This document shows positions 1-64,000 of a DNA stretch of 64,000 nucleotides, piece by piece. The stretch is from an uncultured Bacteroidota bacterium (GTDB lineage: Bacteria > Bacteroidota > Ignavibacteria > UBA10030 > UBA8401). The translations under genes and the position numbers were made by a program. The notes under the pieces are model-generated. The model did not search any database and had not been told where the DNA came from. It saw only the letters and a list, made by a program, of their open reading frames with translations. Position 1 is the stretch's first letter. The number at the start of each line of letters is the position of its first letter. The DNA is taken from contig OY970334.1 in assembly GCA_963717445.1 (NCBI GenBank), positions 901,798 to 965,797 on the forward strand. Direction: 5' to 3'.

Positions 1-642
1 TTTGTATTGTTGAAATTAGGGCGTTGCCGACCCAATCCAGCAGTTCCCCCATTGCGAACGATACATACGTCTGAAGCTTTGCGATATGTCAAAATGCTTT
101 TGTAATTGGCATCGGTATGCGTGATGACGCCACTAACGTCGGATACCAATTCCCTAAGAACTTCCGTCATGTGTTGATGAATTCTCGCGTTGCGCGCGTA
201 GGTGACTATCGGGTCTTGATAATCGAAAACGGTTGCCGAGAAGTTTTTCCCGTAGTCGTTAAGAAATCCATCCCACCAATACGGCATTGCAATGATAGCA
301 ATCATTGGATTCTTGATTCTTTTTATTCTCTTATCGAACCATGTCTTAAAGAGCCATCGGTCGAAACCTGGAGTCAGGCTTCCCCTGTAAAACGTGGGAA
401 AAACCGGCGGCGACCACACTTCCAGCATTTCAGCAATATGCGGGAAGTGCACGGTCTCGCGGCGAAGCGGATAGGCAACAGTAGCGATAGATTCCCGAAC
501 AATGCCGGCAAAAGAATTTGGAGGATTTATATAAATCGCATGACATCCTATACGCAATAATTCTATTGCAAATGCCCGCGTTCTGCTTTGCTGGCTGTTC
601 CATGGTTGTGGGGAAAACAAGAGATACACTGGTTGGGGCATA
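1..642 (-). CDS. glycosyltransferase, GT-B fold (family 1-like); N-terminus is in the window, the rest runs off the 5' edge
   Basis: Reverse-strand translation from the ATG at 642-640 gives MPQPVYLLFSPQPWNSQQSRTRAFAIELLRIGCHAIYINPP..., with the PW..QRxQ..A.ELA N-terminal signature of GT1/GT4 enzymes. It is open to the window edge. It is absent from the ORF track only because no stop codon falls inside the window. Confidence 0.55.
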
Positions 643-747
643 GATAGACTCAATGTACAATGTACTGTTTGCTTTCTTGTCCCTTTGCGAGACGGCAGAA
701 CATTCTCTTTGACTTTTACGATTGTTTTCTTGATACCCTACAAATAT

Positions 748-1707
748 CTATGGCATAAAATAATCGTGCTTCAGGGAGGATTTTCTAAAAATGCTTCCGA
801 TACTATCTGCAATACCTGAAGAACGCAATAGTGTGAATACCCGATTCCCCAACAAGCTCGCTATATAATAACGCCACGCGATCAACATATAATGTTTTCG
901 CCATAAAAGTCCAGCAAGGTATCCTCGTGCATTCATCATTGTTCCGTGATAATATTCTAACTTTCCCAGTTGCAAGGATATTTTAGCTTTTGCGTTACCT
1001 CTCTGCGCGATGCGATATTTCTCTTTCAGGTAACACACTCCCATTTCATACGCTTGACGAGATTGCACATTTTTCAATCTTTGTGATATCGACGTACTGG
1101 AAATTCTATATTTGAGCAAACTATTTGAAATATTGCGAAACTTTGCATGGTCGAGAATTTTTAACCACAAATCATAATCAACCGCAGCAACTAATTTTTC
1201 GTCGAACATTCCAGCCTGCACTAAAACACTTTTCCGGATAAGCGTAGAAGGAAAACACATCGAACACTGTACCGGCATCAGTTCTGCTATCTCCTCATGC
1301 GTTGTTGGAAGTCGCTTTTCTCTAATGACGTCGCCCCGTTCATCAATCAATTGATACGAACTGCTAATCGCATCAATAGTCGTATCCTCGGTGACAGCAC
1401 GATTTTGAAGGAACAATCGATCCGGAAGCGCAACGTCATCAGCGTCCATAAATGCGACCCACGTTGCAGTCGTTTGAGACAGGGCAAAATTGAGAGCGGA
1501 TGCCCTGCCTTGATGGTCACGGCTGAATATTCTAACTCGAGGATCATGGTATTTCTGTATTGTCTTCAGCGAATGATCTTCCGAACCATCATCAATGATA
1601 ATATAGTCAAACTCTCAATGCGTTTGCATGAGAATACTTTCTATGGCTTCTGCAACATACTCGGCCTGATTATAGACCGTCATTACTACAGAAAGTGTAC
1701 CGGCCAT
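748..1707 (-). pseudogene. family 2 glycosyltransferase interrupted by an in-frame TGA at 1615-1617
   Basis: The minus-strand ATG at 1707 gives MAGTLSVVMTVYNQAEYVAEAIESILMQTH*EFDYIIIDDGSEDH..., a GT2 N-terminus with the DDGS motif. The frame then continues into the listed ORF 748..1449 (MDADDVALPDRLF..., DxD motif). A single TGA separates the two halves. Confidence 0.55.
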
Positions 1708-1855
1708 AGTCCGCTCTCCTTACTATCGCTTGATGGTATGCCGCACTAAAAAATTTCAATCATTGTACTTTTAAAAAACCTGAACGAAGAGGGATGTTTC
1801 TGTAGATTCCTCTTTCCAGAAAACAATCTTGCGCAATGAAAAATGGTCGTTTCCT

Positions 1856-4429
1856 TCAATTGTCGCAATCCTCATACACTTTTGCGGTAGATTCCACGGC
1901 TTGCTGCAGTGTCCTTTCAGCACAGAATTGTCGAATCGCTGGCTGAAATTCTAACCGCGAGTGATTCAGCGACAACTCTAAAGCATTCTTCAAACCATTA
2001 GGCAATGCATGATCGTACATGATCCCAATGTTATGATGCTCAAGGATCTCAGGAAACCAGCCTAGGTTGGGAACGATGATGGGGCAATCGAAGCTGGAAA
2101 ATAACATCGCAGTTCCGGAATGGAGAATTTCGCGAAAAGGAAGAATGCCAAAATCTGCGCTACGCATATACAGCTGTATTTCATCCTCCGAAATATACCG
2201 ATTCACAATTGTTATCCGAGAATCGTTTAAAGCGCTCATCTGTACTTGAGTCTCCAATGCCGCATCGCAAAACTCTCCAACAATGAAAAGGCGAACAGGC
2301 TCTTCCGGGTTCCACTCTCGGAATGTATCGATCAATTCAGAAACTCCTTTGTACGGTAACACTTTTCCAAAAAAGAGATACATCAGATCACCGCGTCTTA
2401 TTCCCAAGCGCCCACGGGCAAAATCGGTCGAGACGGAATCAGGATATATTCCTCGATAATGAGGGTGTGGGGTATACGAGACTGCCTCGCTCCTTCCGTA
2501 CGATTCCCACAGTAAGTCTGTCGCCTTTAACGATAACGATATTATTTCGTCGCTCATTGTCGTTAATGAGGCTAAAAATATTTTTTCCACTTTCCTGTGA
2601 GCAAAATCGTGGGATCGGTCATTATGATATGTCCACACCACTTTAATGCCGCAAATGCGGCAGAGTACTAGTCCCAGCAAGAATCGAAGAGCCTTGAGAA
2701 GCGATATGAAGGCCCGCTTATCGCTATAGATACGATGAACGAAATGAAAATGCAGAATGATAATCAGTAACCCTGCATCTCGATCTCTTTCACGTCTTCG
2801 AGTATACAACAACCAAGGAAGATGAATAAGAAAACTGCGGAAATTCAATTCACGCATTTCGATGTTTGGATATGACTTCTCTAAAGCGGCATGGAGTGAT
2901 GTTAGATGTGGATTCCGGTCATTCCACAATGGGTCGACATAAACCACTCTTTTCGCCGATCTAGCGGTGCTATTGATCCGTAAAAAATTGGACACTCCAA
3001 ATGATTGAAGAATATTTTTCGTTAAGCGAAGTGCGATCGGAAACAAACCGCGGAGCAAAAGGAAAACAATAAGGCAAGCAATAAAAAGGATCATGAGACC
3101 CCATTGTATCGGCCTCCTTGAGTTAATGGCAAGAGATATTAACGGAGATGCAACGCCGTACATCCCAGCAGAAAGAACGATTCCCGGCAACCATTGCCAG
3201 AAAAGCGGGCTCAAAGGAAGAGAAAAGCTTCGATGGAGCTGAAACAATAGCAACAACATTAATACGGAATTAAATATGAAAAAACACCCTGCGACCCCGA
3301 CAATTCCCCAATGCACTCCCAGAAGAAAACTGAAAACTAATACCGGGGCGGATACTACAGCGTACACCATGAATCGATGAGAATCGCCAATCGCTAACAT
3401 CGCAGAGCCTGACAGCGAGAGTAATGATTGGCGCATCGCTTCTAGAATAAGTATTTGCATCACTGGAATTGCAGGCAGCCATTTTTCACCGATCCATAAT
3501 GGTACGAACAGAGGAATTACGGCAAGAATACCTGCAAGAATGGGAAGAGAAAGTACAGTAATAAATTGAGTGTCCCGACAGAAGAATGAAAATACTTTTT
3601 TTTTTGAAAGTTGAAAACGAGCATAGACAGGAAGCACCATCTGATTCATGACACCTGAAATAATCTCTTGTTGAAAAGCAAGAATGCGGTATGAAAAATT
3701 ATACATCCCCAGAGCAGACGGCCCCAATATCTTCCCTACGATCGCGTCATCACAATACTTACCGATGAAATTCAAAAAATTAAAAGAGGCAACATGCTTC
3801 CCAAAGCGATACAAAACAGATGCATCTTTGGTGCGAAAATGAAATGGCGGCCTCCATTCAATACTCCACCAAAGCCATAGAGTGCGAACTAATGACGTTG
3901 TAATATTCTGGACGACAAACACCCAAACCGAGGCGGTATAATGAAGAACAACCAGAGCCGCCAATACTCCGATGGCTGTGCCTGTTGCATCAATGCGCGC
4001 AAATATTCGGAAATTGAATTGTCTACTTATCAAAGCACGGGGGACGATTTGCAACGCTACGAGTGGCACAACCCAAATTGCGATTCGTATGAGGAAAGAA
4101 AACGATGGGAGGGCAAACCATGATTCGATATATTTTGCTGAGAGACAAACAATTCCAGTGATGAGCAAAGAAGAAGCGAGGACCGTCCAGAATACCGACA
4201 CAAATTGCTCGTCCTCGACGAATTCTTTTTGCACCAACGCGCTCCCCATACCAAACTCGATAAGAATTCCACTGACAGTGGTAAAAATGGAAACAATTGC
4301 AAAAAGTCCAAAATCACCCGGGGAGAGAAACCGCGCGAGGATAAGAAGGAAAATAATTTGAACAATGCCTTGAAAAAAACGCAAGCCTACTTGCCAAGGG
4401 TATTCTCGCAGTTGAATCTCAGACATCAT
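1856..4429 (-). CDS. polysaccharide flippase (Wzx/MOP superfamily, about 480 aa, multi-TM) fused to a C-terminal GT1-family glycosyltransferase domain
   Basis: The 857-aa ORF has an N-terminal half with about 12 hydrophobic segments typical of polysaccharide biosynthesis/export (Wzx) proteins. The C-terminal roughly 370 aa carry GT1 features (EFCDAALETQV..., HSGTAMLFSSFDCPIIVPNLGWFPEIL). Confidence 0.6.
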   Translation of the reverse strand: MMSEIQLREYPWQVGLRFFQGIVQIIFLLILARFLSPGDFGLFAIVSIFTTVSGILIEFGMGSALVQKEFVEDEQFVSVFWTVLASSLLITGIVCLSAKYIESWFALPSFSFLIRIAIWVVPLVALQIVPRALISRQFNFRIFARIDATGTAIGVLAALVVLHYTASVWVFVVQNITTSLVRTLWLWWSIEWRPPFHFRTKDASVLYRFGKHVASFNFLNFIGKYCDDAIVGKILGPSALGMYNFSYRILAFQQEIISGVMNQMVLPVYARFQLSKKKVFSFFCRDTQFITVLSLPILAGILAVIPLFVPLWIGEKWLPAIPVMQILILEAMRQSLLSLSGSAMLAIGDSHRFMVYAVVSAPVLVFSFLLGVHWGIVGVAGCFFIFNSVLMLLLLFQLHRSFSLPLSPLFWQWLPGIVLSAGMYGVASPLISLAINSRRPIQWGLMILFIACLIVFLLLRGLFPIALRLTKNILQSFGVSNFLRINSTARSAKRVVYVDPLWNDRNPHLTSLHAALEKSYPNIEMRELNFRSFLIHLPWLLYTRRRERDRDAGLLIIILHFHFVHRIYSDKRAFISLLKALRFLLGLVLCRICGIKVVWTYHNDRSHDFAHRKVEKIFLASLTTMSDEIISLSLKATDLLWESYGRSEAVSYTPHPHYRGIYPDSVSTDFARGRLGIRRGDLMYLFFGKVLPYKGVSELIDTFREWNPEEPVRLFIVGEFCDAALETQVQMSALNDSRITIVNRYISEDEIQLYMRSADFGILPFREILHSGTAMLFSSFDCPIIVPNLGWFPEILEHHNIGIMYDHALPNGLKNALELSLNHSRLEFQPAIRQFCAERTLQQAVESTAKVYEDCDN

Positions 4430-5011
4430 GTTGCGTCAACCGGATTATTTTTAAAAAGCGCGACACTGCAGTTGAAAAGGTGTGAAAGGATGAGAAAAAA
4501 AATGAACCAATGCTTACCACAGTAACGAGAGTGATAGGAGACATAAAAAGGTTCGGTTTAGATACAAAGGAACTTTGCCGTAATATCTCCGGGAATCTCT
4601 CTACAATTTGAGGATGATCGCTTACAAAACACTTCTTTCTTCGATGCAGACTTCAAAAATAAAAAATGGAGCAATCTGTCAACCTGTAAATTTTGATTCT
4701 AACGATTTTGAGGCAAACAAAGTCGTGATCGTGCTGCGTGACTTTCAATCCTAAAAAATATACAAATATTATTTTTTATGTCAAAGGTGGGATTCTAGGA
4801 CTTGGACGAAGTATCTAGACAGGGCAGAAGATTATCTTCTAGACGAGTGATGGTATTTCATAACGTTAAGGATGGGCCATCGTGCAACAACCCCATTAAA
4901 CCGAACCGAATAGGCTATGATCCTTAAAGAGAAGAAATCACCCACTACACTATTTATTGGTACAGCATTTCTATTCAAAACGACAGCGTCACTTGAACCG
5001 TCGAATATTTT

Positions 5012-7123
5012 CTATTCCTCCACCCCTTTCGATTTCTCGTATTCCTCAATGATCTTCACAGCGACTTCGTGAGGAACTTCTTCGTAATGTGAGAACTTTT
5101 GCTTATGAATTCCCCGTCCTTGCGTCATTGAACGAAGCGTGGTGGAATACCGGTACAACTCTTTCAAGGGGACCAGCGCTTTGATGATCTGATGAGCATT
5201 GTCAGAATCCATCCCCAATATTTTTCCGCGCCGGCTCGACAAGTCCCCCATCACATCTCCCATGTGTTCTTCCGGAACCATCACCTCGACTTCATAGAGC
5301 GGCTCGAGCAAAATCGGCTTTGCTTCCTTGAAACCTTTTTTAAATGCCATCTTCCCAGCTATCTTGAAGGACATATCGTCGGAATCAACGTCATGATACG
5401 AACCGTAATGGAGTGTCGCTTTCACATCGACAACCTGATAGCCGGCGATGACTCCGCTCGTCAACGCCTCCACAATACCTTTTTCAACAGCCGGAACAAA
5501 TCTGCCGGGAACGACACCGCCGACAATTGCATCTTCAAATTCAAATCCGGTTCCGCGCTGGATCGGTTCAATTTTCAGATGGACGTGCCCGTATTGGCCG
5601 CGTCCGCCCGATTGCTTTTTGTGTTTATATTCGGCGTCGGCGACGACGCCCTTAATCGTTTCTTTGTAGGGTATGCGGGGCTCAACCACGTCGACATCCA
5701 CGCCGAATTTTTCTTTGAGACGTTTTATAATAATCGCAAGATGGAGTTCGCCCTGTCCCTGGACCACTGTCTGCTTCGTTTCGGGATCATAGTGAACGAT
5801 GAACGTGGGGTCTTCTTCGTGAAGCGAATGAAGACCGGAGCCGATTTTATCTTCTTCCCCTTTCGCCTTCGCCAGGATGGCGTTCGCGATAACCGGATCG
5901 GGAAAAACTATCGGTGGATAAAGAACAGGAAAGGTTTTAGCGCTCAATGTATTGTTGGTATGGGTATCTTTCAGCTTCACGACTGCCCCTAAATCCCCGG
6001 CGTTGATCTTTGCGACTTCTTTACGCTCACGGCCGTTCATGACAAAAATCTGGCCGAGCCTCTCGGACTTGCTGTTTGTCTCATTGAGTAAATCTATTCC
6101 TGCAGAAATGGAGCCGGTGATGACTTTGAAAAAGGAAAGCTCGCCGACGTGAGGCTCGGAGACGGTCTTGAAGACAAGCAATGACGGCGCTGCCGACGCA
6201 TCGATTTTCACTTCAATTTCCTTCTTGCTCGATGGTTCGATGCCATTACCATGACCGTGCTCGAGGGGTGACGGACAATACTTCACGATAAAATTCAGCG
6301 TATTCAACACGCCGATGTTAATCACCGGCGAGGCAGAAAAAATGGGAAATACTTTCCGCTCGACAATTCCCCGTTTCAACCCCACGCGAATATCTTCTTC
6401 CGAAAGGGTCCCATTCTCGAAGAATTTATTGAGCAGCATTTCATCGGACTCGGCGATTTTTTCTATCAACTCTTCGTGAAGGTGCGTGGCGCGCTCTTGC
6501 AATTCTGCAGGCACTGCCTCTTCGGTGAATTTTCCGTTCGTCGACGGTTCAAATTTCAACAGCTTCATCGAGAGAACGTCGACAACACCGGTGATGCCGG
6601 GCCCCGTACTCACGGGAAACGTTACAAGCACGGCGTCGTGAGAACATCGGTCTTTTATTGCGTTGACGGTGCGTTCGAAATCAATGTTATCGTGGTCGAC
6701 TTTTGTTATCACAAACAAGGACGGGAGAGAATACTCTTCAATATATTTCCAGACGATTTCCGTTCCGACTTCAACCCCCTCGAATGCCTTGACAAAAACG
6801 ATTGCCGCATCAGACACACGAAGCGCAGCTTTCACTTCGCCGGTGAAGTCCGTATATCCGGGAGTATCGAGAATATTCACTTTGGTTGCATCGAGATCGG
6901 TGACGAGCAGAGAGGTATTGATAGAAATGTGGCGTTCGATTTCGTCCTGATGGTAATCGGAAACCGACGACCCGTCGTCGACTTTTCCCTGGCGGTTCGT
7001 CGCCCCCGTTGCATAGAGTGCGGCTTCGGCGAAGGATGTTTTTCCCGAACCTCCATGGCCGATGAGTGCAACCGTTCTCACGGCATTTGAAGCGTATTCT
7101 TTTTGTAAAGGATGCTGGCTCAC
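5012..7123 (-). CDS. elongation factor G family translational GTPase (divergent paralog, 703 aa), GTG start
   Basis: The domain order is G domain, II, III, IV, V. G1 reads GHGGSGKTS (canonical AHIDAGKTT), G3 reads DTPGYTDF, and G4 reads TKVD (canonical NKxD). It starts at GTG 7123, with AAGGAG 8 nt upstream. Confidence 0.75.
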   Translation of the reverse strand: MSQHPLQKEYASNAVRTVALIGHGGSGKTSFAEAALYATGATNRQGKVDDGSSVSDYHQDEIERHISINTSLLVTDLDATKVNILDTPGYTDFTGEVKAALRVSDAAIVFVKAFEGVEVGTEIVWKYIEEYSLPSLFVITKVDHDNIDFERTVNAIKDRCSHDAVLVTFPVSTGPGITGVVDVLSMKLLKFEPSTNGKFTEEAVPAELQERATHLHEELIEKIAESDEMLLNKFFENGTLSEEDIRVGLKRGIVERKVFPIFSASPVINIGVLNTLNFIVKYCPSPLEHGHGNGIEPSSKKEIEVKIDASAAPSLLVFKTVSEPHVGELSFFKVITGSISAGIDLLNETNSKSERLGQIFVMNGRERKEVAKINAGDLGAVVKLKDTHTNNTLSAKTFPVLYPPIVFPDPVIANAILAKAKGEEDKIGSGLHSLHEEDPTFIVHYDPETKQTVVQGQGELHLAIIIKRLKEKFGVDVDVVEPRIPYKETIKGVVADAEYKHKKQSGGRGQYGHVHLKIEPIQRGTGFEFEDAIVGGVVPGRFVPAVEKGIVEALTSGVIAGYQVVDVKATLHYGSYHDVDSDDMSFKIAGKMAFKKGFKEAKPILLEPLYEVEVMVPEEHMGDVMGDLSSRRGKILGMDSDNAHQIIKALVPLKELYRYSTTLRSMTQGRGIHKQKFSHYEEVPHEVAVKIIEEYEKSKGVEE

Positions 7124-7214
7124 TATAGACTCCTTAATTTTTTTTGCGAGTAAGCGTGGACGAGATGTTTCATCCTGAGAAGTACTGTCGCGGACGGAAT
7201 AGTCTTCTCCGCGG

Positions 7215-7254
7215 ATGAAAGAAACAAGAAGGCAGTGTGAGAAAAACTCTCACA
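7215..7254 (-). terminator. putative intrinsic terminator downstream of the DUF948 gene
   Basis: A 7-bp stem TGTGAGA/TCTCACA with a 5-nt loop is followed on the minus strand by a T-rich run, CTGCCTTCTTGTTTCTTTC. Confidence 0.35.
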
Positions 7255-7271
7255 TCGTGAAGAATGGTGAA

Positions 7272-7658
7272 TTACCCTCGCAGGCGATTAATGAATGCGG
7301 CGATGCCTCGAACGACTGACCCAACGATGCCTGCGACTTCCAATACAGGCGCTTCAACTCGTTCCTGCACCTGGCGCTCGAATTCTACAATACTGTCGGC
7401 AATTTCTTTTATCGATTGAACGGAGCTTTTTATAATCGTCATTTGGTCGTCAATATTCGCCGTTATGGACCGAAGCTTAGAAGTGATCACCTCCATATTT
7501 TCCAGCACCGGAATCACCCTCACACTCACTTCTTTAACGTCGGTTCCAATTTGCCCGAGGATCGCCTTCACCTTTGTCAGGACGACAACGAGGTACACCG
7601 CCAACGCTGTCAGCGCCAAGACAAGGATAATCTGAGCCATTATCAAGAGAGTGTTCAC
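7272..7658 (-). CDS. DUF948-family membrane protein
   Basis: The 128-aa product has an N-terminal TM helix followed by a coiled region, typical of DUF948. Confidence 0.55.
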   Translation of the reverse strand: MNTLLIMAQIILVLALTALAVYLVVVLTKVKAILGQIGTDVKEVSVRVIPVLENMEVITSKLRSITANIDDQMTIIKSSVQSIKEIADSIVEFERQVQERVEAPVLEVAGIVGSVVRGIAAFINRLRG

Positions 7659-7692
7659 GGGGATCTCCGCTTATTGAAGTACAGGATTGTCG

Positions 7693-8085
7693 CTATGATT
7701 TGTTCTTTTCGCCCCGATACGCCTCAGTTCCCGCCCGCACAGCACTTTTTATTTTCGTTTCTTCAGTGCTCACTCTTTCCTTCGCGTCCGTAAGAATCTT
7801 CTCAGCGTCGACGAGAAGAGACTCGGCCCGCTTTTTTGCTTCTGTGATCAAATTCTCCGACCGCTTCTTCCCTTCGTTGATGATATCAACCGCCTTTGAC
7901 TTGGCAACGGTAATGTATCCCTCGGCATCGTCGATAATTTCTCCAGCCTTATTTTTGATATCCGCGCGCAGCTCCTTGCCCGGTTTCGGCGCATAGAGCA
8001 GCGCAACCAACGCTCCCACTACTCCTCCGGCAAGAAGTCCGATGAGCAGCCCTCTTCTCATTCCATTATCTTCTTCTGCAGACAT
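7693..8085 (-). CDS. YtxH-like protein
   Basis: MSAEEDNGMRRGLLIGLLAGGVVGALVALLYAPKPGKELR... has a Gly-rich TM segment and a helical tail. An internal ATG was chosen as the start. The longer ORF begins with a non-protein-like extension. Confidence 0.5.
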   Translation of the reverse strand: MSAEEDNGMRRGLLIGLLAGGVVGALVALLYAPKPGKELRADIKNKAGEIIDDAEGYITVAKSKAVDIINEGKKRSENLITEAKKRAESLLVDAEKILTDAKERVSTEETKIKSAVRAGTEAYRGEKNKS

Positions 8086-8172
8086 TGAATCCTCCAAGCA
8101 AACTAACGTTGAAATCGAATTGTGAAATAGAGTAACATTTTTTTCGAGAAAAATCAAGCAACTGAAATTTGC

Positions 8173-8295
8173 GGTAGTGCTCAAGTTTGGTAAGGTGATG
8201 GACACCTTACCGATTTACCTTACCAAATATTTTGCATAACGTGATTTTTGGGAGTGAGGTGTCCGTCACCTCTCGCTGGAGAAACAAAACTGACC
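8173..8295 (-). repeat. family-1 hairpin repeat, copy A (inverted relative to copy C)
   Basis: This roughly 123-bp intergenic element is near-identical to the reverse complement of 17071-17192. It contains the internal inverted pair AGGTGACGGACACCT / AGGTGTCCGTCACCT. Confidence 0.7.
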
Positions 8296-8494
8296 ACCAC
8301 CAAATTTACGGTAGCAGCACAATTTCGAAAGAGGTCGGACGCCTTGTTGATGTGCATCACCAAACATTCCAACGTCTCACAATGGTCCGGATAATGTGTC
8401 CGACATCTCATAAGCAAAAACGTACCACAACGTTTCCGGGTTTCGAAAATAAAAGGAACCGCTCATGTGACATCCACATGAGCAGTTCTTCAAA

Positions 8495-8590
8495 TTATCG
8501 GATCTTCTTCTTATGACGCATTTTCCGGAGACGCTTTTTTCTTTTATGCGTCGCCATTTTATGTCGTTTGCGTTTTTTTCCGCTAGGCAT
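8495..8590 (-). CDS. very basic 31-aa protein, bS22-like (putative small ribosomal protein)
   Basis: The product is MPSGKKRKRHKMATHKRKKRLRKMRHKKKIR. Its Lys/Arg-rich pattern resembles the bS22 family (KKRRKRMAKKKHRKLL...). It was not in the ORF track because it is under 60 aa. Confidence 0.4.
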   Translation of the reverse strand: MPSGKKRKRHKMATHKRKKRLRKMRHKKKIR

Positions 8591-8611
8591 ACAACATGCC
8601 CTCCTTAAGAA

Positions 8612-9490
8612 TTATTGTTGAATAGTTGAATGTTGAGTGAGTATCTGCTGCGCACGCTGTCCAATTTGCGTATTGGGATTCACATCAGCGGCCTTTTTGA
8701 ACCACTCGTTCGACAACGCAAGGTTTCCCTGATTGAGAGTCACGATGCCGAGGTTGAACATCGCCATTTGGTGCTTTGGATCGTATGTCAACGCCGTCTG
8801 CATTTCTTTTATCGCCGTTGGCGAATCGCCGCTTTCATAATAACATATTCCCATATCCACACGCGCATTGGCATCGGCTGGTTTGAGGTGTAAATATTTT
8901 TTGTACATTTCAATCGCACGGGGCATAAATTTCGCATCATGAAGGGCGTTTGCCAATTGGAGCAACGTGCCGGCATCGTCAGGATGTGCATCGGCATTTT
9001 TCTGGAGCTCCTCGATGTCGCTCACCAGCGTTGGGCTTACGGCGGGTCCGGAGTTATTGTCGACGGATTGATTTTCCGTTGACACCTCTTTTGGAGAGTT
9101 GCGCAATAAGCCAATACCGACAAGAACGATAACAATAACTGCCCCGGCGATCGACAATACTTTCCACGATTCGATCCTTTTTCCCGCTTCTCTTTTCCTG
9201 TCCGGCTGCCGGTCAGAAGCTGCTCCTTTTTTCTTTGCTGACGTTTTAGCCTGTGGTGCCGATGGCGCGCCGGTCAAAGCCGACCCGCAGCCGCTGCAGA
9301 CAACATTCTCAGACAAATTTGGAATTCCACAGGAAGGACAAACGATGGTCGATACCGAAGGGGCGCGTTCTTCTATTGCCGCCGTCTCCTCATCCCACAG
9401 CACTGCCATTCCGCACTTCGCGCAAAATTTATCACCAAGAGCGAGTGCCGACCCGCAACTCCCGCACAGAATGGATGGTTTTACAGCCAC
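8612..9490 (-). CDS. zinc-ribbon, single-TM and TPR-repeat protein
   Basis: It has N-terminal CxxC...CxxC pairs twice, a hydrophobic segment (IAGAVIVIVLVGIGLL) and C-terminal TPR-like repeats. Confidence 0.55.
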   Translation of the reverse strand: MAVKPSILCGSCGSALALGDKFCAKCGMAVLWDEETAAIEERAPSVSTIVCPSCGIPNLSENVVCSGCGSALTGAPSAPQAKTSAKKKGAASDRQPDRKREAGKRIESWKVLSIAGAVIVIVLVGIGLLRNSPKEVSTENQSVDNNSGPAVSPTLVSDIEELQKNADAHPDDAGTLLQLANALHDAKFMPRAIEMYKKYLHLKPADANARVDMGICYYESGDSPTAIKEMQTALTYDPKHQMAMFNLGIVTLNQGNLALSNEWFKKAADVNPNTQIGQRAQQILTQHSTIQQ

Positions 9491-9511
9491 GATGCTTTCT
9501 TTGCGAAAAAC

Positions 9512-9808
9512 TTAGCCAAGGGTTTTCTTAAGGTTCTCATTTACGATAGCTTTCAAATCTTTTGAGACTTTAAAAATTGGAACATAATGTTCGTCAACCT
9601 GCACTTGTTCGCCCGTGCGCGGGTTGCGAGCAACCCTCCCTTTCCGCTTCTTCACTTTGAAACTGCCGAAGCCCCGTATCTCAATATTTTTACCGTCACG
9701 CAACGAAGCGATCACGGTTTGGATGAATCCGTCGACAACCGCTTCAGTTTCAACCTTCGTCAAGCCTGTGCCCGAAGCAATGACGTCAACGATATCTGCT
9801 TTGGTCAA
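9512..9808 (-). CDS. hup: DNA-binding protein HU
   Basis: MTKADIVDVIASGTGLTKVETEAVVDGFIQTVIASLRDGKNIEIRGFGSFKVKKRKGRVARNPRTGEQVQV is a canonical HU/IHF fold sequence. Confidence 0.85.
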   Translation of the reverse strand: MTKADIVDVIASGTGLTKVETEAVVDGFIQTVIASLRDGKNIEIRGFGSFKVKKRKGRVARNPRTGEQVQVDEHYVPIFKVSKDLKAIVNENLKKTLG

Positions 9809-9826
9809 GTGCGTTCTCCTGTATTG

Positions 9827-10729
9827 TTACGGTTGTGTGAGTTTATATTGCAGCATCGGTTGGCTCAGCAGTTCCTGCTTTAAACCGACAATTTCCTCTT
9901 TCAGGCTGCCGAACAAAATGTCCGACAACCGCTCTTTTTTTCTCTCCTTGATAATTTTTGGAGTTCCAGAAATCTTGGCAAGATGAGCGGCGAGAGCAAT
10001 TGCGTCTTCGTACGTTCCCAGCGTGTCCACGAGCCCCACTTCGTACGCCTTTCTTCCCGTAAAGATTCTCCCGTCAGCGAGTTTTTTCGCAACCTCGGGC
10101 GAAAGCTTTCGTTCGGTTTCCACAACGCTAAGAAATTGCTGATAAACGTCGTCGATCGTTTCCTGAAAATATTTTTTTTCTTCCTCGGTCATCTCCCTGT
10201 ACGGACTCCCCGTGTCTTTGAACTTCCCGCTTTTCACCGTCGTAGTGCCGACCCCGACCTTGCCCATCAATTGATTGAAATTCATGAACTGTGAAATAAC
10301 GCCGATGCTCCCTGTTACCGTTCCGGGGTTTGCAACAATTTTACTCGAGCCGCACGAAACATAATACCCGCCGCTCGCCGCTACCGATCCCATGGAGACA
10401 ACGACCGGTTTTCCCTCGTCGCGTGTCTTCTTAACTTCTTCATAAATTTCCTGACTCGCCGAAACCCCCCCTCCCGGAGAGTCAACACGAAACACTATTC
10501 CCTTCACAGAAGAGTTCTCACGATACTTTTTGAACTGCCGGACAATATTATCCGACGAAAGAATTTCATCTTTCAACTCAACAATAGCCAGCGTTCCACC
10601 CGTGCCGGACGAATAATTTTCATCGTTGTCTCCCTGGAAGATAAAAAAAAGGATGGCTCCCCAAAACAAAACAAAAAGAAGGAACACTGTTCCGATGCCA
10701 GCAAGCACCCATTTTGTTGTTTTGGTCAT
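9827..10729 (-). CDS. sppA: signal peptide peptidase SppA (36K type)
   Basis: An N-terminal TM segment is followed by the S49 peptidase domain (GSVAASGGYYVSCGSSKIVANPGTVTGSIGV). Confidence 0.8.
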   Translation of the reverse strand: MTKTTKWVLAGIGTVFLLFVLFWGAILFFIFQGDNDENYSSGTGGTLAIVELKDEILSSDNIVRQFKKYRENSSVKGIVFRVDSPGGGVSASQEIYEEVKKTRDEGKPVVVSMGSVAASGGYYVSCGSSKIVANPGTVTGSIGVISQFMNFNQLMGKVGVGTTTVKSGKFKDTGSPYREMTEEEKKYFQETIDDVYQQFLSVVETERKLSPEVAKKLADGRIFTGRKAYEVGLVDTLGTYEDAIALAAHLAKISGTPKIIKERKKERLSDILFGSLKEEIVGLKQELLSQPMLQYKLTQP

Positions 10730-10819
10730 AGTATGGCGACGAAAAAAGTTCCTAAGTTGTTGAAACTTATATAATTATATAAAATTAGCCGCCGAAAGTC
10801 AAATGAATTCATGAAGGCA

Positions 10820-10909
10820 GGGTAGTAGACAATTTTGCGTTCTTGAGGTAGGTGGCGGACACCTTACTCCAAAAATCCAATTATACCAAAATATTTGGTA
10901 AGGTAAATC
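10820..10909 (+). repeat. family-1 hairpin repeat, truncated copy B, with a family-2-like terminus
   Basis: It starts with GGGTAGTAGACAATTTTG, resembling the X/Y terminal repeat. It then carries GGTGGCGGACACCTTACTCCAAAAATC...CAAAATATTTGGTAAGGTAAATC, homologous to the left half of copy C. Homology is lost after 10909. Confidence 0.5.
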
Positions 10910-10957
10910 ATGAACGTTTCCAACATCTGCTTGCGGTCTACGGAAATGAGCGGTTAT

Positions 10958-12037
10958 TTATTGCGCACTGGCGGATGTGTGTGCACGGCGATACGACCGG
11001 ACATTCCTTAAATGTTCCGCGAACGTTCTCGCAAACCGATGTCCCCCCAGTCCGTCGGCTACAAAGTAAAGGTAATTGTGTTTCGCAGGATACAATGCGG
11101 CAAGAATGGATTTTTTCCCCGGATTACTGATAGGCCCAGGAGGTAGTCCATAGTGCTGATAGGTATTGTACGGGGAATCAATCTTGAGGTCGTTGTAGAG
11201 GAGTCTGCGCGGTCCATCGGGGACGATATACTGAATAGTCGGATCGGCCTCCAGTTTCATTCCCCGGCGAAGGCGATTGTAGTATAATCCTGCAATGATC
11301 GGCCGCTCTCGGTCAAGAACTGCCTCTCCCTCAACGATAGAGGCCATAGTCAACACCTGGCTAATGGTCATTTTCATCTCGCGGGTTCGCCGCTGCAAGC
11401 TGTCCGAGAAAAAATTTCTAAACTGGGTGAGCATATCGCGCACAATTTCTTTTTCGTCCGTCTGCCAGTAGAACTCATACGTTTCGGGCATCAAGAATCC
11501 TTCCAACGAAGATCCTCCGTGATTATTCAGACCGATGAGCGATGTATCGCTAAACTGCTGCGCCAGCTTTAACGAATCGATCCCTACTTCCCTCGCCAAA
11601 ATTTTTGCGATCAGCGTTCCGCGAAGCCCCTCATAAATCGTCACCGAAGGGTTTGCAGTCGACGTTCCTGTGCTAATGGCGTAAAGAATCTCACGGTTAG
11701 AGACGCCGCTTGGGAAACTATACTTTCCGATCTTGATTTTTCCCGCGTAGCCGAAAATTTTTCCACTGATTCTAAAAAGAGCCGGATGGGAGAGAACACC
11801 CGCAGAAGAGAACACGTCAACCACTTGAGCAAAACTTTCACCTCTGTTGACAGTGACAATCTTCGGTGAAGCCTCAAACAAGTTGGGTTTCCACAAGAGG
11901 AAATAGAGCGCCAGAATAACAAGAAAGAACGGGATTGTCACCGCCGTCAGGAGCGCTTTGCCCGAAATGCCGCTACTTTTGCGAAGAAGATTTCTTACGT
12001 TCAACCATTGCCTCACGTTCAAGTTTCCGCGATTCAT
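10958..12037 (-). CDS. mltG: endolytic murein transglycosylase MltG (YceG-like)
   Basis: The product has a TM anchor plus a YceG domain (GESFAQVVDVF..., LYYNRLRRGMKLEADPTIQY). The start was placed at an internal ATG, which still overlaps the chorismate mutase gene by 64 nt. The longer ORF overlaps it further. The start is uncertain. Confidence 0.7.
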   Translation of the reverse strand: MNRGNLNVRQWLNVRNLLRKSSGISGKALLTAVTIPFFLVILALYFLLWKPNLFEASPKIVTVNRGESFAQVVDVFSSAGVLSHPALFRISGKIFGYAGKIKIGKYSFPSGVSNREILYAISTGTSTANPSVTIYEGLRGTLIAKILAREVGIDSLKLAQQFSDTSLIGLNNHGGSSLEGFLMPETYEFYWQTDEKEIVRDMLTQFRNFFSDSLQRRTREMKMTISQVLTMASIVEGEAVLDRERPIIAGLYYNRLRRGMKLEADPTIQYIVPDGPRRLLYNDLKIDSPYNTYQHYGLPPGPISNPGKKSILAALYPAKHNYLYFVADGLGGHRFARTFAEHLRNVRSYRRAHTSASAQ

Positions 12038-12296
12038 CGATGATGCGCTCAAAAAGACGGCGAAGTGCCGCATCGGATAACGGGCCTTTATTGGATCCGA
12101 GGACATTATCCAAAACTTCATGTTCCCGCTGCGGCGAATATGCGTCCAGGCCGAGCTGCTCTTTTATCTTCCCAATTTCGTCGGCATAACGGGCACGTAT
12201 GTTAAGCAGGTCGACCAATTTTTTGTCGATGTCGTCAATTTTGATTCTCCACTCATCTATTGAACCCATTGGACGCCCCGATATGATTGTGGTCAA
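11973..12296 (-). CDS. chorismate mutase (AroQ class)
   Basis: DEWRIKIDDIDKKLVDLLNIRARYADEIGKIK is the CM_2 helical signature. Confidence 0.65.
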   Translation of the reverse strand: MTTIISGRPMGSIDEWRIKIDDIDKKLVDLLNIRARYADEIGKIKEQLGLDAYSPQREHEVLDNVLGSNKGPLSDAALRRLFERIIDESRKLEREAMVERKKSSSQK

Positions 12297-12323
12297 TTAT
12301 GGTAACAAACAATAACGGCCCGA

Positions 12324-13118
12324 CTATTCCCGTATCAGCGACAACAGAAATGCGCCGGCCGATGCGACAACACCGTCGATGCTCTTTTCATTTTCAATGC
12401 TGCGAAGCAATGCCGACCCTACGACAACGCCATCGGCATATCGGCACATCAACTCTACCTGTTCCCGTTTCGAAATGCCAAAGCCAACAACAAAAGGCTT
12501 GGCTGTGTTCTTTTTCATCCTTTGCAGAAAATCCTCAAGCGCACGGCTATGGCCGAAACTTGAGCGCGCGCCCGTTACTCCGGTCACCGAAACACAGTAT
12601 GAAAAATCGGTCGAGAGAGAATCAAGATATCGAATTCTCTTTTCCGGGGTTGTCGGTGCGATCAAAAAAATATTGCTTACTGCGTACTTTAACGAGAGAT
12701 TTCGCCAATCATCGCTTTCATCGGGCAACAAATCCGGAACAATAACTCCATCCACTCCGCACTGTTTTGCTTCGCGAAGAAATTTTTCCATTCCATACCG
12801 GAGAATCGGATTCGCATAACCCATCAACACCACCGGGATCGCCGACGTTTGCCGTGCTTCCTTCACCGATTCCAATATCCCGCCGATTGTCACGCCGTTC
12901 TCGATCGCAACGTGGGACGAATGTTGGATCGTTACTCCATCGGCAATAGGGTCCGAAAACGGAATACCTACTTCGATCAGACTTGCGCCCGCCCTCTCCA
13001 ACCCCAGAATGAGAGGAACGGTTGTCCCCTTGATCGGAAACTCCGGAGTGATGTACGGAATAATCGCTTTGCTCTTTTGGGAGTGCAAATGCTGAAAGAC
13101 AGCACGGATACGGTTCAC
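12324..13118 (-). CDS. trpA: tryptophan synthase alpha subunit
   Basis: IIPYITPEFP, GASLIEVGIPFSDPIADG and GFGISKREQV are TrpA motifs. The GTG start at 13118 gives M-NRIRAVFQHL and removes the overlap with tsaD. Confidence 0.85.
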   Translation of the reverse strand: MNRIRAVFQHLHSQKSKAIIPYITPEFPIKGTTVPLILGLERAGASLIEVGIPFSDPIADGVTIQHSSHVAIENGVTIGGILESVKEARQTSAIPVVLMGYANPILRYGMEKFLREAKQCGVDGVIVPDLLPDESDDWRNLSLKYAVSNIFLIAPTTPEKRIRYLDSLSTDFSYCVSVTGVTGARSSFGHSRALEDFLQRMKKNTAKPFVVGFGISKREQVELMCRYADGVVVGSALLRSIENEKSIDGVVASAGAFLLSLIRE

Positions 13119-13131
13119 GTTGATATCGGTT

Positions 13132-14160
13132 TCATGTGGTGAATTGCGCGCCAAGCTCCAGGCCTGCAACAGCGCTCTCCGAAAATGAAGAAAATGACTT
13201 TCGAAGAAATTTTCGGTAACCGACTGCCGCGATCATTGCGCCATTATCGGTGCAATACTCAAACCTGGGGATAAATAATCGCAATTGAGCATCTGAAGCC
13301 GCTCTACTCATTGCATGGCGAAGTGCAGAGTTCGCAGAGACGCCCCCGGCCATTGCAATATCATTGACGCCGCATTCTTTCGCTGCGGCCATCGTTTTGC
13401 TCACCAGGACATCAACCACCGACGCTTGGAAGCTCGCACAAATGTCCGCTAACCGGTGCTGTGATATACCAACGTTATGATTGTCGCGCAGATAGTACAA
13501 AACAGAAGTTTTGATTCCGCTGAAACTGAATCCAAAAGGATCGCCTTCTAACAACGACCTTGGAAAATTTATGGCATCGGCATTTCCCTCTTTTGCAAGA
13601 GCATCTATTTTGGGCCCTCCCGGATATCCGAGTCCTAGCATCTTCGCTACTTTATCGAACGCTTCCCCCGCCGCATCATCGCGGGTCTGACCGATCAATT
13701 CATATTGAAAGTCTTCGCGCATGAATACCAGTTGCGTGTGGCCTCCGGAAACGGTAAGGCAAAGAAAGGGGAAGGATGGAAACGGTTTTTCAATAAAATT
13801 CGAATAGATGTGGGCCTCCATGTGATTGACGCCGACAAATGGAATCCCCAGGCCGTAGGCGAACGATTTGCCGAAATTCAGACCGACAAGGAGCGATCCC
13901 ATCAAACCCGGGCCTATAACTCCTGCCACGGCGGCCAAATCGTTTTGGCCGGCATCGGCTTTCGCCAATGCCTCTTGAACAATGGGAATCATCAGTTTTT
14001 GATGAGCACGGGAAGCAAGCTCGGGCACAACCCCGCCGTATTGCTCATGGACGAATTGTGAAGAGACGACATTCGAAAGCAATACGCCATCCCGCATAAT
14101 AGCGGCTGAGGTTTCATCGCATGAAGTTTCTATGCCGAGAATTATCACAGGCTTGCTCAT
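13132..14160 (-). CDS. tsaD: tRNA N6-adenosine threonylcarbamoyltransferase TsaD
   Basis: MSKPVIILGIETSCDETSAAI... shows the Kae1/Gcp family across its full length. Confidence 0.9.
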   Translation of the reverse strand: MSKPVIILGIETSCDETSAAIMRDGVLLSNVVSSQFVHEQYGGVVPELASRAHQKLMIPIVQEALAKADAGQNDLAAVAGVIGPGLMGSLLVGLNFGKSFAYGLGIPFVGVNHMEAHIYSNFIEKPFPSFPFLCLTVSGGHTQLVFMREDFQYELIGQTRDDAAGEAFDKVAKMLGLGYPGGPKIDALAKEGNADAINFPRSLLEGDPFGFSFSGIKTSVLYYLRDNHNVGISQHRLADICASFQASVVDVLVSKTMAAAKECGVNDIAMAGGVSANSALRHAMSRAASDAQLRLFIPRFEYCTDNGAMIAAVGYRKFLRKSFSSFSESAVAGLELGAQFTT

Positions 14161-14344
14161 ATCTTAAATATAACAAATGAGGGCTGAATATCAAGAACTC
14201 CCGAGACGCATGATAGTGGACATTTTGCTCCTCGGATAACAGATGTCGGACACATTGTTGACTCTTTATCTTGCTCGCTCGCAAGAATTTTTCTACATTT
14301 AACCGTGCAACAATGACAATTTAAGAAGTAGACAAAAAGTACGT

Positions 14345-15820
14345 TTGATGAAGCGATTCCTGCTCTTTTTTCTTCTCGCCGCGCTCACGGTAGTTATCGA
14401 GAGTTGTTCCACAATTGAACGATTGACGCAGGGTCCTCCGCCTCTGGAACAATTTCGCAATAACATCGATGCCGTTCTTTCAGATTCTATTTTTACGCCA
14501 GCGAATTGTGGAATAAAAATCGTTTCGCTCGACAATAACGAGACTCTCTACGAACATGATGCACGAATGCTCCTGCGGCCAGCATCCAACATGAAATTGG
14601 TCACTGCCGCTGCGGCCTTGTTGACGCTTGGAAAAGGTTTCCTTTTTAAAACGGAGATGTATTCGGATACTCTTATCAGCGACAGTGTCCTGCATGGAAA
14701 TATTTATCTCAAAGGATTTGGCGACCCCGATTTCAATTCGGCGCAGCTTGCCGAGCTTCTCTCATTGTTGAAAAGAAAAGGTATTTCGAAAATCGAAGGC
14801 AACATCGTCGGCGACGCGAGCTACTTCGACGACGAGCGCTGGGGTGCAGGCTGGATGTGGGACGATGAGCCGGCCGGATTTGTAGCGTATAACTCAGCTC
14901 TCTCAATCAACAGGAATTGCGTAGAAGTGACGGTAACTGCGTCAAACAACGTCGGCGACACTGCCCTCGTCTCGATCGATCCGCAGACCCACTACGTTTC
15001 TCTTCTCAACAGCGCAACCACCGATGCCGACACGGCGGCACTGACACTAGAAATCTCACGGAAATTCAAAGAGAGACTCAATGTCATTACTGTGAAAGGA
15101 AAAATCCCGCGGGGGACGAAACCACAAAAAGAGGCCATTTCAGTATGGGGACCCGAGATGTATTTCCTCACGCTCGTCAAAGAAGAATTGCAGCGGCAAC
15201 ATATCTCTTTCGATGGACAAATCCTTTTCGATAGCATTCCATCGGCTGCCCTCCTCATCGCCCGCCACTGCCAGCCGATCGATTCGGTGGTCGTATTCCT
15301 CGACAAGATGAGCGACAACCTTTCGGCTGAAAATACGCTGAAAATTCTCGGAGCTGAAAAGTACGGCGTTCCGGGGACGACGGAACACGGCATCTCGGCC
15401 GTGAAACGCGATCTCAATTCGTTCAACATCGACACGACAAGATTTCTCATGGTAGACGGTTCGGGCGTCTCTCACTATGATTTGTTAACACCGGAAATTC
15501 TCGTCGATCTTCTTCGCGGGATGTATTTCCGAAAAGATATTTTTGACCTATACTATTCGTCGCTCCCTAACGCCGGAGTCGACGGTTTGCTCGTAAACAG
15601 GATGAAAGGAACGCCGGCCCAAAACAATCTCCATGCAAAAACGGGAACGCTCGGCGGAGTGAGCACATTGTCCGGTTACGTCCGCACGGCGGACGGCGAA
15701 ATGCTCGCATTCTCGATCATGATGCAGAATTACATCGGATCGGGGGAACCGTACAGGAAAATGCAAGATGCCATCGGCGCACTCATGGCGGGGTTTTCAC
15801 GAAAAAGCCGAGCCCGGTAG
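14345..15820 (+). CDS. dacB: D-alanyl-D-alanine carboxypeptidase/endopeptidase (PBP4, peptidase S13)
   Basis: It has a signal peptide, RPASNMKLVTAAAAL (SxxK) and the S13 architecture. Confidence 0.8.
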   Translation: MMKRFLLFFLLAALTVVIESCSTIERLTQGPPPLEQFRNNIDAVLSDSIFTPANCGIKIVSLDNNETLYEHDARMLLRPASNMKLVTAAAALLTLGKGFLFKTEMYSDTLISDSVLHGNIYLKGFGDPDFNSAQLAELLSLLKRKGISKIEGNIVGDASYFDDERWGAGWMWDDEPAGFVAYNSALSINRNCVEVTVTASNNVGDTALVSIDPQTHYVSLLNSATTDADTAALTLEISRKFKERLNVITVKGKIPRGTKPQKEAISVWGPEMYFLTLVKEELQRQHISFDGQILFDSIPSAALLIARHCQPIDSVVVFLDKMSDNLSAENTLKILGAEKYGVPGTTEHGISAVKRDLNSFNIDTTRFLMVDGSGVSHYDLLTPEILVDLLRGMYFRKDIFDLYYSSLPNAGVDGLLVNRMKGTPAQNNLHAKTGTLGGVSTLSGYVRTADGEMLAFSIMMQNYIGSGEPYRKMQDAIGALMAGFSRKSRAR

Positions 15821-15885
15821 CAAATATAAAACGGCTGCCGTTCTTTACGGCAGCCGTTTTAGTGTGCAGCACCAATATCGTTGTA

Positions 15886-16890
15886 CTATTTCAGAGTTCT
15901 AATTCTCACGTCTCCTCCCGACGTTTCCGCCCGGATGATATTTCCGCCGCCGTTGATTTGACCGCGCAATTCTTCATCCGACATATCCCCTTTGACCGTG
16001 ATAGGGAGCTCACATCGAACCTTTCCGCCGCTGGTCGACGCTTCAAGATTTGCCGATATTGAGTCGCTGACAAAAATATTAATGTCCCCGCCCGAGCTGT
16101 GAACATCGATACCTTTATTTTCGCCCGTCAATTTTAACGTGACACCGCCGCCTGAAGTCTCTGCATGGACATTCCCTTCGACGGGCGAAAGTTCGATTTC
16201 GCCGCCGGAGGTTTCGACATTGACGTCGCCGGTAATATTGTCTGCGTTAACGTTGCCGCCCGACGTTACACCTTTCAGAGACCCTTTAATGTTCTTTGCA
16301 TCAATATTGCCTCCCGACGTGTTGATATCGACCGTGCCGTCGACCCCTTCGATTGAGAGGTTGCCGCCGCTTGTTTCGAACCGCACATCTCCCTCCAAAT
16401 CGCGTAACGTCATATTTCCACCCGACGTGTTCGCTTTTATCGAGAATTTTTTAGGCACTGCAATATGATAGCTTACGTCCAAATCGCCCACATCCCATTT
16501 AAAAAAACTATTGTCGTTCGTTTTACCGATGATTGAAATGCGATCCGTGCCTTCCGAGAACTTCACATCGAACTTGTCGGACCGGCGGTCGCTTCCTTCG
16601 ATGTCGACCTTCACAAGAACTTCCTCTTTGTCCCACGTCTGGACATCGACATCGCCAACATCGGTATCGAGGAGCAGGTTGCCGCCGCTTTTCACCGAGA
16701 ATGTCTTTTCAATATGCCGGTTGGTTGACGATTCATCCTGCCCGAACATCGACCGCAATTCATCGCGGGGAGATTCGGCTTCCGGCTTTTCAAATTGTGA
16801 ATTTGAATACAGCACCATGACGCCGCCGAACAATACACCGATAACTATGAAAGCAATAATTTTAGCCCATGAACCAGGGGATATTTTCAT
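15886..16890 (-). CDS. DUF4097-family beta-helical repeat protein (putative adhesin)
   Basis: An N-terminal TM is followed by many TSGGN/TSGGD repeat units. Confidence 0.6.
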   Translation of the reverse strand: MKISPGSWAKIIAFIVIGVLFGGVMVLYSNSQFEKPEAESPRDELRSMFGQDESSTNRHIEKTFSVKSGGNLLLDTDVGDVDVQTWDKEEVLVKVDIEGSDRRSDKFDVKFSEGTDRISIIGKTNDNSFFKWDVGDLDVSYHIAVPKKFSIKANTSGGNMTLRDLEGDVRFETSGGNLSIEGVDGTVDINTSGGNIDAKNIKGSLKGVTSGGNVNADNITGDVNVETSGGEIELSPVEGNVHAETSGGGVTLKLTGENKGIDVHSSGGDINIFVSDSISANLEASTSGGKVRCELPITVKGDMSDEELRGQINGGGNIIRAETSGGDVRIRTLK

Positions 16891-17070
16891 AACAACTCCT
16901 CGTTATGTGTGCATACTCATATTACCTTGTATAAAGGTAACGAAAGTTTGACCGAAAAGTTACAGATGGGTAGCAACGCAGGTTTAAGTTTTTCGATTGA
17001 TGCGGGAATGGGGAGTTTATTCGTTGAGGCAAATCTAGAAGACCGGACCACTGTCCGATAATTGGTACTG

Positions 17071-17192
17071 GTCAGTTTTGTTTTTCCAGCGAGAGGTGAC
17101 GGACACCTCACTCCAAAAAATCACGTTATGGCAAAATATTTGGTAAGGTAAATCGGTAAGGTGTCCGTCACCTTACCAAACTTGAGCACTAC
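17071..17192 (+). repeat. family-1 hairpin repeat, copy C
   Basis: Its reverse complement matches copy A over about 120 bp. GAGGTGACGGACACCTC and GGTAAGGTGTCCGTCACCTTACC form mutually complementary arms. Confidence 0.7.
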
Positions 17193-17261
17193 CCGATAAA
17201 TGCGTTCGTTGCTTCTCTACACTGAATTTAGTATCATTTCTTACCAATCTTTGAATACAAC

Positions 17262-18230
17262 ATGATCAAATGTGCTTTGTTTCTTGGTGTAATCATATTT
17301 TTTCCCTCATGCAGCCAGCATCAAGAAAAAACGATTCCACCGCCAGCTTCGACCGCGCGAACTGTTCCTGAAAAAATGGACGTACCCGAATTCGACGGCG
17401 AAAAGGCGTTTTCATATCTCCAGGCTCAGACCGATTTCGGCCCGCGAAACCCGAATTCGATCGGCCATCAAAAATGCCTTGATTATCTTGTCCAAGAGCT
17501 ATCCCGCTATGCGGAAAGTGTAACCCGGCAGAACTTCATCCATCATGGGTATGGCGGCGAAGTATTGAAGCTAACGAATATTTTCGGTTCATTCAACATC
17601 ACAGCATCCGACCGAATTCTCTTGTTGGCGCATTGGGATACCCGTCCGCGCGCAGACGAAGATAAAGATTCCGCCAAACAGAACCAGCCGATCCTCGGGG
17701 CGGACGACGGAGCGAGCGGCGTAGCCGTTTTGCTGGAAATCGCACGGCTTCTCAAGCAAACTCCACCTCCATTTGGAGTCGATATCCTCTTTGTCGATGG
17801 AGAGGATTACGGAAAAAGCCGTGACCTGGATAGTTATTTTTTAGGGTCTCGATATTTCATGAAAACGAAGAGCGAGAACTACAGACCCCGATTTGCAATT
17901 TTACTGGATATGGTCGGTTACCGGGATCTTCAGATTCCGATGGAACAAAATTCGATGACCTATGCGCCCGAAGCTGTCGAGCTGATTTGGTCGACCGCGG
18001 AGAAGCTTGGCGTAACCCAATTTGTGAATGTTCCGGGTGAAGAGATTTCCGACAACCACGTCCCCTTTAATTCAGGCGGGGTACCGACCGTCGATATTAT
18101 TGATTTTCAATACCCGTTCTGGCACACGATGCAAGACACTCCCGACAAATGCAGCGCCGAAAGCTTGGAAGCGGTCGGCAAAGTATTGACGCATGTGATC
18201 TATTCTAAGCAATCGATCGAAGTACATTAG
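17262..18230 (+). CDS. M28-family zinc peptidase / glutaminyl-peptide cyclotransferase-like lipoprotein
   Basis: It has a lipobox-like signal and HWDTRPRADEDKD...GADDGASGVAVLLEIARL zinc-ligand motifs. Confidence 0.65.
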   Translation: MIKCALFLGVIIFFPSCSQHQEKTIPPPASTARTVPEKMDVPEFDGEKAFSYLQAQTDFGPRNPNSIGHQKCLDYLVQELSRYAESVTRQNFIHHGYGGEVLKLTNIFGSFNITASDRILLLAHWDTRPRADEDKDSAKQNQPILGADDGASGVAVLLEIARLLKQTPPPFGVDILFVDGEDYGKSRDLDSYFLGSRYFMKTKSENYRPRFAILLDMVGYRDLQIPMEQNSMTYAPEAVELIWSTAEKLGVTQFVNVPGEEISDNHVPFNSGGVPTVDIIDFQYPFWHTMQDTPDKCSAESLEAVGKVLTHVIYSKQSIEVH

Positions 18231-18239
18231 GGGAATCGC

Positions 18240-18905
18240 ATGAAAGAAAATTCTCCCGGTACCCAGTTCGGATGGTACGAAATCCTTCGGATTCTTATCC
18301 CCGGTTTCTATTTTATTTTTGTCTCGTACGTTTACGCAGCCGCCTTTGCCCTTTCAATCTACCCTTTCGATACGTGGGAAATCGGCATCCCGACGTTTTT
18401 CATCGGCGGGCTTCTTGCCGGCCTAACGCTCTACGCGAAAGAGAGCCCCAAGAAACGGAAAGCATTCCAGTCAAATCAGCCGAGCCAATTTATTCTCGAA
18501 CGCTCGCGCAGAGTGAAAGACGCCCCGGCGATGGACGAAAACGAAGCGCGGCAGCTCTACTTTTATATTCTTAACAATTACATGCCGAGTCCCGCCCACG
18601 AAAAGATTTTCTTCTTCGGGACAATCTACCATATTATGATCAGTATTCGGAGAACATCGTTCGGATTCGGTCTTGTTGGATTTGTTCTGCTCGCGGTCGA
18701 TGTTACAATGAAGTCGCACCTTGTTCTGCTCTCCGTTCTTCCCGTCGCTCTTGTCTGGCTCATCTATGCAATGAATGTACGCTACAACAAAGCTGACAGA
18801 AAAATGCAGGAGAATTATCAAGATCAAATCTTTTGGCTCTTGATGAACACGAAATTGGTCGACGACCTCATCGCTCAGCGTATGCATGTAGACCGTACGG
18901 TATGA
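18240..18905 (+). CDS. hypothetical membrane protein
   Basis: Multiple hydrophobic helices with no recognisable family. Confidence 0.4.
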   Translation: MKENSPGTQFGWYEILRILIPGFYFIFVSYVYAAAFALSIYPFDTWEIGIPTFFIGGLLAGLTLYAKESPKKRKAFQSNQPSQFILERSRRVKDAPAMDENEARQLYFYILNNYMPSPAHEKIFFFGTIYHIMISIRRTSFGFGLVGFVLLAVDVTMKSHLVLLSVLPVALVWLIYAMNVRYNKADRKMQENYQDQIFWLLMNTKLVDDLIAQRMHVDRTV

Positions 18906-19756
18906 ATGAATTGTACGTTGAAGTCGTGCTGAACCCCCCGGCCGAAGATGCATTGCGCGAGTTACTTTCTTTTCAACTGTACGAGCTGGGTTTCACCGGA
19001 TTTTTAGAAAACAGCAACGGCCTTCATTGCTACATCCCGAAACAGCTCTGGAATGATACGCTGCAAAATGAGCTCCGAGCACTCCTGAACAACGAACGGC
19101 CTTCCCCGATTACAATTTCCAGCATCGCCGAAATTCAGAATCAAAATTGGAATCGCCAATGGGAAGAATCGATTCAGCCGGTCAAGATATCGGAAAAAAT
19201 TATCATCACACCGTCGTGGCATTCCGTTCCAGAAAACGAGGGAAAAATTGTACTGGTCATTGACCCAAAGATGTCGTTCGGAACCGGCTACCATGAATCA
19301 ACCCGCCTCATGCTTCGAATGATGGAACGTTATGTCACGCCCCGGTCATTCGTCCTTGACGTGGGAACGGGCACAGGAGTCCTCGCTATCGCGGCGGTCA
19401 AACTAGGATCTCGATTCGCAATAGGCGTGGATATTGACGAATGGTCTCAGGTCAACGCAAGGGAAAACGTCGAACGAAACGGGTGTGCAAATCGAGTCGA
19501 TATTCGCCTCGGCTCTCTTGAAACTGTGAAAGAACTGGAATTTGATTTCATACTGGCAAACATCACGCGGGGAAGGATCATTGAATTACTGCCATCAATG
19601 ATTGTTAAACTCGGCAAAAACGGGATGTTCTTGCTTTCCGGGCTTCTCACCGATGACGAAGCAATTATTGAAAAAGCGCTACGGCAGAATGCTTGTACGC
19701 TTCTCTCAAGTGCCAAAGAAAACGAGTGGATTAGCGTTGCTGCCCAAAAGATGTGA
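18902..19756 (+). CDS. prmA: ribosomal protein L11 methyltransferase
   Basis: The PrmA N-terminal domain is followed by the SAM-MTase motif VLDVGTGTGVLAIAA. The ATG at 18902 overlaps the upstream stop (ATGA). Confidence 0.8.
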   Translation: MNELYVEVVLNPPAEDALRELLSFQLYELGFTGFLENSNGLHCYIPKQLWNDTLQNELRALLNNERPSPITISSIAEIQNQNWNRQWEESIQPVKISEKIIITPSWHSVPENEGKIVLVIDPKMSFGTGYHESTRLMLRMMERYVTPRSFVLDVGTGTGVLAIAAVKLGSRFAIGVDIDEWSQVNARENVERNGCANRVDIRLGSLETVKELEFDFILANITRGRIIELLPSMIVKLGKNGMFLLSGLLTDDEAIIEKALRQNACTLLSSAKENEWISVAAQKM

Positions 19757-19759
19757 CAA

Positions 19760-20677
19760 ATGAGGATCAGCAGTATTGACATCGGTACGAATACGATTCT
19801 CCTTCTTGTTGCCGAAATAGACAGCAACGGTATCGTGAAGGTCATTCGCGATGAACAGGTAATTGCCCGGCTCGGGATGGGAGTCGATGAACATCGTATC
19901 ATCAACCGGGAAACATTCCACCGCGTCGCCGACTACCTGCAATCATACCATAACATCTCAAGAAAACTTCAATCGGAAAAAATCATCGCTGTCGGAACGA
20001 GCGCCCTTCGAGATGCGGCAAACAAAAAAGAGTTTTGCGAGTTCATCCTTCAAAACGTGGGGATAAATATAGAAATACTCTCCGGGGACGATGAAGCGGA
20101 ATGGACATGCCGCGGAGCTGTTGCCGGGATCGACACCACGCCGCAGGGTTTTACAGTGCTCGACATCGGCGGGGGAAGCACGGAAATAATTTCCTGCATC
20201 GGCTCTCAAATCTTACATAAAGTGAGCCTCGATATCGGCTCCGTTCGGGTCACAGAGCGATTGCTGCGAACATCGCCGCCGACATTTCCGGAAATAACCG
20301 AAACACGGAAACTCATCCATAGATATTTTGAGCCCATCGATTTTCTGCGAAACGGGTTGTCCCAAGCCATCGGGGTCGCGGGCACCGTGACGACGCTTGC
20401 GGCAATGCAGCTTCAGTTGCCGCAGTACGATCCCCAAAAAATCCACGGATACGAGTTACGCTTCAATGACGTGCTGCAATCATTCGACTTGCTGAGAGGA
20501 AAAACCATCGCCGAAATCAAGTCTATTCCTCAAATCTCGGCAGGAAGAGCCGATATTATTTTGGCAGGGGTGATTATCTTGCAGGAATTTATGGACGCCG
20601 CACATCTCGAAAAAATTACGGTAAGCGATCGCGGCCTGCGGTACGGAATTGTGCTGAGGGAAATTGAACGCAGATAA
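19760..20677 (+). CDS. Ppx/GppA family exopolyphosphatase / guanosine pentaphosphate phosphohydrolase
   Basis: IDIGTNTILLLVAE, LSGDDEAEW and VLDIGGGSTE are ASKHA-fold Ppx/GppA motifs. Confidence 0.75.
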   Translation: MRISSIDIGTNTILLLVAEIDSNGIVKVIRDEQVIARLGMGVDEHRIINRETFHRVADYLQSYHNISRKLQSEKIIAVGTSALRDAANKKEFCEFILQNVGINIEILSGDDEAEWTCRGAVAGIDTTPQGFTVLDIGGGSTEIISCIGSQILHKVSLDIGSVRVTERLLRTSPPTFPEITETRKLIHRYFEPIDFLRNGLSQAIGVAGTVTTLAAMQLQLPQYDPQKIHGYELRFNDVLQSFDLLRGKTIAEIKSIPQISAGRADIILAGVIILQEFMDAAHLEKITVSDRGLRYGIVLREIERR

Positions 20678-20682
20678 ATTTT

Positions 20683-21216
20683 TTATTGAAATTCCGCCGA
20701 TACCACTCTCACTTTGCAGGACGTGCACGGAGATTCAAGACTGCCCGGCGTTATTCCTGTAAACGTATCCTGAGTTTTTCCGATCATCGGCGTAGCAACC
20801 TTGACTTGCTTCACGGCAACAATATTTCCGGTAGCATCAAAGTACGTGAACTCGAGGACCACGGACGTAAGCTTATGAACGGATTCATTATTGAGCTCCA
20901 CCGAATGTACCGGCTCCGTTCCCCCAGCGTTGCTTGTCATACTCTGGTCAAACACTGAGACCTTCTGCGATTCTTCGGCTTCAGATATTTTCGGTAACTC
21001 ACCTTGTTCAATATTCGCGATTTGCTCCATTTTCATCTGTGCCTCTTTATACAAGGGGCTTTCTTCGGGAATTTTATCGTAATAGTACTCGGCCACCTCA
21101 TACTGTTTTGCGGCAAAATATTCGTCCCCCTTTTGCAAATTACTCGGCGCCTGGTCGGCTGTACTATCGCATCCGAACAAAAGCATCGAGACAATGACGG
21201 TGAGCGCATACTTCAT
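20683..21216 (-). CDS. hypothetical lipoprotein
   Basis: MKYALTVIVSMLLFGC has a lipobox. No family was recognised. Confidence 0.45.
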   Translation of the reverse strand: MKYALTVIVSMLLFGCDSTADQAPSNLQKGDEYFAAKQYEVAEYYYDKIPEESPLYKEAQMKMEQIANIEQGELPKISEAEESQKVSVFDQSMTSNAGGTEPVHSVELNNESVHKLTSVVLEFTYFDATGNIVAVKQVKVATPMIGKTQDTFTGITPGSLESPCTSCKVRVVSAEFQ

Positions 21217-21236
21217 GTTGCCTCCTTTCAAGAACA

Positions 21237-22415
21237 TCATACCGGGGCAACCGTGCTTTGCCGCACAGCCTGCTCCAAAATATTTACGGCTTCTACTATT
21301 TCATCTTCGGTAGTATGCTTTCCCATTGAGAACCGAATACTCGACTTTGCCGTTTTGATGTCGCGGCCAATCGCTTGGAGCACGTGGGACGGTTCCATGC
21401 TGCCTGAAGAACAGGCCGATCCGCTTGTTACAGCAACGCCGTGTAAATCCATGTTGAGCAGCAACGCTTCACCATCGACGTCCGTTTTAGTGCTGTCGAA
21501 CGAAACGTTCACAATATTGGGGATGGCATCCGTCGGGTGGCCGTTAAAAAGAATGCACTCGAATCGTTCTGAGAGAAGGCGCTTCAATTCTTTTTTTAAT
21601 GTGCTGATATGGCGTGTGTTCTTTTCCATATCGCGCTGGCTCGCTTCGATTGCTTTAGCGAGGCCGACGGCGAAGGGGATGTTCTCGGTACCGGCTCTCC
21701 TGTTCCGTTCCTGAGCGCCGCCATGGATGTACGAATCGACATCAACCCCTTTTCTGATATAAATTGCACCGATACCTTTCGGGCCATAGAATTTGTGAGC
21801 TGAAATCGCGAGGATGTCCATTGAGAGCGCATCGACGTTAACCGGAATTTTCCCGACTGATTGAACGGTATCGGAGTGGAAAACAAGTCCATGGTCATGG
21901 GCAACGCGCGATATCTCTTCGACATCTTGGATTGTGCCAATTTCGTTATTAGCATGCATAACGGAAACAAGAGAAGTCCCCGGCAGGATCGCCGCACGGA
22001 CTTCATCGGGATCGACTTTTCCGAATTCGTCGACCGGGAGAATTGTAACATCAAAACCATTGCCGCCCAGATATTCGGCGCTCCGAAGAACTGCATGGTG
22101 CTCCACCGAAGAAACAATGATGTGATTCTTCCCGTGCGACCGTTTCGATGCAAACGCAGCGCCGAAAAGGGCGTGGTTATCCGCTTCCGTGCCTCCGCTG
22201 GTGAAAAAAATTTCTCCGGCCTTTGCCCCGACTGCACGCGCGATTTTTTCCCGGCTTTCTTCAAGCAGGATTTTTGTCTCCCTGCCGAATGCATGAATTG
22301 ACGATGCGTTTCCAAAATAGCGGGTGAAGTACGGCGACATTGCTTCGGTTACTTCGGGGTCAACCGGTGTCGTCGCACTATAGTCGAGATAAATTCTATG
22401 AGTCTGGCTCGTCAT
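21237..22415 (-). CDS. cysteine desulfurase (class V aminotransferase, NifS/IscS-like)
   Basis: YLDYSATTP, the SAHKFYGPKG PLP-lysine motif and C-terminal SSGSACSS are present. Confidence 0.8.
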   Translation of the reverse strand: MTSQTHRIYLDYSATTPVDPEVTEAMSPYFTRYFGNASSIHAFGRETKILLEESREKIARAVGAKAGEIFFTSGGTEADNHALFGAAFASKRSHGKNHIIVSSVEHHAVLRSAEYLGGNGFDVTILPVDEFGKVDPDEVRAAILPGTSLVSVMHANNEIGTIQDVEEISRVAHDHGLVFHSDTVQSVGKIPVNVDALSMDILAISAHKFYGPKGIGAIYIRKGVDVDSYIHGGAQERNRRAGTENIPFAVGLAKAIEASQRDMEKNTRHISTLKKELKRLLSERFECILFNGHPTDAIPNIVNVSFDSTKTDVDGEALLLNMDLHGVAVTSGSACSSGSMEPSHVLQAIGRDIKTAKSSIRFSMGKHTTEDEIVEAVNILEQAVRQSTVAPV

Positions 22416-22616
22416 CATGTAAAAATATATCAATCCCGACAGGAATAATCAACCGTGGGACTCAGTCGGTAGATGTTGGCACCTTATCTCACGTCGTTAT
22501 TCATTGAAATATCTAACGAAATGTATTGACACGGTGTCCGACATGTTTCCAAAATTATCCAATCGTGCGATCTTCACAAAAATATTGCGCGCGCTTCCTC
22601 ACATACCCCTTAACAA

Positions 22617-22658
22617 GCAAAAAGAGTGGAATCCGAATTTTGGTTCCACCCTTTTTGC
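22617..22658 (-). terminator. hairpin terminator downstream of the ECF-sigma operon
   Basis: GCAAAAAGAGTGGAATC...GGTTCCACCCTTTTTGC forms a long imperfect stem flanked by T/A runs. Confidence 0.35.
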
Positions 22659-22679
22659 TTTCACTCAAAAATTCCCGCG

Positions 22680-23168
22680 TTACCGGTCTCTCATTCGTTC
22701 GCGCTGAACATCACGAACCGCCTGCCGCAATTCCTTTGCGAAATTCCGCTCAAACACAATATATTGAGCAATCTGTTTATCGGAGAGAACTGCCTTCAAC
22801 TCCGTTAAAAAATGAACACGTTCTCCAGAGATCTTTTTATCGATACCGAGCAAGGCGTTGAACGATCGATCATACTCATCATTCCCTACGTCGGATTTGG
22901 ATTGCTCATCCAATGTGTCCACCAAATCATTGCGCTCTTTCTCAAAATCGTGCATAGCCTTCGCATGTTTGTTGTACCGTGTAATAAATTTTGCCGACTG
23001 ATCTTCATTGAGTTGTAACGATTCAAGCATGCGTACCTTCTTCCAGCTTTCAATACGGTCGTACGCAGGTTTCTGGGGGCGTTCACCATTCTCCGGCTGT
23101 GCCAGCAGTGAATTCGTCGCCGAAAACAAAACACCGAGTACTATGGTAACAACATATTTCATGGGCAC
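22680..23168 (-). CDS. periplasmic LTXXQ-motif (Spy/CpxP-like) protein
   Basis: A signal peptide is followed by a helical repeat with LNEDQ/LSDKQ motifs. Confidence 0.5.
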   Translation of the reverse strand: MPMKYVVTIVLGVLFSATNSLLAQPENGERPQKPAYDRIESWKKVRMLESLQLNEDQSAKFITRYNKHAKAMHDFEKERNDLVDTLDEQSKSDVGNDEYDRSFNALLGIDKKISGERVHFLTELKAVLSDKQIAQYIVFERNFAKELRQAVRDVQRERMRDR

Positions 23169-23180
23169 CTTCTCTAAATA

Positions 23181-23855
23181 TTATAATGATGCATCATTAA
23201 GTTTCTTAATAACTGAATCCACGTCTTCATCGGCAACATCTTCAAAAGGATGATCAGCTCCAAGAAATATCGACAGGGAATGTCCGTGTTGGAGTTGATC
23301 TTCGACAAGCTCTCGTTCAATGTGCTGCGATACCAGTCCGGGATTCGAAAGCGTCTCCATGAGCCGCTGGGAGGGTTCCATCGTCCGCGCCAGCACATTG
23401 GAGTACGACATCGATTCTGCCACACCGTCAACCTCTTCTCTGGGAAGCTCGGCAACAATCTCTTTCAACGGCAATTGCGTGGTATCGGCAATCGGGTTAC
23501 AGAGGATATATAACGCAATCATACACGACAGCACTGCACCTGCTGAAACCGGCGCAAGGCAGCGCTGCATCCATGCCGGCAACGCAAATCCTGAAAATCC
23601 AAACGCCCGTTCGGGACGCTGTTCGAGCCTCTGACGAATGCGCGGAAGAAGGTTCGTAAAGTAATGATTCGGAACTTCTTCATTGTCAACGTTGCGCAGC
23701 GATTCGAGTGCCTCGTCGATCACTTTCAGATCTTCTCCGCATCGAGCGCATGCCGCCACATGATTGTCCGCCATCTCTCGCTCTTCCGGCGAAAGCGTTC
23801 CCTCCCTCAACCCAACAAGGAAATATTGAATTTTATCGCAATCCATGTTTGACAT
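23181..23855 (-). CDS. anti-sigma factor (zf-HC2 type)
   Basis: HVAACARCGED is an HxxxCxxC motif, followed by a TM segment. The gene overlaps the sigma factor gene. Confidence 0.6.
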   Translation of the reverse strand: MSNMDCDKIQYFLVGLREGTLSPEEREMADNHVAACARCGEDLKVIDEALESLRNVDNEEVPNHYFTNLLPRIRQRLEQRPERAFGFSGFALPAWMQRCLAPVSAGAVLSCMIALYILCNPIADTTQLPLKEIVAELPREEVDGVAESMSYSNVLARTMEPSQRLMETLSNPGLVSQHIERELVEDQLQHGHSLSIFLGADHPFEDVADEDVDSVIKKLNDASL

Positions 23856-24384
23856 ATTCTCCGATCTTTTTCACAGCGTGAAAATAGTTGGCCTTTAAAC
23901 CGCCAACGCTTGTTTTCAAAATTTTGGAAATCTCTTCGTACGGTAATTCTTCGTAGTACCGTAATACGAAAACCTTTTTCTGTTTCTCCGGCAACCGCTC
24001 AATTGCTTCCTTGATCAATCTCGTCCTTTCATCGCGCTCCATCCGCTCAAGAGGCAGCATCTCGTCGGATTCATGCTGCATGATGGTATCATCAAGGGCA
24101 AACGTTTTTCGATTTTTCTTCCGTCGAATCTCATTAAGCGATAAGTTGACGGCGATTCTATACAACCACGTGTAGAAACTTGAATCGCCTTTGAATGAAT
24201 TCAAGGAACGATAGACCTTTACGAAAATGTCCTGTACAACATCGTCGGCCTCGTCGTGGTCGGGAAGCAAGCGCCGGACAACCCAGTATATTTTTTCCTG
24301 GTACCGAAGGACGAGAAGATTGAACGCTTTGTCATTCCCATTCTTAAACTCGTGAATCAGTTCAAGGTCGCTGCGTTGATCCAT
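23833..24384 (-). CDS. RNA polymerase ECF sigma factor (sigma-70 family)
   Basis: Sigma-70 regions 2 and 4 are present (IAVNLSLNEIRRKK..., EISKILKTSVGGLKANYFHAVKK). Confidence 0.8.
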   Translation of the reverse strand: MDQRSDLELIHEFKNGNDKAFNLLVLRYQEKIYWVVRRLLPDHDEADDVVQDIFVKVYRSLNSFKGDSSFYTWLYRIAVNLSLNEIRRKKNRKTFALDDTIMQHESDEMLPLERMERDERTRLIKEAIERLPEKQKKVFVLRYYEELPYEEISKILKTSVGGLKANYFHAVKKIGEYVKHGLR

Positions 24385-24545
24385 CGATTATGTCGCTGTA
24401 CTTTTTTTGACACTGAATATGTGCCAAAGTTTAAGGTAAATTCCGCTCATCTATGGTGTCTTGCACGGAAATGAGTCCATCAACGCCGTGGTCATCATTA
24501 CCGATAACGCATAAGAATTAAACACATAAAAAGCTCCGTGCCGAC

Positions 24546-26255
24546 CTAGTAAACATTATAACGAATTCCGATTAAAATGTCATATTTGCCGGCATAACTC
24601 GGATCAAGCACGTAGTCAAAGGGATTGTTCAAAAACTCATTATACCCGGGACTCACCGTATTATCCGTATACGAAGATGTCATCTGGGTGGTGAACCGTG
24701 TTACCAATGCGTGAAAATCGACAAAGAGGTCGCGCAATGGCTGATAACTTCCGACAATTCCAAAAGATTGCTGTTTGGTAACAGGGCCGTACAATAACGT
24801 CGGTTCATTTGCAGAATATTGGTAGTAGGTAGATTCTTTTCCACCTTTTCTTAACGACTGGAATTTAAGGCCGATTTCAAGATTGTACGCCGGCCGGTGG
24901 TAGGCACTCACTGTAAAGAGATCAGCGTTCTGCCCAATCCAATCACCCAGGTTGACATCCTGATTTTGATACGTGTCCTCAGCATACTGATGGTTATACA
25001 CCCACGGATTAATGCGAGTGTATTCAACGTTGATTCTTGTATCATGATAAAAAAGATCGTAGGCATTGCCGCCCACAGTAAATCCTAATTGATTGTGGTT
25101 TTGAGTAGGGCTAAGAAATTTTGTAGTCGAAAATTCATCAAAAAAAATCGGCAGGTAAAAATCAAAATCCTTCACAACGTCGAATTTAAAATTAAAATAT
25201 ATTTGAGAATTATCCTGGTTGCCCAAATAGTGCTCGGCGGTTTTGAAAAACATAATCGGAATTAAATACAATAATTCCGGACTACGGCCCGGCCCTCCAT
25301 AAATTTCCGATTCCCCGACTGCAATATTAACACCATTCCACGGTGTAGCTTCCAACATATTCGCTGCGATGTATTTATTCATATATATCGGCCGTATCCC
25401 CCAAAACTGTGTATTGTACGTCTGCGACGAATCTATGATTCCGGAAAAAAGCCATCCATGGATATAGGTGAAATCAATATCCTTGCTGAGCCTTGCATGC
25501 AATTTCAATTGTGGATATGCAGGCGCTTTGGTAGAAAGAATAATATTACCATTTTCACCCGAGCCCCAGACATTCTGCATTTGTTCCGCCGACAGTGTAA
25601 CAAATCCAAGGTCAACATTTACCTGGCCATAAAACACGTCATAATCAAAAGTGCTTGAGGACGCCCCGGGGTCGGAGATCACCGCCGCGGGTAAAGGAGA
25701 AAGAGGGCGCAGCGCCGCTTGAGACCCTGATTGAGTCCCTAATGAGCTGACATATGATCCGCCGTCGTGAGAATCGTGATAGTAGAAATAAGCGCCAACA
25801 CTGCTCCCCACATTTCCGTAAGCGAAGATGCCGTTCGTAAATTCGGAAAGGGATTTACTGTCAGCCATGTGATCGTACGAGGCCGAACCGATGAGATCAA
25901 CAATAAATCGCGACGGTTCCCCCTGATAATTATAGAGATGCCAACGTTCATCCGAGATGTTACTGTCGTTGAGCGCTTTCAACTCTTCATAAAATTCTTC
26001 CTTGTAAAATTTCAGTTGATCTTGTTCTACGGTCGTCAATTGTGCACTCAGACTATCGATGCGAATCAAAAACTTTGCAATGGATTGCCGGGAGAGTGGC
26101 TTCACCGCATCCCGATAATCCATAATGATGTGTTTAGCAGCCATGTCGTCAAGGAATTTATAGACTTCATGCGTTGCAGGCAGATACACCGTTTGAGCAG
26201 AAAGAAAAGTACGCGATACCAAAAAAAATGCTAGACAAAGAAAAATTTTTTTCAT
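24546..26255 (-). CDS. outer-membrane beta-barrel protein, capsule-assembly Wzi-like
   Basis: It has a signal peptide, an N-terminal helical YxFLDxxxxxxIIxDY region, and aromatic-rich beta-strands ending in a terminal Y. Confidence 0.45.
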   Translation of the reverse strand: MKKIFLCLAFFLVSRTFLSAQTVYLPATHEVYKFLDDMAAKHIIMDYRDAVKPLSRQSIAKFLIRIDSLSAQLTTVEQDQLKFYKEEFYEELKALNDSNISDERWHLYNYQGEPSRFIVDLIGSASYDHMADSKSLSEFTNGIFAYGNVGSSVGAYFYYHDSHDGGSYVSSLGTQSGSQAALRPLSPLPAAVISDPGASSSTFDYDVFYGQVNVDLGFVTLSAEQMQNVWGSGENGNIILSTKAPAYPQLKLHARLSKDIDFTYIHGWLFSGIIDSSQTYNTQFWGIRPIYMNKYIAANMLEATPWNGVNIAVGESEIYGGPGRSPELLYLIPIMFFKTAEHYLGNQDNSQIYFNFKFDVVKDFDFYLPIFFDEFSTTKFLSPTQNHNQLGFTVGGNAYDLFYHDTRINVEYTRINPWVYNHQYAEDTYQNQDVNLGDWIGQNADLFTVSAYHRPAYNLEIGLKFQSLRKGGKESTYYQYSANEPTLLYGPVTKQQSFGIVGSYQPLRDLFVDFHALVTRFTTQMTSSYTDNTVSPGYNEFLNNPFDYVLDPSYAGKYDILIGIRYNVY

Positions 26256-26360
26256 TAACAGCCCATCATTAATTCATAAGACATGAAGAAGAAATCAATA
26301 CGTCACACAGCAAAGCTTCGGGAAATGCTCACTAAACAAATGGTACCCGACCGGTTATCG

Positions 26361-27191
26361 CTACGAGGAAACAAATCGCTTCGTCTTGACGACATACGAT
26401 AAGAGTACAGAAATGCCCAAAATACTTGCGATAATTAAGAGGGAGATTACAAGATGAATGGTGACAACGTCCATCAGAAGCATTTTCACTCCTACATACG
26501 CAAGCACAACACCAACTCCATATTTCATGTATTCAAATTTCTGCTGGCCCTGTTCGAGCACAAAGTACATCGACCTCAAACCGAGCACGGCCATCATGTT
26601 CGAGCTGAAGACAATAAGCGGATCCGTCGTGATCGCGAAAATCGCAGGAATGGAATCAACGGCGAACACAACATCGGTCGTTTCAATGATAAGCAAGACG
26701 ACAAACAACGATGTTGCATAGAGAACACCTTTTTCACGATAAAAAAAACGCCCGTCGTTCTGCCCCTTCGATACCGGGATAAATTTTCGAAACACCTTGA
26801 GAACGATATTGTTCTCCAGCTCGATCTTTTTTTCTTCTCCAAACGTTATCCGGTAGCCCGAATAGAGAATGATGCCGCCAAAAATGTACATCACCCAATG
26901 GAACTCCTTCACGAGAGCCGTTCCAAGCAGAATCAAAAGACCCCGGAGTATCACCACCCCGATAATTCCAAAATTCAGTACCCGTCGTTGGTGAACCGGC
27001 TGGACTTTAAAATAGGTGAAGATGAGGAGAAAAACGAAAAGATTGTCGACGCTGAGGGATTTCTCGATAACGTAGCCAGTGAAAAATTCCAATGCTTTCT
27101 GTTCCCCGAAAGCGAAATAGATCCCCACATTCATCAAAAGCGAAAGCACAATCCACAAGATACTCCAGAAAATCGCCTTTCGAACGGACAT
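26361..27191 (-). CDS. TerC family integral membrane protein
   Basis: The multi-TM product shows the TerC signature (LSVDNLFVFLLIF...). Confidence 0.8.
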   Translation of the reverse strand: MSVRKAIFWSILWIVLSLLMNVGIYFAFGEQKALEFFTGYVIEKSLSVDNLFVFLLIFTYFKVQPVHQRRVLNFGIIGVVILRGLLILLGTALVKEFHWVMYIFGGIILYSGYRITFGEEKKIELENNIVLKVFRKFIPVSKGQNDGRFFYREKGVLYATSLFVVLLIIETTDVVFAVDSIPAIFAITTDPLIVFSSNMMAVLGLRSMYFVLEQGQQKFEYMKYGVGVVLAYVGVKMLLMDVVTIHLVISLLIIASILGISVLLSYVVKTKRFVSS

Positions 27192-27487
27192 GGTCGTTAT
27201 TGTGCTCTGAAAAACATTCTATACACCGGAATTTCCCATTGATGCTCTCACGCCAAAAAACCGGATTGAACATTTGGCAGCTTATCGGCTCAAAAATTAT
27301 TTCTTCACTGCTGCTATGATGACAAAGATACAAAATCTCTTTTTGAGAACAAAAATAAATAAGTATACCTGATATTCCGTGAGCTGCGTCGCATGCTCTC
27401 CCAAGCAAGACGGGAATTGGTTTCCGCATATTCATGTCGATATTGATTTGCACAGGGCAGTTTAGTATCTTGTACCTCACGTTACTC

Positions 27488-27570
27488 GCCCGAGTGGTGA
27501 AATGGCAGACACACTGTCTTCAGGAGGCAGCGCTCGCAAGGGCATGGGAGTTCAAGTCTCCCCTCGGGCA
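27488..27570 (+). tRNA. tRNA-Leu (anticodon CAG), type II with a long variable arm
   Basis: GCCCGAG ... CTGTC-TTCAGGA-GGCAG ... GGGAG-TTCAAGT-CTCCC-CTCGGGC-A forms a cloverleaf. The anticodon loop is UUCAGGA. CCA is not encoded. Confidence 0.8.
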
Positions 27571-27734
27571 CAAAGGAAAACTCACCGATGTTGATTTCTG
27601 CCTCTTTTTCCAATTTTCTTCCGTAGTAAATACACGCGGTCACCATTTGTGGAAGTTTCTATTTTTCTCCACGGGCGAAAAAACGCTTGTTGGGACTTAT
27701 AGTATCAAGATGCTATCGGAGTCGAGCGAGCCGG

Positions 27735-27768
27735 CAAAAAATCCCCCGCAGCTTTCACCACGGGGGAT
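27735..27768 (-). terminator. intrinsic terminator (minus strand) downstream of the radical-SAM gene
   Basis: An 8-bp GC stem ATCCCCCG/CGGGGGAT with a 12-nt loop is followed by TTTTTT on the minus strand. Confidence 0.5.
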
Positions 27769-27961
27769 CATACGTTGCTCCATCGCCGCACTAACTACGC
27801 GGCCGCTCGCACGATCTAACTCTCCGCGATCAAAAAATTATATTCTATCTTTGGCTGCGCCAATTCATTCTCCGCACATGCGGTATCCAGCGATCTTTTG
27901 ACTGTGCGATCTGCAATGCTCAACTGCCCGAACAGTTCGACTGCCTCTTTTGAAACAGCTT

Positions 27962-28984
27962 CTACGCAAATACTTTTAATCCCTCCGTGCAATTTTTACA
28001 GATATCAATTTCTTTTCGGGACCTCAGAATTGACGCTCTGAATTGTTGATATGGTTCGCCTTGCCATACTCCTTTGAAGGTTGAGACGGAAAGGTCTCCC
28101 AGGGTATGCTGAGCATCTTTATCGAAGCAACATGGTACAACCGCGCCATCCCAGGTGATAACGCAGCCTTTCCACAGCTTCCAGCAATGGTTGAGCAGTT
28201 TATTTTTAATGGAGTATGAGCCGTCGATATTTTTTTTGTAGCGTGAAAAATTATCTATCGTTGGAATAAGATCGCTGCCATGTTCATAATCATAAATCTG
28301 GGCCGTTTTGAACATGACCATATCAACACCGAGTTTTTTTGCCATCTGTTTCGCATCTTCTACTTGGTGCTCATTCGGCTTTACGACGAGAAATTGAAAC
28401 ACAACACAAGGGGAAGTGGATTTCAATTTCTTTTTCCACGCTATAACGTTCTGTGTTCCCGTGATAACCTTCTCGAGCGACCCTCCGACGCGGTATTGTT
28501 CATACGTTTCCTGTGTTGTTCCGTCCATGGAAACAGTCAGACGGTCCAACCCGCTTTCAACCGTCCGCCGCGCGTTATCATCATTCAAGTAATGGGCGTT
28601 CGTGCTTGTCTCGGTATAGATTTTCTTTCCGCTGGCATACTTAACCATCTCTAAAAATTTCGGGTGTAAATACGGCTCTCCTTGAAAATAGAAAATCAAA
28701 TACGAAAGAGATGGTGCAAGATCGTCAAGAATTTTTTCAAACAGATCCGTCTGCAACATTCCTGTAGGGCGTGTGAATGAACGCAATCCGCTCGGACATT
28801 CCGGACACCGCAGGTTGCATGATGTCGTGGGTTCTATGAATACGGAAATCGGCAGGCCCCATTGAACCGGCTTTTTGGAATACTTTGAAACAAAGTACGA
28901 CGAAATAACCTTAACGATATTGAAAGTCCTGCGCGGGGTAAGCTTGGAGAGGTAATGAAGCGAATCGTTCAGGAGTAAAGGCAT
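27962..28984 (-). CDS. radical SAM enzyme with a C-terminal SPASM/twitch domain
   Basis: The CNLRCPEC motif (Cx3Cx2C) is present. The C-terminal Cys-rich segment CWKLWKGCVITWDGAVVPCCFDKDAQHTLGDLS...CKNCTEG matches SPASM. Confidence 0.75.
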   Translation of the reverse strand: MPLLLNDSLHYLSKLTPRRTFNIVKVISSYFVSKYSKKPVQWGLPISVFIEPTTSCNLRCPECPSGLRSFTRPTGMLQTDLFEKILDDLAPSLSYLIFYFQGEPYLHPKFLEMVKYASGKKIYTETSTNAHYLNDDNARRTVESGLDRLTVSMDGTTQETYEQYRVGGSLEKVITGTQNVIAWKKKLKSTSPCVVFQFLVVKPNEHQVEDAKQMAKKLGVDMVMFKTAQIYDYEHGSDLIPTIDNFSRYKKNIDGSYSIKNKLLNHCWKLWKGCVITWDGAVVPCCFDKDAQHTLGDLSVSTFKGVWQGEPYQQFRASILRSRKEIDICKNCTEGLKVFA

Positions 28985-29166
28985 ATAGTTGAGATAATGC
29001 TAATGATACAAGAGCCTGGGACTTTTCTAACTTCTCTTATTCCCACAAAGGCAGGATGGATACTGGATAATGTACTTAAAACAAGTCGATTTGGCAATAT
29101 GCAGAATTGGCCCTGATTGTGCTATCGTTTAGTAAAAGGTCCATTTTTTATTACCCGATCCAGAGA

Positions 29167-30417
29167 TCACTTCCTCTCTCTGGAAAGCCGAATGGCAAAT
29201 AATCCCTTCGACTTCGTGTACACCATGGTGACAATTGCGAGCGTCATCACGCCTCCGAACAAGGTGGATGGAATGGTCCCCATCAATTTCGCAGCCACAC
29301 CGGACTCGAACCCGCCCAGCTCGTTCGACGCCGCGAGAAAGATTCCATTGACCGACATCACCCTCCCCCGCAAATCATCAGGTGTCAGCGTTTGAAGAAG
29401 TGTGTGACGAATGACGACGCTTACGCTATCGAATGCCCCGCTAAAAAAAAGCATCACGACTGAAAAAATCATCCAGGGAGAAACGGCAAATGCCACGATA
29501 CAAACTCCGAATCCTGTAACCGCTATCAACAAGTTCCGCCACGGATGTTCCATGGCGGAGACTCGGGCAAGCACCATGAGAGTCAAGACTGCCCCGAGCG
29601 AGGGAGCCCCGCGCAGAATGCCGAGCCCTTGTGAACCGACATGCAAGATATCTTGCGCATAAATAGGGAGTATCGCCATCACTCCGCCGAACATTACCGA
29701 AAACAAGTCGAGTGAAATGGAATAAAAAATTACCTTGGTCCTGTAAACGAAGCCAATCCCTTTCCTGATACTCTCGATCAAATTGATTTCTTCCCTTACC
29801 TCCGGCACCGGCCTGTCGCCAATTTTCGTGTATAAATAAAAGGCCGCACCGACAAGAGCTACGACAACAAGAAGGGTATTGGAAAATCCAATCCATGCGT
29901 ACGAGAATCCGGAAATTACCGGACCGACGACGGCCCCTATTTGCCATGCGGAACTGCTCCACGTTGCAGCGTTTTCGTAATGCTCAAAGGGTACGAGAAA
30001 CGCACGAAGGGACGTCGCAGTGGGAGACTGGAAAGCCCTGCAGAGACCGATGACAAAGATGGTCGAATAGATCGTGACGAGTAAAACACCGGAAGCGAGA
30101 GAGTCCTCCCTTCGCGAAATAAACTGAAGGACTGTTGAACAGAGCGCTATGCAAGCAACACTCCATAAAAGGATTTTTCGTTTGCTATACCGGTCCGCGA
30201 TGTGTCCGCCGAACAGCGAAAAAGAGATAAACGGAATTGCTTCCACAAGTCCGATCAACCCTAACGCAAGCGGGTCATGGGTAATCCTGTAAAGCTCGTA
30301 GCCGATAGCCACTTCTTGCATCATCAGGGCGATCGTAAGCAAGAAGGTCGAAAGAACAAGATGACGAAATTCGTAGAAGCGTAGTGCTGCGTATGGATCG
30401 TGGTGGCGGTCTGTCAT
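29167..30417 (-). CDS. MFS transporter
   Basis: It has 12 predicted TM helices and MFS-like loops. Confidence 0.75.
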   Translation of the reverse strand: MTDRHHDPYAALRFYEFRHLVLSTFLLTIALMMQEVAIGYELYRITHDPLALGLIGLVEAIPFISFSLFGGHIADRYSKRKILLWSVACIALCSTVLQFISRREDSLASGVLLVTIYSTIFVIGLCRAFQSPTATSLRAFLVPFEHYENAATWSSSAWQIGAVVGPVISGFSYAWIGFSNTLLVVVALVGAAFYLYTKIGDRPVPEVREEINLIESIRKGIGFVYRTKVIFYSISLDLFSVMFGGVMAILPIYAQDILHVGSQGLGILRGAPSLGAVLTLMVLARVSAMEHPWRNLLIAVTGFGVCIVAFAVSPWMIFSVVMLFFSGAFDSVSVVIRHTLLQTLTPDDLRGRVMSVNGIFLAASNELGGFESGVAAKLMGTIPSTLFGGVMTLAIVTMVYTKSKGLFAIRLSRERK

Positions 30418-30492
30418 CTCCTCGTTGCGTATATTACTTCTTTTGATATCCTGAGAAAACCCGGGTACATGCGGCAGGAAAAATAGCTGGCA

Positions 30493-33114
30493 TCAGCCTT
30501 CGTTGCGGTCAATGACATCACGAATTCGCTTTATGATTTCGTTGGGGTCATAAGGTTTTTGCACAAAATCTCGTGCACCGCCTTTAAGGATCTCGGCTTT
30601 CAATCCTGGGTCGAGATAGCCGCTGGCAAAGATGATCTTTACCTTCGGTAGAATTTCTTTCATAATTTTGAACGCATCCCATCCTCCGAGCTTTGGAAGG
30701 CCCATATCGCAGAGCACGAGAGCGATGCGGTCCTTATGCTGAGTAAAAAGGTTCACTGCTTCAACACCGTCCTGAGCTGTAATTACCGCATACCCGTTTT
30801 CTTCGATGGAGCTTTTGACAAGGTCGCGGAGTATTTCTTCATCCTCAACAAGGAGGATGGTTTCCGTCCCGCCCTTCACTGGTTCGACTTTCTTAGTTTC
30901 TACTTTGTCGGATTCTCTAAATCCCGGGGGAATCGGAAAATAAAGATGGAATGTCGTTCCGTGGCCCGGCGAGCTTTCGACGTCGATGAACCCATGGTGG
31001 CTATTGATGATTCCGAACACCACCGACAATCCAAGACCCGTACCGTGGCCCAATTCCTTCGTCGTATAGAACGGTTCAAAAATACGCGCACGGGTTGCAT
31101 CGTCCATTCCCGTACCGGTATCTTTCACATCAATACAGGCATACGGTCTGTTCTCCGCCTCCGAGAATTTCATCATTAACGTGCTTCCCTCCACAACCCG
31201 GGACGTTATCGTCAGTGTGCCGCCGCTCATCATTGCATCACGCGCATTAACGCAAAGATTCAGGAGCAATTGCTGTACCTGCCCTGCATCGGCGACAATC
31301 GACGGTAGATGGCGTTCAAGATTCAGCGAAAACAAAATTGTCTTAGGAAATGTTTCCGAGAGCATTTTTACGAGCTCTGAAATTGAAGCGTTGAGGTTGA
31401 CCGATTCCAGCAGGACATCTGTTTTGCGTGCAAAGGTTAAAATTTGACGTACAAGATCCGCACCGCGGTGCGACGCTTTGCGCAACGCATCGAAACTTGC
31501 GGAGAGTTTGTCGGGAGTAAGTTTCCCTCCTTCGAGACGAGAAACATAGCCGAGAATAATCCCGAGAATATTATTGAAGTCATGAGCGATGCCCCCCGCT
31601 AGAGTACCGATGCTTTCCATCTTTTGAGCCTGACGCAGTCCCTCCTCCAGCCTTTTCCGGTCTGTAATGTCAGTCGAAAACCCACACACAGCGTACGGAA
31701 CTCCTTTTGCACCGAAGAGAGGAAACTTGTTCGCAATATATGTATGGATTCCGTCGTCGTGCGGGCCCACCTCTTCCCATTCCACCGGTGCCCCCGCTTC
31801 CAATGCCTTCCGGTCGCTCAAGCGAAACGCATCGGCAATCTCTTTGGGGAACAGGTCGTGATCGGTTTTTCCTATCACATCTTCCCGTTTGAAATGGTAA
31901 AGTGTCTCAAACCGCCGGTTGATGAGGAGGTACCTTCCTTCCAAGTCTTTAACGTAGATGATCGCGGCCGATGTATCGAGAATCGTCTGCAGGCGCCTTT
32001 CCGTCTCCCCGAGGCGACGAAGGGTGTCTTCAAGCTCTGCGTTTCGTTCTGCAAGCTGGCTGATTTTTTCTTTCAGCGATCCGCTCATTTCTTCAAACTT
32101 CTGCGCCAGAAATTTCAGCTCGCCTCTCGAACGGATATCAATCCGGTAATCATAATTTCCTCTGGTGATTTCCGCTGTTCCCTGCACCAACGATGCAATC
32201 GGTTTTGTGATTCCGTTGGAGATGATGAACCCGATGACTGCGGTGACAATGAGCACGAGAACGGACAAAACAAGGAAAGCGTTCGTCACCGGTGCAAGGG
32301 ATGCCTTTACCGCGCGCTCGGTCGGCTTCAGCAAAACATACGAGATGGCTGGGAAGCCTGTGCGGTTCAACCGGCAGAACGCGGCAACATATTTCTCTCC
32401 GCTACCATCAATGCTAAAAACCTCCGCCTTCGAGGAAATTTCGTGAGGAATAAGAGGCTGTCCGGACCGTTGCAACCATTTCTCCACTCCACTCCTTTCC
32501 GAACCATTGATGGTTGCACCGACCACTCCTTCATCAATGGCAAGAAGAATATCGGAGTTTGTCATCGACTTCACGGAGGCGATATCTTCATCACGAACGC
32601 GGAAGCCGATAGTGAGCGTCCCTACGATATCGGTTCCCACCACAACGGGAGCCGATGCACCTCTATAGACATTGCCGTTCACTTCCCACACATCGGACGA
32701 AGGTTCCATCGTCAAGGTGCGGCGGATCGATTCGAATGTCGGGATAGGAGTCTTTACTTCGCCGCCGCCGATCAACTGGACAAGCGGGGCGCCTTTAGAA
32801 TTGGTGAGGATAAAAAGGTCGCTTTTGATGCTGCTGTTGAGTTCGCGTGACAGTTGAAGGGCGGTATTTTTATCCCCAAGCTCCGACACTGCCATCAACC
32901 GGGGCGATTCAGCTATGATCTGACACGACTTGATATCTTCCTCGGAACGGAGCGAAGAGATCTCACGGACGGTGGAATAATTGCCCTGAATGTCGTCGGA
33001 AAAACGAGATTCGATTTGCGCCCTCATCCAATAATTGACGAGAACGAACGTGATCATAAGGAGGACGAGAACGACTCCCCAAATGGCGAGCAAAATTTTA
33101 TTTCGAAATTTCAT
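30493..33114 (-). CDS. hybrid sensor histidine kinase / response regulator
   Basis: The architecture is N-terminal TM plus periplasmic sensor, HAMP, PAS, HisKA (HDFNN), HATPase_c, and a C-terminal receiver domain (LLVEDEEILR...D...K). Confidence 0.85.
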   Translation of the reverse strand: MKFRNKILLAIWGVVLVLLMITFVLVNYWMRAQIESRFSDDIQGNYSTVREISSLRSEEDIKSCQIIAESPRLMAVSELGDKNTALQLSRELNSSIKSDLFILTNSKGAPLVQLIGGGEVKTPIPTFESIRRTLTMEPSSDVWEVNGNVYRGASAPVVVGTDIVGTLTIGFRVRDEDIASVKSMTNSDILLAIDEGVVGATINGSERSGVEKWLQRSGQPLIPHEISSKAEVFSIDGSGEKYVAAFCRLNRTGFPAISYVLLKPTERAVKASLAPVTNAFLVLSVLVLIVTAVIGFIISNGITKPIASLVQGTAEITRGNYDYRIDIRSRGELKFLAQKFEEMSGSLKEKISQLAERNAELEDTLRRLGETERRLQTILDTSAAIIYVKDLEGRYLLINRRFETLYHFKREDVIGKTDHDLFPKEIADAFRLSDRKALEAGAPVEWEEVGPHDDGIHTYIANKFPLFGAKGVPYAVCGFSTDITDRKRLEEGLRQAQKMESIGTLAGGIAHDFNNILGIILGYVSRLEGGKLTPDKLSASFDALRKASHRGADLVRQILTFARKTDVLLESVNLNASISELVKMLSETFPKTILFSLNLERHLPSIVADAGQVQQLLLNLCVNARDAMMSGGTLTITSRVVEGSTLMMKFSEAENRPYACIDVKDTGTGMDDATRARIFEPFYTTKELGHGTGLGLSVVFGIINSHHGFIDVESSPGHGTTFHLYFPIPPGFRESDKVETKKVEPVKGGTETILLVEDEEILRDLVKSSIEENGYAVITAQDGVEAVNLFTQHKDRIALVLCDMGLPKLGGWDAFKIMKEILPKVKIIFASGYLDPGLKAEILKGGARDFVQKPYDPNEIIKRIRDVIDRNEG

Positions 33115-33138
33115 CTAGAGAGAAGTTTCAGGGGACAT

Positions 33139-34323
33139 TTAAAAGCTTACCACCGTCTGTGCAAAAAACACATTATCGACAGGGTCTTTGGATAAATCGT
33201 ATGTCCGATTGATCTGATATCCGATCTTAAGCAATAATGCCGGATCAAATTTATAGGAAGCTGCGCCTTCCAAGCGAAACACATCGTGGTCCCAGTTACC
33301 GTTATATACTATATGCTGAAAGTATTCGTTGATTTCAGGGAGACCGCTTACACTGTTAAACGAAATTCCGCCGGCGCGGAGTGCGCCGGATAACCTCGGC
33401 GTAAACGCGTACTGCGCCATCGCTGAATAGCCGAAAGCTTTCAACTCTATATTATCGAGATACTGCCACGAATTGTCGATCACTTCCCCATCAAACAGAA
33501 AATGACCGAGGCTGAAACTGACATCTCCTCCTGCAATTTTCTGCAAATAGTTGTCGGGGCTTTTCCCAAAAAAAGCCGACGTGTCGGGGATACCATCGCT
33601 GATATTTATCACCTGGCTTTCGTCCTTCATGAATGGGCCTGCTGCGTACGATACACCGAATGTCAATCCTGTCACGGGTGTAATCGCAAGCCGTAATACT
33701 TTGCCGAAACCATTGTGCGGATCGAGGCCATTGGGAGAATACGTTCCCGTTGTGCTAATCATGCCATTGATGAGTGCGACGCTGTAATCGAGGATGCCGA
33801 TGCTGCCGTACGCTTTTACGCCAAGATCATACAAGCCTTGATCGAGCAATGAAACACCGTTTCCCGCGATTTGATATTCCGGATTAAGTGTCCACACTTT
33901 ATAATCCGATTCGCACAGCGTTGTAATATGCTCATTGATCAACGGCAAATCGAAAAACGGATTCTGCTTGGGGAACCGTTGTTCGCCGAGATTGCCGAAC
34001 GGAATATCGATCTGTCCCGCCTGGAGGGATATCCCAGTCTCTCCGATATCGGAGGCTCGGATCGCCAACAAATCGATGTGGGGAACCTGATCTTGAAGTA
34101 TCCGAAAATTGCTGAGGAACGTTATGTTGTCGGTTACGATGGCGTCGCCGAAAAGGTCCAGGCGCCACACAAACGTTCCTTTCCCGTCGTTGAAAGCATA
34201 TTGCGATTCTCCGTCATTTGCTTTCACAAAACCTGCCGACGCTTGGCCACTGACTTGAATCTGAGCAGTCAGCACCGCTGCGCATGAAAGCACTAAAACA
34301 GCAATTCGCGGCAGTCGCTTCAT
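33139..34323 (-). CDS. outer-membrane beta-barrel (porin-like) protein
   Basis: It has a signal peptide, alternating beta-strand pattern, and a C-terminal aromatic residue (F). Confidence 0.5.
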   Translation of the reverse strand: MKRLPRIAVLVLSCAAVLTAQIQVSGQASAGFVKANDGESQYAFNDGKGTFVWRLDLFGDAIVTDNITFLSNFRILQDQVPHIDLLAIRASDIGETGISLQAGQIDIPFGNLGEQRFPKQNPFFDLPLINEHITTLCESDYKVWTLNPEYQIAGNGVSLLDQGLYDLGVKAYGSIGILDYSVALINGMISTTGTYSPNGLDPHNGFGKVLRLAITPVTGLTFGVSYAAGPFMKDESQVINISDGIPDTSAFFGKSPDNYLQKIAGGDVSFSLGHFLFDGEVIDNSWQYLDNIELKAFGYSAMAQYAFTPRLSGALRAGGISFNSVSGLPEINEYFQHIVYNGNWDHDVFRLEGAASYKFDPALLLKIGYQINRTYDLSKDPVDNVFFAQTVVSF

Positions 34324-34335
34324 TCGTCGTTTCCA

Positions 34336-35028
34336 TCAATACGAGAAATTTGCGGTCGTCGTCTGGTTCTCCGTTACGGTCACTGTTCTCGTCTCAGCTT
34401 TTTTCCGGCCGTACCAGAAACTCAATTGATACGTCCCCGGCGGAATGCCCGTCAACGTAAAGTTTCCATCTTCATCCGGAGCGGTAAAAAAGGGATTTTG
34501 CAGAACAAGAATGGTTGCGAACATGTACGAATGGATTTCACAATACACGCTCACGATTCCCGGTTTGTCAAACAGCACGGACTTTTTTTCTCCCTTCGGA
34601 TAACGGCCAAGATCGAATTCTTTAGCTTGCGAGAGGGAGAAAACATTATGAAAGAGAGGATCGGAATTTGGAAAATCGACGGTCGTGCCTACAAGAATCG
34701 GAAGAACAAGAGGTCTGAATACCATATCGCGCTGGTCGAGAATCGGATGCGCGGAAGGAGGATCATAACTGCCGCTGACTGATTCTATAAAAATAACCGC
34801 TTTCTCTGAAAGGGCATACGGTTGGTCGAGAGGTTTTTCAGAGTTTTCTCCCCCGGTCTCGTAACGATTGAGTGAACGGCCGCGAATGATTTCCCCCGTA
34901 ACATCGTCTGCCCGTGAGACGGTAATTTTCCCTTGAATTCTGCCGCCTTTGTTCTGCGCTGAAACGGTAGAAATCAACAAAAGAACAACCATCAAAAGAG
35001 AGCGGCAACTCAATGATGAGGGGCTCAT
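34336..35028 (-). CDS. cupredoxin-like copper-binding protein with a carboxypeptidase-regulatory-like beta-sandwich
   Basis: YCEIHSYM is a Cys-x2-His-x2-Met blue-copper-like ligand set. GNFTLTGIPPGTYQLSFWY is a CarboxypepD_reg-like motif. A signal peptide follows the chosen internal ATG. Confidence 0.45.
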   Translation of the reverse strand: MSPSSLSCRSLLMVVLLLISTVSAQNKGGRIQGKITVSRADDVTGEIIRGRSLNRYETGGENSEKPLDQPYALSEKAVIFIESVSGSYDPPSAHPILDQRDMVFRPLVLPILVGTTVDFPNSDPLFHNVFSLSQAKEFDLGRYPKGEKKSVLFDKPGIVSVYCEIHSYMFATILVLQNPFFTAPDEDGNFTLTGIPPGTYQLSFWYGRKKAETRTVTVTENQTTTANFSY

Positions 35029-35276
35029 TTTATAAATGATTTGTCCATACAGGAAAAATATACGCTTCAATGCCGTTAGAAGCAAGAACATGCTCCGTCA
35101 AAGCGAAAAAGGTTCTGAGCAGACTTGAGACCACTTTTACGAACTATTTCTCTACGTCCCACTTTTCCAAAGCCTTATCCATCGCCTCCCTTTTGCTCCA
35201 AAAAGCTATCTGGCGCTGTAAGGCAACCTCGCGCGAGCAAGACTTTTGGAATTCCTCAAAAACTTATTTATTCGTT

Positions 35277-36638
35277 TTAGTTCTTTGCTTTTTCGAGCAG
35301 CGATTGAAGCTCGGATTCTTCAAACTTTATAGTACCCGCTGATTTTTCGAGCGCACTGTCATGCGTTTTTGCAACCCCTTTTGATTTAGCGACCATCGAA
35401 CCGAGAATCTTGTTCGATTCTTTGTCGATGAGCACAATTGTGAAATCGGATGAAACGGTGTAGAGCGTGCTATCTACACCATCATCAATTGTCGGCGGCG
35501 ATGTTTGGATCTCTACTTCCAACATGAACCGAGACATATCTACAATATGGTAACCGAGATGCGTCACTGCATCGACGACGATGGACCGGAGGAGATCGTT
35601 TACGCGAGAGAATCGCGTATCAACTTTCACACTGAAAGCCACATCAGCGTCGAGCAACATACATTCGAACATCACCAAAGAGGAATCAAGGCTGGAAGAA
35701 AATTCCCTCCCCGCAAAATTCAGGGAGAGCCGGCCCCGGAGATGCCGTCCGATACTTTCTCTCGCCGGTATTGAGCAGGCTGCGATACCCTTTGCGTTGG
35801 TTATCGCTTCACCAAACTGTTCGCCGAATGAATTCAAAAAAACAACCGAGGCACCAATGATGGGAACAACGTTTTCCTCTTCGTTGGCGGTCACCCGCAC
35901 GGCAAACGGTTCCGGAAACTTCTCTCCAATCTTCCCTTTCTGCCCGTCCCCTCCGATCTTTTCAATTCGAACGCTGGAAAGGGCGCGGCGTATATCGGAA
36001 GTTAATGCGGACGGGCCAAAGGAACGTTCAGAGAGAAGTGGCGTAGGCGCGATCGCATCGTGGAGCGCTTGCTTCGGAAGAAGATCAATCGCAGCGGCTC
36101 GAGCTTCGACAAAGTCCTGCATTGCTTCGCTGAGCCTTCCTTCGCGCAAAAACTCTTTCGCCGCATCGCGGAATTTCTTGACTTGATCCCAGCTCCCCAT
36201 TACCTGAGCGGCAATCGCTTCGGACAATTTTTCTTTGTTCAATGCCGCCAGAGCATACGTCGTTTTCGTCGACAAATCAACGGCCGTCTCTACTATTTCC
36301 ACACCGGTGAGATCTTCATCAACGACCGATGACGAACTGATTTTAAAATCTGCGTACATCGCTTGATTTGGGTCCAACTCGTACGTTTGTTGAACGTTTT
36401 TGATTTTCGGTTGCAGCTTTATTCGTACTTGCGATGCGATATCCGATTGAGCCAGACGTTTCGCAGTTTCGTCAGCTTGCTCCCCTATCCCCGACCCGAC
36501 GCCAAGGATGAATTCAGAGGCTGGATAGCGTACATGTTGATGGGAGTGGGCCCATTGCGGTATTTGCGAATAAGCGGGGACGCCTGCAACAACAATAAGA
36601 ACAACAACACAATGCATAAGCCAACGAATCGCTCTCAT
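35277..36638 (-). CDS. LPP20-like secreted lipoprotein
   Basis: The chosen start MRAIRWLMHCVVVLIVVAGVPAYSQ gives a signal peptide. The mature N-terminal domain resembles LPP20 (EFILGVGSGIGE...DIASQVRIK). Confidence 0.45.
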   Translation of the reverse strand: MRAIRWLMHCVVVLIVVAGVPAYSQIPQWAHSHQHVRYPASEFILGVGSGIGEQADETAKRLAQSDIASQVRIKLQPKIKNVQQTYELDPNQAMYADFKISSSSVVDEDLTGVEIVETAVDLSTKTTYALAALNKEKLSEAIAAQVMGSWDQVKKFRDAAKEFLREGRLSEAMQDFVEARAAAIDLLPKQALHDAIAPTPLLSERSFGPSALTSDIRRALSSVRIEKIGGDGQKGKIGEKFPEPFAVRVTANEEENVVPIIGASVVFLNSFGEQFGEAITNAKGIAACSIPARESIGRHLRGRLSLNFAGREFSSSLDSSLVMFECMLLDADVAFSVKVDTRFSRVNDLLRSIVVDAVTHLGYHIVDMSRFMLEVEIQTSPPTIDDGVDSTLYTVSSDFTIVLIDKESNKILGSMVAKSKGVAKTHDSALEKSAGTIKFEESELQSLLEKAKN

Positions 36639-36921
36639 GAGCTTCCTTTTGCCAACGGAAAAGTGTAGGGACTCATAACAGCCGGACCATTGTTCGCATG
36701 CAATGCCGTTGAAACTATTACAGTGTGGGTTGTATTCGGTGCCAGCGCGGCCCGGGGAATAAACGTAAACAATGAACCATCGTTTTGCGGTGCTCACTAC
36801 CTGGCGGGCTGATGGAAAAAGTCGAAACCATCGATGCCGGATCAATCAAAAAATAACAGACGATGCATACATCAAAAATCGCACTAACTCCGCTTCCATC
36901 CGGTTGGGAAGACGCCGTCGC

Positions 36922-37735
36922 TTATTGTGCCGTTGTAAAAGAAAACGAATACGGCGACGATAGCACATTTCCATTTACATCTTTTATTGAAGTACTCATT
37001 GTAACCGTATACTTTGTTTCAGACGCCAGCATGGAACCCGAAGGGAGTGACCAGGACAATCCCCACGAACCGTAATAGATGTTTGCATTCCCTCCAACCG
37101 AAGGAGAGATACTAAATGAAGATTGGGCACTTGTTGTGTCTATCATGGAATTGAAACGAATTGTGATGTATGGATTTAACCGCAATATGGCAGTATCATT
37201 ATTAAACGGGTACGTATCAGTCACCCGAAAATAAGGCTCCGGAGTGAAAGTAAAAGTAAGCGTTTGCCCTAAGTAATCCCCGTAGACATCATGCACAAGA
37301 GAATCGATGGATATTGTATACGCCTGCCCTACCTTGTAGTACCGATTCATAAACTTGATACCCCACCGGAAAACGGGAATTAATAATTGGATCCGACAGA
37401 GCGACAATCCAGGTTGGTGTGAGAGAAAGGGGGAAAGCGAACGTTGTCCCTTCCACCGGTGTGGCTTTATTTGTGTCGATGTAAATAGGCTGGTTTGTGG
37501 GTGAAATAGTTATGCCGTCGATAACAGATCGGGTATCCATGAGAGTACTGAACCGAATCCTCACGGTATTATCCGACAACATAATGTTTGGCCCGACTGC
37601 GCCGGGCAGCGGATCGGTCCACACAACAGTGGGAGCCAAAGCATTGGCAGTACTAGCATCGGTAGGCACACCATTGCTAGAATCGCAGCCGGCGAGCAAA
37701 ACGACGATAAGCAGAGAGAACAGATATGGCCGCAT
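36922..37735 (-). pseudogene. tandem bacterial Ig-like domain lipoprotein, split by a frameshift near a C4/G4 homopolymer (about 37360-37440)
   Basis: ORF 37289..37756 has a lipobox (LLAGC) and the first Ig-like domain. ORF 36922..37407, in another frame, continues with ...YKVGQAYTISIDSLVHDVYGDYLGQTLTFTFT and a second domain. An RBS, AAGGAGG, sits 7 nt upstream of the ATG at 37735. Confidence 0.5.
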
Positions 37736-38059
37736 GAAAACCTCCTTAAAATTCAACCTTCTCCAAGAGCGATCAAAAAATAATCAACTTCACACATCCC
37801 ATTTTTTATTTCGCCGGGGACAGCGGTGCAATTCACCTCCACGCAAGTTGAGAGGTATTGTTGTAAGATTTTTGATATGGCAAAAATTCTGGGGGATGGA
37901 AAGGCCCGGCGCACGAAAAAATCGCAACGTGTGGTATGAAATTGAAATCAACATAGAACATCCGCTCGCACAGCTTCGCAAAAACCCTCAACCGACTTGT
38001 AGACACTGTTCCGCTTTCAGCGGAACGACCTCTCAAATGAATGTCCACACAATCCTTTG

Positions 38060-38134
38060 TGGACGCTGTAGGGCTCGAACCTACGACCTATGCCTTGTAA
38101 GGGCATCGCTCTGAACCAACTGAGCTAAGCGTCC
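38060..38134 (-). tRNA. tRNA-Val (anticodon TAC)
   Basis: The reverse complement GGACGCTTAGCTCAGTTGGTTCAGAGCGATGCCCTTACAAGGCATAGGTCGTAGGTTCGAGCCCTACAGCGTCCA forms a cloverleaf. The anticodon loop is CTTACAA. Confidence 0.85.
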
Positions 38135-38384
38135 TGTTTTAAATTTGGCAACCCCTTTAGCGAAGTCCCTTTGAAGACCGAGCTAAGCGTCCAACTCATC
38201 AGTAATATATCGATCCGAAAGTCCTGATTCAAGGGGACGGTAAAGTTGCCTTCTGCAAGATGAGTTACAAGTATAGAAGGGAATTCAATTCGATTGAGAC
38301 CCCAACACAAAACGTCGGGGTCCTGAAAATGACATGGGGTTAGCGCGTCCAAAAGCAGGTCGCTCTAACCCCAGTCATTTTCAG

Positions 38385-38458
<74 letters not shown>

Positions 38459-39049
38459 CTGCAATACTATATTTTACAATATAGTATATGTATTCCTATT
38501 ATATCGTACAACATATATACAACAAATATTGCCTCCCAAGCCCATAAAATGCAATCTATCTCGCATCTTGAAACTAATTTTTTCCACGACTTCCTCGTTG
38601 ATCAGATAGGAACCTATATACTGTAATGTAAACATTTAGTTTTCTTTTTCCAATATCGATCCTCGGAAGCCAGCGTTGTACGACCAAACTCTGCCGAGCA
38701 GAATGGCAACGACGCCCAATCGGCAATTTCATTTCACCCCATGGCCTGACAACCGCACTTGAGCATTCGGTCAATTTCAAAAAGCACGTCATTAGTAGGA
38801 TCCTCAACAAGTCGTCTAGCTACGATTCTGCGAACCGTAGATTCGTAGAACGACCCCGCTTGGTCGACAGACCTCGACGAGTCGTCCACCGTAGGGAGTC
38901 TTCGACCAGCGAAGTTGGAAGACGAAGCAATCACCTTTAAATAGAAGAGTGTAGCTCCGTCCCGATGAAGACAATCGGGAATCGCCATCGTCTATAGGTC
39001 ATCGTGCCCGTACTACAGCGATTGCTTCGCAAGGCCGATTTGCGTATTT

Positions 39050-40192
39050 TTGTCGTATATGAATTTTACATCAATTTACTTTGTGTGCCTGCTTTTCCTG
39101 TTCCTTTGTTACCTAGTTCTACATCTTTACGCTTCAAAGGGTCTGCGGACGCTGCGTAGGCACGCAAAACAGCAAGCGGAAACGCAACCCGGGTTGTCGG
39201 TGATCGTCGCGGCCAGAAACGAGGAAAAATATATCGGCCGTTGTCTTCAGTCGCTCGTGACCCAGGAATACCCAGCGGGGTTGTTCGAGATTATCATCAT
39301 CAACGATCGCTCAACGGACAAAACCGCAGCCATCGTCGAGAATTATTGCGCCAGGTACGCTTCCGTTACTTTGGTCAACGTGACGTCGGTAACGTCTGAT
39401 CTCCCTCCCAAGAAAAATGCATTGAATGAAGGAATCCGCAAGAGCAAAAATGATATTCTCGTATTTACGGATGCGGACTGTGTTCCGCCGCCGACGTGGC
39501 TTGGTGCGATTGCCAGAGAGTTCACCTTTGACGTAGGAGCTGTTGCCGGCTACTCCCCCATCCAGCAGCGGTTCCCATCGCAGTTCATCGCACGATGGGG
39601 AGATTTCTTTCTCCGGTATCTTGAAATCAAGAAGTCGGTCGGGGCTGCGGCCGGGATCGGCTTGGGACGGGCGTTCATGTGCACAGGAAGGAATCTTGCA
39701 TACCGGAAGTCTGTGTTCCACGAAGTGCGTGGATACGAACAAATCAGGCACTCGATCAGCGGCGACGATGACCTGTTCATTCAGCTCGTGCAAGACGAGA
39801 CGCAATGGAAGATCCGATACATGCTTGTCCCGGAAAGCTATGTGCCGACAAACGCGCCTGCTTCCGTGGGGGCATTTATCAACCAGCACAAGCGTCACTT
39901 TTCGGCAGGCAAGTTTTATCCGATGAGGATGAAAATCATCTTTGCATTGATGCATTCGTTCAGTGCCCTCGCCTTCCTCTCGATCTTTGTCTCGCCTGCA
40001 GCCGGGGTTCTGTTGCTAAGCGGAAAGCTTTTTGTGGACGGGTGGATCTTCTACCGGGGCACGGCGCTCTTTGGCGAGAGCCGGCTACGCCGATCGCTCT
40101 TACCGCTTGAATGCGCCTCCGTGGTGTATAATTCTTTCATCGGACCACTCGGAGTCCTCGGAACATTTACGTGGAAGGGTAGGAGATCATAG
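39050..40192 (+). CDS. membrane-associated family 2 glycosyltransferase
   Basis: An N-terminal TM is followed by GT-A motifs (SVIVAARNEE, DADCV, QxxRW-like), and C-terminal TM helices. Confidence 0.7.
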   Translation: MSYMNFTSIYFVCLLFLFLCYLVLHLYASKGLRTLRRHAKQQAETQPGLSVIVAARNEEKYIGRCLQSLVTQEYPAGLFEIIIINDRSTDKTAAIVENYCARYASVTLVNVTSVTSDLPPKKNALNEGIRKSKNDILVFTDADCVPPPTWLGAIAREFTFDVGAVAGYSPIQQRFPSQFIARWGDFFLRYLEIKKSVGAAAGIGLGRAFMCTGRNLAYRKSVFHEVRGYEQIRHSISGDDDLFIQLVQDETQWKIRYMLVPESYVPTNAPASVGAFINQHKRHFSAGKFYPMRMKIIFALMHSFSALAFLSIFVSPAAGVLLLSGKLFVDGWIFYRGTALFGESRLRRSLLPLECASVVYNSFIGPLGVLGTFTWKGRRS

Positions 40193-40209
40193 AAGGTCTA
40201 ATCACAAGA

Positions 40210-41175
40210 TTGAAGGGCATCCATCTACATCCGCGTTTAGCGACCGTCCTCAAGTTCATCGTGGCGATCGGACTTCTGACGGCGCTCGTCTTCTATGTCG
40301 ATGTTGACGCGCTGCGTCAATCGGTCTTAAGAGCAAACGCGCTGTATCTCATTATCGGCGCCTCCCTCGTCGTTGCGAATCTGGGCCTGCAGTTCCTCCG
40401 TTGGCGCTATTTACTCCGGTTGATTTCTACGGAAGTGCCGGGGAGCAAAATACTTACTTCCCTTTTTATCGGCTATTCGGCCGGATTTTTCACTCCAGGG
40501 CAGGTGGGCGAGCACGGTGGGAGGATGGTGTCGCTTTCGCCCTTGCAGTCGATCCAGGTCCTGGCCATGAGCTTGATCGACAAAATATACATTCTGGCGG
40601 TAACGATCATTATGGGTCTCGTCGCCGTGTGGCTGTATTTTGAACTATTTCTGCCTCAGTATTGGACGCCGTTCTTCACTGCGGGCGTTTTTGCAGTGAC
40701 CGCTTCGTTTTTGATCGTCGTATTCTACCCCGATTTGTTGAAGAAACTCCTTCGCGTCATGCTTCACAAAGTGAGGAAATACAGAGCCGTCTCGGCTTTC
40801 CTTTTCGTGAGAGATGTGTTTCATCGGCGTCAGGCGAGAGTGTTGCTTTTTTTGACATTCCTTCTCAACGCCATCGTTATCCTTCAGTATCATTTCTTTG
40901 TGATGGCGTTCGCGCCCGTCCCGCTCAAAGTCTCGGTGCTCTGCGCATCGAACATCCTCTTTATCAAAGCGGCGATACTCCCGATCTCTCTCGGAGACCT
41001 TGGCATCCGCGAAAGCACGGCCATTTTTTTCTTCACTCGTGCCGGAATTCCCGCTGCCGCGGCGCTGAACGCTTCCCTCTGCGTCTTTTTCATCAACATA
41101 CTTCTTCCGAGTTTGCTCGGAGCGGTCCTGGTGTTGAGGATCAAAACCGCTGACAAGACGGCCGGACCGCAATGA
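40210..41175 (+). CDS. UPF0104 / lysylphosphatidylglycerol-synthase-TM-like flippase-like membrane protein
   Basis: This 8-TM protein is typically paired with GT2 genes. Confidence 0.6.
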   Translation: MKGIHLHPRLATVLKFIVAIGLLTALVFYVDVDALRQSVLRANALYLIIGASLVVANLGLQFLRWRYLLRLISTEVPGSKILTSLFIGYSAGFFTPGQVGEHGGRMVSLSPLQSIQVLAMSLIDKIYILAVTIIMGLVAVWLYFELFLPQYWTPFFTAGVFAVTASFLIVVFYPDLLKKLLRVMLHKVRKYRAVSAFLFVRDVFHRRQARVLLFLTFLLNAIVILQYHFFVMAFAPVPLKVSVLCASNILFIKAAILPISLGDLGIRESTAIFFFTRAGIPAAAALNASLCVFFINILLPSLLGAVLVLRIKTADKTAGPQ

Positions 41176-41641
41176 TGTGGATGACGGTCATCTCAACCAT
41201 TATAATACTTGCAGCCGCGCTGTATGCTCGGATCATATTCATCAGTTGCTTCATCTACATTCCCCCTATATTTTTTGTTCTTTCTCAGTCAGATACTTTG
41301 TCGCATGCGAATACGTAAAGCCCTTTGAGCAAGTTGGCTGAGTCACTTACGGCCGCAGAAAATCAGGAAGAACAGTACAAGGCTCGGCTGTCAAAGATTC
41401 GTAGCGATAAGATTTTGCAGCCGGAGATGCCTACATCAATCTGCGTACATGGAATTACATCCACTGCTAGATTCACCGTCAGGTTTGAAATGTCTCTTCC
41501 CGATGCTTGATATTGTGCGAAAAACTTCGTACCTAGACTGTCGGCAGACAATTTCGGCGGTACCCTCAACCATAATTTTTCGAGTGGCTGAGAGGGAGAT
41601 TTGACCCGCTGTCCTACCGGTCTGCTCAAGGAGGAGAATAC

Positions 41642-43234
41642 ATGATATCGCGACGTGATTTTATCAAAGCATCCGCATTGGCAAGCGGTGCCGTATTCCT
41701 TAATATCCACAAAAGCTGGGGACACTCTTCAACTTCAGAATTTTTTGCTCTTAATGATTTTATTCAAACCCACCCCGATGCAGTTTTCATTCTGAGAACC
41801 AGCGTCGATGAGAAAACAGATACTTCCGCTCTCCTCGATGTAGGCCAGAAACTCGGGGCGACACTTTTCGTGAGCACGCCAGACCCTTCCGATGCATTCC
41901 CTATAACAACTGATATCATTATTAAACCGAATATCACGGCATGGGCGTGGGATATCCCGCCGATCGAACAAACAATGGGGATACAAACGGACCCCTACTT
42001 CGTCGAGGGAATGATCAACAGCCTTACGAATCTTGGCGCGGCCGATAAGAACTTGTTCATCCGCGAAGCTAATTATGACAGCTCGCGAACGGACGGGAAG
42101 TGGTACAGCGACCTTGCTTTACGAACCGGAGTCGACCTGAAAGTCTTCGATACAGTGAACAATCTTCCAGCCGCGGACCTTCAGTGGGTCGACGTTCCGA
42201 ACGGAGTATGGTACAATAAGATTCCCTATCTTTCTCCGGTCAACGCTCTCGGCTCTTGCCTCGTTAACATCGCAAAGTTCAAGTCTCACTCTATGGGGAT
42301 GACCCTCTGCTCGAAAAATATTCAAGGCACGAACGCACGCCCCTACGTAGCACACTGTACCGCATGGGGTACCGCGATGGCGGGTGTAGACCCAAGTAAT
42401 GTTGTCCCGGACGCATTCACAACCATCAAATCCAATTATGATCGGCACGTAGCGGAGAGTATTCCCCGATGGGATCTCCCTGGCGATGCGAGCGGCGGTC
42501 TCTGGATGGAAACACATACGGCGCGATGCCTTGACAATAATTCGATTTTGGAGCCGGTCATCAATATTATAGAGGGAGTCTACGGCAGGGAGGGTCCATT
42601 TGTCTCAGGTCCTGCGGACAACAACGGCTATGGCCGCAATATCATGACGAACGTTGTGATCTTCGGAAAGAACGCTCGGCATGTCGACATTATCGGGACG
42701 TATCTTGCAGGTCATGAGCCGGGAAATTTCGGACTTTTCCACATCGCCATCGAACGCGGCCTGTCAAAATATCTCGACCCATCTACCATTCCATTGTATG
42801 AGTGGAAGCTGGACGGATCCGCAACCTTAACGCCTCTTCAGAGTTTCCCCCGCACACCGATCAGAACATTGTATCTGCAGAAGGCCGGTGAACCGCAGTA
42901 TCACATGGTCGACGAACCGTACGACTACACAGGCTCAACGTTTGTCGCTTCTACAAAGCCGGACAAACCCGATGTCTTTCACATCTCCCAGAATTTTCCA
43001 AATCCGTTCAATCCTTCCACGTCAATTCAGTACTACATTCCAAAATCCGGAAATGTGAAGCTTGAGATCTTCGACGTCCGCGGATCGCTCATCGATGTTT
43101 TAGTTGATGGCTACGCGCTTGCCGGAGATCATGTTGCTGTTTGGAATTCACAGAGAAGAGCCACGGGGACGTATTTCTATCGTCTCCTCTACGAAGGGTT
43201 CAGCCAAACGAAACCGATGGTCCTTCTGAAGTAG
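41642..43234 (+). CDS. DUF362 domain protein with a twin-arginine signal and a T9SS C-terminal sorting domain
   Basis: MISRRDFIKASALASGAVFL has an SRRxFIK Tat motif. The central region is DUF362-like. The last roughly 85 aa, QNFPNPFNPSTSIQYYIPKSGNVKLEIFDVRGSLI...GTYFYRL...K, are a T9SS type-A C-terminal domain. Confidence 0.65.
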   Translation: MISRRDFIKASALASGAVFLNIHKSWGHSSTSEFFALNDFIQTHPDAVFILRTSVDEKTDTSALLDVGQKLGATLFVSTPDPSDAFPITTDIIIKPNITAWAWDIPPIEQTMGIQTDPYFVEGMINSLTNLGAADKNLFIREANYDSSRTDGKWYSDLALRTGVDLKVFDTVNNLPAADLQWVDVPNGVWYNKIPYLSPVNALGSCLVNIAKFKSHSMGMTLCSKNIQGTNARPYVAHCTAWGTAMAGVDPSNVVPDAFTTIKSNYDRHVAESIPRWDLPGDASGGLWMETHTARCLDNNSILEPVINIIEGVYGREGPFVSGPADNNGYGRNIMTNVVIFGKNARHVDIIGTYLAGHEPGNFGLFHIAIERGLSKYLDPSTIPLYEWKLDGSATLTPLQSFPRTPIRTLYLQKAGEPQYHMVDEPYDYTGSTFVASTKPDKPDVFHISQNFPNPFNPSTSIQYYIPKSGNVKLEIFDVRGSLIDVLVDGYALAGDHVAVWNSQRRATGTYFYRLLYEGFSQTKPMVLLK

Positions 43235-44018
43235 ATCATCCCGATTGTACAAATTGTGATTCAAGAGATGCTCGGTGTTGTTGAGCATGGATGGACGCTT
43301 ATATATAGAGACTTCTGAATTGTTTTAAAAGTATGGCTCACGCAATCCATAGCGATGGCTTCGCCAGACGTAAAGTGGCAAAATGATTTAACAACAGAGT
43401 CTTTGCGCCTTCGCGGCTTGGTGAGAGACAATTTTTCAGAAGCCTCATATATTTTTTAACACATACTTTTACTTAGTACCGCATTTCCTTTGCCAGCCCC
43501 TCTGAACAAAGACATAAATTTGATTCCATCATTATTTCGAAAGTGAGGGAAATTAATCAGCAACACGACGGTCTAATTTGTAAATGGCAAGGCGTAATCA
43601 TCGGAAACAGCGCAGTATAGTTCACCGGTAAGACTGGCAACGACTCACTTCTTCTAGAAGCTATCTCAAAAACGCTTGATTAAGTCCTTCTGAAGGAATA
43701 CTGACAGATCATTGTCATTCTGAACCCCGTCGCTTTTCAGACGGGGTGAAGAATCCATGACAATGACATCCCTTGACTCTACTAGGCTTCCATGTCATGG
43801 ATGCTTCTCCCGCCGCAAAACGGTGGGATCAGCATGACATTTACGGCTGCTTTCTGCATGAAAACCATTTTTGAGATGGCTTCTAGTTACGATCAACACT
43901 AGCGTGCCTGCTAACCAGTCGCTTCCGCCAAGAAACGGCGGGTCTCGAAACAAACGCTCGACAACCGATGAAACCGGCCGTCGACGATTTTGCTGCGCGA
44001 AACAACCGAAAAATAAAC

Positions 44019-44219
44019 ATGAAAACGTTTAGAAAATATGCTATTATGGTCTTCGTCGTTCTAGCTACTGTGCTCGGCACCGCGTGGTATTACGCTTCGC
44101 GCGAGCAGTTTATCCGAGTGTCATTGATTTGCTATGGTTTCTTGGTCGGCTACCTGGCAGCGTGGTTTCACATCGGACGCCGTCTAGAATTTAGAAAGTT
44201 TGGTAATGACTCATTTTGA
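44019..44219 (+). CDS. hypothetical small two-TM membrane protein (66 aa); its last codons lie inside the terminal repeat of element X
   Basis: The product is MKTFRKYAIMVFVVLATVLGTAWYYASREQFIRVSLICYGFLVGYLAAWFHIGRRLEFRKFGNDSF. The stop TGA at 44217-44219 falls inside the GGTAATGACTCATTTTGA terminal repeat. Confidence 0.3.
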   Translation: MKTFRKYAIMVFVVLATVLGTAWYYASREQFIRVSLICYGFLVGYLAAWFHIGRRLEFRKFGNDSF

Positions 44220-44754
44220 GAAAGAAAATCGAGTTTCTGAGGTTTAATGGAGTTAGTGTATGTTACTTTCTTTCCGAGGAAGTAACCAAAGAAATCTCTC
44301 GTCCGAAGGACCCCTTCGGGGAAATCGTAACACACGGATTCAATCCCAGCCGCACATGCCGTCAATTTCGGTGCAAGAGAGCGTCGAATATTTTGGTTTG
44401 ATGGTCAAGCGCCGAAATTGAAACCCTTCGATTGAATCCTTCCCGTCCGCAGACCTGACGATTTCGATTAATGTTGCAAAAGCTGCATGTGTTGTATCCT
44501 CGGAATCGGGGGCAGTGGGGGGTGGGGGCGATGCGCGCGTTGAGAAAACGGCTGGCATGTGCAGGTGGCAAGGGGGAGCCGTTTTCTCTTAGCTATGTGC
44601 AGGAAAGCATCGCCAGCATTCCGATTCCGAGAAGCTCTTCCCGCTTTCCAAAAATATGAAAGGCGGGATCCCGTACAGCGGGACTTTGCTTCTTTCTCTG
44701 GTACCAGAGAAAGAAGGATGACTTCAAGCCTATTATTCAAAATGAGTCACGACC
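44202..44754 (+). mobile_element. family-2 MITE-like structured element X (553 bp) with 18-bp terminal inverted repeats and an 8-bp target-site duplication
   Basis: The left terminus is GGTAATGACTCATTTTGA. The reverse complement of the right terminus is GGTCGTGACTCATTTTGA. It is flanked by the perfect direct repeat GAAAGTTT (44194-44201 and 44755-44762). It is about 85-90% identical to the reverse complement of 49894-50520. Confidence 0.65.
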
Positions 44755-44933
44755 GAAAGTTTTCAAGATTTTTATCGAATGATTCCGGAGCTTAGGAAAA
44801 CACGCCGCCGCTCTACATGATCCTCCGACTTCGCTTCCCGAAGGGATTCCTTGGGACATGATGACTATTTAATATTTTCTTTGAAAAAGCAAATTAGGAC
44901 ACTACCGAATATTTTAATTGATTAAGGTAATCC

Positions 44934-46283
44934 GTGAAAAGAATGTATCTTACTCTTTTGTTTATTTTAATAACCTCCGCTTCAACGCAAGCGCAATTCG
45001 ATCCGAAACAAATCGACAGCATTAAGATTGCTACAAATGAAGATTATCGATTGATGTTGAAACAGCTTAAGATCGATTCACTACGAGCAGGTCCATCCGG
45101 TAATCCAAAGGCACCCAATGCTGCAAATACCGATGAATCAAAAGCATCACCGTATACCTCTCTCCCCGACCCTCTACGATTAAATAACGGCGAGAAAGTA
45201 CGGGATGCAGAAACGTGGTGGAAAAAACGCCGCCCGGAAATAGTTGAATATTTTGATCGGGAGATCTATGGACGGGTTCCTAAGAATGTGCCGGAAGTTA
45301 CCTGGCACGTAGTGACGATAAAAAATGATACCGTAGAAAATATTCCGGTCATCGTTAAAAAATTATCGGGTCACGCCGACAACTCTTCGTTCCCCCCCAT
45401 CAGTGTCGATATACAATTAACGCTTACAATTCCGGAGAACGCTAAAACTCCGGTACCGGTTGTCATGGAATTCGGATTTGTTTTCCCTCCGGGGTTCAAA
45501 TTTCCCGAACCCCCTGCCGGCACGCCAAGGGAACCAAGCTGGCAATTCCAGGTGCTTTCAAAAGGGTGGGGCTACGCTATTCTTGTCCCAACAAGTTATC
45601 AAGCGGATTGGGGAGCCGGATTAATTAAAGGTATTATTGGTCTGACAAATAAAGGACAGCACAGAAAACCTGACGATTGGGGAGCACTAAGGGCATGGGC
45701 CTGGGGGGCAAGCCGTGCACTGGATTATTTCGAAACCGACAAATTCGTAAATGCAAAACAGGTGATCATTGAAGGTTTGTCGCGATATGGAAAAGCCGCA
45801 ATAGTGACAATGGCATACGATTCAAGGTTCGCATTGGCATTCATCGGATCTTCCGGAGCGGGCGGTGTTAAAATACTTCGGCGTGTCTACGGAGAGCAAG
45901 TAGAAAATCTGACTTCGTCCGGCGAGTATCACTGGTTCGCGGGTAACTTTTTAAAATATGCCGGTCATCTAAAAGTGAACGATCTACCGGTCGATGCGCA
46001 CGAGCTTGTCGCGTTGTGCGCTCCCCGTCCAGTATTTATTAGCTGCGGTTCTCCTGCGGTTGAAGGAGGATGGGTTGACGCAAAAGGCATGTTCCTGGGA
46101 GGCGCATACGCAAGTCCCGTCTATGAACTTCTGGGAAAAAAAGGATTAGGAACTTATGATTTTCCTCCAATTGAAACAGCCCTGATAAACGGTGAGATTG
46201 CATTTCGGCAGCATAAGGGGGGACATACAACCGGACCCAACTGGCCCTCTTTTTTAAAATATGCCGACAAGTACATTAAGTAA
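44934..46283 (+). CDS. glucuronoyl esterase (carbohydrate esterase family CE15)
   Basis: A signal peptide is followed by the GLSRYGK nucleophile motif (GCSRxG-like) and a conserved C-terminal HKGGHT region. Confidence 0.65.
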   Translation: MKRMYLTLLFILITSASTQAQFDPKQIDSIKIATNEDYRLMLKQLKIDSLRAGPSGNPKAPNAANTDESKASPYTSLPDPLRLNNGEKVRDAETWWKKRRPEIVEYFDREIYGRVPKNVPEVTWHVVTIKNDTVENIPVIVKKLSGHADNSSFPPISVDIQLTLTIPENAKTPVPVVMEFGFVFPPGFKFPEPPAGTPREPSWQFQVLSKGWGYAILVPTSYQADWGAGLIKGIIGLTNKGQHRKPDDWGALRAWAWGASRALDYFETDKFVNAKQVIIEGLSRYGKAAIVTMAYDSRFALAFIGSSGAGGVKILRRVYGEQVENLTSSGEYHWFAGNFLKYAGHLKVNDLPVDAHELVALCAPRPVFISCGSPAVEGGWVDAKGMFLGGAYASPVYELLGKKGLGTYDFPPIETALINGEIAFRQHKGGHTTGPNWPSFLKYADKYIK

Positions 46284-46364
46284 TGCACAATACGATATGA
46301 GAGTTTTCAAGTTTACGAGGAGTGGTTTACATCAATTATTTTACAAATAGCTTAGGAGGATAAC

Positions 46365-47393
46365 ATGAAAAAATTCTTTACACTCGCTGTCCTGCTTATC
46401 GGGACATGCTTCAGCGCAAATCTGCAGGCACAAACCTTTACGGTTCATAAATACAGCATCGATGGTGAAGGGGGTACGGATTATCTGACGGCTGAACCCG
46501 GAACGGGCCGTGTCTTTGTCTCGCGTGGCTTTCACGTTATGGTGCTCGACGCAAACACCGGCTCAGTGATTGGCGATATTCAGGACACACCGAATAATCA
46601 TGGAATCGCACTTGTTGCAAAATACAATCACGGGTTCATCACCAACCGTGGTGATTCCACAGTCACGATGTTCGATCTTACCACGCTTGCCATGATCAAA
46701 AAAATCAAGATTCCTGCCGGCGGACAAGATGGTATTATGTACGATGACTTCACTGACCGCATCATTCTGACCAATCATAGCAATCCTGGTACCGCTACTG
46801 CGATCGATCCAAACGCCGGAGTTATTACGGGAGAAGCCCAGCTTGAGGATAGTTCGCCCGAAGGCGCGGCAACGGATGGGAAAGGTAAACTTTTCATCAA
46901 CCTCGAAAGAAAGAACTCTATTCAGGTAGTCGACGCCAAAACATTGAAGGCTCTTGGTGTGTGGCCGTTAGATTCCTGCGAGGGACCGACCGGGATCGCT
47001 TACGACCGGACAACAGACAGAATCTTTTCCGGCTGCGGCAAAATTTCGGCAGTGGTGAACCCGGAAACCGGCAAGATTGTGGCGACGGTGCCAAACGGCG
47101 AAGGGGTTGACGCACTTGGATGGGATCCGTCCGAAAAGTTGATCTATATTCCAGCGGGCCGCGATAGCAGCGTAACAGTCGTGCACGAAGATTCACCCGA
47201 CCATTATACCGTCGTTGCTACGGTTACTACAATGACCGGTGCAAAAACAATTTCCGTCGATACGGTTAACCATGTGGCATATCTGTTCCAACCTCAATAC
47301 GGCCCCGCTCCGGCAGACGCACCGTTAGACCGAAACGGCCGCCGTCCACGTGGACCGGTCATAGGCGCATATCTCATTGTGATAAAACATTGA
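46365..47393 (+). CDS. YVTN-family beta-propeller repeat protein (secreted)
   Basis: A signal peptide is followed by repeated roughly 40-aa units with G..x..D / YVTN-like motifs. Confidence 0.55.
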   Translation: MKKFFTLAVLLIGTCFSANLQAQTFTVHKYSIDGEGGTDYLTAEPGTGRVFVSRGFHVMVLDANTGSVIGDIQDTPNNHGIALVAKYNHGFITNRGDSTVTMFDLTTLAMIKKIKIPAGGQDGIMYDDFTDRIILTNHSNPGTATAIDPNAGVITGEAQLEDSSPEGAATDGKGKLFINLERKNSIQVVDAKTLKALGVWPLDSCEGPTGIAYDRTTDRIFSGCGKISAVVNPETGKIVATVPNGEGVDALGWDPSEKLIYIPAGRDSSVTVVHEDSPDHYTVVATVTTMTGAKTISVDTVNHVAYLFQPQYGPAPADAPLDRNGRRPRGPVIGAYLIVIKH

Positions 47394-47523
47394 TACCAGA
47401 CCGAAAGCTGTGACGATTCATGCACTATGCAAATACAGATAGGTATCGTCGAACAACTGACATGCCCCATGTTTATATGCCAACGTTAAGTTACTAAATT
47501 TCCTCAGGCATTAACAGGTTCGG

Positions 47524-47800
47524 TCATAGGAAATTTTTGAAGGAACCAAGAAGTGACAATCTCTTGGCCGCCACTTCCTTCTTGCGGTCGATGACCTTTG
47601 CATATACCGCAGTCATAGCCAAATTTTTATGGCCAACAATTTACTGACGGTGTAAATATCCACACCGCCACATAGAGCGAGCGTAGCAAATGGATGACGG
47701 GCCTTAGGGAACAAAATCACCTTTTCGACTCCTGCTCTCTTTCGCCACGTTTTCAAAAACCTTGTCAACAGTGGATTGGCGAGGCAGCTTAACGATGATA
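47524..47800 (-). pseudogene. tyrosine recombinase (phage-integrase family) C-terminal remnant with at least 2 frameshifts
   Basis: Minus-strand translation reads ...KDIIVKLPRQSTVDKVFENV... then ...RAGVEKVILFPKARHPFATLALCGGVDIYTVSKLL in another frame, then GHKNLAMTAVYAKVIDRKK... in a third. Together these cover box II, RHxFAT...LLGH...Y, including the catalytic Tyr. The N-terminal part is absent and the remnant abuts the rbsK stop. Confidence 0.6.
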
Positions 47801-47803
47801 TCC

Positions 47804-48754
47804 TTAAACATTGACTGTTGTCGCATCGTTTCCCCTCATCTTACTCCGGAATGCATCGATTTCATTCCTAAAAGGCGCGGAAGGTTGCGCCCCCAATCTC
47901 GTGACGCAAATTGCCGCGGCTGCAGTCGCAAATCTTGCAGAGTCGGCAAGTGTCCACTTCTCAGAGAGTGCAACCGCCAGGCAGCCGCAATAAACGTCGC
48001 CGGCCGCCGTGGTATCCACTGCCTCAACATTGAAAGCCGGTATCCATTCGGATACACCGGAAGCTGCCACGTAGGAACCTTGTGCCCCCAACGTTATGAT
48101 AACTGTTTCACTTCCGAGCCTTAACAGCTCCTTCGCGGCAAGTTCAACGGATTCCCTCCCGGCAACGCTAATACCGGACAGCATTCCCGCCTCGATTTCA
48201 TTCACCACCAAAATCGATGCTTTCCTGAGATACGATTTGTCAAACTCTCTCGCCGGTGCGAAATTCCACAGAACTCTCGTCTTGTGTCTGCTGCAAACGT
48301 CAAGAATATATTTCAAAGTCTCAGGCAGGATCTCAAACTGGAGAACCACCATCGCGGCTTCTCCGATCAACGTCTCGGCTCTATCTATGTGTTGAGCTTT
48401 AAGCTTGTAGTTCGCGCCAGGCGCGACGGAAAGGTAGTTGGCACCCCGCTCTCCGATCATCACGAGGGCTTTTCCGCATGAAATGCCTTTCTCTTCAAAG
48501 ACACAATCAGTGTTGATCCCTTCATTCACAAAATGTTCCACCATCCGGTGCGAGCTATCATCGTCGCCGACACAATTCACGAAGCAGACATCGCCACCGG
48601 CTCTCGCGGCTCCGACCGCCTGATTGGCACCTTTTCCTCCGAAGGTCTCCATGAAGACCGCATCCGTGATCGTCTCGCCCACGCCGGGGAGCCTGGCCAT
48701 CTTCATGATATAGTCAACACTCGAGCTTCCGATAACAACAATAGGTTTTTTCAT
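47804..48754 (-). CDS. rbsK: ribokinase (PfkB family)
   Basis: GSSSVDY, GGKGANQAVA and the C-terminal TTAAGD...GA motifs are present. Confidence 0.8.
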   Translation of the reverse strand: MKKPIVVIGSSSVDYIMKMARLPGVGETITDAVFMETFGGKGANQAVGAARAGGDVCFVNCVGDDDSSHRMVEHFVNEGINTDCVFEEKGISCGKALVMIGERGANYLSVAPGANYKLKAQHIDRAETLIGEAAMVVLQFEILPETLKYILDVCSRHKTRVLWNFAPAREFDKSYLRKASILVVNEIEAGMLSGISVAGRESVELAAKELLRLGSETVIITLGAQGSYVAASGVSEWIPAFNVEAVDTTAAGDVYCGCLAVALSEKWTLADSARFATAAAAICVTRLGAQPSAPFRNEIDAFRSKMRGNDATTVNV

Positions 48755-48873
48755 AATTCGAAATGATTGAAAATTAGTATCACGCGAAGACGCAAAGCCG
48801 CGGCTTGACGACTCTGCCTAAGATATTTTTTTTGTTTTCTCAATAGTTCTATTCGTCAATCTCGTATTGACGA

Positions 48874-49875
48874 TCAGAGTTTTGCAGCGACGATAAGGCC
48901 CAGACCAATGATGAACGAGATGAACATGACTGCTAGATAACGTGTGATCGAAGAAGGGGCGCCCTTAAACTCTTTGAACACAAAGACACCCCATGCCGCC
49001 CCAATCATGGTGGACCCCTGCCCTAACCCATAAGAGATCGCAGGGCCGGCCTTGTCTGAAGCTATCAGGTTAAACAGAAGACCGGTATTGAAAATGAGAC
49101 CTCCGGCAAGACCTATCAAGTGCCGTTTCAGCGTCCCGTTAGCAAAATATTCTGAGTAAGTCGATTTATTTCCGTCCACAGGTTTGTACATGAAGTACGT
49201 ATTCCAAACAAAATTCGAAAGAAAAACGCCGATGGAAAAAATGAGCACGGCTGAATAAGGGGTGAGTTTCCCAGCCTCCGGTGTTACAAAATTCAGCGTC
49301 ATGCTGTCGGCAACGAACCTGTAAAAAAATCCCATGATGATTCCGGCAAAGACCGACAAGACAATGCCTTTGGTCGGAGAAGAGCCTCTCGATCCGGCAA
49401 CTTTCGAAGCGGCGACAGCGTTTACTGCCATTGCTATTACTACGAGCAATACTCCGATAAACAGCAGGTGCGGATTTCCTTCCGGTTGTTTGATGTAGTT
49501 CACCACAACGCCAATCACGAGCGCTAATCCAACGCCGATGGGAAAAGCAATTGATAATCCAGCCACCGATATCGCCGCAACGATGAGGAGGTTGGAAAGA
49601 TTAAAGACAATGCCTCCGATGACGGCCGAGAGGAGTGAACCGGAATCGGCCTGAATAAGATCAGCCAAGAAGCTTCTGCCATTAGAGCCCGTGCTTCCCA
49701 TCGTCAGCCCGAAGAGAAGCGCCGCAATAATCAACCCAAGAGCGTAGTCCCAATAAAACAGCGGAAATGGCCAGTCCTTTGTCGAAATCTTTGAAGTGTT
49801 TGCCCATGATCCCCAACAGAGCATTGTCACAACACAAAATGCAACGGCAACAGAATATTCATTTATGATGTACAT
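48874..49875 (-). CDS. GRP-family (glucose/ribose uptake, DMT superfamily) sugar transporter
   Basis: It has 10 TM helices and duplicated EamA-like halves. It is adjacent to and co-oriented with rbsK. The ATG giving MYIINEYSV was chosen over the TTG start of the listed ORF. Confidence 0.6.
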   Translation of the reverse strand: MYIINEYSVAVAFCVVTMLCWGSWANTSKISTKDWPFPLFYWDYALGLIIAALLFGLTMGSTGSNGRSFLADLIQADSGSLLSAVIGGIVFNLSNLLIVAAISVAGLSIAFPIGVGLALVIGVVVNYIKQPEGNPHLLFIGVLLVVIAMAVNAVAASKVAGSRGSSPTKGIVLSVFAGIIMGFFYRFVADSMTLNFVTPEAGKLTPYSAVLIFSIGVFLSNFVWNTYFMYKPVDGNKSTYSEYFANGTLKRHLIGLAGGLIFNTGLLFNLIASDKAGPAISYGLGQGSTMIGAAWGVFVFKEFKGAPSSITRYLAVMFISFIIGLGLIVAAKL

Positions 49876-49893
49876 GTTCAATGCCTTTCATTG

Positions 49894-50520
49894 GGTAGTG
49901 ACTCATTTTAAATGATAGTCTCGAAGTTACTCTTCTTTCTCTGGCGCCAGAGAAAGAAGCAAAGAGAGCTTCTCAGAATCGGAATGCTGGCGATGCTTTC
50001 CCACACACAGCCGGGAGAAAACTGCTCCCGCTTGCCACCTGGACATGCCAGCCGTTTTCTCAACGCACGCATCGCCCCCCCACCCCCACTGTCGCCGATT
50101 CCGAGGATACAACACATGCAGCTTTTGCAACAATAATCGAAATCGTCAGGTCGGCGGGTGGGAAGGATTCAATCGAAGGGTTTTCCCGAAAGGGATCCCT
50201 TGGGGACAATTTCGGCGCTTGACCATCAAACCACAATATTCGACGCTCTCTTGCGCCGAAATTGACGGCATGTGCGGCTGGGATTGAATCCGTGTGTTAC
50301 GATTTCCCCAAAGGGGTCCTTCGGACGAGAGATTTCTCCCGCTTTAAAAACAAAAAAGGCGGGATGCCGTAAAGCGGCATTTGGTTACTTTTCCCGCTTC
50401 TATTAAAAATTTTAAAGAGCGGGATCCCGTACAGCGGGACTTCCTCGGAAAGAAAGTAACATACACTAACTCCATTAGACCTCAGACGCTCGTTTTTCTT
50501 TCTCAAAATGAGTTGCTACC
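49894..50520 (-). mobile_element. family-2 MITE-like structured element Y (627 bp), inverted copy of X
   Basis: The left terminus is GGTAGTGACTCATTTTA. The reverse complement of the right terminus is GGTAGCAACTCATTTTGA. The right end lies 3 nt from the GH9 stop (50524). The left end lies 19 nt from the transporter start. Confidence 0.6.
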
Positions 50521-50523
50521 TTT

Positions 50524-60285: not shown

Positions 60286-61050
60286 TTACCGTGCCAACCA
60301 TCCGCCGTCGACTACCAGAACGTGGCCGTTCACATAGTCGGAGGCGGGCGAGGCAAGAAAAACTGCAACGCCTTTCAAATCGTCGGGCAATCCCCATCGT
60401 CCCGCCGGAATCCGGTCGAGAATCGATTTGGAACGAGCGGGGTCGTCGCGCAATGGCTTCGTATTATTCGTTGCCATGTAGCCGGGGGCGATGGCATTAA
60501 CGGTGATTCCGTGTGGAGCCCATTCGTTCGCAAGAGCTTTCGTCACCTGAGCAACTGCTGCTTTACTTGCAGCATACGATGGAACCAGAATTCCTCCCTG
60601 GAATGCAAGGAGAGAAGAAATGTTGATGATTTTTCCATACTTCCTTTTCATCATATCTCTACCCACCGCCTGGCAGAAGAAGAAGACTGTTTTCGAATTG
60701 ATCGCCATGACCTCATCCCAATCTTTTTCGGAAAAATCTATTGCCGGAGTGCGGCGAATAATACCGGCATTGTTGACGAGGATATCGACTTTCCCAAACT
60801 CCTCCAACGTGCGTTGCACAATCATTTCGATCGGGGTAATCGTGCTGAGGTCGGCAACGATGTTGATAGCTTTTCTTTTCATCGCCTCAATTTGCTTGGC
60901 GGTTTCAGAACAGCCGGTCCTGTCGACAAGAACGATGTCTGCTCCAGCCTCTGCAAGCCCAACCGCCATACCGGCACCGAGGCCGGTGCTGCCTCCGGTG
61001 ACAATTGCCGTCTTACCTGAGAGATCAAATTGATTATTCATGTCATTCAC
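60286..61050 (-). CDS. kduD: SDR oxidoreductase, 2-dehydro-3-deoxy-D-gluconate 5-dehydrogenase-like
   Basis: TGGSTGLG and YAASKAAV SDR motifs are present, in a KDG-pathway context. Confidence 0.7.
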   Translation of the reverse strand: MNDMNNQFDLSGKTAIVTGGSTGLGAGMAVGLAEAGADIVLVDRTGCSETAKQIEAMKRKAINIVADLSTITPIEMIVQRTLEEFGKVDILVNNAGIIRRTPAIDFSEKDWDEVMAINSKTVFFFCQAVGRDMMKRKYGKIINISSLLAFQGGILVPSYAASKAAVAQVTKALANEWAPHGITVNAIAPGYMATNNTKPLRDDPARSKSILDRIPAGRWGLPDDLKGVAVFLASPASDYVNGHVLVVDGGWLAR

Positions 61051-61169
61051 GAGTTTTAGAAATCTATTGATATCACGCCAAGACGCAAAGCCGCGTAAGA
61101 TTTATTTGTAGGTTATTTGCGCCTCGGCGACTTTGCGTGAGACAAGTTTTCCGGACACTAGAACTATCG

Positions 61170-62624
61170 TTATACCACGTATGCAGACGATGCTGTTTCT
61201 CCGCCGCGGCCGGTCCAGTTTGTATGGAAAAATTCTCCGCGGGGCTTGTCGATTCTTTCGTACATGTGCGCCCCGAAATAATCGCGTTGAGCCTGCAATA
61301 AGTTGGCGGGCAACCGGGAGTTTCTAAATCCGTCGTAATAATTGAGGGCAGTCGCCATAGCGGGAACCCAGATACCGCTGAGAACCGCCGTTGAAAGGAC
61401 ACGCCGCCACGAATCCTGCGAGCGGTCGATCGTCTCCTTGAAGAAAGGATCCAACAGTAAATTTGTCAAAGCCGGGTTTTTATCGAACGCTTCTTTAATC
61501 CTCCCGAGAAACTTCGACCGGATGATGCATCCGCCTCGCCATAGAAGAGCGATACCCCCGTAGTTCAATTTCCATTTGAATTCTTCCGCCGCTGCTTTTA
61601 ATAAAACGTATCCCTGGGTGTACGAAACGATCTTCGAAGCGTAGAGAGCTTTCGAGAGGTCGTCCAGAAAGTCCTGTTTGTCTCCTGTGAATTTCGGCTT
61701 GGGACCTTGCAGAATTTTTGATGCTTCGACCCGATCTTCCTTCGTCGCCGAAAGACAACGGCCATACACCGCTTCACTGATCATCGTCAATGGAATGCCG
61801 AGATCGAGGGATGCAACACTTGTCCACTTCCCGGTTCCTTTTTGCCCTGCTGTGTCGAGAATCTTGTCGACAAGAGGAGTGCCGTCCGTATCCTTGAAGG
61901 CGAGGATGTCTCTCGTAATTTCGATGAGGTAGCTGTCAAGCTCCCCTTTATTCCATTGCTCGAAGACATCGTGCATTTCCGGCGCAGACATTCCCAGAAG
62001 CTCTTTCATGATCTGGTACACTTCGCAGATCAATTGCATATCTCCATACTCGATTCCGTTGTGGACCATTTTGACGAAATGACCCGCACCATTTTCGCCG
62101 ACCCAATCACAGCATGGCGTGCCGTCGGCAACCTTGGCAGCAATCGATTGAAAAATCGGTTTCACGTGTGGCCATGCGGGGGGAGACCCTCCCGGCATGA
62201 TCGACGGTCCGCGTAAGGCTCCCTCTTCACCGCCGGAAACGCCGGTCCCGATGAAGAGGAAACCCTTCGACTCGAGATATTTCGTCCGGCGGATCGTGTC
62301 GGGAAAATGGGAGTTGCCTCCATCAATAATGATGTCCCCTTGTTGAAGATGAGGAATTAACTGCTCGATGAAATCATCCACCGGCTTGCCAGCCTTCACC
62401 ATCAACATGATCTTACGGGGAGTCTTGAGTGAACCGACAAGCTCGGCAATCGAGTGAGTTCCAATAATCTTTTTCCCCTTGGCCCGACCATGGACAAAGT
62501 TGTCGACTTTCTCGATGGTCCGGTTGTAGACCGCGACCGTGAAGCCGCGGCTTTCGACGTTCAGTACAAGGTTCTCGCCCATTACTGCGAGCCCCACTAA
62601 TCCTAAATCTGCTTTTTCATTCAT
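61170..62624 (-). CDS. gnd: 6-phosphogluconate dehydrogenase (decarboxylating)
   Basis: MNEKADLGLVGLAVMGENL is the Rossmann N-terminus and the protein is Gnd throughout. The start was moved to an internal ATG, leaving 85 nt to kdgK. Confidence 0.85.
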   Translation of the reverse strand: MNEKADLGLVGLAVMGENLVLNVESRGFTVAVYNRTIEKVDNFVHGRAKGKKIIGTHSIAELVGSLKTPRKIMLMVKAGKPVDDFIEQLIPHLQQGDIIIDGGNSHFPDTIRRTKYLESKGFLFIGTGVSGGEEGALRGPSIMPGGSPPAWPHVKPIFQSIAAKVADGTPCCDWVGENGAGHFVKMVHNGIEYGDMQLICEVYQIMKELLGMSAPEMHDVFEQWNKGELDSYLIEITRDILAFKDTDGTPLVDKILDTAGQKGTGKWTSVASLDLGIPLTMISEAVYGRCLSATKEDRVEASKILQGPKPKFTGDKQDFLDDLSKALYASKIVSYTQGYVLLKAAAEEFKWKLNYGGIALLWRGGCIIRSKFLGRIKEAFDKNPALTNLLLDPFFKETIDRSQDSWRRVLSTAVLSGIWVPAMATALNYYDGFRNSRLPANLLQAQRDYFGAHMYERIDKPRGEFFHTNWTGRGGETASSAYVV

Positions 62625-62709
62625 TGTGATAATTTTCGCTTTCTCATTGCTGTTGATTGTATCGACTCCAACATACCCTCCCCTGAAGGGGAGGGCTAGG
62701 GTGGGGTCA

Positions 62710-63792
62710 TTATCGTTGAATACGCGCCGATCCTCCTTTTGCAAATGCGCGGACCTGCTCCACTGTCGCCATCGTAGTATCCCCGGGAAAAGTTGTTAGC
62801 AATGCTCCATGGGCCCAGCCGAGCTTTACCGCCTCTTCAGGCGATTCTCCGGCAAGTAATCCGTAAAAGAATCCGCTGGCAAATCCGTCGCCGCCACCGA
62901 CGCGATCGAGGACATCCAACTCGCACGTCGGCGCACTGTAGGTTTTCCCATCTATCCACGCAACTGCACTCCAGCTATGATGATTGGTAGAATGAACTTC
63001 GCGCAACGTTGTCGCCACAACCTTTACCTGTGGATGCTTAGCGACAACTTTATCAATCATGCCGAAAAAAGCGCTCGGGTCAAGTTTGGATTTCGATGCG
63101 ACTTCTGGACCGGGAATACCGAGTCCCTTCTGCAGGTCTTCTTCATTTCCGACAAGAACATCGGCATTTTCAACGATGCGGGCGACAACCTCCACAGCTT
63201 TTTTCTCGCCTCCCCAAACATTCCAGAGCTTCTCTCTGAAATTCAAATCGAAGCTGACAACGGCGCCAGCCTTCTTCGCGGCTTTCATCCCCTCAATAAT
63301 CAACTCTCCAGTCGTTTGGGAAAGAGCTGCAAAAATTCCTCCGCTATGAAACCAGCGGACACCTCCTGCAAAGATCGAGTTCCAATCAAAGTCACCCGGT
63401 TTCAATTGTGCCGCAGCCTCGTTAGAGCGGTTGTAGAATACCACCGGAGCTCGAACGCCTTGACCCCGGTCGCTGTACACCGCCGCCATGTTAGGTCCGT
63501 TCACGCCGTTGTGTTTGAATCTTTTATAGAACGGTTTTACACCCATCGCCTTTACCCGTTCTGCAATCATGTCGCCGATCGGGTAATCTACCATGGCCGT
63601 GACGATACCGGTATTGAAGCGAAAGCAATCCGCCAGATTGGCCGCGACGTTGAACTCTCCCCCGCTCGTATGTATCTGGCATTCCGTCGCTTTTCTAAAA
63701 GGGATGATCCCGGGGTCCAGCCTGTGAACCAACGCTCCAAGCGAAACCAAATCGAGGGCACCGTCGGATTGAATCTTCAAACCATTGCTCAT
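62710..63792 (-). CDS. kdgK: 2-dehydro-3-deoxygluconokinase (PfkB family)
   Basis: PfkB N- and C-terminal motifs are present (GGGDGFASGFFYGLL). Confidence 0.75.
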   Translation of the reverse strand: MSNGLKIQSDGALDLVSLGALVHRLDPGIIPFRKATECQIHTSGGEFNVAANLADCFRFNTGIVTAMVDYPIGDMIAERVKAMGVKPFYKRFKHNGVNGPNMAAVYSDRGQGVRAPVVFYNRSNEAAAQLKPGDFDWNSIFAGGVRWFHSGGIFAALSQTTGELIIEGMKAAKKAGAVVSFDLNFREKLWNVWGGEKKAVEVVARIVENADVLVGNEEDLQKGLGIPGPEVASKSKLDPSAFFGMIDKVVAKHPQVKVVATTLREVHSTNHHSWSAVAWIDGKTYSAPTCELDVLDRVGGGDGFASGFFYGLLAGESPEEAVKLGWAHGALLTTFPGDTTMATVEQVRAFAKGGSARIQR

Positions 63793-63896
63793 CTATTGCT
63801 CCTTCTTCTTATTCTTTGTCAAGTATTCCGAACCCGTCCATGATGTGGTTCGGATTCGGATAAAATCCATTGCAACCGGAGCTGTTGATCAGTCGC

Positions 63897-64000
63897 TGCC
63901 TAGAAAAATGGGGCGAAGGTGGCGGTCGTAAAGATTCTCCGTCACACCCTCATTAACCGCGCGGGCCGATTCATCGAGTGCATGCGTAAATCGATCTCCC
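63897..64000 (-). CDS. 3' end of an unidentified CDS entering from beyond the window
   Basis: The minus-strand frame is open from the window edge: ...GDRFTHALDESARAVNEGVTENLYDRHLRPIFLGSD*. Confidence 0.25.

What the first reader, a model, noticed from the sequence alone, without database searches (positions are those of the whole stretch)
8173..17192. Second repeat family of about 120-bp intergenic double-hairpin elements in three places, sharing the terminal GGGTAGTG motif with X/Y
Copies sit at 8173-8295, 10820-10909 (truncated) and 17071-17192. Copy A is the reverse complement of copy C at over 90% identity. Each contains the mutually complementary arms AGGTGACGGACACCT and AGGTGTCCGTCACCT, plus alternative pairings (TTTGGTAAGG / GGTAAGGTG / CACCTTACCAAA) like terminator and anti-terminator pairs. 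The element termini read GGTAGTGCTCAAGTTTGG, while X/Y read GGGTAGTGACTCATTTTGA. Copy B begins GGGTAGTAGACAATTTTG. The shared 5' end suggests one transposase recognises both families. Copy A is additionally bracketed by the 13-bp direct repeat AAATTT(G/A)CGGTAG, at 8165-8177 and 8302-8314.
Basis: seen in the sequence. Interest (0 to 1): 0.55.

Follow-up and report, generated by a model that had tools for sequence, protein, structure and literature searches.

The report
IS1-type miniature transposon (MITE) family
The repeats are real: they are about 130-bp non-coding "miniature transposons" whose ends and 8-bp insertion scars match those of IS1-family insertion sequences, an ordinary kind of bacterial junk-DNA mobility here seen in an uncultured Bacteroidota genome.

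Summary
Copies A (8173-8301, minus orientation) and C (17064-17193) are 95.4% identical. B (10821-10942) is a decayed full-length copy, not a truncated one. I found three more copies: A2 (8310-8429, tandem to A), a half copy D (14212-14258) and a decayed copy E (22456-22552). Each intact copy has imperfect terminal inverted repeats of the form GGnnnTG...TTTG and an 8-bp target-site duplication. C is absent from four related syntenic genomes. Two of them (L053, L073) align right up to the insertion point, and L053 shows a single, clearly homologous copy of the 8-mer. None of those relatives has A, A2 or B either. One relative (L054) has a copy of the family at a different site.

The X/Y terminus GGTAGTGACTCATTTTG is the exact terminal repeat of IS1-family elements found in metagenomes. 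One of these (L069) carries an intact 283-aa IS1-family transposase and a perfect 8-bp duplication.

The terminator/anti-terminator pairings exist only in A and C and are not conserved in the family. No Rfam family matches. This is a new member of a known kind, of modest interest.

The parts
17064..17193 (+). Copy C, an intact 130-bp MITE. Left TIR GGTACTGGTCAGTTTTG; right TIR (rc) GGTAGTGCTCAAGTTTGG. Central 15-bp arms at 17094-17108 and 17160-17174 enclose a roughly 50-nt loop that holds AAATATTTGGTAAGGTAAATC.
   Evidence: Absent from relatives L053, L054, L055/56 and L073.
17056..17063 (.). Left copy of C's 8-bp target-site duplication, CGATAATT.
   Evidence: Relative L053 has a single CGATCATT here.
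17194..17201 (.). Right copy of C's 8-bp target-site duplication, CGATAAAT.
8173..8301 (-). Copy A, an intact 129-bp MITE, 95.4% identical to C in reverse-complement orientation.
   Evidence: Absent from L054 and L055.
8165..8172 (.). A's target-site duplication, copy 1: AAATTTGC.
8302..8309 (.). A's target-site duplication, copy 2: AAATTTAC. It directly abuts the terminus of A2.
8310..8429 (-). Copy A2, an older diverged member (about 62% identical to A/C) in tandem with A. Terminus GGTAGCAGCACAATTTCG; arms GATGTCGGACAC / GGCGTCCGACCTC.
   Evidence: nhmmer E 1.7e-9 (6.5e-9 against the larger set); alignments
10821..10942 (+). Copy B, a decayed full-length member (68-70% identical to A/C). Left TIR GGTAGTAGACAATTTTG. 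The second arm has degenerated. Possible decayed duplication GAAGGCAG / GAAATGAG (5/8).
   Evidence: Absent from L054 and L055.
14212..14258 (+). Copy D, a left-half remnant (TIR-like GATAGTGGACATTTTG plus arm GATGTCGGACAC) in the tsaD/dacB spacer.
   Evidence: (weak hits)
22456..22552 (+). Copy E, a decayed member. The arms ATGTTGGCACC / GGTGTCCGACAT are recognisable but the loop motif is eroded.
   Evidence: nhmmer E 0.027
16969..17055 (+). C2, an older unrelated mini-element of about 90 bp with an IS1-type left end GGTAGCAACGCAGGTTTAAG. C's duplication abuts its right end. Also present in relative L053.
44202..44754 (+). X, a 553-bp non-coding element. TIRs GGTAATGACTCATTTTGA / GGTCGTGACTCATTTTGA; perfect 8-bp duplication GAAAGTTT.
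49894..50520 (-). Y, a 627-bp inverted copy of X. Ends GGTAGTGACTCATTTTAA / GGTAGCAACTCATTTTGA.

Best explanation
The repeats are a family of non-autonomous DNA transposons (MITEs) of about 130 bp. They have no coding capacity. They are moved in trans by a DDE transposase that recognises the roughly 17-18-bp terminal inverted repeats (GGnnnTG-N-TTTG) and makes 8-bp staggered cuts in the target, which leaves an 8-bp duplication. The transposase is most likely an IS1-family enzyme.

The same terminal signature is carried by the larger X/Y elements and by several other mini-element families in related genomes. Together they form one 'superfamily' of passengers of one transposase lineage.

The whole element is a near-palindrome (TIRs plus a 15-bp internal inverted repeat), so a single strand folds into one long hairpin. 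That is typical MITE anatomy, not a regulatory switch.

Shown: repeat family, TIRs, duplications, empty sites in relatives, and identity of the X/Y TIR with that of IS1-family elements.
Inferred: that an IS1-family transposase co-resident in this genome mobilises A/C, and that the internal arms and loop are inherited from the master copy rather than selected at each locus.
For: 1. Family and anatomy. A and C are 95.4% identical. Six members in the window were found with a profile. TIR pairs have 7/8, 7/8 and 8/8 matching 8-bp flanks for A, C and X.

2. Mobility.
- Four syntenic relatives (82-89% identity for the neighbouring M28 peptidase) lack A, A2, B and C (L073 covers only the C site).
- L053 has a single CGATCATT where the window has CGATAATT-[C]-CGATAAAT.
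- L073 gives a second empty site.
- L054 carries one family member at a different spot, in the tsaD/dacB spacer. It sits in a tandem array with two other mini-elements, one of which has a perfect 8-bp duplication TTCTGCCT.
- Different mini-elements occupy the same spacers in different relatives.

3. Transposase link.
- The 18-mer GGTAGTGACTCATTTTGA hits 5 viral-collection contigs, while two control 18-mers hit none.
- L058 7291-9720 has these TIRs, the duplication AAGGCGCG and a truncated IS1 transposase (NF033558, E 2e-6).
- L063 1541-4245 has perfect TIRs, the duplication TGTCCGCA and a frameshifted IS1 transposase. The repaired protein scores NF033558 E 2e-12, with a PF03400 hit.
- L068/L069 356-3104 has the same TIR, the duplication AAAAAATC and an intact 283-aa protein. 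Full-length homologues are named 'IS1 family transposase' by JGI and NCBI.
- L065-67 carry the TIR GGTAGTGACGCAGTTTGG, which matches the A/C end at 14 of 18 positions, with the duplication ATGTATCT and an IS1 ORFA.

4. Literature. IS1-family ends are GGnnnTG with direct repeats of 8-9 bp (table in PMC10425158; PMC6807381). ISDge2 (IS1 family) has the TIR GGTAGTGGCTGC (PMC7674623). An ISAba3-like IS1 has the TIR GGTGGTGTTTCAAAAAGT... and 8-bp duplications (PMC6382973). MITEs share TIRs and duplication length with the parent IS and move in trans (PMC6382973).

5. The whole element folds as one hairpin, dG -43.7 / -48.2 kcal/mol, z -3.5 / -4.2.
Against: - No autonomous element with exactly the A/C termini was found. 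The best match is 14/18.
- The window contains no transposase with these ends, and the rest of the 4.24-Mb genome could not be read. A co-resident IS1 is therefore unproven.
- GGnnnTG plus an 8-bp duplication is also typical of IS6/IS26 (PMC6807381). From memory, ISPna2-group IS1595 elements have similar ends.
- The IS1 assignment of the metagenomic transposases rests on sub-threshold model scores (47.5 bits against a cut-off of 100; 20.6 against 24.1) plus the sources' annotation of close full-length homologues.
- Only a handful of copies of this particular family were seen outside the window.
- The duplications of A and C each carry one mismatch.
Confidence: 0.85

Rival explanations
1. Same kind of element (a MITE), but mobilised by a transposase of another family that also uses GGnnnTG-type ends and 8-bp duplications, such as IS6/IS26 or IS1595 (ISPna2 group), rather than IS1.
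For: PMC6807381 states that GGnnnTG is present in most IS6/IS26 members and that their duplication is 8 bp. No autonomous partner with the exact A/C termini was recovered.
Against: Every transposase-bearing element recovered with the X/Y TIR, or with the close variant GGTAGTGACGCAGTTTGG, encodes an IS1-family protein. IS26-type elements move through cointegrates, which suits short non-autonomous derivatives poorly (general knowledge; PMC6807381 describes the mechanism).
Confidence: 0.07
2. The elements are REP doublets (REPINs / BIME-like) moved by a RAYT tyrosine transposase. The GTAG within GGTAGTG would be the conserved REP head.
For: REPs carry a conserved 5' GTAG/GTGG head and form hairpins (PMC2817692, retrieved). 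The elements are extragenic palindromes that occur in tandem arrays.
Against: REP/RAYT (IS200-like) movement leaves no target duplication (general knowledge). Here 8-bp duplications flank A, C, X and the L054 M3 element, and a relative shows a single copy of the 8-mer. The same termini bound DDE IS1 transposase genes. No RAYT gene was seen, though none was specifically searched for outside 41.6-52.5 kb.
Confidence: 0.02
3. A cis-regulatory RNA (attenuator or riboswitch-like leader) with mutually exclusive terminator and anti-terminator hairpins, controlling the downstream genes.
For: A and C lie 79 and 68 nt upstream of ytxH and the M28 peptidase gene, in the same sense. Alternative pairings exist in A and C. 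The central helix shows some covariation: 86.5% of cells paired and 3 pairs with changes on both sides.
Against: - The alternative pairings are confined to A/C.
- There is no U-tract on the sense strand, and the only terminator-like hit is antisense.
- B and the L002-group copies are antisense to their neighbours.
- The downstream genes are unrelated (ytxH, M28 peptidase, Lhr helicase, kduI, aminotransferase).
- The orthologous genes in relatives lack the element entirely.
- No Rfam family matches. The best hit is a spurious miRNA model at E 0.3, 24 bits against a gathering score of 57.
Confidence: 0.03

Closest known systems
Bacterial MITEs derived from DDE insertion sequences (for example MITEAba12 / ISAba12 in Acinetobacter, PMC6382973)
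   Same: Small (about 130 bp), non-coding and intergenic. Imperfect TIRs that match those of a transposase-bearing IS. A fixed-length target duplication equal to that of the IS. Presence/absence polymorphism between related genomes. Inferred mobilisation in trans.
   Different: The parent lineage here is IS1-like, not IS5-like. The duplication is 8 bp, not 9. The co-resident parent IS was not seen. Several unrelated MITE bodies share the same ends and pile up in the same spacers.
IS1 family insertion sequences, including long passenger-carrying forms (ISfinder: ends GGnnnTG, direct repeats 8-9 bp)
   Same: Ends of the form GGnnnTG (GGTAGTG, GGTACTG, GGTGGTG, GGTAATG). 8-bp duplications. The X/Y TIR is identical to the TIR of metagenomic IS1-family elements carrying a transposase of about 282 aa. 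ISDge2's TIR GGTAGTGGCTGC begins with the same 7-mer (PMC7674623).
   Different: The window elements encode nothing. Their interior, a 15-bp inverted repeat around a 50-nt loop, has no counterpart in the IS1-type elements recovered. Those elements share only the first 18-19 bp.
REP / REPIN / BIME elements mobilised by RAYTs (PMC2817692)
   Same: Extragenic, palindromic, with a GTAG-containing head, and occurring in clustered arrays.
   Different: REPINs make no target duplication and depend on a Y1 transposase. Here 8-bp duplications and DDE IS1 partners are seen.

Membership tests
MITE (non-autonomous DDE transposon) | Small size (about 50-600 bp) and no transposase gene | tested here: met
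   Elements are 129-130 bp, with no ORF of 60 aa or more inside them. Definition taken from PMC6382973.
MITE (non-autonomous DDE transposon) | Terminal inverted repeats | tested here: met
   GGTACTGGTCAGTTTTG / GGTAGTGCTCAAGTTTG in C and GGTGGTGGTCAGTTTTG / GGTAGTGCTCAAGTTTG in A. The ends pair in the folded strand.
MITE (non-autonomous DDE transposon) | Target-site duplication of fixed length flanking each copy | tested here: met
   8 bp: A 7/8, C 7/8, X 8/8, L054 M3 8/8. B and A2 match only 5/8 (decayed).
MITE (non-autonomous DDE transposon) | Insertion polymorphism, with an empty site holding one copy of the target | tested here: met
   L053 has a single CGATCATT at C's site. L073 also lacks C. 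No relative has A, A2 or B. L054 has a copy elsewhere.
MITE (non-autonomous DDE transposon) | Many dispersed copies in the genome | tested here: inconclusive
   Six copies, all within 8-22.5 kb of the 64-kb window. The rest of the 4.24-Mb genome could not be read. Only about 8 further loci were found in public collections.
MITE (non-autonomous DDE transposon) | An autonomous IS with the same TIRs and duplication length | tested here: inconclusive
   An exact match exists for the X/Y TIR (L063, L069). For the A/C TIR only a 14/18 match was found (L065), and there was no exact hit.
IS1-family derivative | Ends GGnnnTG | tested here: met
   GGTAGTG, GGTACTG, GGTGGTG, GGTAATG and GGTCGTG at element ends. 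Rule taken from PMC10425158 and PMC6807381.
IS1-family derivative | Direct repeats of 8-9 bp | tested here: met
   8 bp throughout.
IS1-family derivative | Cognate transposase is an IS1-family DDE protein | tested here: inconclusive
   Elements with the same or nearly the same TIR encode proteins that hit only IS1 models, all below the curated cut-offs: NF033558 at E 2e-12 (47.5 bits, cut-off 100) and PF03400 at 20.6 bits (cut-off 24.1). Full-length homologues, 68-82% identical to the repaired L063 protein, are named IS1 family transposase by JGI/NCBI. These come from other organisms.
IS1-family derivative | IS1-family transposase gene present in the same genome | not testable with these tools
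   The 4.24-Mb source contig is not retrievable. There is none in the window.
REP/REPIN (RAYT-mobilised) | No target-site duplication; associated Y1 (RAYT) transposase | tested here: not met
   8-bp duplications are present and an empty site carries a single 8-mer.
Transcription attenuator / riboswitch | Conserved alternative structures, fixed sense orientation upstream of a functionally coherent gene set, and a match to a known RNA family | tested here: not met
   The alternative pairings occur only in A/C. Copies occur in both orientations next to unrelated genes. Rfam gives only a spurious hit at E 0.3.

The most novel reading that the evidence does not exclude
The element may be more than passive junk. 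All non-decayed copies, in at least three distinct lineages, keep a 13-15-bp inverted repeat with compensatory changes. This repeat surrounds a loop with an invariant 21-mer (AAATATTTGGTAAGGTAAATC). The module could be a functional cargo, for instance a second transposase or host-factor binding site, or an RNA hairpin that acts on neighbouring transcripts.

Separately, new insertions land with their 8-bp duplication exactly abutting the terminus of a resident element (A/A2, C/C2, L054 M3/M2). This suggests either end-directed target capture by the IS1-type transposase or re-use of a duplicated hot-spot target. Either process would build MITE arrays.
Probability: 0.15. Interest if true: 0.5.

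Novelty: new member of a known kind. Interest (0 to 1): 0.3.

Why it matters
It explains a cluster of odd intergenic hairpins as transposon debris. Annotators should therefore not call them riboswitches, terminators or sRNAs.

It ties at least two repeat families in this genome (A/C and X/Y), and several more in its relatives, to one transposase lineage, an IS1-family subgroup that is very abundant in environmental metagenomes (at least 8000 homologues).

It marks intergenic hot spots that are hit repeatedly and independently in related genomes. Such MITE-rich spacers are useful strain markers. They can also alter the expression of adjacent genes, but nothing here shows that they do.

Tried and rejected
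- Rfam at gathering thresholds over the whole window, and at E <= 1 over 8.0-17.4 kb, gave only tRNAs and a spurious miRNA-hairpin hit.
- The sigma-70 promoter and intrinsic-terminator scan found no promoter in the elements. It found one marginal terminator-like hairpin, antisense to the neighbouring genes.
- The genome-contig scan with the 20-mer loop motif gave only 4 loci and did not include the window's own genome.
- The metagenome scan with the 18-mer gave 48 loci, of which only 5 were real family members. The rest were chance matches to the 18-mer. This ascertainment by the loop motif means its 'invariance' across lineages cannot be used as evidence of selection.
- Looking up the window's own M28 peptidase to reach the source genome failed twice. 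A 99.9% identical MAG contig (L072, GCA_049589135.1) added no polymorphism.
- I looked for a transposase between X and Y. The genes there are only carbohydrate-related.
- Viral-collection scans for the exact A/C terminus and for GGTAGTGACGCAGTTTGG gave no hits.
- I compared the L002 and L004 orthologous copies with their flanks by eye on the alignment. The element is about as diverged as the surrounding spacer, so there is no sign of extra constraint.
- I considered sigma-54 and Bacteroidetes-type (-7 TAnnTTTG) promoter readings of the loop motif by eye. Neither fits all copies.

Full report
**Observation**

The repeat finder recovers A/C and A/B as inverted repeats (I5, I6, I8).

After the boundaries are refined, A (8173-8301, reverse-complemented) and C (17064-17193) are 124/130 = 95.4% identical. 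B (10821-10942) is 68-70% identical to them. It runs the full length with a degenerated second arm, so it is decayed rather than truncated.

A profile built from the core found further copies:
- A2 at about 8310-8429, tandem to A (E 1.7e-9).
- A left-half remnant at 14212-14258.
- A decayed copy at 22456-22552.

All six lie in intergenic spacers between 8 and 22.5 kb. The neighbouring genes are ordinary housekeeping genes: ytxH, sppA, mltG, trpA, tsaD, dacB, a DUF4097 gene and an M28 peptidase gene.

**Anatomy**

Each intact element has imperfect terminal inverted repeats:
- C: GGTACTGGTCAGTTTTG on the left and GGTAGTGCTCAAGTTTGG on the right (reverse complement).
- A: GGTGGTGGTCAGTTTTG on the left and the same right end as C.

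Each is also flanked by an 8-bp direct repeat with one mismatch:
- C: CGATAATT / CGATAAAT.
- A: AAATTTGC / AAATTTAC.

Inside, a 15-bp inverted repeat (AGGTGACGGACACCT / AGGTGTCCGTCACCT) encloses about 50 nt that contain AAATATTTGGTAAGGTAAATC. Either strand folds into one long hairpin in which the TIRs and the arms both pair (dG -43.7 and -48.2 kcal/mol, z -3.5 and -4.2).

That pentamer begins both A and the adjacent A2.

**Evidence of mobility**

I fetched syntenic contigs from relatives through homologues of the neighbouring M28 peptidase. They were L053 (88% aa), L054 (82%), L055/L056 (85%) and L073 (89%).

None of them has a family member at the A, A2, B or C sites (alignments). L053 and L073 cover only the C site.
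- At C's site, L053 has a single CGATCATT where the window has CGATAATT-[C]-CGATAAAT.
- L073 is a second empty site.
- L054 does have one family member, but in the tsaD/dacB spacer. There it sits in a tandem array with two other mini-elements. One of these has TIRs GGTGGTGTTACAGTTTG / GGTAGTGTTCAGTTTGG and a perfect 8-bp duplication TTCTGCCT.

Other mini-elements with GGTAGTG-type ends occupy the same spacers in L054 and L055. L054's element in the ytxH spacer uses the orthologous 8-mer (GAATCTGC) that A used (AAATTTGC).

These are the marks of repeated, independent DDE-type insertion into intergenic hot spots.

**Which transposase**

X (44202-44754) has TIRs GGTAATGACTCATTTTGA / GGTCGTGACTCATTTTGA and a perfect 8-bp duplication GAAAGTTT. 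Y is its inverted copy. The window itself holds no transposase with such ends, and the genes between X and Y are carbohydrate genes.

Scanning the viral-contig collection for GGTAGTGACTCATTTTGA gave five loci, whereas two control 18-mers gave none. The elements recovered from this scan and from follow-up protein searches were:

| Locus | Span | TIR | 8-bp duplication | Transposase |
|---|---|---|---|---|
| L058 | 7291-9720 | GGTAGTGAC(G/T)CATTTTGA | AAGGCGCG | truncated IS1 (NF033558, E 2e-6) |
| L063 | 1541-4245 | GGTAGTGACTCATTTTGAA (perfect) | TGTCCGCA | frameshifted IS1; repaired protein NF033558 E 2e-12, plus a PF03400 hit |
| L065-67 | 1892-3504 | GGTAGTGACGCAGTTTGG (14/18 to the A/C end) | ATGTATCT | IS1 ORFA only |
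| L068/L069 | 356-3104 | GGTAGTGACTCATTTTG | AAAAAATC | intact, 283 aa, plus ParE-like passenger genes |

At least 8000 homologues of the repaired L063 protein exist. Many full-length ones (about 282 aa) are named 'IS1 family transposase' by JGI and NCBI.

The literature agrees:
- IS1-family ends are GGnnnTG with direct repeats of 8-9 bp (PMC10425158 table; PMC6807381).
- ISDge2 (IS1 family) has the TIR GGTAGTGGCTGC (PMC7674623).
- An ISAba3-like IS1 has GGTGGTGTTTCAAAAAGT... with 8-bp duplications (PMC6382973).

PMC6807381 also notes that IS6/IS26 shares GGnnnTG and 8-bp duplications. I therefore keep that family as a minor rival for the A/C family, whose exact autonomous partner I did not find.

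**The core hairpin elsewhere**

The loop 20-mer and 18-mer found the same stem-loop in uncultured Bacteroidetes MAGs and in metagenomes (L001-L004, L029, L030, L039, L042, L050). These copies sit at unrelated intergenic sites and in both orientations relative to neighbouring genes.

Across 12 copies, the 15-bp helix is paired in 86.5% of cells, and three pairs show changes on both sides. The inverted repeat is therefore kept at the level of the master copies. Individual old copies (B, the L054 copy, E) have let it decay.

Because those loci were ascertained by the loop motif, its invariance is not evidence of selection. A2, D and E have lost it.

**Terminator and anti-terminator**

The extra pairings come from a duplicated GGTAAGGTG / CACCTTACC segment that only A and C have. 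The one terminator-like hit is antisense to the flanking genes and has a poor T-tract. Rfam has nothing above noise. I reject a regulatory-switch reading.

**Unexplained**

In three arrays the new element's duplication directly abuts the terminus of a resident element: A next to A2, C next to the older C2 at 16969-17055, and L054 M3 next to M2.

Two models fit:
- Re-use of a preferred 8-mer that the first insertion duplicated. This gives T-old-T-new-T. The outer flanks of A2 and M2 match at 5/8 and 6/8.
- Target capture next to a transposase-bound end.

I recall, from memory only, that IS1 hot spots were reported to resemble IS1 ends (Galas, Calos and Miller 1980). I did not verify this.

**Verdict**

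This is a real repeat family, correctly read by the first stage as MITE-like elements that share a transposase signature with X/Y. I identify that signature as IS1-type.

It is a new member of a known kind, in a MITE-rich, uncultured Bacteroidota genome. The organism assignment rests on source names, and on the 99.9% identity of contig L072, from the MAG assembly GCA_049589135.1, to the window.

Interest is modest.

Noticed in passing
window 8494-8589 (-), terminator 8456-8488 (-): A 31-aa, extremely basic ORF (MPSGKKRKRHKMATHKRKKRLRKMRHKKKIR) with a Shine-Dalgarno-like AAGGAGG upstream. It is highly conserved in relatives L054/L055 and is followed by a strong intrinsic terminator. It looks like a small ribosomal-type protein (bS22-like, from memory). 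There is no Pfam hit.
   Followed up: partly
window 44650-44695, 50346-50391, 50406-50451: A third, tiny (about 45-55 nt) hairpin repeat with core GCGGGATCCCGTACAGCGGGA, nested inside X and Y. X has one copy where Y has none, and Y has two where X has none. It has therefore moved since X and Y diverged. Chance expectation is 0.
   Followed up: partly
window 44890-44906 (-), body about 44763-44906: A solo IS1-type terminus GGTAGTGTCCTAATTTG right next to X. The same TIR bounds a roughly 290-bp mini-element in relative L055, in the sppA/mltG spacer (GGTAGTGTCCTAAATCGAG / GGCATTGTCCTAATTTGGG).
   Followed up: partly
window 16969-17055: C2, an older mini-element of about 90 bp with left end GGTAGCAACGCAGGTTTAAG (compare the IS1-type TIR GGTAGTGACGCAGTTTGG in L065). 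It is also present in relative L053. C inserted exactly at its right terminus.
   Followed up: partly
window 44202-50520: X and Y lie in inverted orientation around 5.1 kb of carbohydrate genes (glucuronyl-esterase-like, beta-propeller, PfkB kinase, sugar transporter). The layout is composite-transposon-like, but no transposase lies inside.
   Followed up: partly
L054 about 6829-7220 (tsaD/dacB spacer) and about 840-1000: Tandem array of three different mini-elements with GGTAGTG-type ends. One family carries the hairpin GTCATTCCCGCGAAAGCGG and recurs in the ytxH spacer of the same contig, with the 9-bp duplication GGAATCTGC.
   Followed up: partly
L068/L069 356-3104; L063 1541-4245; L058 7291-9720: IS1-family elements of 2.4-2.7 kb that carry passenger genes (a ParE-toxin-like pair and unknown ORFs) between the TIRs. 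They are long, cargo-bearing IS1 relatives. About 8000 or more homologous transposases exist in public metagenomes.
   Followed up: partly
window 8165-8172 versus L054 (ytxH spacer): Two different mini-element families inserted at the orthologous 8-mer (AAATTTGC / GAATCTGC) in two lineages. This is an insertion hot spot.
   Followed up: no

Follow-up and report, generated by a model that had tools for sequence, protein, structure and literature searches.

The minus-strand segment at 47524-47814 of the window, by which we mean the whole stretch of 64,000 nucleotides analysed here, is most probably the non-functional last quarter of a Bacteroidota-type integrase. It would be the scar of a lost element lying between resident genes, with the inverted repeats to either side being unrelated insertions of a MITE-like element. 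The parts of the remnant are as follows, in the order in which they are read.

47524-47814 (minus): whole integrase remnant, about 87 C-terminal residues and the stop codon TGA (47526-47524) of a tyrosine recombinase of about 350-370 aa
47758-47802 (minus): Segment A, DIIVKLPRQSTVDKV, codon starts at 47898-3n; the residues SMFK upstream extend the start to 47814
47755-47759 (minus): frameshift 1, a T5 run, GGTTTTTG, with one T too many compared with the D-K-V-L-K-T-W reading of relatives
47634-47759 (minus): Segment B, FLKTWRKRAGVEKVILFPKARHPFATLALCGGVDIYTVSKLL, codon starts at 47900-3n; the box II Arg codon is CGT at 47699-47697
47706-47708 (minus): Pro codon CCT in place of the HxxR His, where relatives read ..SFHKARH..; a single change of CAT to CCT would suffice
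47633-47634 (minus): frameshift 2, TTGGCCAT in place of TTGGGCCAT (L-G-H), one G having been lost from a G run, TTGG(G)CCAT
47524-47634 (minus): Segment C, GHKNLAMTAVYAKVIDRKKEVAAKRLSLLGSFKNFL followed by the stop codon, with the conserved His (CAT, 47631-47629) and the nucleophile Tyr (TAT, 47604-47602)

A profile HMM of 374 states was derived from 101 full-length relatives, and every stop-to-stop piece in the six frames of the 64-kb window was compared with it without any stitching of frames. The remnant was the sole matching locus and covers HMM positions ~275-361 of 374. Segments B and C were each recovered as unstitched pieces (HMM 286-332, E = 5e-19 and HMM 332-361, E = 9e-10, respectively). 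Segment A is collinear with them (HMM 275-299) and weak on its own (E = 2.3); it aligns to the 'VF.LPRRSTIDKA' stretch of the full-length relatives. A tblastn search with the same 101 proteins agrees. When stitched, the peptide matches Pfam PF00589 with an E-value of 2.8e-10 (40.7 bits, gathering cut-off 27.1, profile positions 112-168 of 172). When phmmer was run exhaustively against 1.84 billion representatives, 6428 matches were obtained at E<=1e-3, of which 1027 were at <=1e-10 and the best at 2.6e-20, and the alignments fall on residues ~264-350 of proteins of 345-370 aa. The closest full-length relatives share 57-63% identity with the stub over their last ~85 residues. No sequence more than 65% identical to the remnant was present in the protein collections searched, and the parent element was not found. 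The original prediction had recognised here, on the minus strand, the box-II RHxFAT...LLGH...Y region of a tyrosine recombinase, and the peptides that it quoted are indeed present where it placed them. The PF00589 comparison that it proposed is significant for the stitched peptide, and Segments B and C are significant unstitched against the HMM of full-length relatives. It had also allowed that the similarity might be limited to the short RHxFAT string; the homology extends over ~87 residues. Judged by this homology, the remnant is the C-terminal ~25% of a tyrosine recombinase and the match is not due to chance.

The rest of the protein is missing. HMM positions 1-274, which hold both DNA-binding domains and the box I Arg and Lys, had no profile match anywhere in the 64-kb window, and the first ~275 integrase residues were likewise not found when the 101 full-length proteins were compared with the window by tblastn. 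A possible displaced N-terminal part near tRNA-Val (37641-37886, tblastn E = 0.024) was rejected as noise, the profile search having given no match there. A 5′ truncation had been anticipated, with two thirds of the protein thought to be lost; the loss itself is borne out, but it amounts to about three quarters. The reading frames also differ from the first description, in which the peptides were spread across three frames. Frameshifts 1 and 2 cancel, so that Segments A and C are in the same frame, and the remnant consists of three collinear segments in two reading frames. Alignment to relatives indicates that box II retains the Arg, the second His and the Tyr, and that the first His of HxxR is Pro. 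The remnant has neither the box I Arg and Lys, which belong to the first half of the catalytic domain, nor either of the DNA-binding domains, and two frameshifts and the 5′ truncation mean that it is not continuous as an open reading frame. Since the DNA-binding domains and the box I half are absent, the frame is broken twice and Pro stands for the HxxR His, the stub is predicted to be unable to recombine DNA and to have no recombinase function.

The type of recombinase is indicated by the full-length relatives. Six of the seven best relatives tested (P0019, P0020, P0021, P0025, P0026 and P0030) have the architecture Arm-DNA-bind_5, Phage_int_SAM_5 and Phage_integrase, and the seventh, P0029, has the latter two domains without an arm-domain match. 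One relative lies at the edge of a typical integrative element, adjoining mnmE, together with HTH_17, PriCT_2, DUF3987 and restriction-modification genes, and another (P0003) lies in a prophage-like region. Like the Bacteroidota-type integrases (PF17293, PF13102 and PF00589), which occur on integrative or mobilisable elements and on temperate phages of Bacteroidota, the stub carries the motifs ARH.FATL, DIYTVSKLLGH and IYAKV. It differs from them in being only ~25% of the protein, in its two frameshifts and in having Pro for the HxxR His; moreover, unlike the elements that carry such integrases, the stub locus yielded no excisionase, att sites or cargo. Box II is also matched by Xer and integron recombinases with structures (XerC-like 4a8e, IntI4 2a3v, XerA 5hxy and XerD 1a0p; E = 1.7e-8 to 1e-4), and the NCBIfam models for XerA, XerC, XerD and IntI match the same 60 residues at 22-46 bits. 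These scores are far under the family cut-offs of 220-435 bits and the likeness is that of the shared catalytic fold only; the stub is therefore not a Xer or integron integrase. In phage databases the matches to the stub reach only 45-57% identity and the PHROGs label is a generic 'integrase', which fits a prophage or another integrative element alike.

A word-indexed search had returned 18 short proteins (46-147 aa) that could have represented a stand-alone C-terminal mini-integrase family. This was discarded, as the exhaustive search gives mostly full-length relatives of 340-390 aa. The protein P0005 comes from a full-length integrase gene that errors have broken up, the arm domain of which was called separately, and the adjacent mnmE is split too. 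Genes split by frameshifts were also observed in related long contigs, namely rbsK in L004 (10001-10926), mnmE and integrase in L012 (3716-5109) and the transporter in L014 (3212-4307). These splits are probably long-read homopolymer errors, and many of the 'short integrase' proteins in databases are likely to be products of such split gene calls.

The remnant lies between two genes that point towards each other, and the features around it are listed below.

46365-47393 (plus): YVTN/YncE-family beta-propeller gene, stop codon at 47391-47393; a conserved gene, not cargo
47412-47845: lineage-specific junction of 434 nt, delimited by the homology limits in relatives; the remnant plus 112 nt past the remnant stop
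47804-47845 (minus): last 13 codons of rbsK and its stop (SKMRGNDATTVNV and stop), in which junction and remnant DNA is read in a third frame
47804-48754 (minus): rbsK (ribokinase), TIGR02152 at 313.7 bits against a cut-off of 299.65

Homologues of the YVTN gene are numerous (6139 at E<=1e-20), with more than 100 at 75-100% identity among the matches listed. Its counterparts in L015 and L016 (both 92% amino-acid identity) and in L017 (87%) retain nucleotide homology to the window as far as 47411 and 47405, respectively, so that 18 and 12 nt beyond the stop codon are still shared, and unrelated genes follow. A profile search of L015-L017 found no integrase of the remnant's family downstream of YVTN. 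Eighty metagenome loci carrying YVTN relatives (650 kb) contained no rbsK, no adjacent integrase and no match to the junction sequence; an integrase of the remnant's family was present in a single distant locus, 4 kb off.

On the other side, a genome scan with RbsK led to L003 (a Chitinophagaceae MAG) and L004 (a Bacteroidetes MAG), both of them close relatives. An exact-sequence look-up of the window's RbsK returned no record. GH9, the sugar transporter and rbsK are contiguous in L003, L004 and L101. The nucleotide homology of these three to the window runs from 52390 to 50518 and then from 49893 to 47846, skipping 49894-50517, and that of L099 and L100 stops at 47840 and 47847. The gene after rbsK differs in each relative (a T9SS protein, a radical-SAM enzyme, GH92 and others), and a profile search of the five relatives found no integrase of the remnant's family downstream of rbsK.

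The homology limits are thus closely grouped, at 47405-47411 on the YVTN side (L015, L016, L017) and at 47840-47849 on the rbsK side (L003, L004, L099, L100, L101). The junction between them is the sole DNA between YVTN and rbsK without a counterpart in relatives, and the remnant makes up most of it. A comparison with orthologous regions had been suggested as a way of finding an intact integrase at this position, and none sits there in the relatives examined. Gene order is fluid around both YVTN and rbsK in this clade, with neighbourhoods that differ in every relative, and synteny therefore delimits only the 434-nt junction and no island. As far as sequence comparison can tell, only 47412-47845 is foreign or lineage-specific, and the flanking YVTN gene and GH9-transporter-rbsK block are resident chromosomal genes and not cargo.

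The junction also reaches into rbsK. RbsK proteins of relatives are 305-312 aa long and can be aligned only to residue ~303-306 of the 316 residues found here. As the tail of rbsK starts exactly where homology ends, it is encoded by junction DNA. The remnant had been described as running directly into the rbsK stop codon; the contact is real, but the two do not merely abut, as the remnant overlaps the stop codon (47804-47806).

Upstream of YVTN, both the window (44934-46283) and L015 (191-2293) carry a CE15 glucuronoyl-esterase gene. The two CE15 proteins share ~32% identity over 158 residues and are 449 aa and 700 aa long, respectively, the latter with fn3 and a T9SS tail. This adjacency represents either a recurring functional pairing or a replacement.

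Outside these genes lie the two arms of the inverted repeat.

44202-44754 (plus): left arm, 553 bp, non-coding; TIRs GGTAATGACTCATTTTGA and GGTCGTGACTCATTTTGA, TSD GAAAGTTT
49894-50520 (minus): right arm, 627 bp, in the opposite orientation, inserted 3 nt past the GH9 stop codon

The arms are 85-98% identical and inverted, and are the sole copies within the window. Both have TIRs of 18 nt (GGTARYRACTCATTTTRA), 16/18 of which are identical. The left arm is bracketed by a perfect 8-bp TSD (44194-44201 and 44755-44762). The TSD of the right arm reads CAAT(A)GAAA at 50529-50521 against CAATGAAA at 49893-49886, matching at 8/9 positions, and L003, L004 and L101 show an empty site at the position of the right arm. 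The right copy has ~100 nt extra (about 50338-50438) that contain two copies of the hairpin motif GGCGGGATCCCGTACAGCGGGAC. Both copies have the same orientation relative to the operon that each precedes, i.e. CE15-YVTN and transporter-rbsK. No Pfam match was found for the four longest ORFs of the left arm (69-90 aa), and none of the three comparable ORFs wholly inside the right arm scored above a Pfam cut-off. The arms resemble MITEs in their short size, TIRs and 8-bp TSDs, in having no Pfam-scoring ORF among the seven tested and, for the right arm, in the empty site. They differ from MITEs in that two full copies are seen, in this lineage only, and that no autonomous parent IS was found. Nor do they have the make-up of a composite transposon, as the longest arm ORFs are without a significant family match and each arm has its own TSD. 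Because each arm has its own TIRs and its own TSD, and because there is an empty site for the right arm, the arms are best read as two copies, independently inserted, of a MITE-like element that had not been assigned before, and not as the boundaries of one element. The matched TSDs further imply that the segment between the arms was not left inverted.

The truncation and both frameshifts are common to four assemblies of the lineage (the window, L001, L014 and L098). L001 (GCA_049589135.1) is 100% identical to the window across the remnant, L014 has a single substitution and a single 3-nt indel over 481 nt, and L098 (GCA_052916205.1), which is 96% identical overall, has the same truncation and the same frameshifts. 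Between the window and L098, the tract at 47325-47772 (448 nt) contains zero substitutions and one in-frame 3-nt indel, compared with a dS of 0.08 for rbsK and 0.11 for YVTN and a dN of ~0.012 in these flanks. Divergence between strains is thus ~10x lower in the junction tract than at synonymous sites of the genes beside it. Comparison of the window with L014 gives a dS of 0.16 for YVTN and of 0.0045 for rbsK. This mosaic implies that the population is recombining, and points to frequent homologous recombination within it. The low divergence is likely to mean that the junction is a young, non-replaceable structural variant, a reading that we prefer over selection. Donor strains would be without the junction, so that recombination would renew the flanks and not the junction itself, the coalescence of which would be younger. 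The low-diversity tract is as such a small population-genetic curiosity.

The original prediction took the remnant as direct evidence of a decayed mobile cassette at 44-50 kb. In this reading the whole segment (CE15, YVTN, remnant, rbsK and transporter) arrived in one piece as an integrative or mobile element, with the integrase remnant lying within inverted repeats of ~0.55-0.63 kb and with CE15 and YVTN, which are not beside rbsK in relatives, brought in as part of it. We consider this very unlikely. The transporter and rbsK (47846-49893) are ancestral, being syntenic in L003, L004 and L101 with GH9, which lies outside the segment, and the right arm is an insertion into this conserved GH9-transporter-rbsK block. 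YVTN is itself highly conserved. Moreover, an 8-bp TSD of its own for each arm fits independent insertions and not a composite unit, and the sizeable ORFs of both arms are without a match above a Pfam cut-off. There are no att-type direct repeats around the cassette, the direct repeats found being short two-copy matches at chance level, no tRNA target (the nearest tRNAs are at 38.1-38.5 kb, 9 kb away) and no other mobile-element gene was found within it. With separate MITE insertions and conserved synteny, there is no basis for regarding 44-50 kb as one decayed element. In Bacteroidota, DNA inversions are carried out by tyrosine recombinases, and a tyrosine-recombinase gene within long inverted repeats could also be the remains of a site-specific invertase, of the shufflon or phase-variation kind, which once flipped the 5.1-kb segment between the repeats. 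This appears highly improbable. The repeats are MITE copies, and their matched TSDs mean that the present orientation is the one that held when both were inserted. The orientation of GH9-transporter-rbsK is the same as in relatives, and L001 and L014 are collinear with the window. The closest full-length relatives, furthermore, possess an arm-binding domain, and their contexts are those of integrative elements or prophage-like regions.

Two further explanations concern the state of the stub itself. An intact gene, the frameshifts of which are only homopolymer errors of sequencing or assembly, might be suggested by the position of both frameshifts in homopolymer runs, and by the split genes in some related long-read contigs. 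Such an artefact is, however, almost certainly not the explanation, as both indels recur in four assemblies that come from different projects, the short, fragmented MAG contigs L001 and L098 among them. Indel errors would in any case not account for the 5′ truncation, rbsK being located where the N-terminal 275 residues would be. A true stub could instead have been co-opted, whether as the 3′ end and stop of rbsK, as a 3′-UTR or terminator of YVTN and rbsK, which are convergent, as a small RNA or as a small peptide (the 51-aa ORF at 47613-47768). The freedom of 47325-47772 from substitutions between the window and L098, at flank dS values of 0.08-0.11 and dN of ~0.012, would agree with this, as would the in-frame 3-nt indel being the sole length change in the remnant and the termination of rbsK within the stub. 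We nonetheless hold co-option to be unlikely. The junction has no Rfam match at E<=1, its folding z-scores are only about -1.8 and it contains no terminator-like site. The tract is less diverged than even the non-synonymous sites of the flanks, which recent shared ancestry fits better than constraint does; in a mosaic population, recombination cannot replace DNA that is absent from the donors, and the comparison rests on three sequences. The stronger proposal, that the recombinase pseudogene has been domesticated as a regulatory or coding element, would account for 47325-47772 being invariant against a synonymous difference of 8-16% in the flanks, and we regard it as quite improbable too.

The preferred reading is therefore that of a scar. 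The original prediction of a frameshifted, 5′-truncated box II remnant is upheld, and remnants of this kind are footprints of integrative elements. One that carried this integrase would once have been present at the YVTN/rbsK boundary, and a deletion or rearrangement would then have removed ~800 bp from the 5′ part of the integrase gene along with the rest of the element. The same event may have fused the stub to the 3′ end of rbsK, which would thereby have gained its last 13 codons and stop. We infer this order, insertion and then deletion, from the present arrangement; no relative with an intact element at the YVTN/rbsK site was found among those examined.

Integrase pseudogenes that mark degraded genomic islands or prophages are a general and well-known phenomenon, and the locus is an ordinary, routine footprint of a lost element. 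As in known scars, a truncated, frameshifted int lies at a synteny breakpoint with unrelated resident genes on either side. It differs from them in that there is no tRNA or att remnant and there are no residual island genes, and in that the stub provides rbsK with its stop codon. For annotation, the stub should be recorded as a pseudogene fragment and the inverted repeats as two MITE insertions; CE15, YVTN, rbsK and the transporter should not be called island cargo. The locus also serves as a worked example of how an integrase scar marks a synteny breakpoint without implicating its neighbours, and of how such a scar can give an adjacent gene a new C-terminal tail and stop codon.

Some smaller observations were made on the repeats in and around this region. 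The left MITE has taken the place of the last codons of an 83-aa ORF at 43968-44219; removal of the element and one copy of the TSD restores an ORF of 88 aa, and the ORF has no Pfam match. In L017, a stretch of ~80 nt (6439-6516) can be matched to the MITE in two separate places, one being the palindrome CTTCTTTCT..AGAAAGAAG and the other lying close to the 5′ end; it may represent a much-reduced form of the element in a related genome. Finally, a repeat of ~140 nt at 43742-43885, in a hairpin-rich region of the window (43654-43886), has copies of 78-83% identity in unrelated contexts in L003 (1665-1807), L020 (13317-13452) and L021 (10292-10427), and part of it matches L030 and L080 too. This repeat may be another small mobile or structured element that is distributed across the clade.
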